Part shown: positions 1-64,000 of the stretch, in pieces
Layout of the letters: each line of letters opens with the position of its first letter
Numbering within the stretch: the first letter of the stretch is position 1
From: a virus
DNA length: 64,000 nucleotides
Strand: one strand, 5' to 3'
Virus record (IMG/VR): IMGVR_UViG_3300045988_159775
The notes under the pieces: generated by a model
The model's input: only the letters and a program-made list of their open reading frames with translations
Databases searched by the model: none
Told to the model about the DNA's origin: nothing
Position numbers and translations under genes: made by a program

Positions 1-74
1 CTTTCATCCTCGTCTTTAACAATATCCCCAACACGGAAATATTTCCAATAATTATTATTGCTACTTTCTTTCAT
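1..74 (-). CDS. 5' end of a CDS that runs off the window start (hypothetical protein)
   Basis: ATG at 72-74 (minus) opens MKESSNNNYWKYFRVGDIVKDEDE with no stop before position 1; only 24 codons are visible. Confidence 0.25.
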   Translation of the reverse strand, partial: MKESSNNNYWKYFRVGDIVKDEDE

Positions 75-107
75 GATTAAATAAACGTTGATATTTATAT
101 TAACTAT

Positions 108-156
108 GGAAAGAAAAATAAATCCCGTTTTAAATCTTCACAGATTAACGGGATTT
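108..156 (-). terminator. Rho-independent terminator candidate downstream of 219..845
   Basis: Inverted repeat AAATCCCGTT / AACGGGATTT (119-129, 147-156), followed on the minus strand by ATTTTTCTTT. Confidence 0.55.
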
Positions 157-218
157 TCGGGTTACATAAAATGGTTAAGTAAGCATAAAAAGAATCATAC
201 AAAATATATCTGGAATTC

Positions 219-845
219 TTATAGTCTAAATGTTGCTAACTGCTTAGGAGCTAAAGCGTATTTCTTATTATCCTTGAGTTGAAGCAAAATTTCGCATGCT
301 CTTAAGTCCACAAGAATATTAGAAATGGCTCTTACTTCTTCGTTATACTTTCTTCTTGCTTCGGCTTCCTTTACACTCTTAGCAAAGTTGTATTTCTTAT
401 CTACCTTTGCAGAATGTTCTGCGGAAAGAGAACCCATTACACTTGTTTGACTACGATCATTATATTCCATTTCGTTCCACTCGTAGATTTTGTATGGTAC
501 TTCAATTCTTAAATCATCCGTCCACCATGGATTTGTACTATGTCTGGGAGCATCTCCGCAATCTTCCAAAAGATTATCCGCAGCAGTTTTCTTTTCCTCT
601 AATTGAGCATTCAATTCGGGAATAAGAATGTTTTGTACAGATTCTTTGATCTCTTTTCCGGTTTTCGTAATCTGAATATTACCGCCATATTGTATAGCGT
701 TCATAACGTCTGACTTTTCAATATCGTCAACCGTAGTTTCTTCCGCCTTTTGAATTCTTTCCTCCGTTTCACCTCCACAGACGCTGTAAATACGCTGAGA
801 ACGGACGTTCATTGCCGCGCGAATGCTTTTCATTACATCATCCAT
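219..845 (-). CDS. hypothetical protein
   Basis: 208-codon stop-free frame, co-directional and tightly packed with its neighbours; no motif recognised by eye. Confidence 0.55.
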   Translation of the reverse strand: MDDVMKSIRAAMNVRSQRIYSVCGGETEERIQKAEETTVDDIEKSDVMNAIQYGGNIQITKTGKEIKESVQNILIPELNAQLEEKKTAADNLLEDCGDAPRHSTNPWWTDDLRIEVPYKIYEWNEMEYNDRSQTSVMGSLSAEHSAKVDKKYNFAKSVKEAEARRKYNEEVRAISNILVDLRACEILLQLKDNKKYALAPKQLATFRL

Positions 846-848
846 TCT

Positions 849-1037
849 TTATTCCTCCTCTTCGGTCTTTATGTATTTAACGTACAAAATGTGAAGAATC
901 CATCCCGCAATAACTCCGCCTACGGCTACCACTAAGTTAGAAAGACTAACCCAAACTGGAGTGTAATGCATGTACAAGAGAATTCCGATAACTGCCAAAA
1001 CCGCGACAGCAATCCAAATGATAGTTTTCCTTTTCAT
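849..1037 (-). CDS. small membrane protein
   Basis: 62 aa with two hydrophobic helices (IIWIAVAVLAVIGILLY, VVAVGGVIAGWILHILY); 3-nt gap to the downstream gene. Confidence 0.5.
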   Translation of the reverse strand: MKRKTIIWIAVAVLAVIGILLYMHYTPVWVSLSNLVVAVGGVIAGWILHILYVKYIKTEEEE

Positions 1038-1046
1038 ATAAAGTCT

Positions 1047-2021
1047 CTATTTTATTAATGATCCATAAAAATCTTCCAATGTGTACAACTTATTATACTT
1101 GTACTTATCTTTGTTTTGTTTAACGTCCTCCAGCATATTCTCCAACAAACTCTTTCCATTCTCCGTCAAGTAATTCATTTCGTTATATACCGAAAGGTTC
1201 AACCAAGTCATTTTAAGGTTAAAGATAACCTTTCCCAATACTTCCTCATACGCCATCCCCGTAAAATCCGAAAACCGCGAAGCAATCCAAGTAGCCATTG
1301 TTATAAAATCTACATCTTTGGGCTCTTTATACGGGGTTATACTTTTGATAAACTTTTCAAAACCCTTATCGCCTACTCCCGGCTTAACTTTAGGTATGTT
1401 ATCTGAATTGTCTCCCATTAAGACTTTATACAAAAGAACTTCAAATGGGCGTATTGCTTTTACTTGTACGTCTGAATCAAAGTATTCATTCCAAAATACC
1501 TCCCTTTCCGGAACGCAATGCAAAGAGATATTTTTGGAATTGTTATTAAACAAAGAAACGTTAGGTGTCATTATTTGACCAATGTCAGAATCTCCCGTAA
1601 CTATTACCAATTCCTCCTCTTTTATCCAACCAAAGTATAATGACCAAACGTAAAGTAGATCATCCCCCTCAGCGCCCATGACTCTACTGACTATAATTCC
1701 TTTTTTACGTAGAAGATTCTCAAACATATCCAAACACGTCAGAAAATGCTTGTAATATGGATCTCTGACTCTCGTTAGTGCGTACTTATAATCATCATAG
1801 AAACTATATCGCCAAGACGTTGAATCTATAACGAACGCTACGCGCTCAACGTCCTTAAATCTCTTTACTGTAAAACAAAGGTCTATTATACATTTGCGCA
1901 TAAGAACTTGTTGTTTCTCTTTGTCTTGAAGAACTTCTCCAATATCTTGACCTTTGTAGTAGGTAGAGAAGATATTGAAATTGCGGTGGTACAGATAATT
2001 ACCGTCAAATAATATATTCAT
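1047..2021 (-). CDS. 5'-3' exonuclease / flap endonuclease (T4 RNase H / Pol I 5'-nuclease family)
   Basis: ILFDGNYLYHRNF at the N-terminus, acidic cluster VIVTGDSDIGQ and H3TH-like GDNSDNIPKVKPGVGDKGFEKF match the FEN motif set. Confidence 0.8.
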   Translation of the reverse strand: MNILFDGNYLYHRNFNIFSTYYKGQDIGEVLQDKEKQQVLMRKCIIDLCFTVKRFKDVERVAFVIDSTSWRYSFYDDYKYALTRVRDPYYKHFLTCLDMFENLLRKKGIIVSRVMGAEGDDLLYVWSLYFGWIKEEELVIVTGDSDIGQIMTPNVSLFNNNSKNISLHCVPEREVFWNEYFDSDVQVKAIRPFEVLLYKVLMGDNSDNIPKVKPGVGDKGFEKFIKSITPYKEPKDVDFITMATWIASRFSDFTGMAYEEVLGKVIFNLKMTWLNLSVYNEMNYLTENGKSLLENMLEDVKQNKDKYKYNKLYTLEDFYGSLIK

Positions 2022-2051
2022 TGATTACGCTTTTTGTTTTTAAGTTACTCT

Positions 2052-2092
2052 TAAAATAACCGTGGGGGAATTCCCGAAGAACTCACCCCACG
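2052..2092 (-). terminator. Rho-independent terminator candidate
   Basis: Stem CGTGGGG / CCCCACG (2061-2067, 2086-2092), followed on the minus strand by TTATTTT. Confidence 0.45.
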
Positions 2093-2119
2093 TTGCCAAA
2101 ACATAAAAATACAGAACTA

Positions 2120-2302
2120 TTAATCAAGAAATTTTACTTTGTTTATTTGTGCTTTCTTATTTTCTTCTAATTGTTTATTTATTTCCGTCTTTCTTCCGTC
2201 CTCGTATCCTGAAAAGAATGAACTGTCTAATTTCGTTCTACGTTGCTTTGAATTACTCATATTGTATTTTTTGTCTGATATACTCTTGGATTGCTTCTTC
2301 AT
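2120..2302 (-). CDS. small Lys-rich hypothetical protein
   Basis: 60-codon frame overlapping the 3' end of 2253..2927 by 50 nt; coding status uncertain. Confidence 0.3.
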   Translation of the reverse strand: MKKQSKSISDKKYNMSNSKQRRTKLDSSFFSGYEDGRKTEINKQLEENKKAQINKVKFLD

Positions 2303-2927
2303 TACGAATTGTCAAAGCGGTAACTTTATCAGAAAAGTCTTTATCATTCTTCTCGGTTGATATTTTTTCTTCCTCAAACTTATCTTCCAAACCTCTAACA
2401 CAGCCCATTAAATAGCGTCTTAAATAGGTATCCAAACCTATCGGTTCACAAGCGTATGCCTCCGTTTCCTTATGACGGTTAAATCTATTTTTGCCAAGAG
2501 CAACAAAGCGATCGCAAAGCATAAAATACATCCATTTTACAGTTTCCATGTTCTCCTTTTTACCAAAGAACATCATTTGCTTATTCTTATGATCTCCATA
2601 ATGGGCTGCTTTACAAAAGTTATATTTACAAAGAACGTCCATCAACGCAAATTCCCACTGACCTCCTATGAACTTTATTCGATAACAAGACATAATTTCC
2701 TCTTTTATTGCGTCATCTTCTTCGTCCCGTTCAATATCTCCCATGGAGAGGTTATATTCAGCAAGAAGTCTTTGTATAGCTGCCGCTGCTGCATTTGCTT
2801 CTCCCTCTGATTTGATCTTCTTCGCACCCTCGTATAACTTCATTAATTTTTGAAGTTTCCCCTTTATTTTATCTAAGTTGTCTGACATAACGCGTTCCTC
2901 CTTATAAAATTCTAATTTCTGCTCCAC
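2253..2927 (-). CDS. DUF2786-like phage protein
   Basis: KLMKLYEGAKKIKSEGEANAAAAAIQRLLAEYNL resembles the DUF2786 helical motif; the true start may be Met14 (2888), which is preceded by GGAGGAA. Confidence 0.4.
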   Translation of the reverse strand: MEQKLEFYKEERVMSDNLDKIKGKLQKLMKLYEGAKKIKSEGEANAAAAAIQRLLAEYNLSMGDIERDEEDDAIKEEIMSCYRIKFIGGQWEFALMDVLCKYNFCKAAHYGDHKNKQMMFFGKKENMETVKWMYFMLCDRFVALGKNRFNRHKETEAYACEPIGLDTYLRRYLMGCVRGLEDKFEEEKISTEKNDKDFSDKVTALTIRNEEAIQEYIRQKIQYE

Positions 2928-3191
2928 CTACTTTCTTATCACCGCAATTCAAAGTCTCGTATTTCATCGTTGTAAGATTGAATACTATTTCCAAAGTTAC
3001 GCTTCCATTCTCCGTTCTATCATAAACAGTACTGATATGACGATACATTTTGTTTTTCATTACGAATATAACGTTTTAGTTAGTATTGAATATGAACGCT
3101 GTTGCATAAGCCAATGTGTTTTCTGTTCTTACTGTTGTTTTCATAATTCTGTATTCTATTAGTTTTACAATTTGTTTTTCGATTATGAGTA

Positions 3192-3222
3192 CAAAGGTAA
3201 GGGTTTTGAGAATATCTACAAA
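3192..3222 (-). promoter_or_regulatory. Bacteroidota-type promoter (cassette copy 1)
   Basis: Minus strand reads TTTG (3219-3222), a 19-nt spacer, then TACCTTTG (3192-3199), matching the -33 TTTG / -7 TAnnTTTG consensus. About 45 nt of leader runs to the ATG at 3144. Confidence 0.6.
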
Positions 3223-3340
3223 ATTTTTCTTGGTAAATTTTTAGTTTTCCCAAAGAATTTAACTTTTGTTAAAAGAAAAGGACTACTTTCCCAAGCAATC
3301 CTTAACTAATAGAACAAAATAACAAGACTAATACATCAAA

Positions 3341-3631
3341 TTATTTTATCAAATGGAACAATAAATTATCTTGTTCTAATAACTTTGCTAATTTTTCTTC
3401 AATAGCCGTACAATAAAAGAAAGCAATCTTTATTCCCAAAGAATTCGCAGCCTTATGCCATGCTTCAGAAAGAGCCTTAAACCTTTTATCACTCGTATAT
3501 AGATCGTAGCAATTTAGGCAAATACAATAGCATTTCATATCACTATCCTTATAACAGTAAGATATAATGCCGTCTTTCATCCCGTCTACCGTCCGAAGAA
3601 TGCCTAAAAGGAAATTCTCAATCTTGTTCAT
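3341..3631 (-). CDS. hypothetical Cys-rich protein
   Basis: 96-codon frame; YCYKDSDMKCYCICLNCY cysteine cluster; no family recognised. Confidence 0.45.
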   Translation of the reverse strand: MNKIENFLLGILRTVDGMKDGIISYCYKDSDMKCYCICLNCYDLYTSDKRFKALSEAWHKAANSLGIKIAFFYCTAIEEKLAKLLEQDNLLFHLIK

Positions 3632-4208
3632 CTTTTGTAAGCATTGCTAAACGTTCTGAAAGAAGATTCAAGTGAACCTTTTCATCCGCCAAGAGTTTTG
3701 AAGTTAACTGCATTGCTACTTTCATAGTGCGGGTAAATGTACCGTTGGCGGCTTCGGTAATCTTATTTTGAATAGACTCATAGACTTTGATAGTCTTTTC
3801 TTCCGATTCAATAGCAATCTTCAAGGCTTCCTCTACGCTACCGCCTACGGCAACGGATGAGTTATTCCAACGTTGATCTATCTTGCCGCCTAACTTCCGT
3901 ATGAAATCTGAAAGTTTATCGTAGTGCTTCATTTCAGTCATACCGATACCCAACATAAGTTCGCCTACATCCTCAAACGTAGCTTCTTGGGTGACGTACA
4001 TATTTATTGCCGTAAGTTCTGAAAAATCCGTTACGCCATTATGAATACCATAGAACCATTCCGCTGGTACTCCATCGTCCGGCTTTACGCCCGTATATTC
4101 CGGATATTCAACGTTTGGGTCAGAATAACGCATAGCATTTACCAAACCATCTGTAAGATCGTCAAGTTGATTTTTACTCAACGGCTTCATTTTCGCAAAG
4201 TCTTTCAT
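3618..4208 (-). CDS. ferritin-like four-helix-bundle protein (CotJC / Mn-catalase-like)
   Basis: ELTAINMYVTQEATFEDVGELMLGIGMTEMKHYDKLSDFIRKLGG resembles the E..H metal-site helices of CotJC-type ferritin-like proteins. Confidence 0.4.
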   Translation of the reverse strand: MKDFAKMKPLSKNQLDDLTDGLVNAMRYSDPNVEYPEYTGVKPDDGVPAEWFYGIHNGVTDFSELTAINMYVTQEATFEDVGELMLGIGMTEMKHYDKLSDFIRKLGGKIDQRWNNSSVAVGGSVEEALKIAIESEEKTIKVYESIQNKITEAANGTFTRTMKVAMQLTSKLLADEKVHLNLLSERLAMLTKDEQD

Positions 4209-4218
4209 ATCTTCTTCC

Positions 4219-5307
4219 TTACTTCATTCCCGTGTGACCAAAACCTCCGTCACCGCGTTCCGTCACATCGTCAAACTCATTTACTAATTCAAAATCCGCC
4301 TTAACAACGTTTTCAACAAATACAAATTGAGCAATTCTCTCTCCTTTCTCAAAGAATACCTTTTCACTACCATGATTTATCAAAATTACGTTACATTCCC
4401 CACGATAGTCAGCATCAATCGTACCCGGTGCGTTAAGGCAAGTAATACCTTTCTTCAAAGCCAAACCGCTACGAGGACGACACTGTACTTCAACGTTCTC
4501 CGGCAGTTGCATGTAAAGTCCTGTATGAATCATGCGCCGTTCTCCCGGTTCTAATGAAAAATCCTCAGCAGCCTTTATATCCGCTCCAGAACTCTGACTT
4601 GTAGCGTAAACGGGCAATTCTCCACCCTCCTTAACAATGATTTTAATCTTAACCGTTTTACGGGATTCATGAAAGTTTTCAACGAAAATTTGATTAAACT
4701 GATCGACTGTAGGACGGTATAACAAATCAGTTAACTTTTCAATATCTCCTCCTAAATCTTTAGCGATATTCTCAGCAAAACTCCGGAATTCGGATTCTGA
4801 TAAATTCCGTTCCCGAATCAATTTCGCCAACTCTTTTACGCCAATAGATTTTTTAACAAAATGTTGTTTGATGAGTTCTCCAGAATTTTCGTCAATCATG
4901 AAAACTGGTATATCGCGTTTGATAGCCATCCGCAATTCCGTCTCCACTCCGCCTTTAATCTCTCCAAGAAATACTGAGATACCGTCATTTTGCTCGATAT
5001 AATCAAACATATGCTCCCGATAAAAATCCAACTCGCCGCTTTTCTCCAATCCCGGATTCCAGCCGTTTTGTTCCATTTCGATATGATCGTAAAGATCGTG
5101 GAACGCTTCGTGAATAGAATTATCAAAATCATTTTCAATAACTTCTTCCTCCGACAAGAAACAATGATGTAACTCAATTGTCGTATCCTCTGAGAGATCG
5201 TCAATGTATTTTTTTAAGGCGGTTTCAAATTCTCCTACTAACTTCTTTACATCTTGATCTTTTGGGGTAAAATGTAAACTTACTACTAATTTTTTCTTCT
5301 TTTCCAT
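4219..5307 (-). CDS. dut: dUTPase fused to an N-terminal ~225-aa extra domain
   Basis: The C-terminal part carries dUTPase motifs RPRSGLA, GTIDADYRGE, RIAQ and ERGDGGFGHTG. The N-terminal part is unrelated, and FLGEIKGGVETELRMAIKRDIPVFMID is reminiscent of deoxyribosyltransferase-like folds. Confidence 0.85.
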   Translation of the reverse strand: MEKKKKLVVSLHFTPKDQDVKKLVGEFETALKKYIDDLSEDTTIELHHCFLSEEEVIENDFDNSIHEAFHDLYDHIEMEQNGWNPGLEKSGELDFYREHMFDYIEQNDGISVFLGEIKGGVETELRMAIKRDIPVFMIDENSGELIKQHFVKKSIGVKELAKLIRERNLSESEFRSFAENIAKDLGGDIEKLTDLLYRPTVDQFNQIFVENFHESRKTVKIKIIVKEGGELPVYATSQSSGADIKAAEDFSLEPGERRMIHTGLYMQLPENVEVQCRPRSGLALKKGITCLNAPGTIDADYRGECNVILINHGSEKVFFEKGERIAQFVFVENVVKADFELVNEFDDVTERGDGGFGHTGMK

Positions 5308-5350
5308 TTTTACAATTGTTAATTAATGTTACACTTTATAACGGTCTATA

Positions 5351-5502
5351 AGGGTGCATAAATACGGAATAATTAAAGTGAAAAAGATGAAAGTTAAGGT
5401 TCAATGTGTCGCTGACGCTAATGGTAAAAATGGCAATGTTCAGTGGCAATTGAAGTCTCGTTCCTAAAACTCAACCGAAATAAATTCCATATTATGCACC
5501 CT
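5351..5502. repeat. long-range imperfect inverted repeat flanking ~110 nt
   Basis: AGGGTGCATAA-aTAcGGAAT (5351-5370) pairs with ATTCCaTA-TTATGCACCCT (5484-5502); it lies in the dut-terL intergenic gap. Confidence 0.6.
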
Positions 5503-5560
5503 TTAGTACTCACTATTCGATTTCTTAATCTTCCTAAAGAATAACCTTGAGAAATATAAC

Positions 5561-8293
5561 TTAAAGGAAAGCGTACTTAAATCCTGTAGTTATAAGATTA
5601 GAACCTAACATAGCAAGCCAAAAACTTGAACTGATGTCATCGTGGTTTCCGACCGAACACAACCCTTTATCTGTGAAAGCTACTGAACCTAAATCTTCAA
5701 AAATTAAATCTTTTACATTTTTTGAATAATCATCCCCGATAGGAATATGATATTTTCCCCGTTCGAATCTAATTGCCATCCCCGGCCATCCACTCTTGAG
5801 ATCATACTTATCTATTCCCGTAGTGTGTCCTACAACGGGAAGTCCTTGGCGATCTGCTTCTTGGACAAATATCTGCTGAAAAGTATTCTGCTCCAATACC
5901 ATAGAATCTGGTCTAAACTTTGCATTAATTCCTCTCAAAGTTTGCATTTGCTCGTTAAACGTCAAGCCCTTTTCTCTAAAGAAATTCAACAGCCACATTT
6001 CTCCGGTCTCATCATCCACTCCCCAAGTCGTAAATACGGTATAGTCACTTCCTACGTTTGCCGATATAGCAAAGTCGCAACCCACTACTACTTTATTAAA
6101 CTTAATCGGAAAATCATCCCTATTTCTCACCAATACATAATTTTCCATACGTACCAAGGAACGTTCCAAAACCTTTAACGGGAAAATAGACGCTTCATTC
6201 GTAATAGGTCTACAAAGGTTCTCCCGGCTGAAAATGATATTTCCTTGCGTAGCTCTCTTATCCAGAAGATCGAAGAAACTCCAACGGTGTGGCCAAAGTA
6301 TTCGCCCGTCTGGGAAGATAGCCGGATATTCAATAACAAACCAACCTTTCTTAGTTTTCAAGTCTCCGTAAAGATCGCTTGCGTGGAACGGCGTTCCCAC
6401 TACTACGATTTGACCACCGGGTACGAGCATGTTCATGATTACGGAATGAAAATAGTCAATGCTCTTCTGCCTTTGTAATTGACTGTATATGACGTTATCT
6501 TTCAGTCCATCATCTACTACTATCCAGAACGGGTGAGCACCACGTACAGAGCTTCCAAAACCCTTACACGTCAACCTCGCACCGTTCTTACATACTATAT
6601 TCGTACTCGCCCACGCTCCAACGGCTCTCGTATCCGGAAAAAGACGCTCTCTCAATACGTCATTCCCCTCAATCGTACCCTTAAGTATTTCCATAAGGTC
6701 TACCGACTGCTGAAGTGAGAAAGAGAATAAATACCCACGGTTGGAATTCGAACGCGTAGGACGAGCAGAAAAATGACTTCCACGGGGTTTAGAATATCCA
6801 TATAATTTCCAAGCAGCGTATGCGTTGGAGAAATAGTAAGAATTATGAGTTACCGTTCCATCTCCTAATAAAAATCTATGATCTCCGTCCGTAGTTATTG
6901 AAACGTACTCTCCACGCCCCACGTCAGTAATCTTTATAGAAGAAACAACGCTTGGAGTTATTCCCTCAATCGTACCCCAATCTTTATTTGAAGTTTTTTC
7001 TTCCCAATTGTAAATCATCTTTTTTCTGGGAATCTTAACGGGTATTTGATCGATTTTTCCTGATATTGAAACTCCCCACCATTCATACATCCTCTTAAGT
7101 TGCTTATTGAACTTCTCCCCTCCGGAAAGATAAGTTCTAAACCCTAAACTATCAGCAAGTCTTTTTACGTCTTCAACTAAACGTTTATTGATGTTACCAA
7201 AGTGATATCCGTTGCTCCATAAATCTCCATCCGAATCTAAAAGCCCCGCAAGTAATTGTAGCCGGACGGCTTTAGAATTATGTAAATAAACATGCGGTAT
7301 ATGTTTATTGTAAAGAAGATTATACCCCTTTAAATACAAATTGAGTTTATTCTTAGTTTTGCAAGATATGACTTTTCTTCTTATATTAGACAAAAAACCT
7401 TTTCTGGAAGTTGTCATATCGAGTCTTTCCGCATATTCATCTAAATATTCTACAACTTCCAAATCTTCCGTAGTTATTTTTTGATTATTTGAATTTCCAT
7501 CTCCTAACCAATAACCCAAAAAATAAGGTTCTATCAAAACTTTTCGTTCTGGCGCTTCCCAAGCAACCTTGAATGTTCTTATTCTCTCTTTTATGAAATT
7601 TTCAGAATAAGACAAAAGAGTTGACATATCAATATCTACAATATGCTTTTCATGATCTTCCAAGCAATTACCTCTTTTGTCTATTCTTATGCAAGTATTT
7701 ATGTGACGACTGTTAACTGTATAGCTATCTCCCTTGCTTTGATCAATTCTGTACATATGATCATCCCAACCTCTATGAACGGCAGTGACTTTACGTGGAG
7801 TAGAATCTACCCCCATTAGCAAATCTCCAACTTTAATGTCTTCGACTTTTTTTATGCGTCCATCAAACATTAAAACGGGAGTACCAACTGCTTCGCACTT
7901 TCCGTGGTCGCGCGCCGCTTCTATACAAAGTTTCTTATGTCTATGTACGAGATCTCCCCATTCTATGTGGTGCCAACTGAGTTGAAAATCCGGTAAAACT
8001 GAAGTAATGAAATACGTCAAATTATGAGTTCTTAAAGTCTCTTCAATAGACTCCGATAGTCGCTCAGTATATTTAGGCGCAAAATCCACGTCAGTTTTGC
8101 CCGTATACATCACTTCAAACGTATCCCGAACTAAGTTATCAATAACGAAATCTAAATCACCCTCCGATCCAAAAAGCAATTCATTTATTCCTCTTTCGTC
8201 CAAACCCTCTATTATTTCATCAACAACGTTTAAGCACTGCAATCTGTGCATTGGGGTTTGTAAAATTAATCCTCCGTTTTCTGAAATAGGCAT
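5561..8293 (-). CDS. terL: terminase large subunit, intein-containing
   Basis: After removal of residues 133-484 the extein reads KLCIEAARDHGK/SYYFSNAYAAW (Walker A). It also has a Walker B-like FWIVVDDG and a C-terminal nuclease region (VVGCDFAIS), and is 558 aa without the insert. Confidence 0.85.
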   Translation of the reverse strand: MPISENGGLILQTPMHRLQCLNVVDEIIEGLDERGINELLFGSEGDLDFVIDNLVRDTFEVMYTGKTDVDFAPKYTERLSESIEETLRTHNLTYFITSVLPDFQLSWHHIEWGDLVHRHKKLCIEAARDHGKCEAVGTPVLMFDGRIKKVEDIKVGDLLMGVDSTPRKVTAVHRGWDDHMYRIDQSKGDSYTVNSRHINTCIRIDKRGNCLEDHEKHIVDIDMSTLLSYSENFIKERIRTFKVAWEAPERKVLIEPYFLGYWLGDGNSNNQKITTEDLEVVEYLDEYAERLDMTTSRKGFLSNIRRKVISCKTKNKLNLYLKGYNLLYNKHIPHVYLHNSKAVRLQLLAGLLDSDGDLWSNGYHFGNINKRLVEDVKRLADSLGFRTYLSGGEKFNKQLKRMYEWWGVSISGKIDQIPVKIPRKKMIYNWEEKTSNKDWGTIEGITPSVVSSIKITDVGRGEYVSITTDGDHRFLLGDGTVTHNSYYFSNAYAAWKLYGYSKPRGSHFSARPTRSNSNRGYLFSFSLQQSVDLMEILKGTIEGNDVLRERLFPDTRAVGAWASTNIVCKNGARLTCKGFGSSVRGAHPFWIVVDDGLKDNVIYSQLQRQKSIDYFHSVIMNMLVPGGQIVVVGTPFHASDLYGDLKTKKGWFVIEYPAIFPDGRILWPHRWSFFDLLDKRATQGNIIFSRENLCRPITNEASIFPLKVLERSLVRMENYVLVRNRDDFPIKFNKVVVGCDFAISANVGSDYTVFTTWGVDDETGEMWLLNFFREKGLTFNEQMQTLRGINAKFRPDSMVLEQNTFQQIFVQEADRQGLPVVGHTTGIDKYDLKSGWPGMAIRFERGKYHIPIGDDYSKNVKDLIFEDLGSVAFTDKGLCSVGNHDDISSSFWLAMLGSNLITTGFKYAFL
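6842..7897 (-). mobile_element. intein (Hint splicing domain plus LAGLIDADG homing endonuclease) in the TerL P-loop
   Basis: Starts with Cys (codon 7895-7897) directly after GK and ends ...GDGTVTHN (Asn codon 6842-6844), followed by Ser. Two LAGLIDADG motifs are present: YFLGYWLGDGNS and LLAGLLDSDGDL. Confidence 0.85.
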
Positions 8294-8311
8294 AATGTCT
8301 TATCTCCTTTC

Positions 8312-8350
8312 TAAAAACACAAAAACCTTGCCCGTATAATTAGGCAAGGT
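8312..8350 (-). terminator. Rho-independent terminator candidate just upstream of terL
   Basis: Perfect 8-bp stem ACCTTGCC / GGCAAGGT (8325-8332, 8343-8350), followed on the minus strand by TTTTTGTGTTTTT. Confidence 0.6.
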
Positions 8351-8378
8351 ATATTGATCTTTTTACTTTGTATGAAAC

Positions 8379-9179
8379 TTAATACTCAATTGTTTCGTCA
8401 ATTCTACGCATGAGCATTTTGTACATTTCATCTTTTTCCTCCTTTTTCAATTCATCGTCCGTATCAATAGCGACTTTCATACGCTGAATATCTTGATTAA
8501 GGACTTTTAGCATGCCTGTTATTTCTTTCAAAATCGTATTTCTACGCAGGTCTTTACTAAAGGTGAATTTGAATTCGTGCGTCCCCTTAGTATATTGTAT
8601 AAGTCCAAAGGTATGAAGAAGTGTCAAAAGTTCTTTTGCTTCCGCATAATTAAGATTTGTAGAGCGCACTACATTAGAAAGGCGGCAATAGTAATTCTCA
8701 GAATCCTCTACTCGTCCGCCCTCGGTAATGATCGTGAAAAGTTTCTTACAAGATTCCTCAGCCTTAAGACGGTTAGAAGAATTGCTCAAGAAATCTCCTA
8801 TTGTCTTTTTGGTATTATCTCCGTCTCTTTTGAGATCAAGATAATCTTTGATAACCTGATCTTCCAAAATAACTACTTCAAGACCATTATTCTTGGCAAT
8901 CTCGATTGTTTTCTGAGAAGTAGACGGATGCAAACAAGCCATAATAAATACGCTTTGTTCTTCCGGTAAACATACCGTTCTATTGTCGCATTCTTCCTTT
9001 GATCGATCAGTTGACGCAGTAGGTTCTTTCACTTCTTCTTTGTTCTCCCCATCTTCAGTTTTCTTAGTACGTTTCGGACGAGGTTTTAACGTACCATTTG
9101 CAATGGCGGCTTCGCGTTCCTCTTTTGTGAGTCTCTTTCGCTTTGGCGCTTCTTCCGTTTTGTTTTCCAATTCTGACAT
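8379..9179 (-). CDS. hypothetical protein (positional candidate for small terminase)
   Basis: 266 aa immediately upstream of terL, with a Lys/Glu-rich N-terminus and a possible winged helix (LLTLLHTFGLIQYTKG). The function is only a positional guess. Confidence 0.45.
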   Translation of the reverse strand: MSELENKTEEAPKRKRLTKEEREAAIANGTLKPRPKRTKKTEDGENKEEVKEPTASTDRSKEECDNRTVCLPEEQSVFIMACLHPSTSQKTIEIAKNNGLEVVILEDQVIKDYLDLKRDGDNTKKTIGDFLSNSSNRLKAEESCKKLFTIITEGGRVEDSENYYCRLSNVVRSTNLNYAEAKELLTLLHTFGLIQYTKGTHEFKFTFSKDLRRNTILKEITGMLKVLNQDIQRMKVAIDTDDELKKEEKDEMYKMLMRRIDETIEY

Positions 9180-9214
9180 AATAATTACAATTTATTTGAT
9201 ATTCATACTTGTTT

Positions 9215-9982
9215 TTATCTCTTAATGTATTTCAAAGTGTGACGCGTTAAGTACTCAGCAACTTCCATAGGAGTCTCAAATAGGTCTTTAACTCCCAAAT
9301 CAATCATTACACAATACTTCTCAGGAATAGTATTTTGATCTTCATCACAATTCTTGTTACAAGAATTCCAATTTATCCATTCTTTTGAAATTATCTCCAA
9401 ATTATACAAAATAGACTTCCTATCATCTGCATAATGTAAGGAGATTATTTTGCCCTCAACAATTCCTCCGTCTTTCAACGCAAATCTCATATCGCCCAAA
9501 TTAGGCATAATTACTTGACGCTTTACTTTAACAGCTGGAGAGAATTCGAGGTCTTGCTGCACATCTTTGCGCGAATATGTACGAGGTGGAGTCAAATCAG
9601 ATTTTGAAGACGGCGGATATTTGTCAAATTCATTAGCTTCCGCCGTCAACGCTTTCTTTTTCAACAAATATGTATTTTGATATTTTGCGCATTCTGAGCT
9701 GTAATCTTTACGAATAGTATCTACCAAGAATTTTATGTCTGGAATGACTTGAGATTTTATCATATATCTTTGATGACGATTGACTCCGTTTACTTCAATT
9801 AATCCTATTTTACTAAGTGCCTTAAGAACAAATGGAGAATAACCTTTTCTTACTCCTGCTTCCTCAAGAATCTTAGTTATTGGACGATCTACAACAGATA
9901 TCCAAACATTCATTCTATCAAATCTCAAAATTTCTTCTAAAGCAAGTTCCAAACTTGTCTTGATCTCTTCTTCGCGTCTCAT
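9215..9982 (-). CDS. hypothetical protein, possible winged-helix DNA binder
   Basis: 255-codon frame; VLKALSKIGLIEVNGV resembles a wHTH recognition/wing segment; preceded by two tandem AAATTGTAAAA boxes. Confidence 0.5.
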   Translation of the reverse strand: MRREEEIKTSLELALEEILRFDRMNVWISVVDRPITKILEEAGVRKGYSPFVLKALSKIGLIEVNGVNRHQRYMIKSQVIPDIKFLVDTIRKDYSSECAKYQNTYLLKKKALTAEANEFDKYPPSSKSDLTPPRTYSRKDVQQDLEFSPAVKVKRQVIMPNLGDMRFALKDGGIVEGKIISLHYADDRKSILYNLEIISKEWINWNSCNKNCDEDQNTIPEKYCVMIDLGVKDLFETPMEVAEYLTRHTLKYIKR

Positions 9983-10030
9983 AATTTTTACAATTTGTTT
10001 TACAATTTTCTTTATAAACTTTGGGGAATA

Positions 10031-10723
10031 TTATTTTGGAGACTTCCCAGCGCATTTAAACTCAAAGAATTCCTGACCTTTTGCGCGTTCTTTCTCTTCA
10101 GAGTCCGTCCCAACGCCCTTTTTAGATCGTAGACGTTTCATAATCCAACGCAAATAGTCCGCGTTCGCTTCTACGTCATTCATTGCTCCGTGAGCGTCCG
10201 TGATTTTTAGCTTTGTATAGCGCACCGCATCTGAAAGTCGTATCTTTTCATCTCCGTTTATTCCGAATGCTAATTTCGTCAAAGGCAATGTGTCTATGAA
10301 GTTGGGATGAATGTATTGCCATATATCTCCCGCATCGCAGAAATCAAAAGCGTAATTCAAGAAGTTATGATCAAACGGTATATTATGACCTACTGAGATA
10401 AGCCGTTGAGCTTCCTTATACTTTGCATTGCTTTGGTATTGTTTATATAGAGAAACGACCGTTTTTACAAATTCCTTTACCGGAACACCGCGCTTTATAT
10501 CAGACATGGTTACCATAGTCTTTTTCAATGCCACCTCGTCTATCTTTAAATCCCCATAAGGCTTAACAAAGGTTTCATAACGGTCAAGTTCCTTAAGCGT
10601 CCGACCGTCTAAAATTATGCAAGCGTATTGAGTTATTGGGTTTTTATCCGCATCCAATCCGCCCGTCTCGCAATCGTGTACTAAATAGTTAGAAGTTATC
10701 ATACAAAATCGAATAATGACCAA
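10031..10723 (-). CDS. DEDDh 3'-5' exonuclease (DnaQ/epsilon-like proofreading subunit)
   Basis: ExoI HDCETGG, ExoII GHNIPFDHNFL and ExoIII HGAMNDVEANADYL are present. The likely true start is Met8 at 10702, giving an ATGA overlap with the upstream gene. Confidence 0.8.
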   Translation of the reverse strand: MVIIRFCMITSNYLVHDCETGGLDADKNPITQYACIILDGRTLKELDRYETFVKPYGDLKIDEVALKKTMVTMSDIKRGVPVKEFVKTVVSLYKQYQSNAKYKEAQRLISVGHNIPFDHNFLNYAFDFCDAGDIWQYIHPNFIDTLPLTKLAFGINGDEKIRLSDAVRYTKLKITDAHGAMNDVEANADYLRWIMKRLRSKKGVGTDSEEKERAKGQEFFEFKCAGKSPK

Positions 10724-11235
10724 CGTTCATCGTTTGCTTTCTCGAAGTTCTCCGCGTTATGTCTTTTAGCATAAACTCTGGGGAACGGTATTTTCCACCA
10801 ACGGTCATGAGTCCAATAGAAATGATTCAATTCCGGTTCGGGAAGTTCCGGGAGAAGTTTAATCCAACCTTTCTTTTTGCGACCGCATATGAATTCAACG
10901 TCCAAAAATAAAGCAAGCATATCCTTAACGTCACTTATGAATCTATCCTCGTCTCCTTTTTCAAGAATAATCCTTATCGTACATCCGCCAACATAGTTTA
11001 AATAGCTTATAATTTCCCAAACGTCAATATCATAAGTAGCAATGCCGTGTCCACTTACCCAGTCTTGACGTTTTTTAGACCACTTCAGCCGGATATCAAA
11101 TAAGCGTACCCCTTTCTTGTATTGTTCTTCTATGTTTAAAGATTGACAACGGGTAGTCCAATTCAATATTCTAAACCACCACTGAGGTTTAATGTAACTC
11201 AAAGAGTTATGAGAACCTATTCTTTTTGATATCAT
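10699..11235 (-). CDS. PI-PLC X-domain-like phosphodiesterase
   Basis: IGSHNSLSY...CQSLNIEEQYKKGVRLFDIRL...SGHG follows the GTHDS...QL..G(I/V)R.(F/L)DIR...H pattern of PLC-like phosphodiesterases, but 178 aa is short for the fold. Confidence 0.45.
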   Translation of the reverse strand: MISKRIGSHNSLSYIKPQWWFRILNWTTRCQSLNIEEQYKKGVRLFDIRLKWSKKRQDWVSGHGIATYDIDVWEIISYLNYVGGCTIRIILEKGDEDRFISDVKDMLALFLDVEFICGRKKKGWIKLLPELPEPELNHFYWTHDRWWKIPFPRVYAKRHNAENFEKANDERWSLFDFV

Positions 11236-11543
11236 TTCTTCTTTTTTGTTAAAGGGTTAAATATTTCCCAACCTGCTATGTGAGTTAAACTCCATTCTCC
11301 ATTATCATCCTTTCGGATTATTTTTACAAACCTTTTTCTAAATTCTGTTGGTGAGGGAGAAGTAGCAAACTTGAAACGGTCATCGTACCTGCCGTTACGT
11401 TTTTGATCTGAAAAGGGCGCTACTTTCACCAATTCACCTTTCTTCCAAGGACGCGGTAGGTATTTATTGGTTGAGGACTTTTCCGGTAGTTCGTTAACTA
11501 CAAGGAATTTTGGGAAACTCGATTCATTTAAAATTGCTTTCAT
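11232..11543 (-). CDS. hypothetical protein
   Basis: 103-codon frame with an ATGA-type overlap to the downstream gene; no motif recognised. Confidence 0.5.
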   Translation of the reverse strand: MKAILNESSFPKFLVVNELPEKSSTNKYLPRPWKKGELVKVAPFSDQKRNGRYDDRFKFATSPSPTEFRKRFVKIIRKDDNGEWSLTHIAGWEIFNPLTKKKK

Positions 11544-11580
11544 ACCATAAGTTTTATATAGATTTATAAACTTTGGAAGA

Positions 11581-11619
11581 AAGAAAAAGAGAGGTAATAA
11601 GCAATGTTAAAACCTCTCT
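11581..11619 (-). terminator. Rho-independent terminator after the HU gene
   Basis: Perfect 8-bp stem AGAGAGGT / ACCTCTCT (11588-11595, 11612-11619), followed on the minus strand by TTTTCTTTCTT. Confidence 0.65.
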
Positions 11620-11675
11620 TATTCTTTGAAACGAAATGATTAATAATATAAAATTTACTTTCTGTTTTGTAATTC

Positions 11676-11984
11676 TTACTTTTTAGCTTTCTTAGCAGCT
11701 GGTTTCTTAGTCTCGATTACTTTTCTCAGTTTGTAAGCCGCCTTGAAAATCATTGTATGAGTTTCTGGCACCTCAAGGGCTTCTCCGGTCATCGGATTAC
11801 GTCCAGTATGAGCAGCACGCACTTGACGTTTGAATTTACCCAAGTCAAGCAATTGAAGTTCCTCTCCACGCTCAATAACGGCTTCCGCGATAATAGGCTG
11901 CATGGTTGTGATAACGACATTAACGTCCGTTTGAGATAATCCAGTTTTTTTAGCGATCTCTTTTACAAGTTCATCTTTTTTCAT
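11676..11984 (-). CDS. hup: HU/IHF-family histone-like DNA-binding protein
   Basis: MKKDELVKEIAKKTGLSQTDV...GKFKRQVRAAHTGRNPMTGEALEVPETHTMIFKAAYKLRK is a full-length HU-fold signature, including the R-N-P arm. Confidence 0.85.
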   Translation of the reverse strand: MKKDELVKEIAKKTGLSQTDVNVVITTMQPIIAEAVIERGEELQLLDLGKFKRQVRAAHTGRNPMTGEALEVPETHTMIFKAAYKLRKVIETKKPAAKKAKK

Positions 11985-12039
11985 TTTTACAAAAATTTTA
12001 GTTAAACATAATTTTAAACATACTTATATTTGAATTTTT

Positions 12040-12474
12040 CTATATCTCTATGATATTCATGCCATTTTCCTTAAGGACTTCCAGAAGATGCTTCATTTTC
12101 CTATCCCGCATTTCCTCGTTCCGATACCAAATGTACAAATCGGTTTTCTGGATAAACTGCCCCGGCGTCAAGCCTTTATTTATAACTATGCCGTATTCCC
12201 AGTGCGGTCTCGGACTCTCTACAAACCGCATTTCCGGCTCTATGGTACTTAAATCCCAAGCCGTCATAGTTATTCCCTCTGATTTGAAATGTAGTATTGT
12301 CTTTGAAAGCCGGGTTTTCATATCCTCTTCCGGCTTCTGATCTTCATCCTCGTAGTCCTCGTCATAAGAATCGTCATAGTTAGTGGTTCTTTTGACCTTG
12401 CTGACGTTTTCTCTACGAATCCTAACGGGTTTACTGGATTCCTCCTTGATTTGACTTAAACGAACCTTTACCAT
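12040..12474 (-). CDS. hypothetical protein
   Basis: 144-codon frame with an acidic mid-section (YDDSYDEDYEDEDQKPEED); no family recognised. Confidence 0.5.
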   Translation of the reverse strand: MVKVRLSQIKEESSKPVRIRRENVSKVKRTTNYDDSYDEDYEDEDQKPEEDMKTRLSKTILHFKSEGITMTAWDLSTIEPEMRFVESPRPHWEYGIVINKGLTPGQFIQKTDLYIWYRNEEMRDRKMKHLLEVLKENGMNIIEI

Positions 12475-12476
12475 GA

Positions 12477-13052
12477 CTATACGTTTTTTGTATTAGCGTA
12501 AATTATACAAGGAGAATTATTTCTTTCAGCGATAAACGTAGTTCCATTGTAAATAATCCTGACTACTGTACCGATACAAAAATCACTGGTGTAATAATTT
12601 GGATGAATCATTGTTACTTCCAAAGTAGAATCCTTTGGAAAGAATGATTTATACCTCCAACCCTCTTCATCAGTTTCTTTCCAATCCGGATGAACGGAAA
12701 GATATGCTATTTCTTCTACCTTGCATCCAAGTTCTTTTGCTACTATATCGTAGTAAATTTGTAAGCTTGGAAATTTACTGATAATGTCTGCAATTTCTTG
12801 AGAAGCAGTATTTAACTTTTGTTTGTTTTTGTAATACTCATATTTTACTCTGTAATACTTAACACTTTTATTTGCTTCTTTGAGATTCTGACATAACTCT
12901 TGATTAATTTCTCTTTGGATTTTTAATTCTTTTCTCAAAATCCTTTTTGCTATCGCTTTTACAATTTTCATACCGTTATCGAAATTTTGATATTTAATAA
13001 CTGAAGTAACCTTGAACACTCTTTCCCCCTTATAGATCAAAGAAAGTAGCAA
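12477..13052 (-). CDS. hypothetical protein
   Basis: 191-codon frame; the real start may be the internal MKIVKAIAKR (ATG at 12971). Confidence 0.5.
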   Translation of the reverse strand: MLLSLIYKGERVFKVTSVIKYQNFDNGMKIVKAIAKRILRKELKIQREINQELCQNLKEANKSVKYYRVKYEYYKNKQKLNTASQEIADIISKFPSLQIYYDIVAKELGCKVEEIAYLSVHPDWKETDEEGWRYKSFFPKDSTLEVTMIHPNYYTSDFCIGTVVRIIYNGTTFIAERNNSPCIIYANTKNV

Positions 13053-13130
13053 AGAAAATCTATCAAATTCTTTTTCTTAGTTTCTCTATTCAAAGTATTA
13101 TAGAGTTAATACTAAGAACTCTAAAATAAG

Positions 13131-13152
13131 AAAAAACGTCCCCTACGGGGAC
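13131..13152 (-). terminator. short GC hairpin terminator after the methyltransferase gene
   Basis: GTCCCC-tac-GGGGAC (13138-13152), flanked by A/T runs on both sides and so possibly bidirectional. Confidence 0.5.
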
Positions 13153-13186
13153 TCAAAAAAGAAACAAAAGTCTCTTTTTGGGCAAT

Positions 13187-14605
13187 TTACTTTTTGAGAA
13201 TTTGACGGTAAATTTCCTTTGATATAGCTTTTATTACTGGGATAGCTACGCTGTTACCGAATTGCTTGTAAGATTCGGTATTTGAAACCGCTATTTTAAA
13301 CTCCATATTGTCCTTATACCTATCTTTTGACTTCTTATTCATCCAGCCGTTTCCCTCTATGAAATATCCTTGTAACCGTCCGGCTTCTACTGGAGTTAAC
13401 TTCCTTGGGTTCTTTCCTTTGTCGGCTTGATAAATTAGTATTTCGTTCGCATCTTTATAGTATCTTGCTAAGAGAGTTGAACAATATTCACTATCTCTAT
13501 CCCAAAGTGAATATCCAAAGCCATTGCCTTTCTTTTCATTCCTTTTCTTTCTTCTTTGATAACCACGTAGAGCAACGTCACTAATAGAGTAATGATCAGT
13601 TGTTGATTCTGGCTCGAATATATCCGAAAGTTTTGTTTTGATTTTTTCTTCTTGTACCTTTTGAGGATCATAAATATGCGTTCCATTCGGTTTTAATCCG
13701 TAAGGGAAATTAAAATCTTTGATATGTATTGTTTTATTATACCAAGCTATTATAAACAAACGCTCACGATTTTGAGGAACACCAAAATTTTTAGCATTCA
13801 AAACTTCATATCTATAAGAATATCCCAATTCAGAAAGAGTCTCCAATATAACTCTCAAAGTCTCTCCTTTCTCGTGATTCTTTAATCCTTTTACGTTTTC
13901 TAAGAAAAGAACCCTTGGCGCCTTGGCGTTTTGTACCTTTTCCTTAACTATACTGGCTATATTGAAAAACAACGTACCCCTTGTATCCTCAAATCCCTTT
14001 CTTTTTCCAGCAATAGAAAAAGGTTGACAAGGGAATCCTGCACAAAGTATATCGAAGTCCGGTATTTCTGAAAGTTTCTGTTTTGTTATATCGGAATTGA
14101 ATAACTTGTAATCATTCTCAAATAAGTTTGGAGAAATATCTTTGTAATTATGTTCATAGGTTATTCGGGCGTTCTTATCAATTTCACTCGCAAATACGCA
14201 TTTAGCTCCAAGAGAATGCAGAGACTGATGAAAACCTCCTATTCCCGCAAACAAATCTATGAAAGTTACACGTTCAGAATTGCGTGACTCGTAAGCATTG
14301 ATCTTTTCATTAGAATAAATCCCTACCTTAGAACTATGAAAGTCACTTCCATTGTGGTTTACGGCATTGCTACAGTAACGTTTCGTCAGTCTATCTCTCG
14401 CGTTTACTAACTTCTCCCGTTTACGTATCGCGTACTGAACTTGACCGGGTATAGTTCCGTCTACCCAAAGGGCGTCTTTCAGTATTCTTTCTCGTTCTTT
14501 GGGAGGCATATTCATTGCCCTTGATACGAGATTGAGAAAGCGTTCCTCTTTTGTTATAGCCCAAGATATTTTCTTTATAACTCTTTGTGCAGTTTCTACG
14601 TTCAT
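13187..14605 (-). CDS. dcm: DNA (cytosine-5) methyltransferase with ~110-aa N-terminal extension
   Basis: Motif I FIDLFAGIGGF, motif IV GFPCQPFSIAGKRKG, motif VI ENVKGL, motif VIII QNRERLFIIA and motif X GNSVAIPV are present. No restriction endonuclease partner was recognised nearby. Confidence 0.9.
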   Translation of the reverse strand: MNVETAQRVIKKISWAITKEERFLNLVSRAMNMPPKERERILKDALWVDGTIPGQVQYAIRKREKLVNARDRLTKRYCSNAVNHNGSDFHSSKVGIYSNEKINAYESRNSERVTFIDLFAGIGGFHQSLHSLGAKCVFASEIDKNARITYEHNYKDISPNLFENDYKLFNSDITKQKLSEIPDFDILCAGFPCQPFSIAGKRKGFEDTRGTLFFNIASIVKEKVQNAKAPRVLFLENVKGLKNHEKGETLRVILETLSELGYSYRYEVLNAKNFGVPQNRERLFIIAWYNKTIHIKDFNFPYGLKPNGTHIYDPQKVQEEKIKTKLSDIFEPESTTDHYSISDVALRGYQRRKKRNEKKGNGFGYSLWDRDSEYCSTLLARYYKDANEILIYQADKGKNPRKLTPVEAGRLQGYFIEGNGWMNKKSKDRYKDNMEFKIAVSNTESYKQFGNSVAIPVIKAISKEIYRQILKK

Positions 14606-14856
14606 GATTTTGCTTTTTGTTCTTCCTCAAACCAAATTCTTGCTTCTTTCCGGATTCTTGCCTCACGCTTCTCTTCCGTTTCTCCAAAAGCTAATATAAG
14701 TATGTACCCTATTATGGGGCTGAAGATCATACTCAATATAGTCCAACCTAAAAAATTCCTACCTCTTTGATCTGCTAAGAATCCGATTGGCCAGCAGACG
14801 GCAAAGTATATTGTTAAGAAACAAAATACCGTTAAAATAGTTTCTGATTGTGTCAT
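14602..14856 (-). CDS. small membrane protein
   Basis: 84 aa with two predicted TM helices (ILTVFCFLTIYFAVCWPIGFL, WTILSMIFSPIIGYILILAF) and a charged tail. Confidence 0.5.
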   Translation of the reverse strand: MTQSETILTVFCFLTIYFAVCWPIGFLADQRGRNFLGWTILSMIFSPIIGYILILAFGETEEKREARIRKEARIWFEEEQKAKS

Positions 14857-14877
14857 AATTTTCTCTCCTTATTTTGA

Positions 14878-15048
14878 TTAGTAAAATACGTAATTACAAA
14901 AGTCTGTTATCCAACTCATAACGCGTATGAACGGATATAAAGCGGCAAAGAATATAAGAACTAAACAAAACGTTTTCCAAATCTCCCGGTAAGGATGGCG
15001 GAGAACCTTGTTCCCAAACCGTCCATTGATTATTTCTAAAATCTTCAT
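14878..15048 (-). CDS. small membrane protein (56 aa, below the ORF-track cutoff)
   Basis: The ATG at 15048 opens MKILEIINGRFGNKVLRHPYREIWKTFCLVLIFFAALYPFIRVMSWITDFCNYVFY and fills the gap between flanking genes. Confidence 0.3.
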   Translation of the reverse strand: MKILEIINGRFGNKVLRHPYREIWKTFCLVLIFFAALYPFIRVMSWITDFCNYVFY

Positions 15049-15049
15049 A

Positions 15050-15490
15050 TTATTCTGCCTCTACTGATTCAAGAAAATATTCCGTTAACACATCTCCAAG
15101 TTCCTTAAAATCTTTAAGGACTCTGTATTTTTCTAAATCTTTCTCACTCCCGTATCCCAGTTCTTCAAGACACGTTTCATCGAGATATTCTGGATTGGGA
15201 GAAAAGAATTTTTCAGCAGCCGTCTTTATACGGTCAACGTATTCTTGAGGGAATTCTCTGTCTAATAAATTTATATTTCTCCTATTCAAGAAATATTGAA
15301 TATATTCCATGAGTATTTTTGCTACGTTTTCCCAAGACTTATCATACTTCAAATTTATTGGCCAACCTAAAGCCTTGCGAAATTGATTTGTTAACAAATC
15401 TACTGTTTCTTGATTAATATCTCTATTTCTATTAATGCTTGTAATACAAGTGATAATTTCTTGTTTTGTAAGATCTACTGTTGCTTTCAT
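15050..15490 (-). CDS. hypothetical protein
   Basis: 146-codon frame, first gene after promoter cassette copy 2; starts MKATV like the other cassette leaders. Confidence 0.55.
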   Translation of the reverse strand: MKATVDLTKQEIITCITSINRNRDINQETVDLLTNQFRKALGWPINLKYDKSWENVAKILMEYIQYFLNRRNINLLDREFPQEYVDRIKTAAEKFFSPNPEYLDETCLEELGYGSEKDLEKYRVLKDFKELGDVLTEYFLESVEAE

Positions 15491-15540
15491 AATTTTTCTG
15501 TATTCTATTAGTTTTACAATTTGTTTTTCGATTATGAGTA

Positions 15541-15571
15541 CAAAGGTAAGGGTTTTGAGAATATCTACAAA
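15541..15571 (-). promoter_or_regulatory. Bacteroidota-type promoter (cassette copy 2)
   Basis: Minus strand reads TTTG (15568-15571), a 19-nt spacer, then TACCTTTG (15541-15548); near-identical to copies 1 and 3. Confidence 0.6.
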
Positions 15572-15607
15572 ATAAAAGTCATAAAATCTTTGGGAAATTA
15601 TGACTTT
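15568..15607 (-). terminator. Rho-independent terminator abutting the promoter
   Basis: Perfect 10-bp stem AAAGTCATAA / TTATGACTTT (15575-15584, 15598-15607). Its trailing TATTTTG run overlaps the -33 TTTG box. Confidence 0.65.
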
Positions 15608-15644
15608 TAAACTTATTCCATATCTAATATGGGAATTATGCCAA

Positions 15645-17078
15645 TTAAATCGCTTCTATATCAGACTTCCATTCTGGAGTTTCAAGTAAATCCTTTAATT
15701 CCCGTCCGGTTATAACGGGATATGGATAAACTCTTTCTTGTTCTCCCTCTGAAACGGTACGATAGATCGGAGGATACCAGCGATCATATTCTTCAAGATG
15801 TACTACGGCTTCCGTCTGCGCTACGTTTGTAATACGAATTGACCAATTATCATCCTTTGAATAAAGTTCGTCCATAGGAATGACAATATATTTTTGATAA
15901 TCTGATAAATTATCGCTTGGCGTATATTCCGCAACGTCATCTGAGGTTAACGTCCTAACGGATTTTGAACCGGGGAATTGCTTTGCTATTTCCTCGTCCA
16001 TCTCTTCTTGAGTCATTACTCCTTTATAAAGGACTACTTTGTAGAATGCACAAGTAGTAGGCGCTGCACCGCTTTGTCCGCCCTCTTGATCGAAAAGATA
16101 AAAACCGTTCAAGTGTAAGAAATTGAACTTATAATCTTCCAATCCACTATTTGTAATGCTATAAACTAATTCAGCATCTGGTAGTACTACTTTTGGATCA
16201 GCGGTTCTTGTGGAATACAAATAACTATAACCTCTTACTCCCCTTACATAAATCGTATCTGGAAGAGGTGTAGCATATCTGAATAACCTCGCATACGTTT
16301 GTATATCTGCGCTCTCTCTAAAGAATGAACAAAGAAACGTAACAGAGACATTATTGTTATAAATAGGATGATAATCAGCCAATATTGTAAAATCTTCTCC
16401 AACTCCTATCGTATCGGCAAGGGAGATAGAAACGCGATCATCATAGCCGTCAAATACCAATGCTCCCTCGTAATTAGCAGGAAGTAACTTAATAGTTATT
16501 GGAACGTTTTCTTGTCCCTCTGCTAATTTAGCAAAAAATATGCCTATGGACAAACTTGTCTCACTTTCTTCAAAAATATGTTCATCGCTATAAGGATAAG
16601 ATTGTATTCCATTAGTCTCTGTCCTTGTAGTATAACGGTTGGCTGATCCGTCTCTCCATGAATATGTCGTTAAAACAGTACCCTCAATGAGTCCGCTCAC
16701 TTCAAAATTAAAACCAAGAACTTCTTTAGTTACTCTTTGAGTAGTACCACTGGGATTAATAGCTAATATCCAAGTAGATTCCGTTGGATTATTTACAGTA
16801 CGCGTTAAATTAGTATCAATAACTTCCAAAGAGGAAGTTGTATACGTCCATTCGCTTATGGAAGTCGAATACATCCCATATCCACTCGAACCAGCAAAAG
16901 CGAAATTTCTCAAATTAAGAATATGACCTTTCTCTCCAACCATTTGTTCTGGATTAGGGCTATCATTATTCTTAGTAGAAAAATCCCAAGCATCAAACAA
17001 CTTATACGTTTTACCCCCGCCACCGGAAGCGCGGTATGCAGGGGTAATATTTCCTAATTTTCCAAAACGTCCTAACAT
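15645..17078 (-). CDS. LamG/concanavalin-like domain protein (possible virion or host-binding protein)
   Basis: YEGALVFDGYDDRVSISLADTIGVGEDFTILADY matches the Laminin_G_3-type pattern (L.FDG.dd.v.....l....dfTi). Confidence 0.4.
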   Translation of the reverse strand: MLGRFGKLGNITPAYRASGGGGKTYKLFDAWDFSTKNNDSPNPEQMVGEKGHILNLRNFAFAGSSGYGMYSTSISEWTYTTSSLEVIDTNLTRTVNNPTESTWILAINPSGTTQRVTKEVLGFNFEVSGLIEGTVLTTYSWRDGSANRYTTRTETNGIQSYPYSDEHIFEESETSLSIGIFFAKLAEGQENVPITIKLLPANYEGALVFDGYDDRVSISLADTIGVGEDFTILADYHPIYNNNVSVTFLCSFFRESADIQTYARLFRYATPLPDTIYVRGVRGYSYLYSTRTADPKVVLPDAELVYSITNSGLEDYKFNFLHLNGFYLFDQEGGQSGAAPTTCAFYKVVLYKGVMTQEEMDEEIAKQFPGSKSVRTLTSDDVAEYTPSDNLSDYQKYIVIPMDELYSKDDNWSIRITNVAQTEAVVHLEEYDRWYPPIYRTVSEGEQERVYPYPVITGRELKDLLETPEWKSDIEAI

Positions 17079-17085
17079 AGCGCGT

Positions 17086-17349
17086 TTAGTACATTACGTT
17101 AATTTGACCACTTACAAGCTCCAGTTGACGTTCTAAGAAGAAATACTCAGTCTCTCCCTCCGATAGAAGTACGCCATCACCTGCGTCACCGTTTTGCTTG
17201 ATTCTTGCTTCTCCTCCTACAGCCTTAATTCTTACGAATTGAGGAATGGGGATGTCGGTTACTACTCCGGCTGCGGAAACGTCCAAACCTATGCCAATAC
17301 GTGATACCTGAACGGTACGTGAATTACAATCTACATACAAATTTTTCAT
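17086..17349 (-). CDS. hypothetical protein
   Basis: 87-codon frame, looks beta-rich; no motif recognised. Confidence 0.5.
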   Translation of the reverse strand: MKNLYVDCNSRTVQVSRIGIGLDVSAAGVVTDIPIPQFVRIKAVGGEARIKQNGDAGDGVLLSEGETEYFFLERQLELVSGQINVMY

Positions 17350-17362
17350 AATCTTACAAAAT

Positions 17363-18532
17363 TTAAATTAGTTCATATTTCTTTCTTATCTTATCCACTT
17401 CTTCTACGCTCAAAGCGGCTGACCATTGTAAGTCCTTTAGAATCTCTTGGGAAAGCGCTTGAGCTTCCTTTTTAGCTTTGGGAGTTAAGTAAAATTTTTC
17501 GTTATCTTTCATCAAGAAAGCAACACGCGGAAGAACCGTGTCAGCCGCTTCTACCATCTTTTCACGGAATACCGGATTAAACCATGAGCCGGAATCCTTT
17601 CTTTGGAAGTCTTTCAGGTTTGAAACTCCAATGTCCCACTTTTCCTCGTTCTTGGATTCTAAATCCCAATCACAACTTGCTACCTTTCCCCAATGGTCTG
17701 AGTATCGGTATACGTCACCCGTAGTTCGATCAACGAGATATTGAGAAGAACTCTTTGGACTTTTATGGAAATCATACCGTTTGTCGGCTTTCATCTTCTT
17801 CCAACGCTCACTCACTTCGCGGTATCCGTCCTCACGTTTCATTATTCCCTTGAACGTAGTTTCTGTTTCCAAGAAGTAATCGTCAACCGTTACTTCCGGC
17901 ATAATCTCTTTTGCTGTTCCGGTACGGGGTATCCGCTTACGGACTTCATCGAACATTCGCCGGGCTTCTTCAAAGGACTTTTGTACGTGCTCTACGTCAT
18001 ACTCTTTCTTTCCCGTCTTACTTTCTCTTTTCTGACGGGAATCTTCTTTGGCTGCGGCATCTATTTCCTTTATTTCATCCTCCAAATCACGTTGTTCTTC
18101 CCGTAGACGTTTCAAGAACTCATTACGTTCCGTCTCTCCCAACCAAGCTCTCTGAAAGAAAAAGTTATATTGTACCGTCCCTTTAGGGAATTTATTATCT
18201 AAGGATTTTTCAAACTCTCGTTGTACATTTTCCCAAGAATTCTTAATGTCTTCTTGACGGGCGCGGATTTGTTTCTTTACTCCTGATCCGGCTACTTGCT
18301 TTTCTTTGCCGTTCGTTACCTTTACCCAGCGTCCAACATCTACTTTCTTGTACTCTACGCCGCCCCACGTTCGAATTTCTCCGATAGCGGCGGCTGCTTT
18401 CTCAAAGTCATCCGTTTCGAAAGACTTGAGTATGCGGTTGCGAATCTCTTCGCGGTGTTTTAATATATCATACATAACAAAATAGGAAGTTACGAATTCA
18501 AAATTTACGTAACTTCCTATAATTGATTTCAA
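17363..18532 (-). CDS. hypothetical protein
   Basis: 389-codon frame with a charged coiled-coil-like middle and a C-terminal YRYSDHWGKVASCDWDLE segment; family not recognised. Confidence 0.55.
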   Translation of the reverse strand: MKSIIGSYVNFEFVTSYFVMYDILKHREEIRNRILKSFETDDFEKAAAAIGEIRTWGGVEYKKVDVGRWVKVTNGKEKQVAGSGVKKQIRARQEDIKNSWENVQREFEKSLDNKFPKGTVQYNFFFQRAWLGETERNEFLKRLREEQRDLEDEIKEIDAAAKEDSRQKRESKTGKKEYDVEHVQKSFEEARRMFDEVRKRIPRTGTAKEIMPEVTVDDYFLETETTFKGIMKREDGYREVSERWKKMKADKRYDFHKSPKSSSQYLVDRTTGDVYRYSDHWGKVASCDWDLESKNEEKWDIGVSNLKDFQRKDSGSWFNPVFREKMVEAADTVLPRVAFLMKDNEKFYLTPKAKKEAQALSQEILKDLQWSAALSVEEVDKIRKKYELI

Positions 18533-18780
18533 TGGGGTAATTCCAAAGTACTCTTCACTCGTTTCTTGCGCGGTACGGTATCCGTTCGTACTGAAGTGAG
18601 ACGGTATTCATACGTCCGGTATATTACGGAGGTATCCGTTTGCGCTACTTCTCTTTTGTATTGCTTCGCTGGAGGAATGTTAGGTTTCTCCAAGGCTAAA
18701 AGCACTGCGGCTGCTATTACCGCCACTATGATATACAAAAGTAGAAAACTGTCTTGGCGATCTTTTTTACAATTCTTCAT
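18529..18780 (-). CDS. small membrane-anchored protein
   Basis: 83 aa with a single TM helix (FLLLYIIVAVIAAAVLLAL); ATGA-type overlap with the downstream gene. Confidence 0.45.
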   Translation of the reverse strand: MKNCKKDRQDSFLLLYIIVAVIAAAVLLALEKPNIPPAKQYKREVAQTDTSVIYRTYEYRLTSVRTDTVPRKKRVKSTLELPH

Positions 18781-18949
18781 ATTCTACTTCTTCTGCTCTT
18801 TCGCGTATTCCCTTCAGTCTCTCCTTTTCTTTCTTGGTTCTAAATTTCTTACCAAGAATCTTTATTTCTATTTCACCCTCTTTTCTCTCCCTATCGTCAA
18901 AGAGATCGTAAAAATCAAACACGAAATGCTCAAATTCTGTATTAAACAT
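18767..18949 (-). CDS. hypothetical protein
   Basis: 60-codon charged frame filling the gap between its neighbours. Confidence 0.35.
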   Translation of the reverse strand: MFNTEFEHFVFDFYDLFDDRERKEGEIEIKILGKKFRTKKEKERLKGIRERAEEVEYEEL

Positions 18950-18951
18950 CG

Positions 18952-19329
18952 TTATATAGTGTATTTTGGTAATTTATCAAATTCTCTATTTATCATAATG
19001 GATATACTATCCAAATTGTCTTGAGCTACTTCCCGATCTACGTATAGTTTTGAGCATAATACGCTGTGAATCTTTTCTCCAGAATTTTCAAATCTGAGAT
19101 AAAAGAAGTATCCCAAAATTTCGTCTATCGTACCGTCTATCAATTTCTCCAATTTGTCTTCTTCTCCTATTGCACGAAGAATCGAAAAGGCGGTATTCTT
19201 GTCCATATGAGAAGTAAAAGAAGTATCCCAAAAATTCGTAATCACAATATTACGATCTATGGCGATAACTGGAGAGATATATTTTAAATCCCTCAAATCC
19301 CATATCCGGTCGTTTATTACTACGTACAT
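18952..19329 (-). CDS. hypothetical protein
   Basis: 125-codon frame; no motif recognised. Confidence 0.5.
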   Translation of the reverse strand: MYVVINDRIWDLRDLKYISPVIAIDRNIVITNFWDTSFTSHMDKNTAFSILRAIGEEDKLEKLIDGTIDEILGYFFYLRFENSGEKIHSVLCSKLYVDREVAQDNLDSISIMINREFDKLPKYTI

Positions 19330-19399
19330 ATTTTTGGCTCTTTTGAGAAATACATTTTGAGAATTTTCTCTGTTTGTTCCTTATTACAATCAATTACAC

Positions 19400-19699
19400 T
19401 CATACTTCTTTTACAATTTCTTTTATCTTGAGTAACTTTGTACGATTAAAGGGAACGCGGTATTTTTGCCGTAGGAAGTCTTGGACGCTTAAATAATATT
19501 CTTCTTCCTCCAAACTATATATCTTTTCATTTAGGTCAGGAGAATAGGCATTATCACGCATATCCCAAACTGCTGGAATAAGAAAATGAAAAACTCCCGA
19601 TATGAATTTGCCGTTTCTTCGTAGCCTTACTACAGCGGTCAAAATATATATCGGGGTTTTCTCTATCTCTCTGAATTCGTACAAAAGGGCTACTTTCAT
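19400..19699 (-). CDS. hypothetical protein
   Basis: 99-codon frame with an ATGA-type overlap to the upstream gene. Confidence 0.5.
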   Translation of the reverse strand: MKVALLYEFREIEKTPIYILTAVVRLRRNGKFISGVFHFLIPAVWDMRDNAYSPDLNEKIYSLEEEEYYLSVQDFLRQKYRVPFNRTKLLKIKEIVKEV

Positions 19700-20811
19700 T
19701 TTACAAGCCCCTCCGGCAAATAGTTTATTCCGTAACGGGCAAACAGCGCTTGTACGCTTTCTATATTACAACTTTTACGGCTTTCACCGTTCTCAAAGAA
19801 TTTCATATCTGAGGTTAGTCGGTAGCCTTTCATGATCAGTTTGAATGCTTCCTTTTGAGCGTCTGATATCTTCTTTGCTACGATAGAACGCTTGTTAGGA
19901 AGAGCAATCCATTCGTCAATTGTAAGCAGTTTCTGATTAGGTTCATCGCTCGTCTTAGTTTCGGTATTCTTAACCGGAGATTTGACCGTAGAAGCCTTGG
20001 AAGCCGCCTTTTTAGCAGGCTTCCCTTTCTTCGTAGACTCTTCCCCGGCTTTAGCTTTCGCACCGGGACGTTGTTTAAGTTCTGGACGTGTACGCCAATC
20101 GAATTTACCGGGGGCGTATTCAGTCCATACCCATTTACCATTCTTATGGAGATCGCCTACTTTCTTTGTTTCCTTAGCGGCAAACGTCTCTTTCTTGGCG
20201 GGTTTTTCTGTTTTCTTCTCTTGCTTAGTTTCTTTCTTTTCGGACTTCTCAACTTTTTGTTCTAAAGCCTTTATGCCCTCTTCAGTAATATACCCGTCAA
20301 AATAGTATCCATCTTCTTCGCTAAGAGTTTTAACCATGCCCTTCAAAGACAAACTACCGATAGTAGCAGCAACGCTCTTAGCGCTCTTCTTCATTTCCGC
20401 TGAAACGTTCTCTAAAATATATTCAATTCCGCTATCGCCAGTTTCTTTTGCGCTCTTATATAATGCCTCAAGAACAGCGCGTTCGTTATCAGTCAAGCGA
20501 ACTTCCTTTGCTTTTTCCTTTTCCAATTTAGCGATACCCTGAGCGGCGCGAAGAGCAGTCATACGATCAAAGACAATACCCTTTATAGTTTCATTAGTTA
20601 CTTCTTTATCGCAAAAGATTTTCTCAAGAACTTCTACGTTATCCCAATTATCAAGGACTGACGTTGCGAGTGCGCGGTTCTCTTTTGCTTCCGGACGTTT
20701 CTTGCTGGAGATGCTTGAAAGTTTTACGTTCTTAAACTCGTTCAATGTTACAATACTCTGGTTAACTACTTCATTAGCTACGTTTGCGATTGGATTTTCG
20801 ATAGTTTTCAT
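19696..20811 (-). CDS. hypothetical Lys-rich protein, possible winged-helix domain
   Basis: 371 aa, first gene after promoter cassette copy 5. VAATIGSLSLKGMVKTLSEEDGYYF is wHTH-like, followed by a long Lys/Glu/Ala-rich linker. Confidence 0.55.
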   Translation of the reverse strand: MKTIENPIANVANEVVNQSIVTLNEFKNVKLSSISSKKRPEAKENRALATSVLDNWDNVEVLEKIFCDKEVTNETIKGIVFDRMTALRAAQGIAKLEKEKAKEVRLTDNERAVLEALYKSAKETGDSGIEYILENVSAEMKKSAKSVAATIGSLSLKGMVKTLSEEDGYYFDGYITEEGIKALEQKVEKSEKKETKQEKKTEKPAKKETFAAKETKKVGDLHKNGKWVWTEYAPGKFDWRTRPELKQRPGAKAKAGEESTKKGKPAKKAASKASTVKSPVKNTETKTSDEPNQKLLTIDEWIALPNKRSIVAKKISDAQKEAFKLIMKGYRLTSDMKFFENGESRKSCNIESVQALFARYGINYLPEGLVK

Positions 20812-20875
20812 AATTCTGTATTTTTAAGTTGTTATATTTCCTAACTTTGTTATGTGTTCCTTTCTAAGAACAGTA

Positions 20876-20906
20876 CAAAGATAAGGACAATTATTGAGTC
20901 TACAAA
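20876..20906 (-). promoter_or_regulatory. Bacteroidota-type promoter (cassette copy 5, diverged)
   Basis: Minus strand reads TTTG (20903-20906), a 19-nt spacer, then TATCTTTG (20876-20883). Confidence 0.55.
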
Positions 20907-20975
20907 ATTCTTAACAAGAAATTTTTGTTTTTACCAAAGAATTTAACTTTTGTTTATAAATATTGGGCAAATCAA

Positions 20976-21010
20976 CAATAAAAAAGTCCGATCTTCACAG
21001 ACCAGACTTT
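20976..21010 (-). terminator. Rho-independent terminator candidate
   Basis: Stem AAAGTCyG / CrGACTTT (20983-20990, 21003-21010), followed on the minus strand by TTTTATTGTTG. Confidence 0.5.
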
Positions 21011-21151
21011 ACCCATGTCACAGTTTACCATTCGACTATTTGACTTATCAATTAAAAAAGTAATCCGGGACGCTTCCCAGAAGTCGCAACACGTAAATAA
21101 ACAACTTAGTTCTTCAAACTAAAAAGAAGTTATGGAGTATCTAATAACTGG

Positions 21152-21688
21152 TTATAAAATTTCTTCAAGTACGTATCTAACGTAACGTTGTTCAACTTCC
21201 CTCATTGCCTCTTCATCACCGCGTTCAATCTTCGATAGATACTCAAAAGTTTTTCTCAAAGGTATTCTTGCTATTTTCATCATATCTTCATACTCACGCG
21301 GAATGCGCTTTGTATTGAGTATTTCCGCTTTGTAGTTTATTCCGGCTATATCGGTCCGAATGAATACCGGATTTTGTAAACAAAATGGGTTGCTGGTATA
21401 AAGTTCAATTGCTATTAAAGCCGTCCGCGTTCCTTTCGTCTCTTCGTCTATCTTTATTACATACCCGTTGCGGATAATTCTATCATCATTCATCCAAATT
21501 ATTTCCCTTACCCGTGCTTCCAATTCTTCGTCTGATAGACTGCTTGCTCTACGACTTTTTGTAATACGGTTAAGACGGAAAGAATCTACGAACTTTTGAC
21601 GCGTTACGCCAAAATGTAAAATACATAGAGTCATTGTAATGATAAATACAACTGCTACAAGGGCAATAAAAATATCTTCAAAATTCAT
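21152..21688 (-). CDS. hypothetical membrane-anchored protein
   Basis: 178 aa with an N-terminal TM helix (IFIALVAVVFIITMTLCILHF). It sits directly downstream of the sigma gene, so an anti-sigma role is a positional guess only. Confidence 0.5.
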   Translation of the reverse strand: MNFEDIFIALVAVVFIITMTLCILHFGVTRQKFVDSFRLNRITKSRRASSLSDEELEARVREIIWMNDDRIIRNGYVIKIDEETKGTRTALIAIELYTSNPFCLQNPVFIRTDIAGINYKAEILNTKRIPREYEDMMKIARIPLRKTFEYLSKIERGDEEAMREVEQRYVRYVLEEIL

Positions 21689-21697
21689 AATACTATT

Positions 21698-22199
21698 TTA
21701 ATCGGTTAAAACTTTTGTTAATTTCTTTCTGGCGTGAAAGATACGACTTTTCAGCGTACCCATTTCTATCCCCATAATATTTGCTATTTCATCATACCTA
21801 TATCCGCAAATCAAATAGTTGATTGGTACGCGGTATATTTCCGGTAGAGCAGCAATAGCACTTCGAACGTCCAGCGATCGCGAATAATCATCCGTGTCTT
21901 CTGTTAAGAGGTCTAAACGCTCAAACATGCTTCTTTCTTCCTCATCCACGTTATCTCTCAAAAAAACTTTTGTTGCTGTATCTCTTATGAAGATTTATAA
22001 AAGAGTTCTTCAAAATCGTATATCCCCAAGCCTTGAGATTCGTTCCGTCTTCAAATTTATCCTTGTTAGAAAGCATACGGAGTATAACGTCACTTGCGAG
22101 GTCACGTGCCATCTCTACGTCTCCGGATAGAAGAACCTTAGCGCGAAGTAATAACGGCTCATACAAGGCAGATATTCGATCATCCAACGTGTCTTTCAT
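21698..22199 (-). CDS. ECF-type sigma-70 factor split into two frames at a T7 run
   Basis: 21951..22199 carries region-2-like sequence (DLASDVILRMLSNKDKFEDGTNLKAWGYTILKNSFINLHKR). 21698..21961 carries the region-4 HTH (LPEIYRVPINYLICGYRYDEIANIMGIEMGTLKSRIFHARKKL). The frames switch at AGTTTTTTTGAG (A-run 21960-21966 on plus). Confidence 0.6.
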
Positions 22200-22224
22200 T
22201 CTGACTCTCTCTTAATCTCTTTAT

Positions 22225-22380
22225 TCAACATCTTTGTATTTCAATATTTTGTTCTCTATCTTCTTTTGAAGAGTTTAAACAAGAGTATACAGAAAAGGCT
22301 ATGAAAACGTAAACTGCTACAAAGATTAATACGGCAACGACTCCCTTAATAGCATATTCCGTCAAAATCTCATCTTTCAT
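22225..22380 (-). CDS. small membrane protein (51 aa, below the ORF-track cutoff)
   Basis: The ATG at 22380 opens MKDEILTEYAIKGVVAVLIFVAVYVFIAFSVYSCLNSSKEDREQNIEIQRC. Confidence 0.3.
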   Translation of the reverse strand: MKDEILTEYAIKGVVAVLIFVAVYVFIAFSVYSCLNSSKEDREQNIEIQRC

Positions 22381-22392
22381 AAAAACGTTCGC

Positions 22393-22653
22393 TTATATAT
22401 CCAATTCCTTTTCTTCTTGTAAGTTTTTCTCAGTTGGATGAAAAATTCTTTGTACAAACTCCTCAATATCCTTATCCGGTTTTGATCGATCATTGCTTGC
22501 ATAAAGAGCGTCTCTGAAATCCTCCTCTGTTACTCCTTTTTGCTTAAAATTTTCCCTTATTTCTGAATGTTTGGAAACTCTATAAAATCTTCTTGAAACA
22601 TATTCCCTTTCTCCTTTCTTAAATTCCCTATTATAAACCTTGTAGATCGAATA
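22393..22653 (-). other. 86-codon stop-free frame lacking any ATG/GTG start
   Basis: Reads YSIYKVYNREFKKGEREYVSRRFYRVSKHSEIRENFKQKGVTEEDFRDALYASNDRSKPDKDIEEFVQRIFHPTEKNLQEEKELDI. Its 5' end overlaps the 3' end of 22631..22801 in the +1 frame. Confidence 0.3.
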
Positions 22654-22801
22654 TTATTTGTAAAAACAAAGAAGTCGCCAAAGACCAAAATAGCCATTCT
22701 GATAAGAAATTCTCAGGACGTACTAACTTATCCCAATGCAAACCTCCTTTTACTTCTCCAAAGCAATAGACCGTTACCGCGCAAATAAATATTCCAATCA
22801 T
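22631..22801 (-). CDS. small hydrophobic protein (56 aa), possibly the N-terminal part of a frameshifted gene
   Basis: The ATG at 22801 opens MIGIFICAVTVYCFGEVKGGLHWDKLVRPENFLSEWLFWSLATSLFLQIIFDLQGL. Confidence 0.3.
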   Translation of the reverse strand: MIGIFICAVTVYCFGEVKGGLHWDKLVRPENFLSEWLFWSLATSLFLQIIFDLQGL

Positions 22802-22806
22802 AGTCT

Positions 22807-23067
22807 TTAAGGTTTATCCCAACTTACTCTCTCCGGTGCATACCGGAACGCGTATTGTACTTGCTTAAAGGAATGACGTCTTTTTATGTCGTCCTTGAGC
22901 GACTGGAATGCTAACGGAGAAATACGTACCGTTGCCTCATTGACAATCTTTATAGAACGCTTAGAGATATAATACCGCCAAAAGTATTCCTTTTCTTCTA
23001 CCCAAAACGAAACGTACAAAAGAACGCTTGACGGATTTTCTTCCAAAACTTTTGCTACAATATTCAT
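22807..23067 (-). CDS. hypothetical protein
   Basis: 86-codon frame; no motif recognised. Confidence 0.5.
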   Translation of the reverse strand: MNIVAKVLEENPSSVLLYVSFWVEEKEYFWRYYISKRSIKIVNEATVRISPLAFQSLKDDIKRRHSFKQVQYAFRYAPERVSWDKP

Positions 23068-23076
23068 AACTACCTC

Positions 23077-24324
23077 CTATTTCTTTTTGTTAGTTTTCTT
23101 TTCTCCTGTATAGTAGTCCCGGTTACGTACCTTGCCTTGATTCTCTGAACGCTTGGAGAATATTATCTTATCCTTAGCGCGTCCAAAACCTCTCTTAACG
23201 GGCTGGAACGGTTCTTCGTCTACAGGTTCACGCAAGGCTTCTGCTTCCACGTCCATACGTCCTTGACGCTGCTCCAAATCCTCCTTTTGGCGGCGAATCT
23301 TATTCAAGAACATTTCCTTTGTTCTTTGAGCGGATGTCTTTTCCTCCTCCGTTACTTCCTCTGCCTTGATGTCTTGTACTTCTCGTCCGCTTTGTTTCTC
23401 AATAGCCGTAAAATCATAAGCCATCGTTGACGGGTATACCATCTCTGCTTGCGGATCATAATCACCTCCTATATCAACGAACTTTGCGTAGTAGGAATTA
23501 TGCAGACCGGCAATCAATTTCTTTAGATCGAATCCCATACGGGCTGCAACGCGTCCCAAGATAATCTCTTTCAGATTTATTGTCTTGAGAATTTCCTTTT
23601 GTATATGATTCTGAATAGTAGCTTCTATATTTAAGTCCAAGACTCCGTTAATGTTCAAAACGTCTCCCTCTGCTTCCTTGCGGATTTGCTCCAGAGTACG
23701 TAGCATTGCATTATACGCGTCTATGGAATTCAGAACTATATACCGGGATTTCATTTTAGAATACATCCAACAGAGTTCGTCCAAACGAGGTCTCTTGTTA
23801 TACAACCGTACGTCCGTTATCTTATTCCGGTATTCTTCCCGTCTCCGTTCAATTTCTATTATATGAGTCTTCAAAACTCTTTTGACATCATCCTCTGATA
23901 CGCATATTCCGTTTTCCTCTCCAAGAATCTTCATAACCTCTGGTACGGTAAACATACGTCCAAGAAGTTCCATTATGTCTTCCTCATAGGGGCTTAACTT
24001 ATATCCTCTCTCCTTATCCGTCCTTTGATTCTTCCCAAGACATCCTGCTCGTCCATAAGCCTTGGCGCTTGCTGCAGACCTTTTGGCGTTCAGTGACATC
24101 CACTTCTTTTTCATCTCCATAAGATCTTCTTGTTCTTTGGTAGACAAGTGTTCTATGGCTTTGGCGAAAAGATGAGGCATAAGTCCAAGGCTTACTTCTT
24201 CCCCAGTAGAAACTATTTGGCGGGGATTGCGAAGTAGGGGATGAGAATTATACGCATACCACTTTAGGTATTCTCTCGCATTTACAACATCCTCTGGTAT
24301 AGGTATCTTTCTTCTTTCTTCCAT
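23077..24324 (-). CDS. hypothetical protein
   Basis: 415-codon frame; no motif recognised by eye. Confidence 0.55.
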   Translation of the reverse strand: MEERRKIPIPEDVVNAREYLKWYAYNSHPLLRNPRQIVSTGEEVSLGLMPHLFAKAIEHLSTKEQEDLMEMKKKWMSLNAKRSAASAKAYGRAGCLGKNQRTDKERGYKLSPYEEDIMELLGRMFTVPEVMKILGEENGICVSEDDVKRVLKTHIIEIERRREEYRNKITDVRLYNKRPRLDELCWMYSKMKSRYIVLNSIDAYNAMLRTLEQIRKEAEGDVLNINGVLDLNIEATIQNHIQKEILKTINLKEIILGRVAARMGFDLKKLIAGLHNSYYAKFVDIGGDYDPQAEMVYPSTMAYDFTAIEKQSGREVQDIKAEEVTEEEKTSAQRTKEMFLNKIRRQKEDLEQRQGRMDVEAEALREPVDEEPFQPVKRGFGRAKDKIIFSKRSENQGKVRNRDYYTGEKKTNKKK

Positions 24325-24348
24325 ACAATTTTTTTTATTGTTACGATT

Positions 24349-24654
24349 TTATTCGCTTCCCTCTATATCTGCGCTTCCCTTGGCGTATGGGGTTCTACGG
24401 CGTAGTCTCTTCGTATTCGGGGCGATACGGAGACGCGTGAGACGGATAACGGTCACGGGCTGATCGGAAAGTATGGGCGTGTATTCTGATATTCCCTCTA
24501 CGCGCCAATCATCCTTTTTTTGTATTGCGGTCATTATCTGCATACGCCTTAAATTACGGTATAGGAAGATACGGAAAGAGCGTTTTGAGTCTTTCCTTAG
24601 AACTGCGGTGCGATCATAGCCCTTGAGTAAATCCTTTAATTCTTTTTCACTCAT
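24349..24654 (-). CDS. hypothetical basic protein
   Basis: 101-codon frame, Arg-rich; no motif recognised. Confidence 0.45.
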   Translation of the reverse strand: MSEKELKDLLKGYDRTAVLRKDSKRSFRIFLYRNLRRMQIMTAIQKKDDWRVEGISEYTPILSDQPVTVIRLTRLRIAPNTKRLRRRTPYAKGSADIEGSE

Positions 24655-24832
24655 ATTTCTCTATCTCTACTATCTACGTCTTTTCTTCTTTTTCCAATTC
24701 TCTATTATCTCCAAGAGAAGCGTTGAGGGGGCAAAACGTTTTTCTTTCCTTTTGGCTTGATGACGGCGTAGGAGTTCTTGCGGAGTAGTGCACTGACGGC
24801 TTTGTTCCTTTTTTTTCATATCCCTCTATCTA

Positions 24833-25605
24833 TTATTTTTCAAAAAATTCAATAAACTCTTCTTTAGTCACTACAATGTGATTAGCGTCTCCCGGTACAT
24901 ACTTATAGTCTACGAAGAGATCGCGCCATAGAACGTCAACAATGACTTCCTCTGCGGTGATCTTGCCTTGTTCCCTTAATACGTTTTCCATAATCCCGTG
25001 AGAATGCAATTTTGGAGTTCTCAAAGAAATTAATTCCGTATCATCATCTCCTTTCAAAATCGGAGTTTTAATAAGTTTTTCCCATTCCTCACGAAACTCT
25101 TTAAGTGTCATAGCAGCATTGCGGCTTTTCTTATCAATATTAGGGGATTCTGTAACTATTGATCCAGCAAAGATTTTACCTAAACAATAATACCATCTCC
25201 CAATAATAGGGCTTTTACAATAATGATTATGACGCTCAAATATCAAATTAGGAATTTCTCCAAATCCGCTTTCCTTTATCCAAGTAGATAACATATCATC
25301 ATCCAAATAAGATACATCTCCAAATAAGATACATCTCCAAACATAAGGCTTGGGAGATGAAACGTATGATCGGGATTTTCCGCTGCCGTTAGACAAAGCA
25401 ATACTATGTTTGATCTTAATACGGTTGGCGGCAATGGACTACCGCTGCTTGTTACCGTTGGTATACCATAGGCGCGTCCTGATATCTGTCCTACTGTGAA
25501 GTAATTCGCGCCAAAATTAGTAATTGCATAATTAGCCATCTCTGAAATGTGTGTTCCTCTAACGTCTGTTGAGAAACAAAGGATGTCAATGTTACTTTTT
25601 TCCAT
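24833..25605 (-). pseudogene. gene disrupted by a 17-bp tandem duplication (N-terminal G-x-H...YGIPT Rossmann-like motif)
   Basis: ORFs 25276..25605 and 24833..25396 both read FGDVSYL across the duplicated 17-mer. Deleting one copy fuses them in frame (...HLPSLMFGDVSYLDDDMLSTWIKE...) into a protein of about 250 aa. Confidence 0.6.
25303..25336. repeat. perfect 17-bp tandem duplication (ccaaataagatacatct x2, plus 5 nt of a third unit)
   Basis: 25303-25319 equals 25320-25336, and ccaaa follows at 25337-25341; 17 is not a multiple of 3. Confidence 0.95.
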
Positions 25606-25614
25606 AATTCCTTT

Positions 25615-25791
25615 TTATAAGTTAATTTGATCTTGTATTGCTGAATTGAGACTAAAACTGTCTTTGGGGTAAATTCCCTCACCCAGTCCTGTACGGAGGT
25701 CTACGTAATAGTTTTGGGAATCTTCTGATATTACCGCAGAGGGGAACTGCGGTAATTCGATACTTAAGATTTTTCTTTCTTCTTGAAACAT
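25615..25791 (-). CDS. hypothetical protein (58 aa, below the ORF-track cutoff)
   Basis: The ATG at 25791 opens MFQEERKILSIELPQFPSAVISEDSQNYYVDLRTGLGEGIYPKDSFSLNSAIQDQINL and fills the gap between neighbours. Confidence 0.3.
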   Translation of the reverse strand: MFQEERKILSIELPQFPSAVISEDSQNYYVDLRTGLGEGIYPKDSFSLNSAIQDQINL

Positions 25792-25806
25792 ATTCTTTCC
25801 TCCTTT

Positions 25807-26016
25807 TTAGAATTCTACAAAAATTATACGTTCTCCGTTTCCACCCTTACGACTAACCCAAAGGTGATTTTTACCGAATCCATATTCAAAGTGTTTAATT
25901 TCTGTAGCATGGAAAGATATAAAAGTTCTCAATTGATGTTCGGTATCTGAATTTGTAATGATATTAAGTATTTCTACAAATTCCATTGCTTCTACTGATG
26001 TTGCGCCTACTAACAT
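25807..26016 (-). CDS. hypothetical protein
   Basis: 69-codon frame. Its ATG (26014-26016) is embedded in the end of an 8-codon cassette uORF (26010-26036). Confidence 0.45.
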   Translation of the reverse strand: MLVGATSVEAMEFVEILNIITNSDTEHQLRTFISFHATEIKHFEYGFGKNHLWVSRKGGNGERIIFVEF

Positions 26017-26077
26017 GTTTCTACTGTTGCTTTCATAATTTTCTGTATTTTTAGTTTGTTATTTCTTAATTACACTA

Positions 26078-26108
26078 CAAAGATAGTGACTTTGAGAATA
26101 TCTACAAG
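26078..26108 (-). promoter_or_regulatory. Bacteroidota-type promoter (cassette copy 4, diverged)
   Basis: Minus strand reads CTTG (26105-26108), a 19-nt spacer, then TATCTTTG (26078-26085). Confidence 0.5.
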
Positions 26109-26244
26109 ACTTTTACCCAAATATTTTATGGAAAACCAAGGAATTTAACTTTTGTTAAAAGAAAAGGACTACTTTCCCAAGCAATCCTTAGCATAAAGTG
26201 ATAATCTAACTTATAGAAAATTACAACAAACAATATAAACTATG

Positions 26245-26493
26245 CTATATCTCTTTATATTCAAAACCTCTCCGGTCGCAAGTCTCTTTATTATATAGGT
26301 AATACTCCCAATGATTTATCATACAAATGAATCCTTGACAATTTGCAGTTGTAGGTATTTTCGATATTATATCCAAGCCCTTTATAAATGCGGTATCGCT
26401 TGCGATATGATCAACCGTTGATACTCCTACTAATTTACCGTGAGATATTACCATTACTTTATCGCCCACGGTCAGTTTTCTGTACTCCATCAT
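26245..26493 (-). CDS. hypothetical protein
   Basis: 82-codon frame with an ATGA-type overlap to the upstream gene. Confidence 0.5.
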   Translation of the reverse strand: MMEYRKLTVGDKVMVISHGKLVGVSTVDHIASDTAFIKGLDIISKIPTTANCQGFICMINHWEYYLYNKETCDRRGFEYKEI

Positions 26494-27011
26494 AACTTAA
26501 AGGTTTTCTTCCAAGACTCATATTCCTCTTTTTCTTTCTCCGATAAAGAGAACCTGCGTATGCCTTGCTCGTATAGAAGATCAACGTAGTTATTCTCAAA
26601 ATCAGTCTTAGCAAAGGACGGTATTTCTACCTCCATCTCAAACATTACGATCTTCCAAGACTTGTTTTTGATATATCCTGAAGATAATTTGATCATATGA
26701 CGCATTTGAAAAACGTCCAACATACTCGTTCCTCTCAAAGCAAATTCCGGCACATACGTTATCGTAGGAGGATTATTTGCTGAACTGGGAGAAACTAACC
26801 TTTGTAGATATACTTTCTTTCCATTAGCATCCAGTGATTGCGCTAAATAAAATCTACCTTTTTGTTTTTCCATCGCTCTTAGGTTTTTCTTTGCTTCTAT
26901 TAACTTTGGGGACGGGGATAAACTTTCTTGGCGGTCTTGACAATTCTTCTCCTTTCTCAATATTGAGCTCATCGTCAAGAGCTTTTTTGTTAATATTTTC
27001 CATGATTGCAT
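26490..27011 (-). CDS. hypothetical protein
   Basis: 173-codon frame; the true start is probably a later Met (26972 or 26873), since the first 22 nt overlap the helicase gene. Confidence 0.5.
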   Translation of the reverse strand: MQSWKILTKKLLTMSSILRKEKNCQDRQESLSPSPKLIEAKKNLRAMEKQKGRFYLAQSLDANGKKVYLQRLVSPSSANNPPTITYVPEFALRGTSMLDVFQMRHMIKLSSGYIKNKSWKIVMFEMEVEIPSFAKTDFENNYVDLLYEQGIRRFSLSEKEKEEYESWKKTFKL

Positions 27012-28483
27012 TCTATTTTAGTTTTAATTTCTTGATCAAATGTAACTTTTGATACATACGTTAAATCCCTCTTGGCGCGCGTTATCGCTACGTAGAAAAG
27101 ATTCTTTTCTTGCTTTATTTGCCATTCTTGGGTAGCAAACCTACTGGGGATGAGTTCGGGGCAAATGAAGAAGATTTTATCATTTTCCAAGCCTTTTGCC
27201 TTATGAATAGTAGAAAGTAGTATTCCGCGTACTTCGTCCGAAAAAATGCTTTGTATTAACGTCCTCAAGCCTTTTATAGTCTCTACTTCCTCTGCCAAAC
27301 ATTCTATTACTTCTATCTTTTGAAGCAAGGTTTCCATCTTGGGGTGCTTATCCGGTTCTTTAATGCCTTTCTTGGAGAGTTTCTCAATCAAACGTTCTTG
27401 CTCTCTTTCTAAGTTCTTCAAAAGTCCGTCAACCGTACTTCCGCCTACCTTATTTATCAAAGCAAGAATTCCCTCTCCAATCTCCTTTCCTCTGATCTTG
27501 CACTTGATCTTATTCTTTATCAACCAAATATATGCTTCAACCAAAGGTTTGAGATTACGGCAAAGAATCCAATCTCCATCCTTTATTTCCTTTAAACTTC
27601 CCCATTTCACTTCACCGTCCTCTGCCGTAGGGGAATAGGAAATTTGAGGAACAATTTTTTGGGCTTCCCAGACTACGTTTTTTGAACAACGGTACGATAT
27701 AGACAACGGAAGCCGGATTGCCTTGCCGTTCAGATCGGCTAACTTTTCATAGGAGTTTTCATCAGCGCCGGCAAATCCATATATTGCTTGACGTGGATCG
27801 CCAACGGTAATCAACCGCCCTCTACGGTTTATGCATTTACGTATGAATTCTTGCTGACAAATGGAAAAATCCTGAGCTTCATCGCAAAATACGTAATCAT
27901 ATTTTCTCATCCGTATAGAGGAATCATAGACGGGTTGATAAACCATATCCATGAAATCAAAACAAGAACGGTCGCGATTCATAGCCTCAAAGACTTCTAC
28001 TGCCATCCTCTTCTCAACGTCCTCTATATTCAAATCGTATCTCTCACCGATCCATTCTACCGACTCCGGCTCAGGAGGAAGTAGGTTACAACGCATAAGA
28101 TCAATGATCTGAGGAATAGCATAGAGGAACCAGCCCCGTTTACGTTCGTCAATCTCATAGTGCGCAAGTGCTTTCTCCGTCTTTATTAAAGCCTTTGCGG
28201 GAGTCATTTTCACCTTACTACCGTACCTCATTAGTATAGCGCGCCAACCGCAAGAATGAATCGTACTTATAAATACATCGCGTCTCGTATTCCTTTTCTT
28301 TAACTCATCAACAATAGAGTTATTAAACGCCAAAAATAAAGAACTTTCATCAACGGGAATAAATTTTAATAATTCTAATAATGTTGTTGTCTTGCCTGAC
28401 CCGGCTACGGCTGAAATATTAAGGTCGCGCTGGGTAAGGTTAAAAGCCTTGTAAATTGCTATTTGATTTTTACTGGGTGTCAT
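26990..28483 (-). CDS. UvrD/Rep/PcrA-like SF1 DNA helicase
   Basis: Walker A AVAGSGKTTTLLE, motif II VFCDEAQDFS, ITVGDPRQAIYGFAGAD, STIHKAKGLEND and LFYVAITRAKRDL are present. Confidence 0.85.
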   Translation of the reverse strand: MTPSKNQIAIYKAFNLTQRDLNISAVAGSGKTTTLLELLKFIPVDESSLFLAFNNSIVDELKKRNTRRDVFISTIHSCGWRAILMRYGSKVKMTPAKALIKTEKALAHYEIDERKRGWFLYAIPQIIDLMRCNLLPPEPESVEWIGERYDLNIEDVEKRMAVEVFEAMNRDRSCFDFMDMVYQPVYDSSIRMRKYDYVFCDEAQDFSICQQEFIRKCINRRGRLITVGDPRQAIYGFAGADENSYEKLADLNGKAIRLPLSISYRCSKNVVWEAQKIVPQISYSPTAEDGEVKWGSLKEIKDGDWILCRNLKPLVEAYIWLIKNKIKCKIRGKEIGEGILALINKVGGSTVDGLLKNLEREQERLIEKLSKKGIKEPDKHPKMETLLQKIEVIECLAEEVETIKGLRTLIQSIFSDEVRGILLSTIHKAKGLENDKIFFICPELIPSRFATQEWQIKQEKNLFYVAITRAKRDLTYVSKVTFDQEIKTKIECNHGKY

Positions 28484-28839
28484 AATCTTCTTTTTCTATC
28501 ATCCCCAACCTGCATCCAAAGGAACCATTGAGCCGTTTTGTAAAATTGACAACGCACAACGGGCGACTCATCTATCGTAGCGTTATACATAGCAATGAAT
28601 GCCGTCCGGTTGGAATAGTTAGCCGATTGTTTTGTTAAGAAGTCTGTTATGTTAACCCCCTCTACGGTATTGAAATCTAAGGATTGCGCGGAATTAAAAT
28701 AAGACTCCGTGAAATTGAATACCGAAAAGAATACACATGATCCATCCGGATTGATAATTTGTAAAATAGAACAACCCTCCAAAATAAGGGATTCTATTGC
28801 TTTTTGATAAACTAAAAAATCTGCTGCATTTCCGTTCAT
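28480..28839 (-). CDS. hypothetical protein
   Basis: 119-codon frame with ATGA-type overlaps on both sides. Confidence 0.5.
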   Translation of the reverse strand: MNGNAADFLVYQKAIESLILEGCSILQIINPDGSCVFFSVFNFTESYFNSAQSLDFNTVEGVNITDFLTKQSANYSNRTAFIAMYNATIDESPVVRCQFYKTAQWFLWMQVGDDRKRRL

Positions 28840-29462
28840 AATTCTCCTTGTTCTTGTAAATTCATTAGTATTTCCTTTATACGTTTTAACGCTGTTCCAT
28901 ATTGCACGGAGGTTACATCAGGATTCTTCTTCAAAAAATCTGACGGTTTCATATCTTGTAAACGACTGATAGTAATCCTACGTTCCAATTCAGAAAACCC
29001 GTTTATATCCATTAATATTCCTATCGTATCCGGCTTTTCCCTTTGGCGAAGATCAGGATGGCACGTGTAGATCGCTTCCGTCATTTCTATTTTATCATTC
29101 ACCAATGCTCTTTGATAATCCTTGAAAAATTTACGAGAAAGGGATTTGTTGAAATAAAAATAGAAGTTATGGTTTGGGAGAACTTTATATTTTTCAATGC
29201 ATTTGTCGAATACCAAAAAACATTCTGATACTAATTCATCGCGCGGTGGAAAATCCTCTGGGGGTACGGGTGTATTATTTAAAAGGTTAAGATAATTTGT
29301 TATATTTTTTACCACAATATCTTTCATCATACGGAATACTAAATTTCTAAACGCCAAGCGTCTTCGTTCCGTATTACCGAATTTTATCATGACCAAGAAT
29401 TTATTTACCTGCTTCGGGCGGTAATGGTATTCTTTTGCGAAAATTTCGTTCTCCAAAGACAT
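28836..29462 (-). CDS. sigma-70-like transcription factor (divergent)
   Basis: Has a C-terminal region-4-like HTH (FSELERRITISRLQDMKPSDFLKKNPDVTSVQYGTALKRIKEIL) and a region-2-like segment (ECFLVFDKCIEKYK...FYFYFNKSLSRKFFKDYQR). Confidence 0.4.
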   Translation of the reverse strand: MSLENEIFAKEYHYRPKQVNKFLVMIKFGNTERRRLAFRNLVFRMMKDIVVKNITNYLNLLNNTPVPPEDFPPRDELVSECFLVFDKCIEKYKVLPNHNFYFYFNKSLSRKFFKDYQRALVNDKIEMTEAIYTCHPDLRQREKPDTIGILMDINGFSELERRITISRLQDMKPSDFLKKNPDVTSVQYGTALKRIKEILMNLQEQGEL

Positions 29463-29468
29463 AGTGAG

Positions 29469-29762
29469 CTATCCTTTTTTGTAGTCGTTAAAACTTTGAA
29501 CTGCTTCGTTTATCTTATACTCCTTGTAAGGTTTGATATGCTTCTCAAAATGCTCATGAGAACGTTTCTTCAACATCTCCGTCTTTTGTTCCTTAGAAGC
29601 AGAAGTATAAGCCCCATAAATATTAGATTCATGACCAAGAATTTTTACAGGTGCTCCGCAAAAGGGGCAAGTTAATTCCGGAAAACCCTCCGGTGCTTTA
29701 ATCTTACTACTCCGGTTTTCGCAATTCTCATTAGAGCAAAAGCAATTGTATATTAAATCCAT
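29469..29762 (-). CDS. zinc-ribbon protein
   Basis: CFCSNENCEN...CPFCGAP gives two CxxC-type pairs; 97 aa. Confidence 0.45.
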   Translation of the reverse strand: MDLIYNCFCSNENCENRSSKIKAPEGFPELTCPFCGAPVKILGHESNIYGAYTSASKEQKTEMLKKRSHEHFEKHIKPYKEYKINEAVQSFNDYKKG

Positions 29763-29768
29763 ATTCTT

Positions 29769-30290
29769 TTATATTTTTTCTGTTAAACGTGCATATTCCA
29801 AGATTAGCAACGCATCTGATATTGCTAACCAATCCTTTTTATATACCAAACCAAACTCTGTCCCAACGCGCGGATAAATCTGTTGAGCCTTTTCTTTCAA
29901 CTTCATCTTCCATTCCGTTGTAGTCTTTTTTCCCTTATTACCAACTTGCAAGCATTTCTGCCATTGCTGAGGCGTAACCGTAATAGTTTTTATATTACGC
30001 GATAAAAGCGCCATTTCTATGTGCCCGTAGCCACGCCCAAAATTAAACATTGCCGAACCTCCTTGGCCCGGCATTCCGCCTACCTTTTCCAAATAACAAC
30101 GAGCGTTGCACTGATAGACGGAAAGTAATTTTAAGACATCTTGGGGAGTCTCCGGCATTGGGGCAACCTCCAATAACTTATCCCGATCTATGGAATAAAC
30201 GACTATTCCACCATTCTTTCCGGGATCAATTGCTATTATCTTTTTGTCTTTGAAGTATTTAATTCTTTCTTTATTTTCCATTACCAACAA
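29769..30290 (-). CDS. ruvC: RuvC-like Holliday junction resolvase
   Basis: KIIAIDPGKNGGIVVYS (first catalytic Asp) and the C-terminal DWLAISDALLILEYA fit phage RuvC-fold resolvases; adjacent to the recombination genes. Confidence 0.55.
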   Translation of the reverse strand: MLVMENKERIKYFKDKKIIAIDPGKNGGIVVYSIDRDKLLEVAPMPETPQDVLKLLSVYQCNARCYLEKVGGMPGQGGSAMFNFGRGYGHIEMALLSRNIKTITVTPQQWQKCLQVGNKGKKTTTEWKMKLKEKAQQIYPRVGTEFGLVYKKDWLAISDALLILEYARLTEKI

Positions 30291-30311
30291 AGTTTTCGGT
30301 ATATTTATATA

Positions 30312-32186
30312 CTAACTTTGTAAAGAATCAACGTACCGCGCTATTTTATTCTCTTTTACAACATAGAGTTTATTCTTATTGTTAAAGCTATCAGAGACAT
30401 TTTGGGTAATCATCAAAATCGTCACTCCTACTTTTTCCAAAACCTTTATTATATTTTCTTGCCCCTCAGAATCAATACCGTTAAAACACTCGTCAAGACA
30501 AATAAGATTCAAACCGCGACCGTTCGTAGATAGATTTATGAGATGCTGAATGCCTAATACTCCAGCAAGATTCACTCTACCTCGTTCCCCTCCGGATTTA
30601 GCGCGGAACGTTTCCGCATCGGTTCCATCCGTTTCTACAAACACATCTATCTTCTCCCTAACTTCTCCGGACTTCAAAACCGTAAATCCGTTTATCAATA
30701 CTGAAAGGTCTACGTCAAACTTTCTCAAAAATGAATTCGTTATGCCCTCTATGATCTTTATACTTTTATTAGCAAGATACGTTGAAAAGCCCGATTTCCC
30801 CATAGAAAAATTCCAAAAGCGTATCATATCTAAATCCTCCTTAATGCTCTTCATACGAGGTTCTATTGCTTCTAATTGTTCCTTTGCACGGGCGATCTTA
30901 TCTTGTATAGCCTTGAGTTGAACGTTAGACTTCTTGCGTTCCTTTATTTCTTCTTCTTGACGATCAAGTTTTTTGAGTCTTTCCGTACATTCCTTTATTT
31001 CTTCTTCTTGACGTTTTAATTTGCGTTTGTAAAGGGCTTTTTCTTCCTCAAGTCCGTCTAATATTTCTTGAGCGCGTTCTACTTCTCGAAGTTTCGCCAT
31101 TGCCTTTTCTAAAGCCTGTTTTTTTATCTTAATGGACTTTTGTCCAGCAAGAACGTTTTCCTCACTTTCCGCCAAAAGCATTTTAGTTTCCCGTACCGTT
31201 AATCCCAATTCAGACTGATTAAGGAACTTATGTTTACATTTTGGACATGTAATGGCTTCTGATAACTCCAATTTCAATTTCCTTTCAATCGTGCGATCTT
31301 CTAACAAGGTGTCCTCTAAACCCTCAATTTCCCTCTTTAAACGTTTTACTTTATCTTTGACGGTTTGAAAGTCCGTTGGGACGGATATTGCTTGTATTTG
31401 AACTTCCTTTTCTTTTATCAAAGAAGCGTACTTTTTTACCAAAACTGCTTTTTCTCCGGCTTCGCTCTTAATCTCCGCGCGGCGATCTTGAATTGCTCTT
31501 AAGTCATCCTCAAAAGTATTCATTTTTTCCAGTTCTTCTGCTTGCTCTGATAATAACTCTATTCTTACAGTAATCTCGTCCGCTTCGTCTGCTAAAGGCT
31601 TGTATTCTGCTTCTTTTTCCTTTAGACGTTCCGCAAGAGTTTCTAAGACGGGATTTATCATATCAGCAGACGTTATCCGGTTCATGATCTCCTTTTTATC
31701 CCCATCGGACGCTGTAAAAAACATATAACGGTTATCTTGGGAGATTATGAAATAACGCAATAAATCCTCACGCGTTATACCGATTTGCTCAAAAATATAC
31801 TTATTAGCTTCCAAAACAGAAGTTAACTGAGTATTCAAAATGTCATTCTCATATATTTCTATCTTAACGGGTTTATTGCCGCGAAAGAATCTACGTACAA
31901 TTCTCAAGGACTTCTTTAGAACGTAATTTTCCAAAAGGAAATCTACCATACAATCATCCTCATCACGGTTGATGAAATTATCTTTCTTGACATCCCTCAA
32001 AGATTCATTTGTAAGAGCTATCGCAATACCCTCCAAAAGCGTAGTTTTACCAGCGCCATTATTACCAAAATTACGGTCAGTATTATTCTTACCAAAAATA
32101 ACCGTACAAACGTTGTTCTTAAACCGATATTCCGAATCTTTATGGGCAAAAAGATTACGGATTTTTATATAGATAGGATTCCACAT
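30312..32186 (-). CDS. sbcC: SbcC/Rad50-like ATPase (T4 gp46 analogue)
   Basis: Walker A GNNGAGKTTLLEG, a long coiled coil with a central CPKC zinc hook, the ABC signature SGGERGRVNLAG and Walker B LICLDECFNGIDSEG are present. Confidence 0.85.
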   Translation of the reverse strand: MWNPIYIKIRNLFAHKDSEYRFKNNVCTVIFGKNNTDRNFGNNGAGKTTLLEGIAIALTNESLRDVKKDNFINRDEDDCMVDFLLENYVLKKSLRIVRRFFRGNKPVKIEIYENDILNTQLTSVLEANKYIFEQIGITREDLLRYFIISQDNRYMFFTASDGDKKEIMNRITSADMINPVLETLAERLKEKEAEYKPLADEADEITVRIELLSEQAEELEKMNTFEDDLRAIQDRRAEIKSEAGEKAVLVKKYASLIKEKEVQIQAISVPTDFQTVKDKVKRLKREIEGLEDTLLEDRTIERKLKLELSEAITCPKCKHKFLNQSELGLTVRETKMLLAESEENVLAGQKSIKIKKQALEKAMAKLREVERAQEILDGLEEEKALYKRKLKRQEEEIKECTERLKKLDRQEEEIKERKKSNVQLKAIQDKIARAKEQLEAIEPRMKSIKEDLDMIRFWNFSMGKSGFSTYLANKSIKIIEGITNSFLRKFDVDLSVLINGFTVLKSGEVREKIDVFVETDGTDAETFRAKSGGERGRVNLAGVLGIQHLINLSTNGRGLNLICLDECFNGIDSEGQENIIKVLEKVGVTILMITQNVSDSFNNKNKLYVVKENKIARYVDSLQS

Positions 32187-32188
32187 TT

Positions 32189-33259
32189 TTAGCTTATTTC
32201 TTTGATTAATTCCAAACCATATTTAAACTTATTGCCCTTTATACCATTTTCTGAACAAAACTTTATAAAGTCTTGACGTATAGTACGAGAACTATGATTC
32301 AAAACTTCGGGATTTTCGCATGCCTCCATTGCTTCAACTTGCTCCTCCGCTTCATACTGACAATCTATACCGTATTTATTTTGAATTTCGGTCATGTTCA
32401 CTTTATGAGCATCAGACTTCTTACCTTTGAAAACGAACCTTATATGATCCGTTTTGTTATCTTTATACGCTTCCAAAAGTCCTAAAAGAGCGTCCGTATC
32501 ATCGACATCCAGCGTCTCCTTTATGTAACGGGGAAATTTACTACGTACAAATTTTGTACTTCCATCGTCAAATATGACCGTAAATCCTTTATCATCAAAA
32601 CTTTCACCAAAATTATTCTGATATGCTGATCCGGTATAAATCACGTTATCAGCTAATTTACTGGCGTTATGATAATGACCTATCAAAACCTTAGTCCAAT
32701 CCTCAAAAAGTTTTGGTTTAATTTCTGAACTTACGCGACTTCCGTCATTATTAACAACTCCATCAAAACCGGAATGAGTTATAAGTATCAAGGGCGTATC
32801 CTCGTCTATATCACCATCATTGAAATTTTCTTCGATCTGCTCCGTAACTTTTTCAAATTCTGATAGCCAGCGATCATCGCCAAAGTAGGGAATAAAAGCA
32901 ACAACAACACCACTAAAGAACTTACGACTCCCAACCCTATAAAGATTAAAGTAATCACTTTCATAAACTTCCAAATAACTTTTTTCACTATTTCCATCCG
33001 TCTTATCGTGGTTTCCGGGAATGACGTGCATTTCTATTCCGGCTTGTTTAACTCGTTCAATTATTTCCTTAAAATCTATCAAGCATATCAAAGGTTGTCC
33101 GCTACGATTAGTGAATATATCTCCTCCGCAAAATATACGGTTTGTCTTATATTTTCGACAAACTTCTATCAACTGATAGAAAATATTCTTTACCAAATCT
33201 CCATTATCTTTATTGAGATGAGGGTCATTTATCAAAACTCCAATTGCTTCTTTTCCCAT
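32189..33259 (-). CDS. sbcD: SbcD/Mre11-like nuclease (T4 gp47 analogue)
   Basis: Calcineurin-like phosphoesterase motifs are present: VLINDPHL, CGGDIF, IPGNHD, ITHSG and IGHYHN. Confidence 0.85.
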   Translation of the reverse strand: MGKEAIGVLINDPHLNKDNGDLVKNIFYQLIEVCRKYKTNRIFCGGDIFTNRSGQPLICLIDFKEIIERVKQAGIEMHVIPGNHDKTDGNSEKSYLEVYESDYFNLYRVGSRKFFSGVVVAFIPYFGDDRWLSEFEKVTEQIEENFNDGDIDEDTPLILITHSGFDGVVNNDGSRVSSEIKPKLFEDWTKVLIGHYHNASKLADNVIYTGSAYQNNFGESFDDKGFTVIFDDGSTKFVRSKFPRYIKETLDVDDTDALLGLLEAYKDNKTDHIRFVFKGKKSDAHKVNMTEIQNKYGIDCQYEAEEQVEAMEACENPEVLNHSSRTIRQDFIKFCSENGIKGNKFKYGLELIKEIS

Positions 33260-33276
33260 ACTTTATATAACTTTGA

Positions 33277-34407
33277 TCAATCATCATCCTCTTCATCTTC
33301 GATACCTTGCAACAAAGACTTTTTAAGATCGGCTAAATCTTTTTTCATAGAAGCGCGGATACGGGAATGAAGAACATTTAACAGAGGATTATGTTCTTGA
33401 TATAATTTATAATATTCACGCGGTGAACTCCAAGATAATTTACCTTTCATAAATGATATTTTCTTGGCGCCGTCTTTTACTAATATCCCATTCTCCAAAG
33501 CATATTCAATATCTTCATCTGATAGTATAATTCCATACCCCAAAAGAATAGCTATGTCAGTTTTCTTTCGACTTCCAAAATCATTTTTAACAACCTTTAC
33601 TTCTGTTATTTGAAGAACTTCTACGTCATCAATTTTTTTATGTTCTTTCAATTTCATGGAAAGACGAATAGTGGGAAGTAATTCTACCCATTCACCCCCA
33701 GTAGATTTACGCGTTGAGATTCCCATCGTACTTTGTTCATACTGGTGATTAAGCATAACAAAGTGGATAATATTCGTATACATTTCCGACATTATAAATT
33801 TAGCAAATTTCTTTGCTTCCTTAGCAAATGCCATCATCTTCTCGTTCTTCAATTCAATATCCTCTACGTCCGTACCTCTTTGAAGTTCTTTATCAAGTTT
33901 CTTTATATTTTCCTCCATGGTATCCAATTCGGACTTCGATAAGGTCGCGCCTAATGAATCCCAAAGGAAAAAGAACTTCGGAGTAATTTTTTCAGCCTTT
34001 AGAATTTCACGAGTATCATTGATAAGTTTTTTAGTTTGAAGAAACATTGCTTCTACATACCGGATTTTTATGATTATAATTTGGTCAATAGGTAATCCTA
34101 ATTGTAATGCATAATCTTTATTATCGCGGTTTTCGCTGGAAAGTATTACCGCTACTCCATCATCCGGATTTTCTTTCAAAAAATATTTCATTGCCATAAG
34201 CCCCAAAGTAGTTTTTCCACTCCGGCTCTTTCCTGCTATTTCTATAATTCCAGTAGGCAATCCAAAGGTACGTAGATTGTAATCCAAAGTGGGGCTACCT
34301 GTATGCGCCCAACTCTTTACTTCCATAAATCCGTCCTTATCGGAAAACTTTATTACATCCTCGCTGTTAAACCTCTTTACTATTTTATCGACAAAATTAT
34401 TCTTCAT
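33277..34407 (-). CDS. RecA/UvsX-like recombinase
   Basis: SPTLDYNLRTFGLPTGIIEIAGKSRSGKTTLGL (RecA-type Walker A context), Walker B-like FFFLWDSLGAT and an acidic C-terminal tail EDEEDDD are present. Confidence 0.7.
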   Translation of the reverse strand: MKNNFVDKIVKRFNSEDVIKFSDKDGFMEVKSWAHTGSPTLDYNLRTFGLPTGIIEIAGKSRSGKTTLGLMAMKYFLKENPDDGVAVILSSENRDNKDYALQLGLPIDQIIIIKIRYVEAMFLQTKKLINDTREILKAEKITPKFFFLWDSLGATLSKSELDTMEENIKKLDKELQRGTDVEDIELKNEKMMAFAKEAKKFAKFIMSEMYTNIIHFVMLNHQYEQSTMGISTRKSTGGEWVELLPTIRLSMKLKEHKKIDDVEVLQITEVKVVKNDFGSRKKTDIAILLGYGIILSDEDIEYALENGILVKDGAKKISFMKGKLSWSSPREYYKLYQEHNPLLNVLHSRIRASMKKDLADLKKSLLQGIEDEEDDD

Positions 34408-34420
34408 GTTACGTGGAGAT

Positions 34421-34467
34421 TAAAAAAAGAGACAATAGCAGACTTTTCAGTATATACTATTGTCTCT
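34421..34467 (-). terminator. strong Rho-independent terminator
   Basis: Perfect 11-bp stem AGAGACAATAG / CTATTGTCTCT (34428-34438, 34457-34467), followed on the minus strand by TTTTTTTAATC. Confidence 0.75.
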
Positions 34468-34506
34468 CAAAATGCAAAATTAAAAAACGTAATATTTGTA
34501 TTAAAA

Positions 34507-35820
34507 CTATTTGCCTAAGCGTTTACGGAGATCAGCCATTGACATTTTTGCGCGCGGTTTTTCCTCCTCTTCATCATCTTCTTCCTCGTCACTATCTTCA
34601 TCTCCATCCTCTTTCAAGGCTTCGCGAATAGCTTCGCGCAAATCATCATCGGACATTGATTTTTTGACTGAAACGTCTAAATCATTATCTCGTATATATT
34701 TCTTCAATTCGTTACGATCTAAGTCATCCAAACCATCATCCTCGTCACTATCCGCTTCTGATTCTTCCTCCTCGTCTTCGTCATCCTCTGGTTCAGGCTC
34801 AGGTTTTTTCTTTCCGGATTTAGAAGTTTTCTTTGGAGCAGGTTTTTCTTCCTCCTCTTCATCGTCCTCATCTTCTTCCGGTTCTACGACTTTTTTGGAA
34901 GTCTTTTTTGAAGAAACTTTCTTTTTAGGTTCGTCCTCATCATCCTCGTCTGAAGAATCAGCGTCATATTGCTCTTTTATTTCTTCTACGATCTCCAACC
35001 AACCCTCGTCTTCAAACATTTCCAAATCATTTTCCTCATCGAAAGTTTGCAATCCCTCTAAAGCACGTTCAAAATCTCTCATTTCGTAACGAGGAGTAAG
35101 TTCTGAAAGGGGCTTCAAGTTCATGAAATATTCTATCTCTTCATCTGTCAAAGGACGGGCGGAAACTTTTTTAGGGAAAGATACTTCATAATAGTTTTCA
35201 CCTTTCTTTTTGTTTGGTTTTGAGAGTTTCTTTACCAATACAGGTAGTCCCTCATCCGGATCAGTAAACGGATCAACTTCAATTGGATCATCATCCTCTT
35301 CTGAGAAAGAAAGTTTATTCAAAGCGTCACGAACCATTTTCTTGAATTCCCAAACTTTTGCTTTCAATTCTTCGTCTGGATTGATCTCATCAGCATAGGC
35401 TAACCAAGTGAACTGAGCTCCGAATCCGTCTTGTCCAGTGAAGCAAGATAAGCGGTCAGAATCCTTTGACCATTTCTTCTTAGCGTACTTCATGAATTCA
35501 TCGCATATATCTTTTTTCGTTCCTCCGTGAACCACTGAGTCATTAACCGTACCGCGATAAGTATTGCCGTCTTGTCCTGTAAAAGTCAACCAATAACACT
35601 TACGCTTAACGTAAAAATTATCTTCGCCGGGATGAGCAGGGAAAATACGAATCTTAGTTGTTTTTCCATCTTCCAAACGCAAATACTCGTTAGAATTTTG
35701 AACACCGATCATTTCGTTGTCTTCATCTACTGTTTTTTTAAGACTCTTAATGGGAGTTGGCTTAAGTTTTGATCTAAGATCAGATGCTCCCTCACTTTTT
35801 GAAGTTTTTTTAGTTGCCAT
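34507..35820 (-). CDS. candidate ssDNA-binding protein with long polyampholyte tail and HeH/Rho_N-like motif
   Basis: Sits next to the recombinase and has an acidic C-terminal region typical of SSB tails. The tail carries KKVVEPEEDEDDEEEEEKPAPKK and LDRNELKKYIRDNDLDVSVKKSMSDDDLREAIREAL. The SSB call is positional and compositional only. Confidence 0.35.
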   Translation of the reverse strand: MATKKTSKSEGASDLRSKLKPTPIKSLKKTVDEDNEMIGVQNSNEYLRLEDGKTTKIRIFPAHPGEDNFYVKRKCYWLTFTGQDGNTYRGTVNDSVVHGGTKKDICDEFMKYAKKKWSKDSDRLSCFTGQDGFGAQFTWLAYADEINPDEELKAKVWEFKKMVRDALNKLSFSEEDDDPIEVDPFTDPDEGLPVLVKKLSKPNKKKGENYYEVSFPKKVSARPLTDEEIEYFMNLKPLSELTPRYEMRDFERALEGLQTFDEENDLEMFEDEGWLEIVEEIKEQYDADSSDEDDEDEPKKKVSSKKTSKKVVEPEEDEDDEEEEEKPAPKKTSKSGKKKPEPEPEDDEDEEEESEADSDEDDGLDDLDRNELKKYIRDNDLDVSVKKSMSDDDLREAIREALKEDGDEDSDEEEDDEEEEKPRAKMSMADLRKRLGK

Positions 35821-35832
35821 AAATAATATAAA

Positions 35833-36351
35833 TTAATCAATTAGTTTTTTAGTTCTCTTCACTAAAATCCCGTTAACGCGTCCCTCAATAACAGAGTCCG
35901 CTATATCGCTGGGTTGAACCGATAAGGAAAGTTTGTTGAGTTTTTCACTCTTATCTTTTGCTGACCAAAATATAGAGTTCACATAATCTCTTATCTTTTG
36001 TTTATCTATCAAAGCCCGTCTTAAAGCTTGATAAGATTTTTGCATAGTGACATAGGAATTAACCGCGTCAATGCTCGGATTCTTTCCGGACTGTTCACTA
36101 AGTATAACTCTGGCAGACTCCTTTAGTTTAGCTTCCGTAACTTCCAAATTTAATTTCGCCAAAGCAACTTGACTTTCCGACTCCGCCAACATTTGTCCGA
36201 AGCGATTTACAATCACCGGGAAAGTTACCATTTCTCCAATAAGATTGGAATAATCAATCTTCAAAATAGCGTCTATATCGACATTTTCGTCAAATTCGTC
36301 AAAAATCAAAACATAAGTTTGACCGCCAATTGTTATTACTTTTTTCTGCAT
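35833..36351 (-). CDS. hypothetical protein
   Basis: 172-codon frame inside the replication/recombination block; no motif recognised. Confidence 0.5.
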   Translation of the reverse strand: MQKKVITIGGQTYVLIFDEFDENVDIDAILKIDYSNLIGEMVTFPVIVNRFGQMLAESESQVALAKLNLEVTEAKLKESARVILSEQSGKNPSIDAVNSYVTMQKSYQALRRALIDKQKIRDYVNSIFWSAKDKSEKLNKLSLSVQPSDIADSVIEGRVNGILVKRTKKLID

Positions 36352-36364
36352 ACTTTCCTAAGAT

Positions 36365-36706
36365 TTATTCTTCATCATCGTTTGAAACAGACTTTCTGTA
36401 AACCTTTGGCTCATTTTCTTCCTTTTGAGCGTCTAAGATATGAATGCCTATTACGGCATATCCTATTATGTCATGTAAAGTATCGCGAATGCTTTCAAAG
36501 TTAGGTTCTTTGCCCTGCATACTGTTTTCTACCATATTCCGGTATCTACGTACCTTATCCCAAAGATGAACCATATTGCCGTTCAATCCTAAATCAAAAG
36601 AAGCGCCTTTATAGTCAGCGTTCTTTTTTACCAGCAAATCGCTCATGCCATTGAAAATGCCATTGATACTCTCTTTGGTCATCTCTTTTCCTTGTTCCTT
36701 ATTCAT
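36365..36706 (-). CDS. DUF1599-like protein (nucleotide-modification-associated family)
   Basis: LLVKKNADYKGASFDLGLNGNMVHLWDKVRRYRNM fits the KN.DYG...G......DK..R pattern of DUF1599. Confidence 0.5.
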   Translation of the reverse strand: MNKEQGKEMTKESINGIFNGMSDLLVKKNADYKGASFDLGLNGNMVHLWDKVRRYRNMVENSMQGKEPNFESIRDTLHDIIGYAVIGIHILDAQKEENEPKVYRKSVSNDDEE

Positions 36707-36717
36707 TTTTAAAAGTT

Positions 36718-37344
36718 TTAAATGTTTTCTAATTCACTGAAATCCATATTCGTATTAGGAAAATGAAGTTTCAAATCTTTTATCAAAATCTCTTTTGCTT
36801 TTAGAATGTTTTCTTTCGCCCTAAATAACAATTCTTCAAAATCGCTATTGCCTAATTTCATTTCACGTTTAATGAACATAATTAAAGCTAACCAATCACA
36901 AACTTTTACGAAATTATTTTCAATAGACGTTGAACTAATTATGTTGTTTATCATCATTTCTGAAGCGAAAGTCATTTGATCAACGACTCCTTTGACTTCC
37001 TCCTTTAATTCTTCACTAACTTTATAACGAACAAAACTATTTAGAGCGCGCCTAATATCGTATCCGTTATACTCATTGTATTTTATTTCATGTGAAAGGT
37101 CTCTCAAGATAAACGACTCATCCCAATCGTGTAGTAAGGCGCGCGTAATTACTTCTAACTTAAATTCATTTACATTCGCATCCTCTGATTGTCCAAATAT
37201 ATCTTCCAATAGGACGCGTGCAAAGATTGCTACTTTGTAGGAATGTTGACTTACGCTTTCTTGTTTAAATACGTCTTTCTCCTGCCACTGTATGATGTTA
37301 TCAAGACGCTGGAGATACTTACCATTAAAAATTTTGCTTAACAT
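36718..37344 (-). CDS. HD-domain phosphohydrolase (YfbR-like 5'-deoxynucleotidase family)
   Basis: ESVSQHSYKVAIFARVL (H) and RALLHDWDESF (HD) give the H...HD...D metal-binding signature. Confidence 0.65.
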   Translation of the reverse strand: MLSKIFNGKYLQRLDNIIQWQEKDVFKQESVSQHSYKVAIFARVLLEDIFGQSEDANVNEFKLEVITRALLHDWDESFILRDLSHEIKYNEYNGYDIRRALNSFVRYKVSEELKEEVKGVVDQMTFASEMMINNIISSTSIENNFVKVCDWLALIMFIKREMKLGNSDFEELLFRAKENILKAKEILIKDLKLHFPNTNMDFSELENI

Positions 37345-37356
37345 AACCTTTTTTAT

Positions 37357-39405
37357 TTACGATACTATATAAATCTTCGTCCTATCATCAGAATAAAGAG
37401 CCCTTTGATTTTTGAACTTATCTTTCTTCACTCTCCCTGAAATAGCAACGACTCTATTTTCGTAATTCTCTATATTTTCCGGTAATCTCTCTACAGCATC
37501 TGGCCAAAGTGTTACGGGAATAATCGTATTATTGCAATCTATATTCAAGCTAACCATAGTGCCGTTTTTAATTTTCCGTTCCACGTAATATATTAACTTG
37601 CCTGCTATGGTTACTTCGCTGCCCTCCTTGACGTTTCCGAATTCGAAGTCATTAACGAATAACTTAGCAACCCTACGATTGGGGATAGCGTCACGAATCA
37701 TGGTTTCATAATCTACTTCTCCGAATCCGGTTAAACGTCTTTGTTCAAATACCCAAAATGAGTTTGTTTCTGACTCTGGAGTTTGATATTGAGGAGGCAT
37801 CTGAGCTTTCTTCCTATCCAAATACCAAGCTAATAGTTTTTTACGCTCACGTGTATTTTTCAAATCCTCTACTACATCAAAAGCACCGCTTATAATCAAG
37901 TTCTGAATTACAGTCTTATTAACTTTGGACGGAACGCGTTCCACAAACTCTTCCAATGAGAAAAACCTCCCATGCGCTTCCCTTTCCCCTATTATTAGAG
38001 GAACAACTTTATCACCAATATTTTTGATCTTTGTTAGGCTAAAGAATATTCTTTGTTCTTTTGGATCGCAAGTAAATCTCGTTTCAGAGAAATTTATATC
38101 CGGGGGACGTACTTCTATCTCAACGCCTGTTTTCTTCAATTCGGCAAGGCGATAAGGTATTTCAGATTCTTTGGCAAATTGTAACGAAGCAGTCCAAAAT
38201 TCCAAGGGATAATTAACTTTCATGTATTGACTCCAATAAGACATGATAGAATACGCTGCCGCGTGACTCTTATTAAAACCGTAACCACTAAAAGCCAATA
38301 ACTTATCCCAAACATTTTTAGCATATTCCTCTGGGTTAGGAATGTCATGCTCTTTTAACAACTTTATGTAGCCCTCCTTGAATTTTTCTCCAAACGAGCC
38401 CAAAGTTTTTACGTCTTTTTTCTTTATCGTAGTTCTAAGTATATCCGATTCTACCTCAGTCAATCCGGCTACCACTACGGCTTTCATAATTTGTTCTTGA
38501 TAAACATAAAGTCCGAACGTTTCACGCGTTATTTCCTCCATGCCAAAATCAAACTTAGGTTTCTTTTTCCCGTTTTTAATTTCAGAAAAATCGTCATGAG
38601 CTCTCAATTCCATTGGCCCCGGACGAAAGAGAGCAGTCATTGCTATGAGTTGAGCTAACGTATCCGGCTTAACTTGACGACAATAGTTCATAAGTCCTTG
38701 CGTACCGAACTGAAATACGTCTTCATTCCATCCTCTACGGAAGAATTTGAACGTTTCTTCATCATCTAAGGGTATTTCATTCCAGTTGATTTTCTTGCCC
38801 GTATTACGCTGAATTAACGTCTCCATATCTTTGAACTTATCCAATTGATTAAGTCCCAAAATATCCTCCTTTAGAAAGCCTGATTTATCAATGTATTTTC
38901 CCTCCCATTCAGAAACAAGTACGCCATCGATCATCTTTATAGGCATCCACTCCCATATATCCGTTTCCCGATCTTTGCCGTCTACGGTATGTTTAGGTAC
39001 AATAACAACGGCTGATGGATGGACGGAAGCCGAACGACACTGCAACAAACTATACTTCGTTAAATGAACTATATCGGGATTATCTTGAACGAACTTGAAT
39101 AAGGCTTTAGATCGACTCGCATATTCAATTAAATCTCCCCAAGTGTATTCTGTTTGATCATCTATGTCTTTTGTTATCTTATTCATAGTATCAAAAGGAA
39201 TGCCCTTAACTTTCCCAAAGTCCTTTAAACAAGACTTCAGTTTCATTCGCCCATACGTTCCGATCGAACAAGTGTAATCATAGCCGTACTTTTGTTTTAT
39301 GTAATCCTTTACCGCATCCCGATATTCTGTTGGAAAATCGACATCTATGTCCGGCATCATGTCGCTACGAAAAATTTTTACTTTTTTTATAGAAATTGCC
39401 TTCAT
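37357..39405 (-). CDS. dnaE: DNA polymerase III alpha (DnaE-type), C-terminal half: palm catalytic motif, fingers, OB fold
   Basis: After a 13-aa head it starts with MMPDIDVDFPTEYRD (the catalytic Asp pair). It also has FRPGPME and SGYGFNKSHAAAYS and a C-terminal OB-like region. Its start ATG overlaps the stop of the endonuclease gene (ATGA, 39402-39405). Confidence 0.9.
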   Translation of the reverse strand: MKAISIKKVKIFRSDMMPDIDVDFPTEYRDAVKDYIKQKYGYDYTCSIGTYGRMKLKSCLKDFGKVKGIPFDTMNKITKDIDDQTEYTWGDLIEYASRSKALFKFVQDNPDIVHLTKYSLLQCRSASVHPSAVVIVPKHTVDGKDRETDIWEWMPIKMIDGVLVSEWEGKYIDKSGFLKEDILGLNQLDKFKDMETLIQRNTGKKINWNEIPLDDEETFKFFRRGWNEDVFQFGTQGLMNYCRQVKPDTLAQLIAMTALFRPGPMELRAHDDFSEIKNGKKKPKFDFGMEEITRETFGLYVYQEQIMKAVVVAGLTEVESDILRTTIKKKDVKTLGSFGEKFKEGYIKLLKEHDIPNPEEYAKNVWDKLLAFSGYGFNKSHAAAYSIMSYWSQYMKVNYPLEFWTASLQFAKESEIPYRLAELKKTGVEIEVRPPDINFSETRFTCDPKEQRIFFSLTKIKNIGDKVVPLIIGEREAHGRFFSLEEFVERVPSKVNKTVIQNLIISGAFDVVEDLKNTRERKKLLAWYLDRKKAQMPPQYQTPESETNSFWVFEQRRLTGFGEVDYETMIRDAIPNRRVAKLFVNDFEFGNVKEGSEVTIAGKLIYYVERKIKNGTMVSLNIDCNNTIIPVTLWPDAVERLPENIENYENRVVAISGRVKKDKFKNQRALYSDDRTKIYIVS

Positions 39406-40196
39406 CTTATTCTCGGTTTCATACCATAAACATAACCATCTGGGAGTGGAGAATTTTTATCAATAACCTTATTCAAAACTCCGTTATTTATTCTAACTTT
39501 GCCGGTCATAGGATTAATACAGCCATTAAGATATTGTTTCTTTTTCTTCTCTGACATTTGTCTCCTTTGTTCTTCATTCCACTTATTACCGTAATTAGGA
39601 TTTAAAACCCCAATGTATCTACCTTTCATAATATCAGATTGTTTCTTTTTTTGTTCCTCGTTCCATTTATTACCGTAATTAGGATTTAAAACCCCAACAT
39701 ATCTACCAGAAAGTGTTTTTGATATTCTTTGTTTATAATCCGTATTATGCAATTTTAAAAATCTCTTTCTTTCTCTTTCTTTCCTTTTATCAGGGTTTTT
39801 AATATTCCATAAAATTGCAGATTCGCTACACTTTTTGCGAACAATTGGATCTTTCATAGGACTACCCGAACCAAATTGATTAGCAGTTCCCCAGAGTACA
39901 TTGCAACCTCCTAACCCATAAGAATAATGAGATTTTTCTTTCTTAATGAAACATTCTTCTAATTTATCAAGAACTCTTTGCGAACAAAAATTTTCATACA
40001 AAATTTCCTTTTTAATCAACTTTTTCCAACAGGTTGGATAATCCTTTCTCAGTCGTTTCAGAAAATCATCCCAAATTCTTCCGCTTCCCCAATAATTATC
40101 TAATGAACCCCAATGCTGTCCTACATAATATGGGTTTCGTCCGTTAAATTTATGCCCTGATAATATAGTGAATTTGTAAATTATTCCCTTTTTCAT
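39402..40196 (-). CDS. GIY-YIG homing endonuclease with tandem NUMOD3-like DNA-binding repeats
   Basis: GIIYKFT...YYVGQ...R...E...GCN forms the GIY-YIG core. GVLNPNYGNKWNEEQ(K/R) is repeated twice, from an 84-nt-period DNA repeat (39577-39623 and 39661-39707). The gene sits exactly between the two dnaE halves. Confidence 0.8.
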   Translation of the reverse strand: MKKGIIYKFTILSGHKFNGRNPYYVGQHWGSLDNYWGSGRIWDDFLKRLRKDYPTCWKKLIKKEILYENFCSQRVLDKLEECFIKKEKSHYSYGLGGCNVLWGTANQFGSGSPMKDPIVRKKCSESAILWNIKNPDKRKERERKRFLKLHNTDYKQRISKTLSGRYVGVLNPNYGNKWNEEQKKKQSDIMKGRYIGVLNPNYGNKWNEEQRRQMSEKKKKQYLNGCINPMTGKVRINNGVLNKVIDKNSPLPDGYVYGMKPRIR

Positions 40197-41872
40197 AACA
40201 TTGACTTTAATTTATCTACGTCAATATCTATATTTGAAAAATCTAAATCTACGTCAATATCTATTTCTTCCCCATTTGTTAAAGGTATTTTTATTTTCTT
40301 TTCGACTGGAATAATAATAACTTCTCCATTCTCCATTTCAATTACAAAATTCTCTGGGGCTTTAACACGCGTCTCGTTCAAAAATCTCTCGAACATAAGA
40401 TCGTACTTCAATGGATCTACGTCTGTAATATGAAGACAATATGCTACTAAACTACCACAAACTGAACCTCTACCCGTTCCGACCATTATGTCATTACTCT
40501 TACACCAATTTATAATATCCCAAAGGATCATAAAGTAGTCTACCAAGTCATTAGGAACAATTACTTTACATTCCGTTTCCAAGCGTTTCATATAAACGTC
40601 AAACTCCTTTTCGGGTAGATCGCCTAAACGCTCAGATACACCCTTTTCCAAAACTTTAAAGAAAAACTCAGTAGCATCCTTAACTTCAAATTTCGGTAGT
40701 TTACGCTCTCCGGACGGAATTTTGAATTCAATTTCTTGAGAAAGACTAACGGCGTTTTCTATACCCTCTGTTATTACTTCAAACAAAGGCTCCACTTCAT
40801 CTAACCAATCTATGTAGGCATTGAATGTATCTCGACAACTTTTGAAATATTGGTCTTTAGCTTCTGGTATTGCTTCGCCTAAAACAGCATTGAGAGTTTT
40901 CTTCAATTCACTCATTTCCCGATCTAAATAATACGAATCATTTATCAAGATCGGACGAACGTATTTTTGATATTTAAGTATGTAAGTATCGAGGTTGGAA
41001 AGGTGTTTTTTGAATAAAGTCTCCGATACGTATTCAACCGTATCAATTTGATAAAAGACTTTTGAAAATTTCTTCTTGTATGTCTTAATTAGTTTCCTAA
41101 CTGTTTCCGGTTCATCTTTCAAATAATTGACTTCTGATTCCTTTGGAATAACGAGTGCTAAACCAGAGCCGTATTTATACAATTCATAATCGGGAATAAA
41201 CCCACGATAAGTTACATTGACGGCTTTATTGATTTGTAAGAGATTCAACCATCCCTCAAAATTCAATACGTATAGTTTAAGTTCAAAGGTTTCTTGGTTG
41301 GTCTTTTCAGCATCATATTCTTTTGCTACTACGACCGTTTCGCCAATAATAGATTTAATCCCTTTTTTATCGCAAAAAGTCTGAAAGGAGAGCGTGCCTG
41401 CTAAAGTATTCTTATCACAAATACCTAATGACTTAATGCCCATAAACGCGGCTTTCCTCACCCAAGTTTCGCACCCTCCGCTTCCATTCAATATTTCATA
41501 CTCTGAGTGAACTCCCAGATGAACGTAATCGGTTATAAATTCCTCGCTCGTTTTACCAAGATATTTGAAATCATTGAATTGAGGCTTAAAGATTACTTCA
41601 TTATAACGGTTCTTGTCTTTTATGATAGCCGAATAATAAAATTTCTTGCCGAACTCAAACAGAATGTATTTAACCTTTTCCTCGTCCAAAAGATCGAATT
41701 CTTCATCTGAAAGAAGAAATGAGAAATCCTCATCAATTATCTTTCCGTCAAAGGGATGTAAGTATAAAAAGTCCCCAACTTCCTCGATAGAAATAATATC
41801 AGAACCCTCCAAAGAAGATTCTGATACTACTAAATTATTTTCCTTTACCCAAAGGCTCAATTCTTCTGTCAT
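40193..41872 (-). CDS. dnaE: DNA polymerase III alpha (DnaE-type), N-terminal half: PHP domain, ends at FERFLNETRV plus a 55-aa tail
   Basis: PHP motif YVHLGVHSEYEILNGSG is present, and the conserved part ends at DLMFERFLNETRV, which in intact DnaE directly precedes SMPDxDxDF. The stop overlaps the endonuclease start (ATGA, 40193-40196). Confidence 0.85.
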   Translation of the reverse strand: MTEELSLWVKENNLVVSESSLEGSDIISIEEVGDFLYLHPFDGKIIDEDFSFLLSDEEFDLLDEEKVKYILFEFGKKFYYSAIIKDKNRYNEVIFKPQFNDFKYLGKTSEEFITDYVHLGVHSEYEILNGSGGCETWVRKAAFMGIKSLGICDKNTLAGTLSFQTFCDKKGIKSIIGETVVVAKEYDAEKTNQETFELKLYVLNFEGWLNLLQINKAVNVTYRGFIPDYELYKYGSGLALVIPKESEVNYLKDEPETVRKLIKTYKKKFSKVFYQIDTVEYVSETLFKKHLSNLDTYILKYQKYVRPILINDSYYLDREMSELKKTLNAVLGEAIPEAKDQYFKSCRDTFNAYIDWLDEVEPLFEVITEGIENAVSLSQEIEFKIPSGERKLPKFEVKDATEFFFKVLEKGVSERLGDLPEKEFDVYMKRLETECKVIVPNDLVDYFMILWDIINWCKSNDIMVGTGRGSVCGSLVAYCLHITDVDPLKYDLMFERFLNETRVKAPENFVIEMENGEVIIIPVEKKIKIPLTNGEEIDIDVDLDFSNIDIDVDKLKSML

Positions 41873-43077
41873 AACTTTCCAAGATAATCATGTTTCATTG
41901 GAATAGTTAACCTTGATGCAAAGAAATTCTTAGCTAATATTGCCATATCCCAATCGTGCGCACCCTCCGCTTCCATGAGCTCTATTTCAGATATAGCCGT
42001 TTTCCTAATAGCATCCTTTTCTTCTACCGACTTGCAAACCTTGTTTTTTTGCTTGTATTTAACGTAAATACTTAATAGCCGATATACGTTATGGAAGAAG
42101 TGAGAAAACTCTTGTAATTGCTTTATTTCATCTTTGTTTACTTCTCCACCTCGTTGATCTTCCAAAAGGTTACGGATAATTAAATCAAAGTAATAGTTTA
42201 TTTCTATGAACTTATTTGTCGGAACGTCATGAGAAAAATTGAAGTCCATAGGTTTTTCCTCCGCTGGAGTAGATTCGTAAAGAGAGTGGCCACCGCCTTG
42301 TTTTTCAAATTCTTCGTCCATTTCATCCGCCGTACCATTCCAATTGTAAATATGAAGACTTTGAGAATTATGAGTTTGAGTCCCCAACTCTATTCCCAAA
42401 CAAGAAGCTATAACTTCAGATAAGAAACTGAATTGGAATACGTTCGTTGGAAGTCCCCAATGCAAGTCGTTACTCCGATTAGCTATTGTAGTTATTAGTT
42501 TTCCGTTTCTAATTTTGAACATAACTAAATCATTGCACGGTATATCACGCGATTTACTCCCTAAATCTAAAACAGGATTCCAAATCGACATAACGACTTG
42601 ACGACTATTAGGATTACCATATAAAATCCTAATAGCTTCCAAAACTTGATCAAAACCTCTTTGAACTGAAACGTTTGAAGAAAATGGATCATCGGAACGA
42701 GAACCCCAATGACGTAAACGAAAACCGTATGGCGCATGAAATACAATTCCATCATCGCTAAAGTCTTTCATACGAGAATTAAAGATATTCAAGAATTCAA
42801 CGTCACTTCTTCCGCTTACTATCCAAATCGCTTCGGCAAGAAGAAAGAATACATTAATATCTCTACCATAACCTCCTGTGCAACGCTTGTAAGGATTCGT
42901 TATAATAGTTTTGACATCCAGTAGTTCTTTTACTTCCCCGTTCCGGCTTTCTTCTAAATCCTTATTGTTAAGAATGTAATTGTTAATAACCGGGTAAATA
43001 ATCCCAAAATTCTCCGCTTTTGCTACACCATAATCTGGTATGAAACAATTAGTTTTAGGTAAAATATTATCTTTCAT
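41869..43077 (-). CDS. divergent thymidylate-synthase-family (ThyA-fold) pyrimidine C5 transferase, 402 aa
   Basis: SRQVVMSIWNP...DIPCNDLVMFKIRNGKLITTIANRSNDLHWGLPTNVFQFSFL...SLHIY aligns with ThyA SRRIIVSAWN...[38 protein letters not shown]...THLY. The catalytic Cys, the Arg-Ser pair and the uracil-specifying Asn are kept; PCH is replaced by PCN and GDTH by QSLH; the protein has extra N- and C-terminal extensions. Confidence 0.7.
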   Translation of the reverse strand: MKDNILPKTNCFIPDYGVAKAENFGIIYPVINNYILNNKDLEESRNGEVKELLDVKTIITNPYKRCTGGYGRDINVFFLLAEAIWIVSGRSDVEFLNIFNSRMKDFSDDGIVFHAPYGFRLRHWGSRSDDPFSSNVSVQRGFDQVLEAIRILYGNPNSRQVVMSIWNPVLDLGSKSRDIPCNDLVMFKIRNGKLITTIANRSNDLHWGLPTNVFQFSFLSEVIASCLGIELGTQTHNSQSLHIYNWNGTADEMDEEFEKQGGGHSLYESTPAEEKPMDFNFSHDVPTNKFIEINYYFDLIIRNLLEDQRGGEVNKDEIKQLQEFSHFFHNVYRLLSIYVKYKQKNKVCKSVEEKDAIRKTAISEIELMEAEGAHDWDMAILAKNFFASRLTIPMKHDYLGKL

Positions 43078-43116
43078 TTTCTAATTTATTTTCTTTACTT
43101 TATAACTTTGAGAGAG

Positions 43117-43154
43117 AATAAAAAAGAGTCACCGTTTCTCAACGACAACTCTTC
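43117..43154 (-). terminator. Rho-independent terminator candidate
   Basis: Stem AAGAGT / ACTCTT (43124-43129, 43148-43153) with an inner CGTT/AACG pairing, followed on the minus strand by TTTTTATTCTC. Confidence 0.45.
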
Positions 43155-43277
43155 ATTCGGTAAAATATGAATAAGAATGTATGATTTCAAAAAGGGAGAT
43201 AGCGGCAAGGTTTCGATTGGGGGATGTTTTGCAGCACGTTATGAGTTATGAATTTGAAATCTTGCCGCTTTTCTCTC

Positions 43278-44522
43278 TTATTTCTTAACTGTTTTCTTTA
43301 TGACCTTGCTTTTCTTAACAGGCTTTGGCGCTTCTTCCTCTTCTTCATCGTCCTCATCTTCTTCCGGCTCTACGACTTTCTTGGCAACGGGCTTTTTGGC
43401 GGTTTTCTCTTTCTTCAAGTTATCCTCCATTTTCTTGCGGTTGTCACCCAATTTTTTGTCTACCGTCTTAACCATACGTTCCATATCCGGAAGTAATGTT
43501 TCAATGATCTCGATCAATTCTGAGCTTTCTACGCTCTTCAACATTGGAGCACCTGACCAACATTTTTCGAATTCAATTTCGGCTTTTTCCAAAATCTCGT
43601 CCTTACCGTTGAACAACAAAAGATAAACGTTGCACGTCATAACGGCTTTTTTACCCTCGCCTTTTACAAAGCAATTTTCAACCCCAATAATGCTACGATT
43701 AGAATTTTTGCCTTTGTACTTGATAGTAAGACCAGCGGCAATCCATGCGTACAAATATTCACTTTCTGGGAAGTACTTCTTCAGAAAATCGAACGCTGCG
43801 CGATCTTCTTCATTGTTCTTAGGATTTAAACGCGTTCCTTTTTTGGTAGCTGCTTTTTCTGCTGGTTTAGCAGCAGTTTTCTTTGCTTCCTTAACTTCTT
43901 TCTTCGCTACTTCCTTTTTTGCTGTAGCTGCTTTGGAAGCCTTTTTAGGTGCGGGTTTTTCTTCTTCCTCTTCATCATCTTCCTCCTCCGGCTCAAGGAG
44001 AGCATTGATAGCATCGCGAATATCATCGTCAGACCAAGATTTTTTAACTGATATCTCCAAACCTTTTTCCTTGATGTATGCTTTCAATTCCTCACGACTC
44101 ATATCTTCCAAAGAAACGTTTTCATCTTCATCCTCCGGTTCTTCCTCTTCTTCATCGTCCTCATCTTCTTCCGGCTCTACGACTTTCTTGGTCGCTTTCT
44201 TTACCTTTGGCGCTTCTTTCTTAGCAGGCTTTTCGGCTTTCTTCTTTGACGCTTTATCTTCTTCCTCTACTTCCTCCGCCAGTTCGTCTGCTTCGGCTTC
44301 CTCATCAATATCATCGTTTTCATCTTCGTCATCTGACGTTGTGTCATTAACAAAAGTTTCAGCAATTTCCACGATAGTAATCAGTTCCTCATCATCCATC
44401 TGTTCAATTCCGTTCTCTTCAAGGATTTCCAGAAGTTTCGGTTTAACCGCTTCTTCAGTTGAACCTGAAATTCCTAAAGCCTTAACACGCTTTGCTAAAG
44501 CGCCAGTCAATTTTGTTGCCAT
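43278..44522 (-). CDS. polyampholyte protein with HeH/Rho_N-like motif (paralogous modules shared with 34507..35820)
   Basis: The preferred start is MATKLTGALAKR at 44522; the upstream ATG at 44615 lies inside the preceding gene. It carries KKVVEPEEDEDDEEEEE twice, EEEEKPAPKK, and MSREELKAYIKEKGLEISVKKSWSDDDIRDAINAL. Confidence 0.55.
   Translation of the reverse strand: MATKLTGALAKRVKALGISGSTEEAVKPKLLEILEENGIEQMDDEELITIVEIAETFVNDTTSDDEDENDDIDEEAEADELAEEVEEEDKASKKKAEKPAKKEAPKVKKATKKVVEPEEDEDDEEEEEPEDEDENVSLEDMSREELKAYIKEKGLEISVKKSWSDDDIRDAINALLEPEEEDDEEEEEKPAPKKASKAATAKKEVAKKEVKEAKKTAAKPAEKAATKKGTRLNPKNNEEDRAAFDFLKKYFPESEYLYAWIAAGLTIKYKGKNSNRSIIGVENCFVKGEGKKAVMTCNVYLLLFNGKDEILEKAEIEFEKCWSGAPMLKSVESSELIEIIETLLPDMERMVKTVDKKLGDNRKKMEDNLKKEKTAKKPVAKKVVEPEEDEDDEEEEEAPKPVKKSKVIKKTVKK
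43332..43384. repeat. 53-nt exact repeat, copy a (partner 44139-44191)
   Basis: ttcttcctcttcttcatcgtcctcatcttcttccggctctacgactttcttgg is identical at both sites in the same gene. A one-mismatch 38-nt relative lies at about 34857-34895 in the other polyampholyte gene. Confidence 0.9.
44139..44191. repeat. 53-nt exact repeat, copy b (partner 43332-43384)
   Basis: Same 53-mer as 43332-43384; encodes KKVVEPEEDEDDEEEEE on the minus strand. Confidence 0.9.
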
Positions 44523-44550
44523 TGTTTTTACAATTTTAGTTAATAATTTT

Positions 44551-45195
44551 TTATTCGTTCTCTGAATTGTTATATCTTGAGAATACTCTCCTTTTTTGCT
44601 GAAGTTCGTTACCATATTTTCTGATAAGGAATTCTTTTTGCATTTCTATTATATCTGTAACGCCAAAAGGTTCATCCCCACTTGCTATAATTTCACGTTT
44701 CTTTTTCTTTTCCTCAGCATTGTTAAAATAAACTTTGGTAAGAAATGCTATACTATGACCTCGCAAATAAAGAGAAAATACTGAACGTTCCTTGCCGGTT
44801 AATCCCTCCAATAGATCAATATCATTAACAATGAATTTATTTTGCTCATTTGATATTTTACAATCTTCCTCTATACCGAAATCGTAATCTATTTCATCAA
44901 TGCGAATTTTATTATTTTCACGCGTTATGAGTTTCATAAAATCACGCATTTTATTGCTACACGCTGCTTCCAAATAATATCTTATCGGAACGGGTTTTGC
45001 ATATCCCTCTTTCCTGTACTTCGCCCATCTTCTGCCGTAGCTTTTAATGGAAAGGAAGATTTTTATACGGAATTCTTGTACCAAATCCTCGTACTCGAAC
45101 GAGAGTTGTTCGAATGAATAGATACGAGAAGCATATTTTTTTGCTAAATACTCGTATCTATTGTAAATTTTCTCAGATACTTTCATAGTATACAA
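44551..45195 (-). CDS. sigma-70-like transcription factor (divergent)
   Basis: Has a region-2-like YEDLVQEFRIKIFLSIKSYGRRW ... RYYLEAACSNKMRDFMKLI and a region-4-like LTGKERSVFSLYLRGHSIAFLTKVY. Confidence 0.45.
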   Translation of the reverse strand: MYTMKVSEKIYNRYEYLAKKYASRIYSFEQLSFEYEDLVQEFRIKIFLSIKSYGRRWAKYRKEGYAKPVPIRYYLEAACSNKMRDFMKLITRENNKIRIDEIDYDFGIEEDCKISNEQNKFIVNDIDLLEGLTGKERSVFSLYLRGHSIAFLTKVYFNNAEEKKKKREIIASGDEPFGVTDIIEMQKEFLIRKYGNELQQKRRVFSRYNNSENE

Positions 45196-45374
45196 ATATC
45201 CGCTTTCTTAATATTTAACTCAGCACGGCGGCGAAGAACTTCTTTCAAATCTTTGTGTGCAAAAAGAATAGCGCCGTCAGACTTTCTCACCAGTTGATAG
45301 TAGAAGTTTTCTTCACCATTTGGTCGATCATAGATATAATCTATATAATACGGAGTAGGGATGTTTGTTGCCAT
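45183..45374 (-). CDS. hypothetical protein
   Basis: 63-codon frame, first gene after promoter cassette copy 3. Confidence 0.45.
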   Translation of the reverse strand: MATNIPTPYYIDYIYDRPNGEENFYYQLVRKSDGAILFAHKDLKEVLRRRAELNIKKADICIL

Positions 45375-45419
45375 GATCTTTTCAAATTAGTTTTACAATT
45401 TGTTTTTCGATTATGAGTA

Positions 45420-45450
45420 CAAAGGTAAGGGTTTTGTAGATACCGACAAA
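45420..45450 (-). promoter_or_regulatory. Bacteroidota-type promoter (cassette copy 3)
   Basis: Minus strand reads TTTG (45447-45450), a 19-nt spacer, then TACCTTTG (45420-45427). Confidence 0.6.
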
Positions 45451-45737
45451 ATTTTTCTTGGTAAATTTTCGTTTTTACCAAAGAATTTAACTTTTGTTAA
45501 AAGAAAAGGACTACTTTCCCAAGCAATCCTTAACATAAAACTAATCATCCTAAATTCTAAAGTAGCAGAATATGATATATTTACATCTTTACAGAAGATG
45601 TAAGCGAACAGATATATGATTCCGATACTTTAGGAAAAGAGCGTCTTGTTTAAAATAGAGCATTTGTTCTGGTAAAACAAATCTTGGTTCTCTTATTGTC
45701 TAACAAAATTAACTCCTCTTAAAATATAAACTTTGTA

Positions 45738-45774
45738 TAAAAAATACCCCAGATATTTGTAGTATCCGGGGTAT
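45738..45774 (-). terminator. Rho-independent terminator
   Basis: 12-bp stem with one mismatch, ATACCCCaGATA / TATCcGGGGTAT (45744-45755, 45763-45774), followed on the minus strand by TTTTTTATAC. Confidence 0.7.
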
Positions 45775-46071
45775 GAAAAATGATACAAATACATTAAAGT
45801 AAGTTACTGAATACCTTAAAGTTTAACACTATAAATTTGTAATCATTCAAAAGAATATATATTAACTCAAGTCCTTTCCCTTAATAAAAGGAACATTTTC
45901 AAAAACATTCCTTTTCGATTCTTTTTGCTATACATCTCTATGCAATAGCAAGTCAGGTGTTTACATCTCTGTCTATACTTTAAAAAACGTGAAAATTCAT
46001 AAAATATGAGGGAATTATATACTTTATAACCTATAATTCATAATTGAGTAACCTTGGGAATTTTCTTGAGG

Positions 46072-46257
46072 TTATTTTATGCACTCTTCATGAGCGTAAT
46101 AAATAGAATGAATTATATTCTCAGCTACTTCCTTTGAATAACCATTATTGCGTTTGCTATATTCGCATAAAACGTCTGCACTATCAAATGGCTTATTTAG
46201 TTCTCGTGCTATATTATGCAATTCTGAGAGAACTTGTTTAACTTCTTCTGATTTCAT
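46072..46257 (-). CDS. hypothetical protein
   Basis: 61-codon frame; no motif recognised. Confidence 0.4.
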   Translation of the reverse strand: MKSEEVKQVLSELHNIARELNKPFDSADVLCEYSKRNNGYSKEVAENIIHSIYYAHEECIK

Positions 46258-46282
46258 AACATCTTATTTTTCAATCTTTCTT

Positions 46283-46717
46283 TTAAAGTATTCTTATCGT
46301 ATCCTCCGGTTTTACTTCTTCATACCTTTGTAATTTCAAAGAATACAAAGTTAAATTTCCGTCCTCTTTCACTTGGTCCAAAGTCCAAATTTCTCCCATA
46401 TATGAAAATTCGCTACCTACGGAATAGTAATTTTGTTTATCAAACATATTTAGCTCAAAAATAGGATGACCGTCATCGCTGAAAAGTTCCGCTTTAATAC
46501 TTTTCATAGTACGCTTATCGCTGAAAATACTCTTCAAACGGTTTCTTTTAGCAATTTTAACAATCTTCTCCTTTTTATAGCCCATTAATTTTTCATAGTA
46601 CGCTTTATCCTTTGGGCTGTAATATATCTTGCGCCTGAACTCTGCCAATAAGTATTCTTTCTGCAATTGCAGAAAATACTCAGCAACGGACAAGTTTCTT
46701 GTTTTTACAGTTTCCAT
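46283..46717 (-). CDS. hypothetical protein
   Basis: 144-codon frame directly downstream of the primase gene. Confidence 0.5.
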   Translation of the reverse strand: METVKTRNLSVAEYFLQLQKEYLLAEFRRKIYYSPKDKAYYEKLMGYKKEKIVKIAKRNRLKSIFSDKRTMKSIKAELFSDDGHPIFELNMFDKQNYYSVGSEFSYMGEIWTLDQVKEDGNLTLYSLKLQRYEEVKPEDTIRIL

Positions 46718-46719
46718 CT

Positions 46720-47685
46720 CTATTTTAGTTTTCCGATTATATCTACATTAAATTCTCTTGGTTTTCGAAGAACGCTGAAAACTTCGTAGGCTTCGCTTTT
46801 AGAGCATTCATCAATATCTTTTTTAGTTGTAAATGTAATAGTTGTATTGAAATACTCTTCCAACTCCAAACCGTACTTCTTTATCTCTTTCAAAGCGTCA
46901 TAATCATACAAAAGTATAACGCTTTCAATTCCCTTTATTATCAATTTTTGTCTTTGCTCCGGGCTTATCTTTTTACCGAACGTACAAACGCATTTCACAA
47001 AAGGTTCTTCCCAAAGTTTCAAAAACTTATCAACAGCGATCTTATCAAATATTCCCTCAACGAGAATAACCGTGCGCGTGGAGTCCTTTTCAATTTCGTC
47101 ATATCCAAACAATAACTGACCGAAATTCGTATCCGGGGAATTATTATAACGTAGTCGATCTGCGGGAACTTTCTTTGCTCCGTATCGCCCTAAAAACCCC
47201 CGAATTTTTCCTCCATCGTAAATTGGTACTATTACGTAATTTTGAAATTTACGTACTAAATCCGTTGCACCTATTTTGTAACGCACGCAATCCTCCGGTG
47301 TTATACGGCGGTTAAGAAGATACGGAGTACTATTGCGGCTGACTTTCCAACCCAATGGTAGTTTCTTTTCCGGCAATTCCTCTAAACGCACTTCATCTTC
47401 TTCTGAACGCTCTTCCAGAATTTCCTTTATGCTTACTATCTTTTCCCTTTCTTCAATCGTAGCACCACCCAAAAGATAAGTTCTATTGAGACGTTTAAGA
47501 AGTTTGTATATACCACCAGATTCTCCACAACGTTTACAATCCCATTGCTGAGTCTCCTTGGAGATATAAAAGTGAGCTTCTTTATTACAAAAGGGACACG
47601 TACAAATGTATTGTCCCCTCCGATTAAGTTTTGGGTTGATTAATAGCTCGCGTAAATCCGAATCGTCAATCTTCATCTTTCTCAT
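46720..47685 (-). CDS. dnaG: DnaG-like primase (zinc ribbon plus TOPRIM)
   Basis: Zinc ribbon CTCPFCNKEAHFYISKETQQWDCKRCGESG, TOPRIM Glu in VILVEGIFDKIAV and the DxD in ILLYDYDAL are present. Confidence 0.75.
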   Translation of the reverse strand: MRKMKIDDSDLRELLINPKLNRRGQYICTCPFCNKEAHFYISKETQQWDCKRCGESGGIYKLLKRLNRTYLLGGATIEEREKIVSIKEILEERSEEDEVRLEELPEKKLPLGWKVSRNSTPYLLNRRITPEDCVRYKIGATDLVRKFQNYVIVPIYDGGKIRGFLGRYGAKKVPADRLRYNNSPDTNFGQLLFGYDEIEKDSTRTVILVEGIFDKIAVDKFLKLWEEPFVKCVCTFGKKISPEQRQKLIIKGIESVILLYDYDALKEIKKYGLELEEYFNTTITFTTKKDIDECSKSEAYEVFSVLRKPREFNVDIIGKLK

Positions 47686-49033
47686 CCCAATCCATATTTA
47701 GCGTCCGCACACGATCGTAAAAACGAGAATAAGCAAAATTATTTGCTATGTGAATTGGATCACCTCTCTTGTAATCACGAAGTTTATCTGTGTGTAATCT
47801 CATAATTTCGTCTTTCATTTCATCACGCGTCTGATTAATGGTTATAAAGACGTCAAAAGGACGAATCTTGCCCTTATCCTCACTTAATTGAGCACGCGTT
47901 ATTACGAACTCTGGGTCATTTCTCTTTTCCTCGTCTATGCTACTACTTTGCGTTGCCGTATGTACCACGGCATTGAATTCCATAGCAAGAGTTTTCATAC
48001 CCTTAGCCAATTTAGCCTGTCGGAAACGTTCCTCACTGGGACTGTAACGGATTCCATCGCCTACCTCAACCAATTCTAAATAGTCGATCACTATCACGTC
48101 TACCTTACCATATATTTTCTCAATCTCCTTTAGTTCCCTACGAATATCATTCAAAGACTTACCACCCCATTCTTCCTCAGAGATTACGATAATATCAGAT
48201 TTATGGAGTTTCTTCACAATACGTTTCGTAACCTCCATTTTCTTATCCGGAATATTACCAAGTTTGACGTCTTGGTAAAGTGTACCTGTCCAAGCGGCAT
48301 CGTAACGGTTTAAGCATTGCTCCTTTGTACCCTCTAACTGAAAATGAGCCGTCCGGTGCCCTTGACGCGCGGCGGCTATTCCCATAGCCGTTAAACATTG
48401 ACTCTTTCCCGCACCGGAATCACCCAACCAAAGAACGCATTCACCCGTTTCTGGTCCACCGAATTCTCCCCCCAAACGGTAATCAAGTTCATCAATGCCC
48501 GTGGGGATTTTAAAACGTTTTTGGTAATCCTCGCTCTTGCGCCGGGCTTGACGTGCAGCGAAGTCTCCAAAGACAGTCTCAAAATGAGGTTCCATAATAG
48601 AGAATTTAGCAAATTCCTCCGCATATTTTACAAACGTATCATACGCCTTATCCTTTTCCCCTCTATTGTATATATCGGCTATCTTATCATTAACCTCCAA
48701 GAACTTCATCTTTTTTATGAAATTCTCAAAAGTATTCATAAGACTCGTTTCAAATCCCTCGTCATCCTCAAATTCTACTTCGTTGATCTCTGCGATTAAG
48801 TCTAAGACTTTTCCAGACTCAGAGAACTGCTGTTGCATTTGACCTATCGTGGGTATTCTTCCGCGTTTATCAAATTCCTTAGTAGCCCATTGCCATAGTT
48901 GTTTTTCGGCTTCCGTCTGAAGAAAAGAGAACTTAAGATATTGACGTACGGTATCGAAGATCGTGCGTTTGTGAAAAGATGCCGCAAAAAGTTCTTTTAT
49001 ATAGTTACTCGTTAAATTATTGTTTCTTGCCAT
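47666..49033 (-). CDS. dnaB: DnaB-family replicative helicase
   Basis: RecA-fold C-terminal domain with Walker A LWLGDSGAGKSQCL and Walker B VIVIDYLELV, plus a helical N-terminal domain; overlaps the primase gene start. Confidence 0.8.
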   Translation of the reverse strand: MARNNNLTSNYIKELFAASFHKRTIFDTVRQYLKFSFLQTEAEKQLWQWATKEFDKRGRIPTIGQMQQQFSESGKVLDLIAEINEVEFEDDEGFETSLMNTFENFIKKMKFLEVNDKIADIYNRGEKDKAYDTFVKYAEEFAKFSIMEPHFETVFGDFAARQARRKSEDYQKRFKIPTGIDELDYRLGGEFGGPETGECVLWLGDSGAGKSQCLTAMGIAAARQGHRTAHFQLEGTKEQCLNRYDAAWTGTLYQDVKLGNIPDKKMEVTKRIVKKLHKSDIIVISEEEWGGKSLNDIRRELKEIEKIYGKVDVIVIDYLELVEVGDGIRYSPSEERFRQAKLAKGMKTLAMEFNAVVHTATQSSSIDEEKRNDPEFVITRAQLSEDKGKIRPFDVFITINQTRDEMKDEIMRLHTDKLRDYKRGDPIHIANNFAYSRFYDRVRTLNMDWDEKDED

Positions 49034-49619
49034 ATCCGCGTTTTACGTACACTTTCGGGTAAACTTCCGAAAGCATCGTTTTACATTCATTTTTAAAATC
49101 ACATCGCGTACAAAGAGAACTACGGTGATGATAAAGAGTAGTATTTGCTACGCACCAAGATAGTCCACGTTTCGTATTGAAATACTCCTTTTTAGCGTTC
49201 TCTTCAACGGGACGTAGTACGTTAATTAACTCTGAAATACGGGACGAAATACGAACCTGTGGACGAAGAATCCCCAACTTTTTTACATGACCGCGTACAA
49301 TACGTGCGTTGAACTCCGGATCAAACTTTCTCCAACGTTCAATAGCCTTTTTACCAAACATCCATTGGAATCTAACGGAACGTGAATAATCACGGTCACT
49401 TCCCGTATTAAACCAAGACTGAAATTGATAATTCAAAAACGTCCGGATGAATTCCTCTCCAACCGAACGTCCGTCAAACTGAGTAAGGAAATACTCAAAG
49501 GCTTCCGTATCCGCATCATTGCACTTATATCCCACCACCCTCCGTTTAGTTATTGAAGACAGCATATCAATGAACATGTCTACCGCCATGCGGTAAAGCC
49601 GGGATTCTCTTCTATTCAT
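49017..49619 (-). CDS. hypothetical protein (positional candidate for helicase-associated factor)
   Basis: 200-codon frame between two helicase genes, with a C-terminal Cys cluster CVANTTLYHHRSSLCTRCDFKNEC. Confidence 0.5.
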   Translation of the reverse strand: MNRRESRLYRMAVDMFIDMLSSITKRRVVGYKCNDADTEAFEYFLTQFDGRSVGEEFIRTFLNYQFQSWFNTGSDRDYSRSVRFQWMFGKKAIERWRKFDPEFNARIVRGHVKKLGILRPQVRISSRISELINVLRPVEENAKKEYFNTKRGLSWCVANTTLYHHRSSLCTRCDFKNECKTMLSEVYPKVYVKRGYGKKQ

Positions 49620-51118
49620 AGTCTAAACCATTTACGTATCCAACGTTCCAAAGTTTCGTAGCAATCGTCAACCTCCGTATCTAAGATTCCTACGTTACGT
49701 TCACCGATTGCGTCTACGTAGGTTTGTAACCTTGACGCTGAATGATCAGTAAAATAAGCATCAAACTCATCAAAGAAATCCAATATGAGGCTTCTATCCT
49801 TTATATCCGTTGTTCCTAACACACGACCTTTCCGCTGAATCGTGTTAGCATCCTCCAACCCGCCATCTATGTTTATCATAACTTCTACGGACGGTAGCGT
49901 GACTCCCTTTTTGAATATTCCCGAAGCGGACAACATGCCGCCCGTAGCATTAAGAAATTCCGTCTTTGCTCGCTCTCTATCCTCATTGGACGTTTCTCCG
50001 CTGATAAAAGGTATTCCCGTCAACCTTTCCACGCGTTTCCCGTGCTCTATGCTTTGGAAAAGCAGTAGAGTCTTTAGGTTCAATCTCTGAAGAATCTCTA
50101 TCACTCTACGCAATACCCCGTTACGGTACGCAGAATTAAAAATCAACTCCTTGCGGTACAATTCGTAATCATCTTGAGCAACGCTATACTCTATATCATT
50201 GTGATTTACGACCAACATAAACACGCGGTAATCTGACAAAACTCCTCGCTCTTTCAACGTCTTTTCACTAATTTCATAAACAACATCGCCAGACCATTCG
50301 CGGAGTTTAAGATTTTGAACCAGCGCACCGCTACGATAAGGCGTTGCTGAAAGACAAAGTTGATATTCCAATTTCTTACACTTCCGGTAAATCTTCAATT
50401 TAGAATCAGAAGCATTCTCATGTATCTCATCAACCGCCAAGAACTTCAACTCTTTCAAATACCTTTCCAACGTCCGTTTCTTCTTCGCGTCCTTACAACG
50501 GTTCGAAAGCGTACTTTGTATTGTTTGAATCATGCCTACCGTCACGCGTTCCGTCACGTCTATCTTCCCCTCCCTTATCTCACCAATGCGCAATTCCCCG
50601 TAACGCGGTTCGTAGAACGTCCGGAAGTCGTTTATTGCCTGAGAGAAAAGTGTGCGGTTATCCGTAACAAACAAAAAGTTTCCCTCATCCGTAGCAAGGA
50701 AAATCCTCATAATCTCAGCCGCAATGAACGTCTTACCGCCGCGCGTTGGAACAACTATGATACCGAACCTACGTTCAAAGAACCTCCTAACGGCATGACT
50801 TTGATGAATGTACTTTCCCGTCATACGGTCATCTATCTCAATGCCCTCCGGCAAGGCGTATGCGTAATCCTCTACTTCATACTCAACGCCGTTTTCTTTT
50901 AGATACGTCTCCAAAATCTTCAACATACCGATCTGAAACTTACGACTCTTTTTATCAAATTTCCTTATGCGGTGAGAATACGCAAATGGATCTGGATTGA
51001 GAAAAGTCAAAGCCCGTGCAACGTGACGAATGCCGCCCTTATTTGAACCAGCAAAGGAATACGTCATGTTATCAACGCGAACTATCGAAACCTTAGATTT
51101 ATTTCCAATGCTCGTCAT
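49616..51118 (-). CDS. SF2 DEAD/DEAH-box DNA helicase (ResIII/UvsW-like)
   Basis: Motif I IIVVPTRGGKTFIAAE, motif II FLAVDEIHE, motif III LSATPYR and motif VI QRKGRVLG are present. Confidence 0.8.
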   Translation of the reverse strand: MTSIGNKSKVSIVRVDNMTYSFAGSNKGGIRHVARALTFLNPDPFAYSHRIRKFDKKSRKFQIGMLKILETYLKENGVEYEVEDYAYALPEGIEIDDRMTGKYIHQSHAVRRFFERRFGIIVVPTRGGKTFIAAEIMRIFLATDEGNFLFVTDNRTLFSQAINDFRTFYEPRYGELRIGEIREGKIDVTERVTVGMIQTIQSTLSNRCKDAKKKRTLERYLKELKFLAVDEIHENASDSKLKIYRKCKKLEYQLCLSATPYRSGALVQNLKLREWSGDVVYEISEKTLKERGVLSDYRVFMLVVNHNDIEYSVAQDDYELYRKELIFNSAYRNGVLRRVIEILQRLNLKTLLLFQSIEHGKRVERLTGIPFISGETSNEDRERAKTEFLNATGGMLSASGIFKKGVTLPSVEVMINIDGGLEDANTIQRKGRVLGTTDIKDRSLILDFFDEFDAYFTDHSASRLQTYVDAIGERNVGILDTEVDDCYETLERWIRKWFRL

Positions 51119-51440
51119 ACATCTTTCGCAATTGAGAATTCGTCATTTCTTCTGGTATGTGCTTCTTAACAAGATACGCGCCCCTCCGTTTCCCATAAAG
51201 TTCCAAAAAACCCGTTCCGGTCAAAAGATTGCGTATTTGATCCACTGAATTACTCGAAATAACCGTATGATACTTCACTGGGTCTAATATGTCATAGCCG
51301 TTTGCTATAAAAAATCCTTGTTCTTTCAAGCGATCAAAGAAATCTTGGCGGTATAACAAATTTCCAACGGGCATTCCGTTTACGCACTCTTTGATCACTT
51401 TCCAAATTGATCTTTCCTTTGGTTTTTGCTTCTTTTCCAT
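51099..51440 (-). CDS. hypothetical protein
   Basis: 113-codon frame, first gene after the 375-nt gap that follows the tail fibre block. Confidence 0.5.
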   Translation of the reverse strand: MEKKQKPKERSIWKVIKECVNGMPVGNLLYRQDFFDRLKEQGFFIANGYDILDPVKYHTVISSNSVDQIRNLLTGTGFLELYGKRRGAYLVKKHIPEEMTNSQLRKMYDEHWK

Positions 51441-51749
51441 TTTTTCTTAATTTCTTTGGGGTGAGGAAGTAAAACTAAAGTTTACCCCTATAATCCCCTC
51501 ATTTGTTAGTAATGATTAAAATAACTTTGGGTATGAGTACTCAGTTGTCAAAAGTTTACCCTATATTCATCCAAGACAGAGCTGAGATTTTTTACGTTGG
51601 TGAGGTACTGGTGAATACGTTCGCTCTACCGTATGAGTAGTAGTTAACTTTGAAAGATTCGATCTTAATAAGAATGATTTACATGACCGTTATCGCGTTT
51701 TAAGTAACCGTGAAAGAAAATCTACGTTTAAGGTTTGAAAGTGCTAATA

Positions 51750-51789
51750 CAAAAGAAAGAGAGATAAAATCAAATGATCTATCCCTCTT
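51750..51789 (-). terminator. Rho-independent terminator candidate after the tail spike genes
   Basis: Stem AGAGaGATA / TATCcCTCT (51758-51766, 51780-51788, one mismatch), followed on the minus strand by TTCTTTTG. Confidence 0.45.
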
Positions 51790-51816
51790 TCAAGTCAACA
51801 TATATAAAAACCAACC

Positions 51817-54237
51817 CTATGTTAATGCTGTACCGTCTAAATTAGTCCATAACGTACCATCCCAACAAATATACTTTTTCAAAGTAGTATCATAGTATTG
51901 GAATCCAGAGTCATCAGCCGACAAATTAACAGGTCTTAAAGAAATCGTTCCCTTGTTATTAAAAGCACTTTGACCATTAGAATTTATCCATTTTGATCCA
52001 TTCCAAAAAATTGGTATTTGTAAAGAAGCATCAAAGAACTTATACCCAAGGGGAATTTTAGTGTACTTATATTCCGGTCTTTCTAAAGACGTTCCGCTGG
52101 TATTTATTTCGGAAGAAAGTTCATAAGGCAAAACAATAGCGTCTGTTAACCAATCTTCTATTGTAGAAATAGCATTTTCAGATAATGTAAAATTACTTCC
52201 TGAAATAGCGGTAATATTCGCCTTTCCGTTATTAATATACTCTGAATTAACAACATCTCCTATACTCCAATTCCAAACGCTGCCGGAACAAACAACCGCA
52301 TTGCTTCCCTCCGTAAAGGTTGCACCTGTATTGTAGTGAAGTTTTCCACCCTTGAGAACTTTATATATAGTGTTATTAGTTTCCAAAAATATAAAGTCTC
52401 CATCAGATAAAACTGCATTTGCGGTAGTTTCTTTGGGAACTAAATAAGGATAATTAGATACCGTAGCAAAAGCATTCGTTCGGAGAATTGCTGGACCTTT
52501 TGAATACCCATATTTATAAGTAGTACTAAATGAATTGCTTATATTTTGATATGAATAATTAACTCCGCTTACGCTAATATCTACAATGTCAACGGGGAAA
52601 TTTTCATCCACATCGCTATAATTAACATTGAAAATATTATTGTTTATATTTACGTCCTGACAATTTTGAATCTTTGTAATATATTTACAACCTACGTTAC
52701 TGGCGGTAGAGGAATTTATTATATTGTTGCTTATGTTAACACTTCGTGTTCTTCCTCCGCTTTGAGTAGAACAAATAATTACCGCATAATCTATACTGCC
52801 TGCTGCACCGCCTATTTGATTATTGCTGAAATTTAAACTGAATATATTAGTTATATACTCAGAACCTGTACTGCCGCTGATTATACCAAAAGTAAAGATT
52901 GCTGGTGGTACGTTATCAAAATAGTTAGTTATGGCAGAATAATCAGCACATTCAAAGTAATTGTTTATCACTGAAAGTCCACTTATTCCACTAAGCGCAA
53001 TAGCTCCTTTTGTATTCCCCTCTAATTCATTCCCTATTATAACACCTCCGAATCCACCCCCGGTAATAGTAGTAGGTTCAGATTCAATGGCTGCTCCAGC
53101 TAATTGTTGAAAAACGCAATTTGATATATTTTGTAAAGTAGGCTGATATGTTTCTTGAGAATAGTGTAAACCTCCGCCCTTAGTAGAATTAACTCCAACG
53201 CATCTCTCAAAAACATTTAGAAAAATATTGTTATTCACCACGCTATGTAAGTGATAAATACCTTTCTCAAATTTAGCAAATCCACCATATACCTTTACAT
53301 CTGAACAAGTGCTTCGAATTATTTCGTATAAGAGTATAGCGCTATCAAGTTGGGAATTATTAGTTATATATACGGCAAAATTAGATAAGAAATCATATTG
53401 AGAAATAATATTGCTATTTCTATTGATAGACAAAACGGCTGAAGAAGTATCAACCATGTTTGCTATAAATCCGGTATCCGTACCGCTTCCCTCAATAGTT
53501 ACTCCGCTTGTATAATGTGCTGTAACGTTTATATCTATTTCTTTGGTTATGTAATACAGACCACTCAATAAAATAGAATGAACATTAGTACTTATCAGCG
53601 CGGCTTTTACGCTATCAAAAGCACTATTTGAATTGACAAGAGTCTCTGTGGTGCTTATTGATCCAGTGGGGTTGTTCAAAACGTCTTTCTTGTAAGACTT
53701 TGCTCCAAACCATTCCGGCTTAAGATGACTCACGTTCCAAGTTCCTGCTAACTCAAGAGTAGTGCTATCAAAGATTTTTCTTGATCCGGCTTTAATTACG
53801 GTATTGTTGCCAAATATCTTTCCGTTCTTTATACTTCCTCCTTGAAAATCAAGCGTACATCCCTCTAACATTAGCAAAGCACCACGCTTTAAATCCAAAT
53901 CTTGAGTTATCTTGAAGATAGTATTAGTTTTGTCGAAGTAATCTTGTTGCGGCGCGTTGATATCTGGACCAAACCAATCAGAAGTATCGGTTGCGCCTGT
54001 AGAATCTGTTACAACGGCTTTAACTAACCACATATCGCTCAATAACATATTTTTCGTAACAGTTACAAGCGTTCCGTCCGTACCATTTAAGGAATACCAA
54101 GGCAAGTATTCGCCATCCAGACTAAACGTGTACGGCTCAGTTCCTCCCGTAGCCGATAAACTGGCTATGACCGTCCCTGCTGGAACGCTCTTATCAAAGA
54201 GGATATTGTATTTATTTACAGAAATTTGTAATGCCAT
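51817..54237 (-). CDS. tail spike with right-handed beta-helix (pectate-lyase-like depolymerase fold)
   Basis: Has an Ig/cadherin-like N-terminus (GGTEPYTFSL), the pectate-lyase-3-like entry NTIFKITQDLDLKRGALLMLEGCTLDFQGGSIKNG, many short N/G/I-rich beta-helix coils, and C-terminal W..G..W.N.DG repeats. Confidence 0.6.
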   Translation of the reverse strand: MALQISVNKYNILFDKSVPAGTVIASLSATGGTEPYTFSLDGEYLPWYSLNGTDGTLVTVTKNMLLSDMWLVKAVVTDSTGATDTSDWFGPDINAPQQDYFDKTNTIFKITQDLDLKRGALLMLEGCTLDFQGGSIKNGKIFGNNTVIKAGSRKIFDSTTLELAGTWNVSHLKPEWFGAKSYKKDVLNNPTGSISTTETLVNSNSAFDSVKAALISTNVHSILLSGLYYITKEIDINVTAHYTSGVTIEGSGTDTGFIANMVDTSSAVLSINRNSNIISQYDFLSNFAVYITNNSQLDSAILLYEIIRSTCSDVKVYGGFAKFEKGIYHLHSVVNNNIFLNVFERCVGVNSTKGGGLHYSQETYQPTLQNISNCVFQQLAGAAIESEPTTITGGGFGGVIIGNELEGNTKGAIALSGISGLSVINNYFECADYSAITNYFDNVPPAIFTFGIISGSTGSEYITNIFSLNFSNNQIGGAAGSIDYAVIICSTQSGGRTRSVNISNNIINSSTASNVGCKYITKIQNCQDVNINNNIFNVNYSDVDENFPVDIVDISVSGVNYSYQNISNSFSTTYKYGYSKGPAILRTNAFATVSNYPYLVPKETTANAVLSDGDFIFLETNNTIYKVLKGGKLHYNTGATFTEGSNAVVCSGSVWNWSIGDVVNSEYINNGKANITAISGSNFTLSENAISTIEDWLTDAIVLPYELSSEINTSGTSLERPEYKYTKIPLGYKFFDASLQIPIFWNGSKWINSNGQSAFNNKGTISLRPVNLSADDSGFQYYDTTLKKYICWDGTLWTNLDGTALT

Positions 54238-54252
54238 AATTCCTTTTGTTCT

Positions 54253-56424
54253 TTATATTATTGCTACTTTATCAACTAACGTACCGTCCGTGTTTCTCCA
54301 ATTCGTCCCATCGTAGTGAACTTCGTTATTTCTCCAAAGCGCCTTTAGTCCCGGAACGGCATACGTAATGTGTGCTAAATTATCCGTATCATTCAAGATA
54401 AGATTATTGATAATGCTACGAATATTATTTATTGGAGCATCAAGACGGTAATTTATTGCATACAACAAGGTATTGTTATCATAAACATTTCCTATTGTAG
54501 CATTGGTAACTCCCGTTAAACGGCAAAGACAAAATTGATTTTCTCCTGTAGAATAACGTGTATTATCCCGTACTACTACGTTTTCACAGTTGTCTAAAAG
54601 TATAACGTCATCCGATATGTTATTACCAAAGTAATTATCGTAAATTTGAATATTATCTCCTCTATGTAATTCAATACTTTGAATTAAGGAAGTATTCAAA
54701 CGACAATTCTTAATGACAGCGTTCGTTATGTTTTCCCCTACTTGATTTGGTCCGGTTATGATTCTACGTTTGAAATCGCAATTGTCTATCAAGAAGTTAT
54801 TCAAGTTTCCATTAAACAGCATCTTCATAAGAACGGAATTGCGGAAAGAAAGCCCGTCTATGTCTCCATTCAAAACAATATAAGGATTATTGCCGTATAT
54901 AAAGGAATCTTCTATATCATAACGGAAATTATCAATGTCTACGTTCTTACATTTTCCTATGTAGAGGAAAGGATAATTCACCGTTGTATCGTGATTAACT
55001 ACGTTAATGTTCCGTAATTGCAGTTTTTCGCTTTGGTAAGCAATGATCTGATTCTTCGTAGGGGCTACGTAGCAATCTATCAAAAGACCGTCTACAATGA
55101 CGTTAGACGTATTAAAAGCAATATGCAAATCCGTAGAGTAATCTACATCCGTATTCACAGGATTTGAATTCTTTATAATCCGGTTGTTCTTTATAGCTAT
55201 GTTTGCCGTTGAAGTAGAAAGAGAACCAACGAGAATTCCCTTGACGTTATCTATAAAGAGATTGTTTTCAACCAAGACGTCATAGATTGTTTGATTTTCG
55301 TCATGTTCTATGTCAACGCCAGCAGATGGCGCTGTACCTTGAATGTTTTCCAACGTACAATTCCGGATTATTACACCTCGGCTTGCTCCTACGCTAATAC
55401 CTTGACGGCGGTTATTGCTTGAATAAATTCCGTCAATAATAATATTCTCCGAATCTGAACCGATAATTATTCCATCTCCAGTACAGTCGCGTGTAGTTAT
55501 TCCGGCTACGTGAACATTTTTACAATCGCGAATATAGAGTCCGTACCCCCATTCGTGAGTAGAATCTGATGGATTATACGTATGTCCCGATCTATCGCCT
55601 ACTATTGAACCGCTTCCGGTAATAGTTACGTTAGATTTGCTGTAAAGCCCCATAATGGCATAACGCTCTAAGGAGTTTGGAGTGAGCGTTATTGTGCCGT
55701 TCAATATTATGAGCGAGTTAGAGGTAGGCTGAATTAAAGAATCCGTTACAGCACTTGTAAATTGTGTTGTACTATGATCTGAGTTTATAACTACTACGCA
55801 AGGGTGAGAATCCTGAGTTAACGCGAATAATGATCTTAAAAGACGAGCGTTTGAGTTTACATAATCTACAAGATTTTCATCTGTAACGTAATCTACTATC
55901 CAAGTACCATTAATGAACGTATTCTTGAATAAATAGTCTGAAGAATCAATAACGGTATTTTTACCGATTAATGAACCTCCGGAAATACTACCTCCATTGA
56001 ATCTAAGTACGCAACCCTCCGGAACGGTAATGGTATCAAGAATCGTAAAGTCATAACGAATTTCATAGATAGTATTAGTGTCCATCATTTCCGTTTGCTT
56101 CAAAACATTGTTTATTCCAGAAGCTATTCCGCGAAGAATCTTGTAACCCTTATCAACGTATTTTGCTGAATTTACAGGTCTATCCGCTATATACAAAGAC
56201 GTAGATATACCTGTGTCGTCTTTTGTGATATCTTCCGAATCAACAATATTACTTCCCCCACCGCCTGCGCCGCGATAAGGCAGATCATTCCAAGCCGTTT
56301 TTCCGTCTCCTAATTTATAGAGAAGAGAATCAAGCTCATAACCCGGTTCTCCGGATGCAAGCACAGGGTTGTATTGCTCCCACCGGGCTTTAGTATCCCT
56401 CCTTAATTGTATCTTATCAGCCAT
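54253..56424 (-). CDS. tail spike with Mtd_N-like N-terminal anchor and right-handed beta-helix
   Basis: The N-terminus MADKIQLRRDTKARWEQYNPVLASGEPGYELDSLLYKLGDGKTAWNDLPY is the conserved phage fibre N-domain. PbH1-type coils are present: CTGDGIIIGSDSENIIIDGIYSSNNRRQGISVGASRGVIIRNCTLENI. Confidence 0.7.
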   Translation of the reverse strand: MADKIQLRRDTKARWEQYNPVLASGEPGYELDSLLYKLGDGKTAWNDLPYRGAGGGGSNIVDSEDITKDDTGISTSLYIADRPVNSAKYVDKGYKILRGIASGINNVLKQTEMMDTNTIYEIRYDFTILDTITVPEGCVLRFNGGSISGGSLIGKNTVIDSSDYLFKNTFINGTWIVDYVTDENLVDYVNSNARLLRSLFALTQDSHPCVVVINSDHSTTQFTSAVTDSLIQPTSNSLIILNGTITLTPNSLERYAIMGLYSKSNVTITGSGSIVGDRSGHTYNPSDSTHEWGYGLYIRDCKNVHVAGITTRDCTGDGIIIGSDSENIIIDGIYSSNNRRQGISVGASRGVIIRNCTLENIQGTAPSAGVDIEHDENQTIYDVLVENNLFIDNVKGILVGSLSTSTANIAIKNNRIIKNSNPVNTDVDYSTDLHIAFNTSNVIVDGLLIDCYVAPTKNQIIAYQSEKLQLRNINVVNHDTTVNYPFLYIGKCKNVDIDNFRYDIEDSFIYGNNPYIVLNGDIDGLSFRNSVLMKMLFNGNLNNFLIDNCDFKRRIITGPNQVGENITNAVIKNCRLNTSLIQSIELHRGDNIQIYDNYFGNNISDDVILLDNCENVVVRDNTRYSTGENQFCLCRLTGVTNATIGNVYDNNTLLYAINYRLDAPINNIRSIINNLILNDTDNLAHITYAVPGLKALWRNNEVHYDGTNWRNTDGTLVDKVAII

Positions 56425-56431
56425 ATTCTAA

Positions 56432-59400
56432 TTATTGACAAAATTCTTTAATAAAATTTCTATATACCACATCGCCTATCTGGAGATACCCCGAAGATGC
56501 TGGATGAACTCCATTTGTACCAATCCTTTCCTTAAAAGCGGTATTTCTCGTATTTACATATTCTTCATTGGAAGGCATATTGTATTCACTATCAAATTGA
56601 GAAGATACGTTAACGAATTCAACCCAATCTTTATAATCCGATTGATTAGCAAAATCCTGATATACTTCATTCATATTGAATACTGTATTGATTGTTCCAA
56701 AGGTATCAGTAATGCCATTACCAATAGAACCGTAATTAGCTGCTATCCCTCCGTTTAATGATGGAATTTGTATTCCTAAAATTTTCATTTTAGCGTTGGG
56801 GAAATCTCTATGAAGAGCGTCAGCAAATCTTTTAACTTGAGTTAAAAATGACGTCCAATCATCTTTCCAAGAAACTAAACCGTTCCAAGTTAATAACGTA
56901 TATACTACATCAATTCTTCCATTGCAATATTCATTTGCATAAGGAACAAAATCCATTTGATTAGTTTCTGTATTCCAAAGTGGATTTGCAACATCTTCTT
57001 CGAAAGAAGAATATGAAATAGTGGCGTCTCCGTTTCCACTTTTCCTTGTAAGAACTCCGGATGTTTGGGGAACGTTTGAAGAAGATGAAGTACTACATAG
57101 TATGTTTCCTACACCCTCAGTTACGTTAACTTCTATGATCTTATATTCAAAGCCGTTATTAGTATATACGGCATCCATATTCAATTGAGTTACGCCCGAA
57201 ACTTGGAAACGGAATGCTGGACGTTTAGCAGAAGTATAATCAGACCAGTTCCAACCTCCCTCACCGAAATATCCCGTAGTGTCGTTTTTTTTCTTTCCTA
57301 CAAAATTTATATTGGTTAATCCCTTACCTGCCGGACTACCGCCCGTTTCAGTTAATCTTCTATGAGCTTCTCTACACCAAAACCCTCCTGATGTTAAACT
57401 ATCTCCGAAACAAGCTACATTAAGTTCAGACTCAGGAGATTTTACAACGTCCACTATTTTCAAAATAGTTTTAGAAGTAGATAAAACGTTTTTGTTATTA
57501 TCTCTGACCGTCATTGTCCAATCATAATCTCCTACATCATCAGAAGTAGGCAAAATTTGAAAATAACGCGGATATTGACCGCCTTTGTTACAAGTGACGA
57601 ATAAATCATAAATGTAAGGATTTACAGCGCAAACAATTCCTCTGAGGAATAACTGCAGTGTATCTCCTACTACTGCCGTTAATTCATCCGGTAGTGACAC
57701 CTTTATAGAATTTTCAGAAATTGGCGTTAATCTTTGTTCAATATTTTCTATCTGTTTATCGGATAGAAAAGCCTCATTTTCATATATGCCATACCAAATA
57801 TTGTTAGAGTAATACTTCGTTCCATCTCCTGAAACGTTATACATAGTAGCTTGATTTATATCGCCATTAGAAGCATATGTAAACGTTGGATACGTAGTAC
57901 CATCAGCAGGCATATAAATATACGGTTCGCCCTCATAGCCATAACGAACGCAAAGTGCATCGCAAAGCCATTCAATATAAAGAAATTGTTCTTCAGTATT
58001 ACTTATAGTTAATCCTAAAGGAATAATCACTTGTTGTATTTTACCCGGCGCAATATTCAATCCGGTTTTAACTGTATCCGCAAGAACAGAGCCGTTTCTA
58101 TCTTTTACTCTTATTCTTACCCTGACCTTTGTAATAGGAGAAGCTGCACTAACTTGAGCTCGGATTCTTAAACCAACACAGTTAAAATTTTGAATTGGTC
58201 CTAAACCTTGCCCCCAACCTGAAAAATTTCCGGTATTGTTAAACCAAATTGCTGGATCTTTTCCAAATAAAGTCCCACCGTCTTGAATACTTTCATTAAC
58301 CTCCACAAGTTGATCAACAATTGCTTTTACTTCATCGACTTCCGATTGGTTTACCAATTCTCCCGTTTCTGTAACGACTGAATTTAATTTTTCATCAATA
58401 TCTTCTACTTGCGTAGTAAGTTCTGTTATTGAATTATTTACTTCTTTAATGCTATTTTGAATATCATTATATAGACTCCAAATAATACCGTTATGGAAAA
58501 CTGTAGGAGAAATACCCAACCCCAGATAGAAAAATAAATTACTCGTCAACGCATCGTCTCTCAAAGCATTGAAATTCACCAATATCATTGACTTAGTATT
58601 TCTACCGCTTCCCAATAAAGTATAACTACCGAATTTAGCAATAACTTTAGTAAACGTATCCGCAACGGTCACCGAACTTGCGGTAGATGGTATAACCGTT
58701 ATGTCTTCTTTGTAAAGAGTAGCGGTTTTGGCAGTTTTAGAAACACTTGCTAAAGAATAGGAATACCCCAATTCATAATCAACATCCAAAATAGCATCTA
58801 ACAAAAACTTATCGTACCCCCATTCTACAATTCGCGGAGACATTGGCCATTGATCATTATTATCATACGGGAAAGGCTTACGGGCAGTACTGGAAAGTAC
58901 AGAATCTTCAGAATATTGTCTAATAGGGGCAGTAGACGGTAAACTATCGCTTTGATAAACTCCTATATTCTCCGTAGTAGTATAATTCAATCTCAAGAAA
59001 GCGGCAGAGGACGGTGCTGTAACCGTTCCGGGAGAAATAACATTATTTCCGGATAACCAGTTGTAATCCTTATCAAACCAGTTAATTGAAATAGCGTTAT
59101 ATATTGTATATACTTTTCCGGCTTCTATGGCAATGAAACGCGTTATGTAGTAATTAGGGCTTATCATCCACTTTCCATTTGAAGTATCAATGAATTTACC
59201 CTCAGTACGCGTATCCGGATCATTAGAAATTAAATTGGCGTTGGCGGGTGAATAAAAAGCCTTTTGGCGATCAGCTAATACGGAAAATACACGCCCAAAT
59301 TCGCGCATACTTAAGTCTTGGGATATTACCGCGTTCGCGTCATTTCCAAGTTCCTCCAAAATATTACCGTTAAATCCCGATATAGGTAGGTTGTTCCACT

Positions 59401-59533
59401 CCGTTGATCCATCCCCCATTTTGTAAAGATTGGGACTATCTAAAATTAAACCAATTTCTCCTTGCATCAAAAGGGGGTTATTCTTCTCCCAGTTTGCTGC
59501 CGTATCTCTCCTGAATTGAATTCTACTTGCCAT
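56432..59533 (-). CDS. tail fibre with Mtd_N-like N-terminal anchor and C-terminal SGNH/GDSL esterase domain
   Basis: The N-terminus MASRIQFRRDTAANWEKNNPLLMQGEIGLILDSPNLYKMGDGSTEWNNLPI is paralogous to that of 54253..56424. GDSL block I NVACFGDSLTSGG and a terminal GVHPASSGY block are present. Confidence 0.7.
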   Translation of the reverse strand: MASRIQFRRDTAANWEKNNPLLMQGEIGLILDSPNLYKMGDGSTEWNNLPISGFNGNILEELGNDANAVISQDLSMREFGRVFSVLADRQKAFYSPANANLISNDPDTRTEGKFIDTSNGKWMISPNYYITRFIAIEAGKVYTIYNAISINWFDKDYNWLSGNNVISPGTVTAPSSAAFLRLNYTTTENIGVYQSDSLPSTAPIRQYSEDSVLSSTARKPFPYDNNDQWPMSPRIVEWGYDKFLLDAILDVDYELGYSYSLASVSKTAKTATLYKEDITVIPSTASSVTVADTFTKVIAKFGSYTLLGSGRNTKSMILVNFNALRDDALTSNLFFYLGLGISPTVFHNGIIWSLYNDIQNSIKEVNNSITELTTQVEDIDEKLNSVVTETGELVNQSEVDEVKAIVDQLVEVNESIQDGGTLFGKDPAIWFNNTGNFSGWGQGLGPIQNFNCVGLRIRAQVSAASPITKVRVRIRVKDRNGSVLADTVKTGLNIAPGKIQQVIIPLGLTISNTEEQFLYIEWLCDALCVRYGYEGEPYIYMPADGTTYPTFTYASNGDINQATMYNVSGDGTKYYSNNIWYGIYENEAFLSDKQIENIEQRLTPISENSIKVSLPDELTAVVGDTLQLFLRGIVCAVNPYIYDLFVTCNKGGQYPRYFQILPTSDDVGDYDWTMTVRDNNKNVLSTSKTILKIVDVVKSPESELNVACFGDSLTSGGFWCREAHRRLTETGGSPAGKGLTNINFVGKKKNDTTGYFGEGGWNWSDYTSAKRPAFRFQVSGVTQLNMDAVYTNNGFEYKIIEVNVTEGVGNILCSTSSSSNVPQTSGVLTRKSGNGDATISYSSFEEDVANPLWNTETNQMDFVPYANEYCNGRIDVVYTLLTWNGLVSWKDDWTSFLTQVKRFADALHRDFPNAKMKILGIQIPSLNGGIAANYGSIGNGITDTFGTINTVFNMNEVYQDFANQSDYKDWVEFVNVSSQFDSEYNMPSNEEYVNTRNTAFKERIGTNGVHPASSGYLQIGDVVYRNFIKEFCQ

Positions 59534-59551
59534 ATTTATATATTCGTCTTT

Positions 59552-60256
59552 TTAGTAACTTCCTGAACTGTTTCCGCAATCAATATTCACCGCTCCACCG
59601 TAAACGCTATCCGCCCTACCGCCGTCCAAAGTACGAGATTCTAAAGCGCTTAATTTCGTTTGTAATTGCCAACGGGGAGATTCCCCCTCAACCGATACCC
59701 AACTGTATATAGCGTCCTCACTTGGATTGCTTTCGTTATGGACGGATACAATAGAACCATTCTTCAAAGAACGTCCGTCATCACCTATGGGGGAGTTAAC
59801 GTCAGCTTCCATATCAGCAACGGAATCATACGTTTTTGAAATTCTCAAATCGTAGTAGTAATACCCGTTTTCCGATTGCGCTATTACGTTAGTCGGAACA
59901 GTAGCATATGTCCAATACTCCGTATTCCATACTAAGATAACAATGTATGCTTCTTCTTCCGTTGCAGTAACTGTAATACTTTGTCCGTTTTCATCAACGA
60001 AATTAGAAAAAGTAACGGAATTATCCGGCGATACTGCGCCAATGTAAGATACACGTGCGTTATCCGGCTGAACGGGGGTAGTATCGGGGGTTGCTATGCC
60101 TATTAAACTACTTCCTCCAGTTATCTCAAGACTCTGAATATAATCAAGCATATTCAACGCGAACGCTTGATGATTTTCAGGTTGAATCTCCGTACCCACA
60201 GGACGTCCCATAAGGGTATTTATGATCATTTCTCTGGTATCTTCGTATCCTGCCAT
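59552..60256 (-). CDS. hypothetical structural protein (tail/baseplate module by position)
   Basis: 234-codon frame immediately upstream of the fibre genes. Confidence 0.5.
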   Translation of the reverse strand: MAGYEDTREMIINTLMGRPVGTEIQPENHQAFALNMLDYIQSLEITGGSSLIGIATPDTTPVQPDNARVSYIGAVSPDNSVTFSNFVDENGQSITVTATEEEAYIVILVWNTEYWTYATVPTNVIAQSENGYYYYDLRISKTYDSVADMEADVNSPIGDDGRSLKNGSIVSVHNESNPSEDAIYSWVSVEGESPRWQLQTKLSALESRTLDGGRADSVYGGAVNIDCGNSSGSY

Positions 60257-60268
60257 AATTCTCTCTTT

Positions 60269-61135
60269 TTAGGGTTGTTGATCTACTAAATCGTAATTAA
60301 TCAAAAGCTCAACTTCCTCTACGGTAGGATAGTTGAACTTGTCTTTGTAATTCTTCAAAATTTCTTCGTTGCTTAGGCATTGATCACCTTTTTTGATTTT
60401 TCTTTGAAGCCATATTCCTATGCAATCACCCGGTTGCATCTCTTCGGCAATGATAACACTATTATCTGCCTTTGTAAGCAATTTTCCTAAGTACTCAAAC
60501 CTCGCGCCATCAGACGAGGTATATGAGCACGTTACGGGGGAGTCGTAAACCTCTTCATCTCTTCTTTCAATTCGAAATGTATCTGAGGAAATTCTACGGG
60601 ACGTCCAAGTGTCGCTTTCTTCAAAGGCTTCTTCTATTGCTTCCCAAGTTCCATCTAAACCTCCCTTTTTAGCAATAGCCGTTACGCCCATGGGATTGAA
60701 TATAACTTCCTCCTCAGCGATCATAGGAGTTATTACTTTAACATCCACTCCAGCGCGATAAAACGAAGCGTCATGAAATTGAACGCTAATAGGGGATTGA
60801 TAGCGGTTAGCGATATGTTCCATCATCATGGTATTTTTATCTACCACAACGGCGGCTACCTTAAATTCCGCTAAATTTCCCTCATCGGTTATAACGGACA
60901 GCGTTACGTCCTTTGCCACTTGTTCAAATTCATTTACAAGAGCGAAAGCAAGCGTTTCTGGTACTTTCTTCTCTAAAGTATAAGATGAGATTAGATCAAA
61001 AATCTCATTAATCGCACCATTGGGAACGGGGCTGGAAGAGACGTAACCACCTAAACTTTGATTAACATCATTTTGAGGAGAATCTCCACCGCTTTTTACA
61101 AGTGACGTTTGAGCGCCAGTTAAATATAGCATCAT
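60269..61135 (-). CDS. hypothetical structural protein (tail/baseplate module by position)
   Basis: 288-codon frame; no motif recognised. Confidence 0.5.
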   Translation of the reverse strand: MMLYLTGAQTSLVKSGGDSPQNDVNQSLGGYVSSSPVPNGAINEIFDLISSYTLEKKVPETLAFALVNEFEQVAKDVTLSVITDEGNLAEFKVAAVVVDKNTMMMEHIANRYQSPISVQFHDASFYRAGVDVKVITPMIAEEEVIFNPMGVTAIAKKGGLDGTWEAIEEAFEESDTWTSRRISSDTFRIERRDEEVYDSPVTCSYTSSDGARFEYLGKLLTKADNSVIIAEEMQPGDCIGIWLQRKIKKGDQCLSNEEILKNYKDKFNYPTVEEVELLINYDLVDQQP

Positions 61136-61139
61136 AACT

Positions 61140-62516
61140 TTAAGAATAATTTCTAAGTTCTACAACAGGTTCGTTAATGGTCATTGTCACTTGCGAATCT
61201 CCAATCATTTGCTTTTCTCCGTTCTCGTTGGTAAATTCTGCAATAGAGAATTTCCCCCAAGCCGTTGAATCATTGCCGTTGATCATTCTATAACGGAATC
61301 CCAGCGTAATTTCACCATAAGGAACGGGAATAAGTATTTTGTTCGTTCCGCTTCCTTGAGTTACTGAATGATAGTAAGGAAGCGCGGAAATATTTTCTCC
61401 AGAATACGTAATCATATACTCCAAAGTAGTATAAGGAGGAACAACAATAAAGGACGTTACATCACCCTCTACTACTTCATTATTAAATTGAGGAATTGAA
61501 AGAACCTTATTGGTATTTCCGGATATGACTACTTTTTTCATATTAGCGCGATTTACCAAATACCAACCCTTGAATAATTCATCTGGAATATCGCCCGTAC
61601 CCAAGAAATTACAATATCCCTCTTTAATCAAAAAAGTAGTAGCCGAAGCAGACGAACTTAGTTCAAAAGACGTAATATTGTATGCATGCTCAAACGTTAC
61701 TTCCAAAAGATTACTTTGTATTCTTTGTATTTGTACTAAACTTACAATTTCATCTTGAGTGACGTTATACCCAGTATTGTAAGATTCAGCGTTGAACATA
61801 TATCCGGCGCGCAAATCGGTAACTACTAAACTACCGTTCACAAACTCTGCGGAAGCTAATATGAATTGATCGGAAGTTAACGTTGGCTCATCTTCTTGAT
61901 AAAGAAGTTGTATGTTGTAATAATCCATCTCATAGATCAACTTATTACCCTCAGCAGGTTGAAAACCGGGGGTAAATGCACCTACTACCGAATATTGTAC
62001 GTTGCTTTCTACGCTGAAAGAACCAGCCAGTACGGCGTTCGTATCACTCGTTACGCTAACTACTTCGTAATCCTCTGTATTAAGCGTAGAATTGAACTTA
62101 ACCTTTACGGGGAAATTCGGCTGACCTCTTAATACTGAAAGGAAATTAGTACCAACTCCCACAAGACTTCCATCGGATGCTACGGATACCGTTCCATTTT
62201 CGTAATTAGTCGAAGCGTACTGAAGAACTAACCAACATTTGTTTCCATTATTTTCAATAGTTATCGTGGAAGCGTTCTTCATCACGATTGCCTGCAATTG
62301 CGAATCAAAAGCAATCCCCGGCTGAACGACTACCTGATTGTACAAATAACCGTTCGTGACCTTGTAATAATTATTTTCAGCCGTTTGAACAATTCCAAAA
62401 GTCTTTACTAAACTTTTGATTGCCAACTCATAGCCGTCTTTCTTTAGGAATTGAACTAAGCGATTCAATTCGTTAACTTCTAAAAAAAGATTTGAGCTCA
62501 ATTTTAATTTCGACAT
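61140..62516 (-). CDS. hypothetical structural protein (tail/baseplate module by position)
   Basis: 458-codon frame, first gene of the minus-strand train next to the divergent intergenic region. Confidence 0.5.
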   Translation of the reverse strand: MSKLKLSSNLFLEVNELNRLVQFLKKDGYELAIKSLVKTFGIVQTAENNYYKVTNGYLYNQVVVQPGIAFDSQLQAIVMKNASTITIENNGNKCWLVLQYASTNYENGTVSVASDGSLVGVGTNFLSVLRGQPNFPVKVKFNSTLNTEDYEVVSVTSDTNAVLAGSFSVESNVQYSVVGAFTPGFQPAEGNKLIYEMDYYNIQLLYQEDEPTLTSDQFILASAEFVNGSLVVTDLRAGYMFNAESYNTGYNVTQDEIVSLVQIQRIQSNLLEVTFEHAYNITSFELSSSASATTFLIKEGYCNFLGTGDIPDELFKGWYLVNRANMKKVVISGNTNKVLSIPQFNNEVVEGDVTSFIVVPPYTTLEYMITYSGENISALPYYHSVTQGSGTNKILIPVPYGEITLGFRYRMINGNDSTAWGKFSIAEFTNENGEKQMIGDSQVTMTINEPVVELRNYS

Positions 62517-62589
62517 ATAAAACTTCCTTAATTTATATCAATTTTAGGGTTTTATAGTTGTAATTACAAGGTTACAAAACACTGTAGAT

Positions 62590-62621
62590 CATATATATAT
62601 ATATAATGATAATTATATTTG
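62590..62621 (+). promoter_or_regulatory. candidate plus-strand promoter with -7 box only
   Basis: TATATTTG (62614-62621) matches TAnnTTTG 27 nt upstream of the ATG at 62648. No TTTG lies at -33, where an (AT)7 tract sits (62591-62605). Confidence 0.3.
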
Positions 62622-62647
62622 CTCACAAAACTTAAAAACGCGATATT

Positions 62648-63319
62648 ATGGCAAAAGCATCATGGATTACCCCCAATCCCTCTTCAGGGACGGGTACAAA
62701 AACAGTTTCGGTATCCGCTCAAAATTTTACAGGTAGAGTTAAACGAACTACTACTTTAACAATCACATCTACTAAGGATACATCAAAAAAGGTTACAGTT
62801 ACTGCTAATCAAACTGCAACTGCTGAATTCTTGACTTTAAAAACTTCGGCAGGGGATTCTATTCCAGCTACTGCCGGTATTATTCAATACACTTTTGAAA
62901 GCAACTCAAAATATATTTGTTTAAGAAAGGATTCTGGATATACCGCTTCTAATGTTATTGTTTTCAATATTCCAGAAATACAAACTGGAGGAACTGTAAC
63001 TGGAGTTGATAAAGGTTCATTTATTCTTTATACCATACCAAGTGATTACGGTGCCTCAAGTAAATACACAATTGAAATAGCTATTAGCGTAAAAGCTAAT
63101 GAAACCATTAGTCCTATTACAAGAAAGTTTACTTTAGGTGCGGTTTCAGGAACATCTGAGCCTACGTCCTTTCCAACTACTTTGAGTACTCAGACAACTT
63201 CTGTTCAGGCTGCTAAGGTTGTTACTTTGACGGTATCTCTTACTTCAATAACAATCCCTGCCGCTGGTACGGCTCAAACTATTACTATAACTTCTAATGA
63301 TGCATGGTCAATTTCTTAA
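62648..63319 (+). CDS. BACON-like domain protein
   Basis: ASWITPNPSSGTGTKTVSVSAQNFTGRVKRTTTLTITSTKDTSKKVTVTANQ fits the BACON pattern (W...p.sG.G..tv.v....N.g..R.a.i.v.....k.v.v.Q). A second partial unit lies at the C-terminus (LTVSLTSITIPAAGTAQTITITSNDAWSIS). Confidence 0.6.
   Translation: MAKASWITPNPSSGTGTKTVSVSAQNFTGRVKRTTTLTITSTKDTSKKVTVTANQTATAEFLTLKTSAGDSIPATAGIIQYTFESNSKYICLRKDSGYTASNVIVFNIPEIQTGGTVTGVDKGSFILYTIPSDYGASSKYTIEIAISVKANETISPITRKFTLGAVSGTSEPTSFPTTLSTQTTSVQAAKVVTLTVSLTSITIPAAGTAQTITITSNDAWSIS
63212..63266. repeat. 55-nt exact repeat, copy a (partner 63946-64000)
   Basis: gctaaggttgttactttgacggtatctcttacttcaataacaatccctgccgctg is identical in both BACON-like paralogs; copy b is cut by the window end. 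Confidence 0.9.
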
Positions 63320-63339
63320 TTTCTTAATTTCTTACAATT

Positions 63340-64000
63340 ATGGCTAAACCCAGTTGGTTAGTTCTCGATAAAACATCTGGAACTGGTAATGATACAGTTA
63401 AGGCTTCCACCGCTCAATTTTGGGGACGGGTAAAACGTACCGGAAGTATAGTAGTAATTTCTACTAAAGATACTTCCAAAAAACAAACGGTTAACGTTAC
63501 TAACACTGCTCATGCGGAATTCTTCACTCTTGATGACGATACTGCGGACGTTATTGCATCCGCAACTTACGCTGAGTTTAACTCGGATGCAAGTGGTGAA
63601 GTATTAAATCAAACTAATTGCAAATATCTTTGCGCTAAAGGAGAGGGCGGCATAACTGATATTATTATCAGTTGGAAGTCGGGAACTGTTGGACCTTTGA
63701 ATAAATATAAAGAAATAGATTCGGCTAATGTCACTTCTAATAGTGATGGTAGTAAGACATTTACATTTCCCTCTGATCCGGGTGCAATGGATAGAATTGA
63801 TTTAATTATTAAAGTCATTATTCCGGCTAATGAAACAATTAGTGATAAACATTATACGTTAGAAATTGGAGGTATTTCTTCAGCTAAACCTACAAAACTT
63901 ACAGACGTAGCTGCTACACAAGTTAGTTGTCAAGTTACTCAACGAGCTAAGGTTGTTACTTTGACGGTATCTCTTACTTCAATAACAATCCCTGCCGCTG
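63340..64000 (+). CDS. BACON-like domain protein, paralog, 3' end outside the window
   Basis: The ATG at 63340 opens MAKPSWLVLDKTSGTGNDTVKASTAQFWGRVKRTGSIVVISTKDTSKKQTVNVTN. I translated 220 codons with no stop to the window edge. It is absent from the ORF track, presumably because it is open-ended. Confidence 0.6.
   Translation, partial: MAKPSWLVLDKTSGTGNDTVKASTAQFWGRVKRTGSIVVISTKDTSKKQTVNVTNTAHAEFFTLDDDTADVIASATYAEFNSDASGEVLNQTNCKYLCAKGEGGITDIIISWKSGTVGPLNKYKEIDSANVTSNSDGSKTFTFPSDPGAMDRIDLIIKVIIPANETISDKHYTLEIGGISSAKPTKLTDVAATQVSCQVTQRAKVVTLTVSLTSITIPAA

Follow-up and report, generated by a model that had tools for sequence, protein, structure and literature searches.

A predicted dUMP hydroxymethylase and a candidate 5-hmdU pathway around the DNA polymerase gene of human-gut Bacteroidota phages

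Results

Gene Set around a Split Polymerase Gene

Within a 64,000-nucleotide stretch of viral DNA (IMG/VR record IMGVR_UViG_3300045988_159775; hereafter the window), we identified genes whose sequences suggest that the DNA of a phage family is probably made with a modified thymine, comparable to that of Bacillus phage SPO1. The phage is about 100 kb long and of human-gut Bacteroidota, and the gene set sits around its DNA polymerase gene. We consider it likely that the set forms a pre-replicative pathway from T to 5-hmdU, centered on an SPO1 gp29-type dUMP hydroxymethylase. The phages carrying it are a new, abundant lineage, and their virion DNA may carry 5-hmdU itself or a derivative. All genes described in an earlier note on this DNA were found where it had placed them, on the minus strand. 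The features are as follows:

4219–5307, minus strand: trimeric-type dUTPase (residues ~224–361) fused to an N-terminal region of ~210 aa; 362 aa (PF00692, 8e-28)
36365–36706, minus strand: DUF1599, or "Nucleotide modification associated domain 1," protein; 113 aa (PF07659, 25.4 bits, cut-off 25, 1.8e-05; PHROG 1485, 1.5e-17)
36718–37344, minus strand: YfbR-like HD-domain phosphohydrolase; 208 aa (PF12917, 59.8 bits, cut-off 25.9, 3.6e-16; PHROG 7076, 5.5e-15)
37357–39405, minus strand: C-terminal half of DnaE (rest of palm, fingers, HhH, OB); 682 aa (PF07733 positions 99–260; PF17657; PF14579)
39402–40196, minus strand: GIY-YIG/NUMOD3 homing endonuclease inside dnaE; 264 aa (NUMOD3, 4e-06; PHROG 314)
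40193–41872, minus strand: N-terminal half of DnaE (PHP and start of palm); 559 aa (PF02811; PF07733 positions 5–102)
41869–43077, minus strand: ThyA-fold enzyme, predicted dUMP hydroxymethylase (SPO1 gp29 type); 402 aa (PF00303, 2e-24; PHROG 5131)
43123–43154, minus strand: terminator-like hairpin in the gap upstream of the ThyA-like gene (14-pair stem, then a T run)

Judged by gene spacing, the ThyA-like, DnaE, YfbR-like HD, and DUF1599 genes are a translationally coupled block, with the ThyA-like gene first. Genes overlap by 4 nt at each junction from the ThyA-like gene through the N-terminal DnaE half and the homing endonuclease to the C-terminal DnaE half, the HD gene, the DUF1599 gene, and the gene that follows are spaced by 11–13 nt, and a gap of 200 nt precedes the ThyA-like gene; as far as can be read from the sequence, the operon proposed in the earlier note stands. 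The hairpin in this gap offers weak evidence of a plausible transcription-unit boundary, terminator-like sites showing no enrichment over shuffles.

The polymerase lies amid the gene set as the earlier note had it, but not as one intact open reading frame: DnaE is split into parts of 559 and 682 aa by the homing endonuclease, which is an insertion in dnaE and lies outside the nucleotide pathway. Relatives carry an intact DnaE of 1196 aa at the same position, and the endonuclease was not present in the intact dnaE of three of them (L001, L034, and L037). The closest named DnaE to the C-terminal half is that of Cellulophaga phage phiST/phi13:1 (37% identity). The order of the ThyA-like, DnaE, and HD genes is kept in relatives down to 54% identity of the ThyA-like protein, and DUF1599 was detected down to 58%.

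The ThyA-Fold Protein Groups with SPO1-Type Hydroxymethylases

By its sequence, the 402-aa protein does not belong to the canonical thymidylate synthases. Its best PHROG is 5131 (246 bits, 9.8e-73, residues 19–358), which also takes the enzymes of SPO1 (gp29, 2.5e-136), SP10 (gp188), M6-like ZC01, and Rhodoferax phage P26218, the four spanning 1e-128 to 1e-164. PHROG 160, to which E. coli ThyA and T4 gp42 were assigned, scored 113 bits (1.9e-32). In tblastn searches against GenBank phages, the best matches were the SPO1, SP8, SP10, CP-51, JL, and ZC01 enzymes (39–47% identity, E ~1e-45), while solved canonical thymidylate synthases matched at ~1e-20 at best. The core of the family is 37–43% identical to hydroxymethylases versus 22% to E. 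coli ThyA and 18% to T4 gp42, and a neighbor-joining tree (224 columns, 11 sequences) joined the family with the hydroxymethylases (bootstrap 0.79). The HMM and phylogenetic placement that the earlier note had proposed as a check thus puts the protein outside canonical ThyA.

The motifs quoted in the earlier note (RDIPCN, ANRSND, GLPTNVF, and QSLHIY) were all read in the translation. The departures from canonical ThyA that it listed are real and common to the SPO1-type clade: PCN for PCH, xSLHxY for GDTHLY, a C-terminal extension, and no IWDEW, in whose place stands NSRMKDFSDDG. Compared with E. coli ThyA, the N-terminal extension amounts to ~25 residues, so the ~40 given earlier was too long. 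Residue mapping placed C181, N212 at the N177 position, D178 at L143, and D204 at D169. C146, Y94, E58, R166, Ser167, His207, and Tyr209 are conserved, the alignment shows a deletion at W80, and the H147, Q165, and C168 positions are all Asn. The pattern of diagnostic residues is identical in SPO1 gp29 and SP10 gp188. At these positions, Asn177 indicates uracil, Asp143 a hydroxymethyl product, and Asp169 an enzyme other than a 5-hydroxycytosine synthase (PMC13326640).

These data bear on whether we are dealing with an ordinary, if divergent, thymidylate synthase that raises the supply of dTMP, the HD, DUF1599, and dUTPase proteins then serving general salvage and house-cleaning. Pfam and most database annotators do label it thymidylate synthase, the catalytic Cys is kept together with Arg166, Ser167, Asp169, Asn177, His207, and Tyr209, and thymidylate synthases and dUTPases are common in phages. 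We nevertheless regard this explanation as very unlikely: the protein reached at most 79 bits with the eight NCBIfam thymidylate synthase models and passed none of their cut-offs (108–576), it is 133 bits nearer to the PHROG of characterized dUMP hydroxymethylases, W80 is deleted, and the L143 position holds Asp, which correlates with products bearing a hydroxymethyl instead of a methyl group (PMC13326640). A further argument is the presence in this genome of HMUDK_hel, which is known only from 5-hmdU phages. A dihydrofolate reductase (DHFR) was not found in Pfam scans of the window and part of a relative's remaining genome; as DHFR is needed by thymidylate synthase and not by the hydroxymethylase (PMC4528723), this fits the latter.

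An enzyme acting on dCMP, yielding 5-hydroxymethyl-dCMP as T4 gp42 or 5-hydroxy-dCMP as RB69 gp48, with a glycosyltransferase decorating the modified cytosine, seems to us more improbable still. Such phage ThyA homologs exist, with DNA glycosyltransferases following them (PMC13326640), and near-identical relatives encode a GT-B glycosyltransferase. Against this, Asn is found at the N177 position family-wide where characterized dCMP-directed enzymes all have Asp, the D169N change diagnostic for 5-hydroxy-dCMP synthases is absent, T4 gp42 belongs to the other PHROG, and a dCTPase is not evident. The earlier preference for dUMP over dCMP as substrate is upheld by the Asn and strengthened by Asp at L143 and the retained D169 (PMC13326640).

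Nucleotide-Pool Enzymes and the Predicted Pathway

The fused dUTPase noted earlier elsewhere in the window is present as claimed and passes the NCBIfam dUTP diphosphatase model (171.6 bits, cut-off 103), whereas its N-terminal ~210 aa had no matches in Pfam, PHROG, NCBIfam, or PDB. The fusion protein is the probable supplier of dUMP.

For the HD protein, the top match in a PDB search was YfbR, with aligned H, HD, E, and D residues that we take to correspond to H33, H68/D69, E72, and D137 of YfbR; the features kept are presumably those typical of a monophosphate nucleotidase. The NCBIfam YfbR equivalog was not reached (44.7 bits, cut-off 122), and a PHROG that the protein matches is labeled "dATP triphosphohydrolase." On this sequence evidence, the protein is a candidate dTMP/dNMP 5′-nucleotidase. 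An HD gene comes directly after the hydroxymethylase gene in Rhodoferax phage P26218 and in locus L138.

PF07659 is only just above its threshold for the 113-aa protein; PHROG 1485 backs the assignment, and 586 homologs carry precomputed PF07659 annotation. The AF2 model has four helices (pLDDT 82), and the top matches in a fold search were NTP pyrophosphatases of the MazG/dCTPase type, none of them significant. As MazG acidic metal-binding residues were not found at the aligned positions either, the modeled protein is not demonstrably a MazG enzyme. Among 40 longer relatives, four are fusions with nucleoside 2-deoxyribosyltransferase-like domains. In most of the family loci inspected, the DUF1599 gene comes directly after the HD gene; it was not detected in locus L124 and did not turn up in the loci inspected from SPO1, SP10, ZC01, and Rhodoferax.

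In the predicted pathway, dUMP would come from the dUTPase. The ThyA-fold enzyme would transfer a one-carbon unit from methylene-tetrahydrofolate to the C5 position of dUMP, and the exocyclic methylene would be resolved by water instead of hydride, giving 5-hydroxymethyl-dUMP and tetrahydrofolate. Host kinases, none being recognizable in the phage itself, would convert 5-hmdUMP to 5-hmdUTP, to be incorporated instead of dTTP by a DnaE that must accept it, while the HD enzyme, and possibly DUF1599, would deplete thymidine nucleotides. Among the scanned proteins, none was recognizable as a phage dNMP kinase, a dCMP deaminase, or a dTTPase, so efficient replacement of T would rest on host enzymes or unassigned proteins. 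Product specificity in the ThyA-fold family has misled before, 5-hydroxy-dCMP synthases having long been taken for hydroxymethylases (PMC13326640).

HMUDK_hel and the Possible Fate of 5-hmdU

The pathway is incomplete within the window, as the earlier note had cautioned, and the HMUDK_hel gene lies just outside it. Read from near-identical relatives, as were the GT-B glycosyltransferase and radical SAM genes of their structural region, HMUDK_hel (PF18723, 1e-46) sits ~260 nt past the left window edge in a 99.9%-identical strain, and it was present in all six long IMG/VR family contigs bearing the ThyA-like gene. Homologs adjoin the hydroxymethylase in SP10, Nachito, and 14 unrelated environmental viral loci, the latter without a kinase. 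The phage protein ("aGPT-Pplase clade 1," glycosylase-like) shares homology with SP10 gp186 over the latter's C-terminal half and with Nachito and ViI-like proteins. HMUDK_hel probably acts on 5-hmdU once this is in DNA, which is why the virion base may be a derivative.

A related possibility is that 5-hmdU is transient, HMUDK_hel and other enzymes converting it after replication so that virion T is hypermodified, ordinary, or both, as in SP10, PhiW-14, ViI, and M6. We hold this to be possible but tentative. In its favor, SP10 and Nachito have HMUDK_hel fused to or adjoining the 5-hmdU DNA kinase, and ViI-like phages have it on its own; its Cys–Glu pair is invariant across distant homologs and agrees with the thiol-at-C6 mechanism put forward for aGPT-Pplases; and characterized phages with such genes all lack 5-hmdU in their virions (PMC8989533). 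On the other hand, the two demonstrated steps, the P-loop 5-hmdU DNA kinase (PF18748) and the clade-2 aGPT-Pplase, were not found by Pfam, a Walker A scan, and phmmer with two kinase queries (~19 kb of a relative's structural region being covered by the latter two only), and we found no experimental activity reported for the HMUDK_hel/clade-1 domain. The family also assembles routinely from short-read metagenomes, which weakly disfavors bulky modifications that block library preparation.

Comparison with Known Systems

The Z-genome cluster of the S-2L/PhiVC8 type has PurZ, the HD-domain DatZ, and the MazG-like MazZ beside a polymerase. Our gene set resembles it in combining a non-canonical-nucleotide enzyme, an HD phosphohydrolase, a small all-alpha protein, and a polymerase in one cluster, and in the "dATP triphosphohydrolase" label. 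The base, synthase fold, and chemistry are nevertheless all unlike those predicted here, the HD protein is YfbR-like, and DUF1599 is not demonstrably MazG.

In gene content, matched by description, the phage agrees with the candidate family "Gratiaviridae" of gut Bacteroides phages (PMC8008677; Benler et al. 2021). Shared are DnaE nearest to that of Cellulophaga phiST, a DnaG-type primase, SF1 and SF2 helicases, SbcCD, a RecA-like ATPase, a ferritin-like protein, and a glycosyltransferase between the portal and capsid genes; the description mentions neither a thymidylate synthase homolog nor DNA modification (PMC8008677).

The thymidine hypermodifiers (SP10, PhiW-14, ViI, M6, PaMx11, and SH-Ab 15599) have, as here, a dUMP hydroxymethylase of the same PHROG and an HMUDK_hel/clade-1 protein. 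Their system consists of the dUMP hydroxymethylase, the 5-HMUDK kinase, and an aGPT-Pplase, the PF18748 kinase being common to all four reference phages (PMC5889632). In contrast, neither this kinase nor a clade-2 transferase, PLP enzyme, FAD enzyme, or acetyltransferase was found in our phage genome.

From the SPO1-type hmU phages (SPO1, SP8, 2C, and phi-e), our phage differs in its host (Bacteroidota versus Bacillus), its polymerase (C-family DnaE versus PolA), the HD/YfbR-like candidate nucleotidase, the lack of a recognizable dCMP deaminase and phage dNMP kinase, DUF1599, which was not found at the SPO1 locus, and HMUDK_hel, which a published listing confines to hypermodifying phages and gives as absent from SPO1 (PMC5889632). 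It shares with them the enzyme clade, the active-site signature, and the C-terminal helical extension of gp29, a hydroxymethylase gene adjoining the phage DNA polymerase gene, no DHFR found, and pool enzymes alongside, here a dUTPase and a candidate nucleotidase.

Identity of the ThyA-fold protein

The 402-aa ThyA-fold protein matches PF00303 (2e-24) and contains all the ThyA-like motifs quoted in the earlier note. Its catalytic and ligand residues align with those of E. coli ThyA, the sequence of which was checked against the PDB for residue mapping (C181=C146, R201=R166, S202=S167, D204=D169, Y117=Y94, and E82=E58, window protein first). The uracil position is occupied by N212 (=N177), which is kept in all four aligned members of the family, the ~100-kb human-gut Bacteroidota phages sharing the ThyA-like/DnaE/HD/DUF1599 block, and is Asp in T4 gp42; at the product position, D178 aligns with L143. 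In ThyA homologues, Asn at position 177 goes with dUMP and Asp with dCMP, a hydrophobic residue at position 143 with a methyl product and Asp or Glu with a hydroxymethyl product, and Asn at position 169 is found in 5-hydroxy-dCMP synthases (Lee et al. 2026, PMC13326640). Residues N212, D178, and D204 predict a uracil substrate, a hydroxymethyl product, and no hydroxylase activity. A dCMP hydroxymethylase of the T4 gp42 type or a 5-hydroxy-dCMP synthase was rejected, as N212 is not Asp and D204 is not Asn.

We also rejected a canonical thymidylate synthase (ThyA, EC 2.1.1.45). All eight NCBIfam thymidylate synthase models stayed below their curated equivalog cut-offs (best 79.2 vs. 174.55 for TIGR03283 and 74.8 vs. 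327 for NF002497), and several canonical positions are not kept: W80 is deleted, W83 is replaced by Phe, L143 by Asp, and H147 and Q165 by Asn, the C168 position being Asn as well. The IWDEW segment reads M..FSDDG, a pattern shared by the SPO1, SP10, ZC01, and Rhodoferax enzymes, and the full diagnostic pattern is matched exactly by SPO1 gp29 and SP10 gp188.

The earlier note had asked for the protein to be placed by HMM and by phylogeny, and both placements came out on the hydroxymethylase side. PHROG 5131 was the best profile (9.8e-73, 246 bits, residues 19-358 on positions 4-320 of 357), against 113 bits for PHROG 160; the former also holds SPO1 gp29 (2.5e-136), SP10 gp188, and the enzymes of M6-like ZC01 and Rhodoferax P26218, the latter E. 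coli ThyA and T4 gp42. In a small neighbour-joining tree, the family grouped with the hydroxymethylases (bootstrap 0.79). The best GenBank phage matches were SPO1, SP8, SP10, CP-51, JL, Shanette, and ZC01 (39-47% identity, E about 1e-45), and the solved canonical synthases reached only about 1e-20. As HMM placement, similarity, diagnostic residues, and tree agree, the departures from ThyA listed in the earlier note are real, yet they are the signature of the known SPO1-type clade rather than idiosyncrasies, and these four lines support its overall reading of a dUMP hydroxymethylase-type gene set. The activity of SPO1 gp29 has been shown biochemically, as cited in PMC8989533 (Wilhelm and Ruger 1992), and PMC4528723 named the group of these best phage matches "TS4" and argued it to be the hydroxymethylase group without DHFR. 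Searched by megablast, the 6.7-kb region had no match among GenBank phages, and exact-sequence look-up returned no record for the ThyA-like protein or for the leftmost protein of the window.

The Gene Block and Its Surroundings

The gene set described earlier was borne out, with all genes of the region on the minus strand.

Features of the block in order of transcription
43278-44615, minus strand, acidic protein of 445 aa, first in transcription order
43123-43154, minus strand, terminator-like hairpin inside the 200-nt gap between the 445-aa and ThyA-like genes
41869-43077, minus strand, ThyA-fold protein of 402 aa
40193-41872, minus strand, N-terminal half of the DnaE polymerase
39402-40196, minus strand, GIY-YIG/NUMOD3 homing endonuclease
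37357-39405, minus strand, C-terminal half of DnaE
36718-37344, minus strand, YfbR-like HD protein
36365-36706, minus strand, DUF1599 protein

The DUF1599 gene is followed on the same strand by genes for a 172-aa protein, an SSB-like protein, a RecA/UvsX-like protein, SbcD, and SbcC, in that order. Because 4-nt overlaps join the ThyA-like gene, the first dnaE half, the homing endonuclease, and the second dnaE half, and the next four junctions are gaps of only 11-13 nt, the proposal that the genes form one operon is reasonable. A sigma-70 promoter scan showed no enrichment over shuffled sequences. The order of ThyA-like protein, intact DnaE (1196 aa), and YfbR-like protein is kept in relatives down to 54-58% identity of the ThyA-like protein, and DUF1599 is kept in most of them as well.

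The dnaE gene (37357-41872) consists of ORFs of 559 and 682 aa with the homing endonuclease between them and a 4-nt overlap on each side; the relatives have a single DnaE of 1196 aa. The DnaE of Cellulophaga phage phi13:1 is also in two ORFs (gp038/gp039), broken within the same Pfam domain and with no endonuclease in between. Two long acidic proteins (43278-44615 and 34507-35820) flank the module and share near-identical segments (EPEEDEDDEEEEE..KPAPKK and L-x-[IV]SVKKS-x-SDDD[IL]R-[ED]AI), and the second shows weak matches to SSB-like PHROGs. Intergenic repeats of up to ~150 nt, with copies 94-100% identical, were found at 45386-45538, 3158-3306, 26135-26196, 15507-15557, and 20919-20954 and might serve as promoters or regulatory elements of the phage; no copy lies in the gap preceding the ThyA-like gene.

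Elsewhere in the window, the large terminase (910 aa, 5561-8293) contains an intein with a Hint domain and a LAGLIDADG homing endonuclease (PF05203, PF14528, and PF05204). A C5-cytosine DNA methyltransferase is encoded at 13187-14605 (PF00145, 2e-87), and 5-methylcytosine is probably present at some motif in the phage as well; no TET/JBP dioxygenase came to light. Sigma-70 regions 2 and 4 lie in adjacent short ORFs (21951-22199 and 21698-21961) overlapping by 11 nt, representing an ECF-type sigma factor that is split or frameshifted, or else one made of two pieces.

The Phage Lineage

A human-gut metagenome scaffold of 101,774 bp ends in 64 kb identical to the window, and many contigs of ~100 kb encode a ThyA-like protein 99% identical to the one here. 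Among named DnaE proteins, those of Cellulophaga phages phiST/phi13:1 and of Tenacibaculum, Chryseobacterium, and Bacteroides phages are the closest. By gene content, we set the phage beside the candidate family "Gratiaviridae" of Bacteroides/Parabacteroides phages (PMC8008677), with which it shares DnaE, a DnaG-type primase, SF1 and SF2 helicases, SbcCD, RecA, a ferritin-like protein, and a glycosyltransferase, the last located between the portal and capsid genes; PMC8008677 makes no mention of a thymidylate synthase homologue. The nearest cultured relatives by DnaE, Chryseobacterium phage MA9V-3 and Cellulophaga phage phi13:1, have 7-deazaguanine genes (queD/queE/folE) near the polymerase and no hydroxymethylase block; MA9V-3 also encodes a canonical ThyA, which bears a large insertion. 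Different DNA-modification cassettes seem to replace one another around dnaE in this lineage.

A Glycosylase-Like Protein and No Detected 5-hmdU DNA Kinase

About 260 nt beyond window position 1, as read from a 99.9%-identical strain (L012, 12282-13430), lies the gene for a 382-aa protein with the glycosylase-like domain HMUDK_hel (PF18723, 1e-46). Its homologues include the C-terminal half of SP10 gp186, which joins the P-loop kinase domain PF18748 to HMUDK_hel, and a protein of Bacillus phage Nachito, where kinase and HMUDK_hel are adjoining genes and the second was annotated by its depositors as "aGPT-pyrophosphorylase clade 1"; ViI-like phages have HMUDK_hel alone. Taking the PF18723 match itself for the 5-hmdU DNA kinase was rejected: it covers only the helical glycosylase-like domain, and the kinase domain, PF18748, is absent from the protein. 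The protein matched no clade-2 (transferase) family, and phmmer against PDB sequences gave nothing significant. HMUDK_hel keeps a GPG motif and an invariant Cys-Glu pair across distant homologues, which is compatible with thiol-at-C6 chemistry as put forward for aGPT-Pplases (PMC8989533).

All four reference hypermodifying phages encode a 5-hmdU DNA kinase (Lee et al. 2018, PMC5889632). We searched for one in the window and, for the rest of the genome, in an IMG/VR relative. PF18748 had no Pfam match among the minus-strand window ORFs of at least 60 aa other than three tail-fibre genes, nor among 20 ORFs of the relative, the scan covering the relative outside ~19 kb of its structural region. 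Walker A motifs were present only in DnaB, UvrD, RecA, SbcC, and a 477-aa ORF (15645-17078) matching no family, the Nachito and SP10 kinases as phmmer queries gave no match, and no clade-2 aGPT-Pplase was found in the rest of the genome searched. As judged from the sequences, the family is predicted to combine a hydroxymethylase with a glycosylase-like protein and to do so without the kinase.

The pairing recurs. HMUDK_hel is present in all six long IMG/VR family contigs bearing the ThyA-like gene, and in 14 unrelated environmental viral loci, it lies upstream of a ThyA-like hydroxymethylase with PolA adjoining, none of them having a kinase within 7 kb. In the IMG/VR environmental contigs L125-L137 and L146 (e.g., L125 4910-10402), which come from smaller unrelated phages, the kinase-less module has the order SAM methyltransferase, HMUDK_hel, 73-aa ORF, ThyA-like hydroxymethylase, 118-aa ORF, and PolA. 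The environmental locus L138 stands apart, with kinase, HMUDK_hel, hydroxymethylase, and HD protein.

Nucleotide Metabolism Genes

Aligned to YfbR (2paq), the HD protein matches the corresponding motifs in sqHS, lHDwdE, and vcDw. The HD-domain metal ligands and catalytic Glu of YfbR (H33, H68, D69, D137, and E72) are kept in this alignment, as are a Trp and an Asp that serve in deoxyribose recognition. The protein exceeds the cut-off of PF12917 (59.8 vs. 25.9 bits) and is below that of the YfbR equivalog NF003009 (44.7 vs. 122), so it is no more than a distant relative of YfbR. An HD/YfbR-like gene is directly 3' of the hydroxymethylase in Rhodoferax phage P26218 and in L138, and the pairing of the two thus recurs in independent lineages. 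As phages with hmU induce dTMPase and dTTPase (PMC8989533), the HD protein is a candidate dTMP or dNMP nucleotidase. Neither DUF1599 nor an HD protein of the window type was found by HMM or phmmer in the SPO1, SP10, ZC01, Rhodoferax, Nachito, maane, MA9V-3, and phi13:1 loci; the Rhodoferax neighbour is nonetheless YfbR-like by Pfam.

The DUF1599 family comprises 4129 representative clusters at E <= 1e-3. For a MazG-like NTP pyrophosphatase, we looked for a four-helix fold together with EExxE/ExxD metal-binding residues. AF2 models the protein as a bundle of four helices (pLDDT 82) whose top fold match, MazG 1vmg (probability 0.90, E = 0.5), is not significant and is followed by several dCTPase/MazG matches. 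Compared by hhalign with two phage MazG proteins, DUF1599 gave no significant match, and at the aligned GExxE motif it has GNxxH..D, an altered form of the canonical acidic motif; phmmer against PDB sequences gave nothing significant either. Among 40 longer relatives, 4 carry a fused nucleoside 2-deoxyribosyltransferase-like domain, with no other fused domain recognisable, and these fusions point to a putative role in deoxynucleotide metabolism. A lead for the function is the all-alpha dUTPase/dCTPase-like protein that serves as dTTPase/dUTPase in a thymine-hypermodifying Acinetobacter phage (PMC13458397).

The dUTPase fusion mentioned in the earlier note was located at 4219-5307. Its dUTPase domain is bona fide; the N-terminal ~210 residues had no family match and nothing significant by phmmer against PDB sequences. 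A by-eye likeness of this region to nucleoside 2-deoxyribosyltransferases was supported by no tool. Directly upstream, at 3618-4208, is a ferritin-like protein matching the ferritin-like/DPS genes of "Gratiaviridae" (PMC8008677).

A Glycosyltransferase Cluster and a Possible New Base

Outside the window, genes for head morphogenesis and a GH108 lysin bracket a cluster in the IMG/VR relative L014 (13024-16786). It encodes a radical SAM/SPASM enzyme, a 229-aa protein with no family match, a GIY-YIG endonuclease, and a GT-B glycosyltransferase of 479 aa. The last is annotated as a glycosyltransferase by JGI and is 74-85% identical across the homologues listed. Its model has a low overall pLDDT of 55, and its fold matches only GT-B glycosyltransferases (PimA at 1e-7, MshA, WaaG, and, at 1.6e-5, T4 alpha-glucosyltransferase bound to HMU-DNA). 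Searching PDB sequences with phmmer gave nothing significant for the 479-aa and 229-aa proteins, and a by-eye likeness of the latter to LmbE/PIG-L deacetylases, from its APHSDD motif, was supported by no tool. In the same relative, a 553-aa head-morphogenesis-like protein (11115-12776) has a toxin domain of the papain-fold glutamine deamidase type at its C-terminus (PF15644, 2.9e-10).

We consider it unlikely that the family and the environmental kinase-less phages make a thymine derivative by a route without the 5-hmdU DNA kinase. Such a route might have HMUDK_hel acting directly on 5-hmdU in DNA, or the conserved GT-B glycosyltransferase might decorate 5-hmdU with the help of the radical SAM/SPASM enzyme and the 229-aa protein. 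The product of the second option could be a glycosylated 5-hmdU resembling base J, of which the literature searched holds no description in a phage. The target of the GT-B enzyme may be DNA, the virion, or the host envelope. For the glycosyltransferase of five kinase-encoding "Gratiaviridae," Benler et al. (PMC8008677) favoured the envelope as target; a HipA-like kinase is reported in some members.

Interpretation and Comparison with Known Systems

On the gene content, the phage probably makes 5-hmdUMP and incorporates it in place of T. Given such synthesis and incorporation, we would allot about one-third to further post-replicative conversion, and a genuinely new derivative, such as glycosylated 5-hmdU, would have only a slim share. 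If 5-hmdUMP is indeed used, widespread ~100-kb human-gut Bacteroidota phages replicate with 5-hydroxymethyluracil or a derivative for thymine, and the pyrimidine modification by ThyA homologues described in cultured Straboviridae, Herelleviridae, Mesyanzhinovviridae, and Ackermannviridae (PMC13326640) would extend to a DnaE-using Bacteroidota lineage. This would matter for how phages evade restriction and for their host range in the gut, and for biases of virome sequencing and methylation calling. A metagenome survey has used the 5-hmdU DNA kinase as bait (PMC8989533); surveys of this kind would miss the kinase-less class. The recurring pairing of HMUDK_hel with the hydroxymethylase also gives a concrete opening for work on the uncharacterised clade-1 glycosylase-like enzyme.

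The system is best classed as a putative dUMP hydroxymethylase pathway of the SPO1 type, in a Bacteroidota phage lineage that is new and abundant. Its DnaE polymerase, the HD/DUF1599 pair, and the presence of HMUDK_hel without the kinase set it apart from the known systems. With the thymidine hypermodification systems (Lee et al. 2018, 2021), whose PF18748 kinase was not found here, it has in common the glycosylase-like aGPT-Pplase/HMUDK_hel protein.
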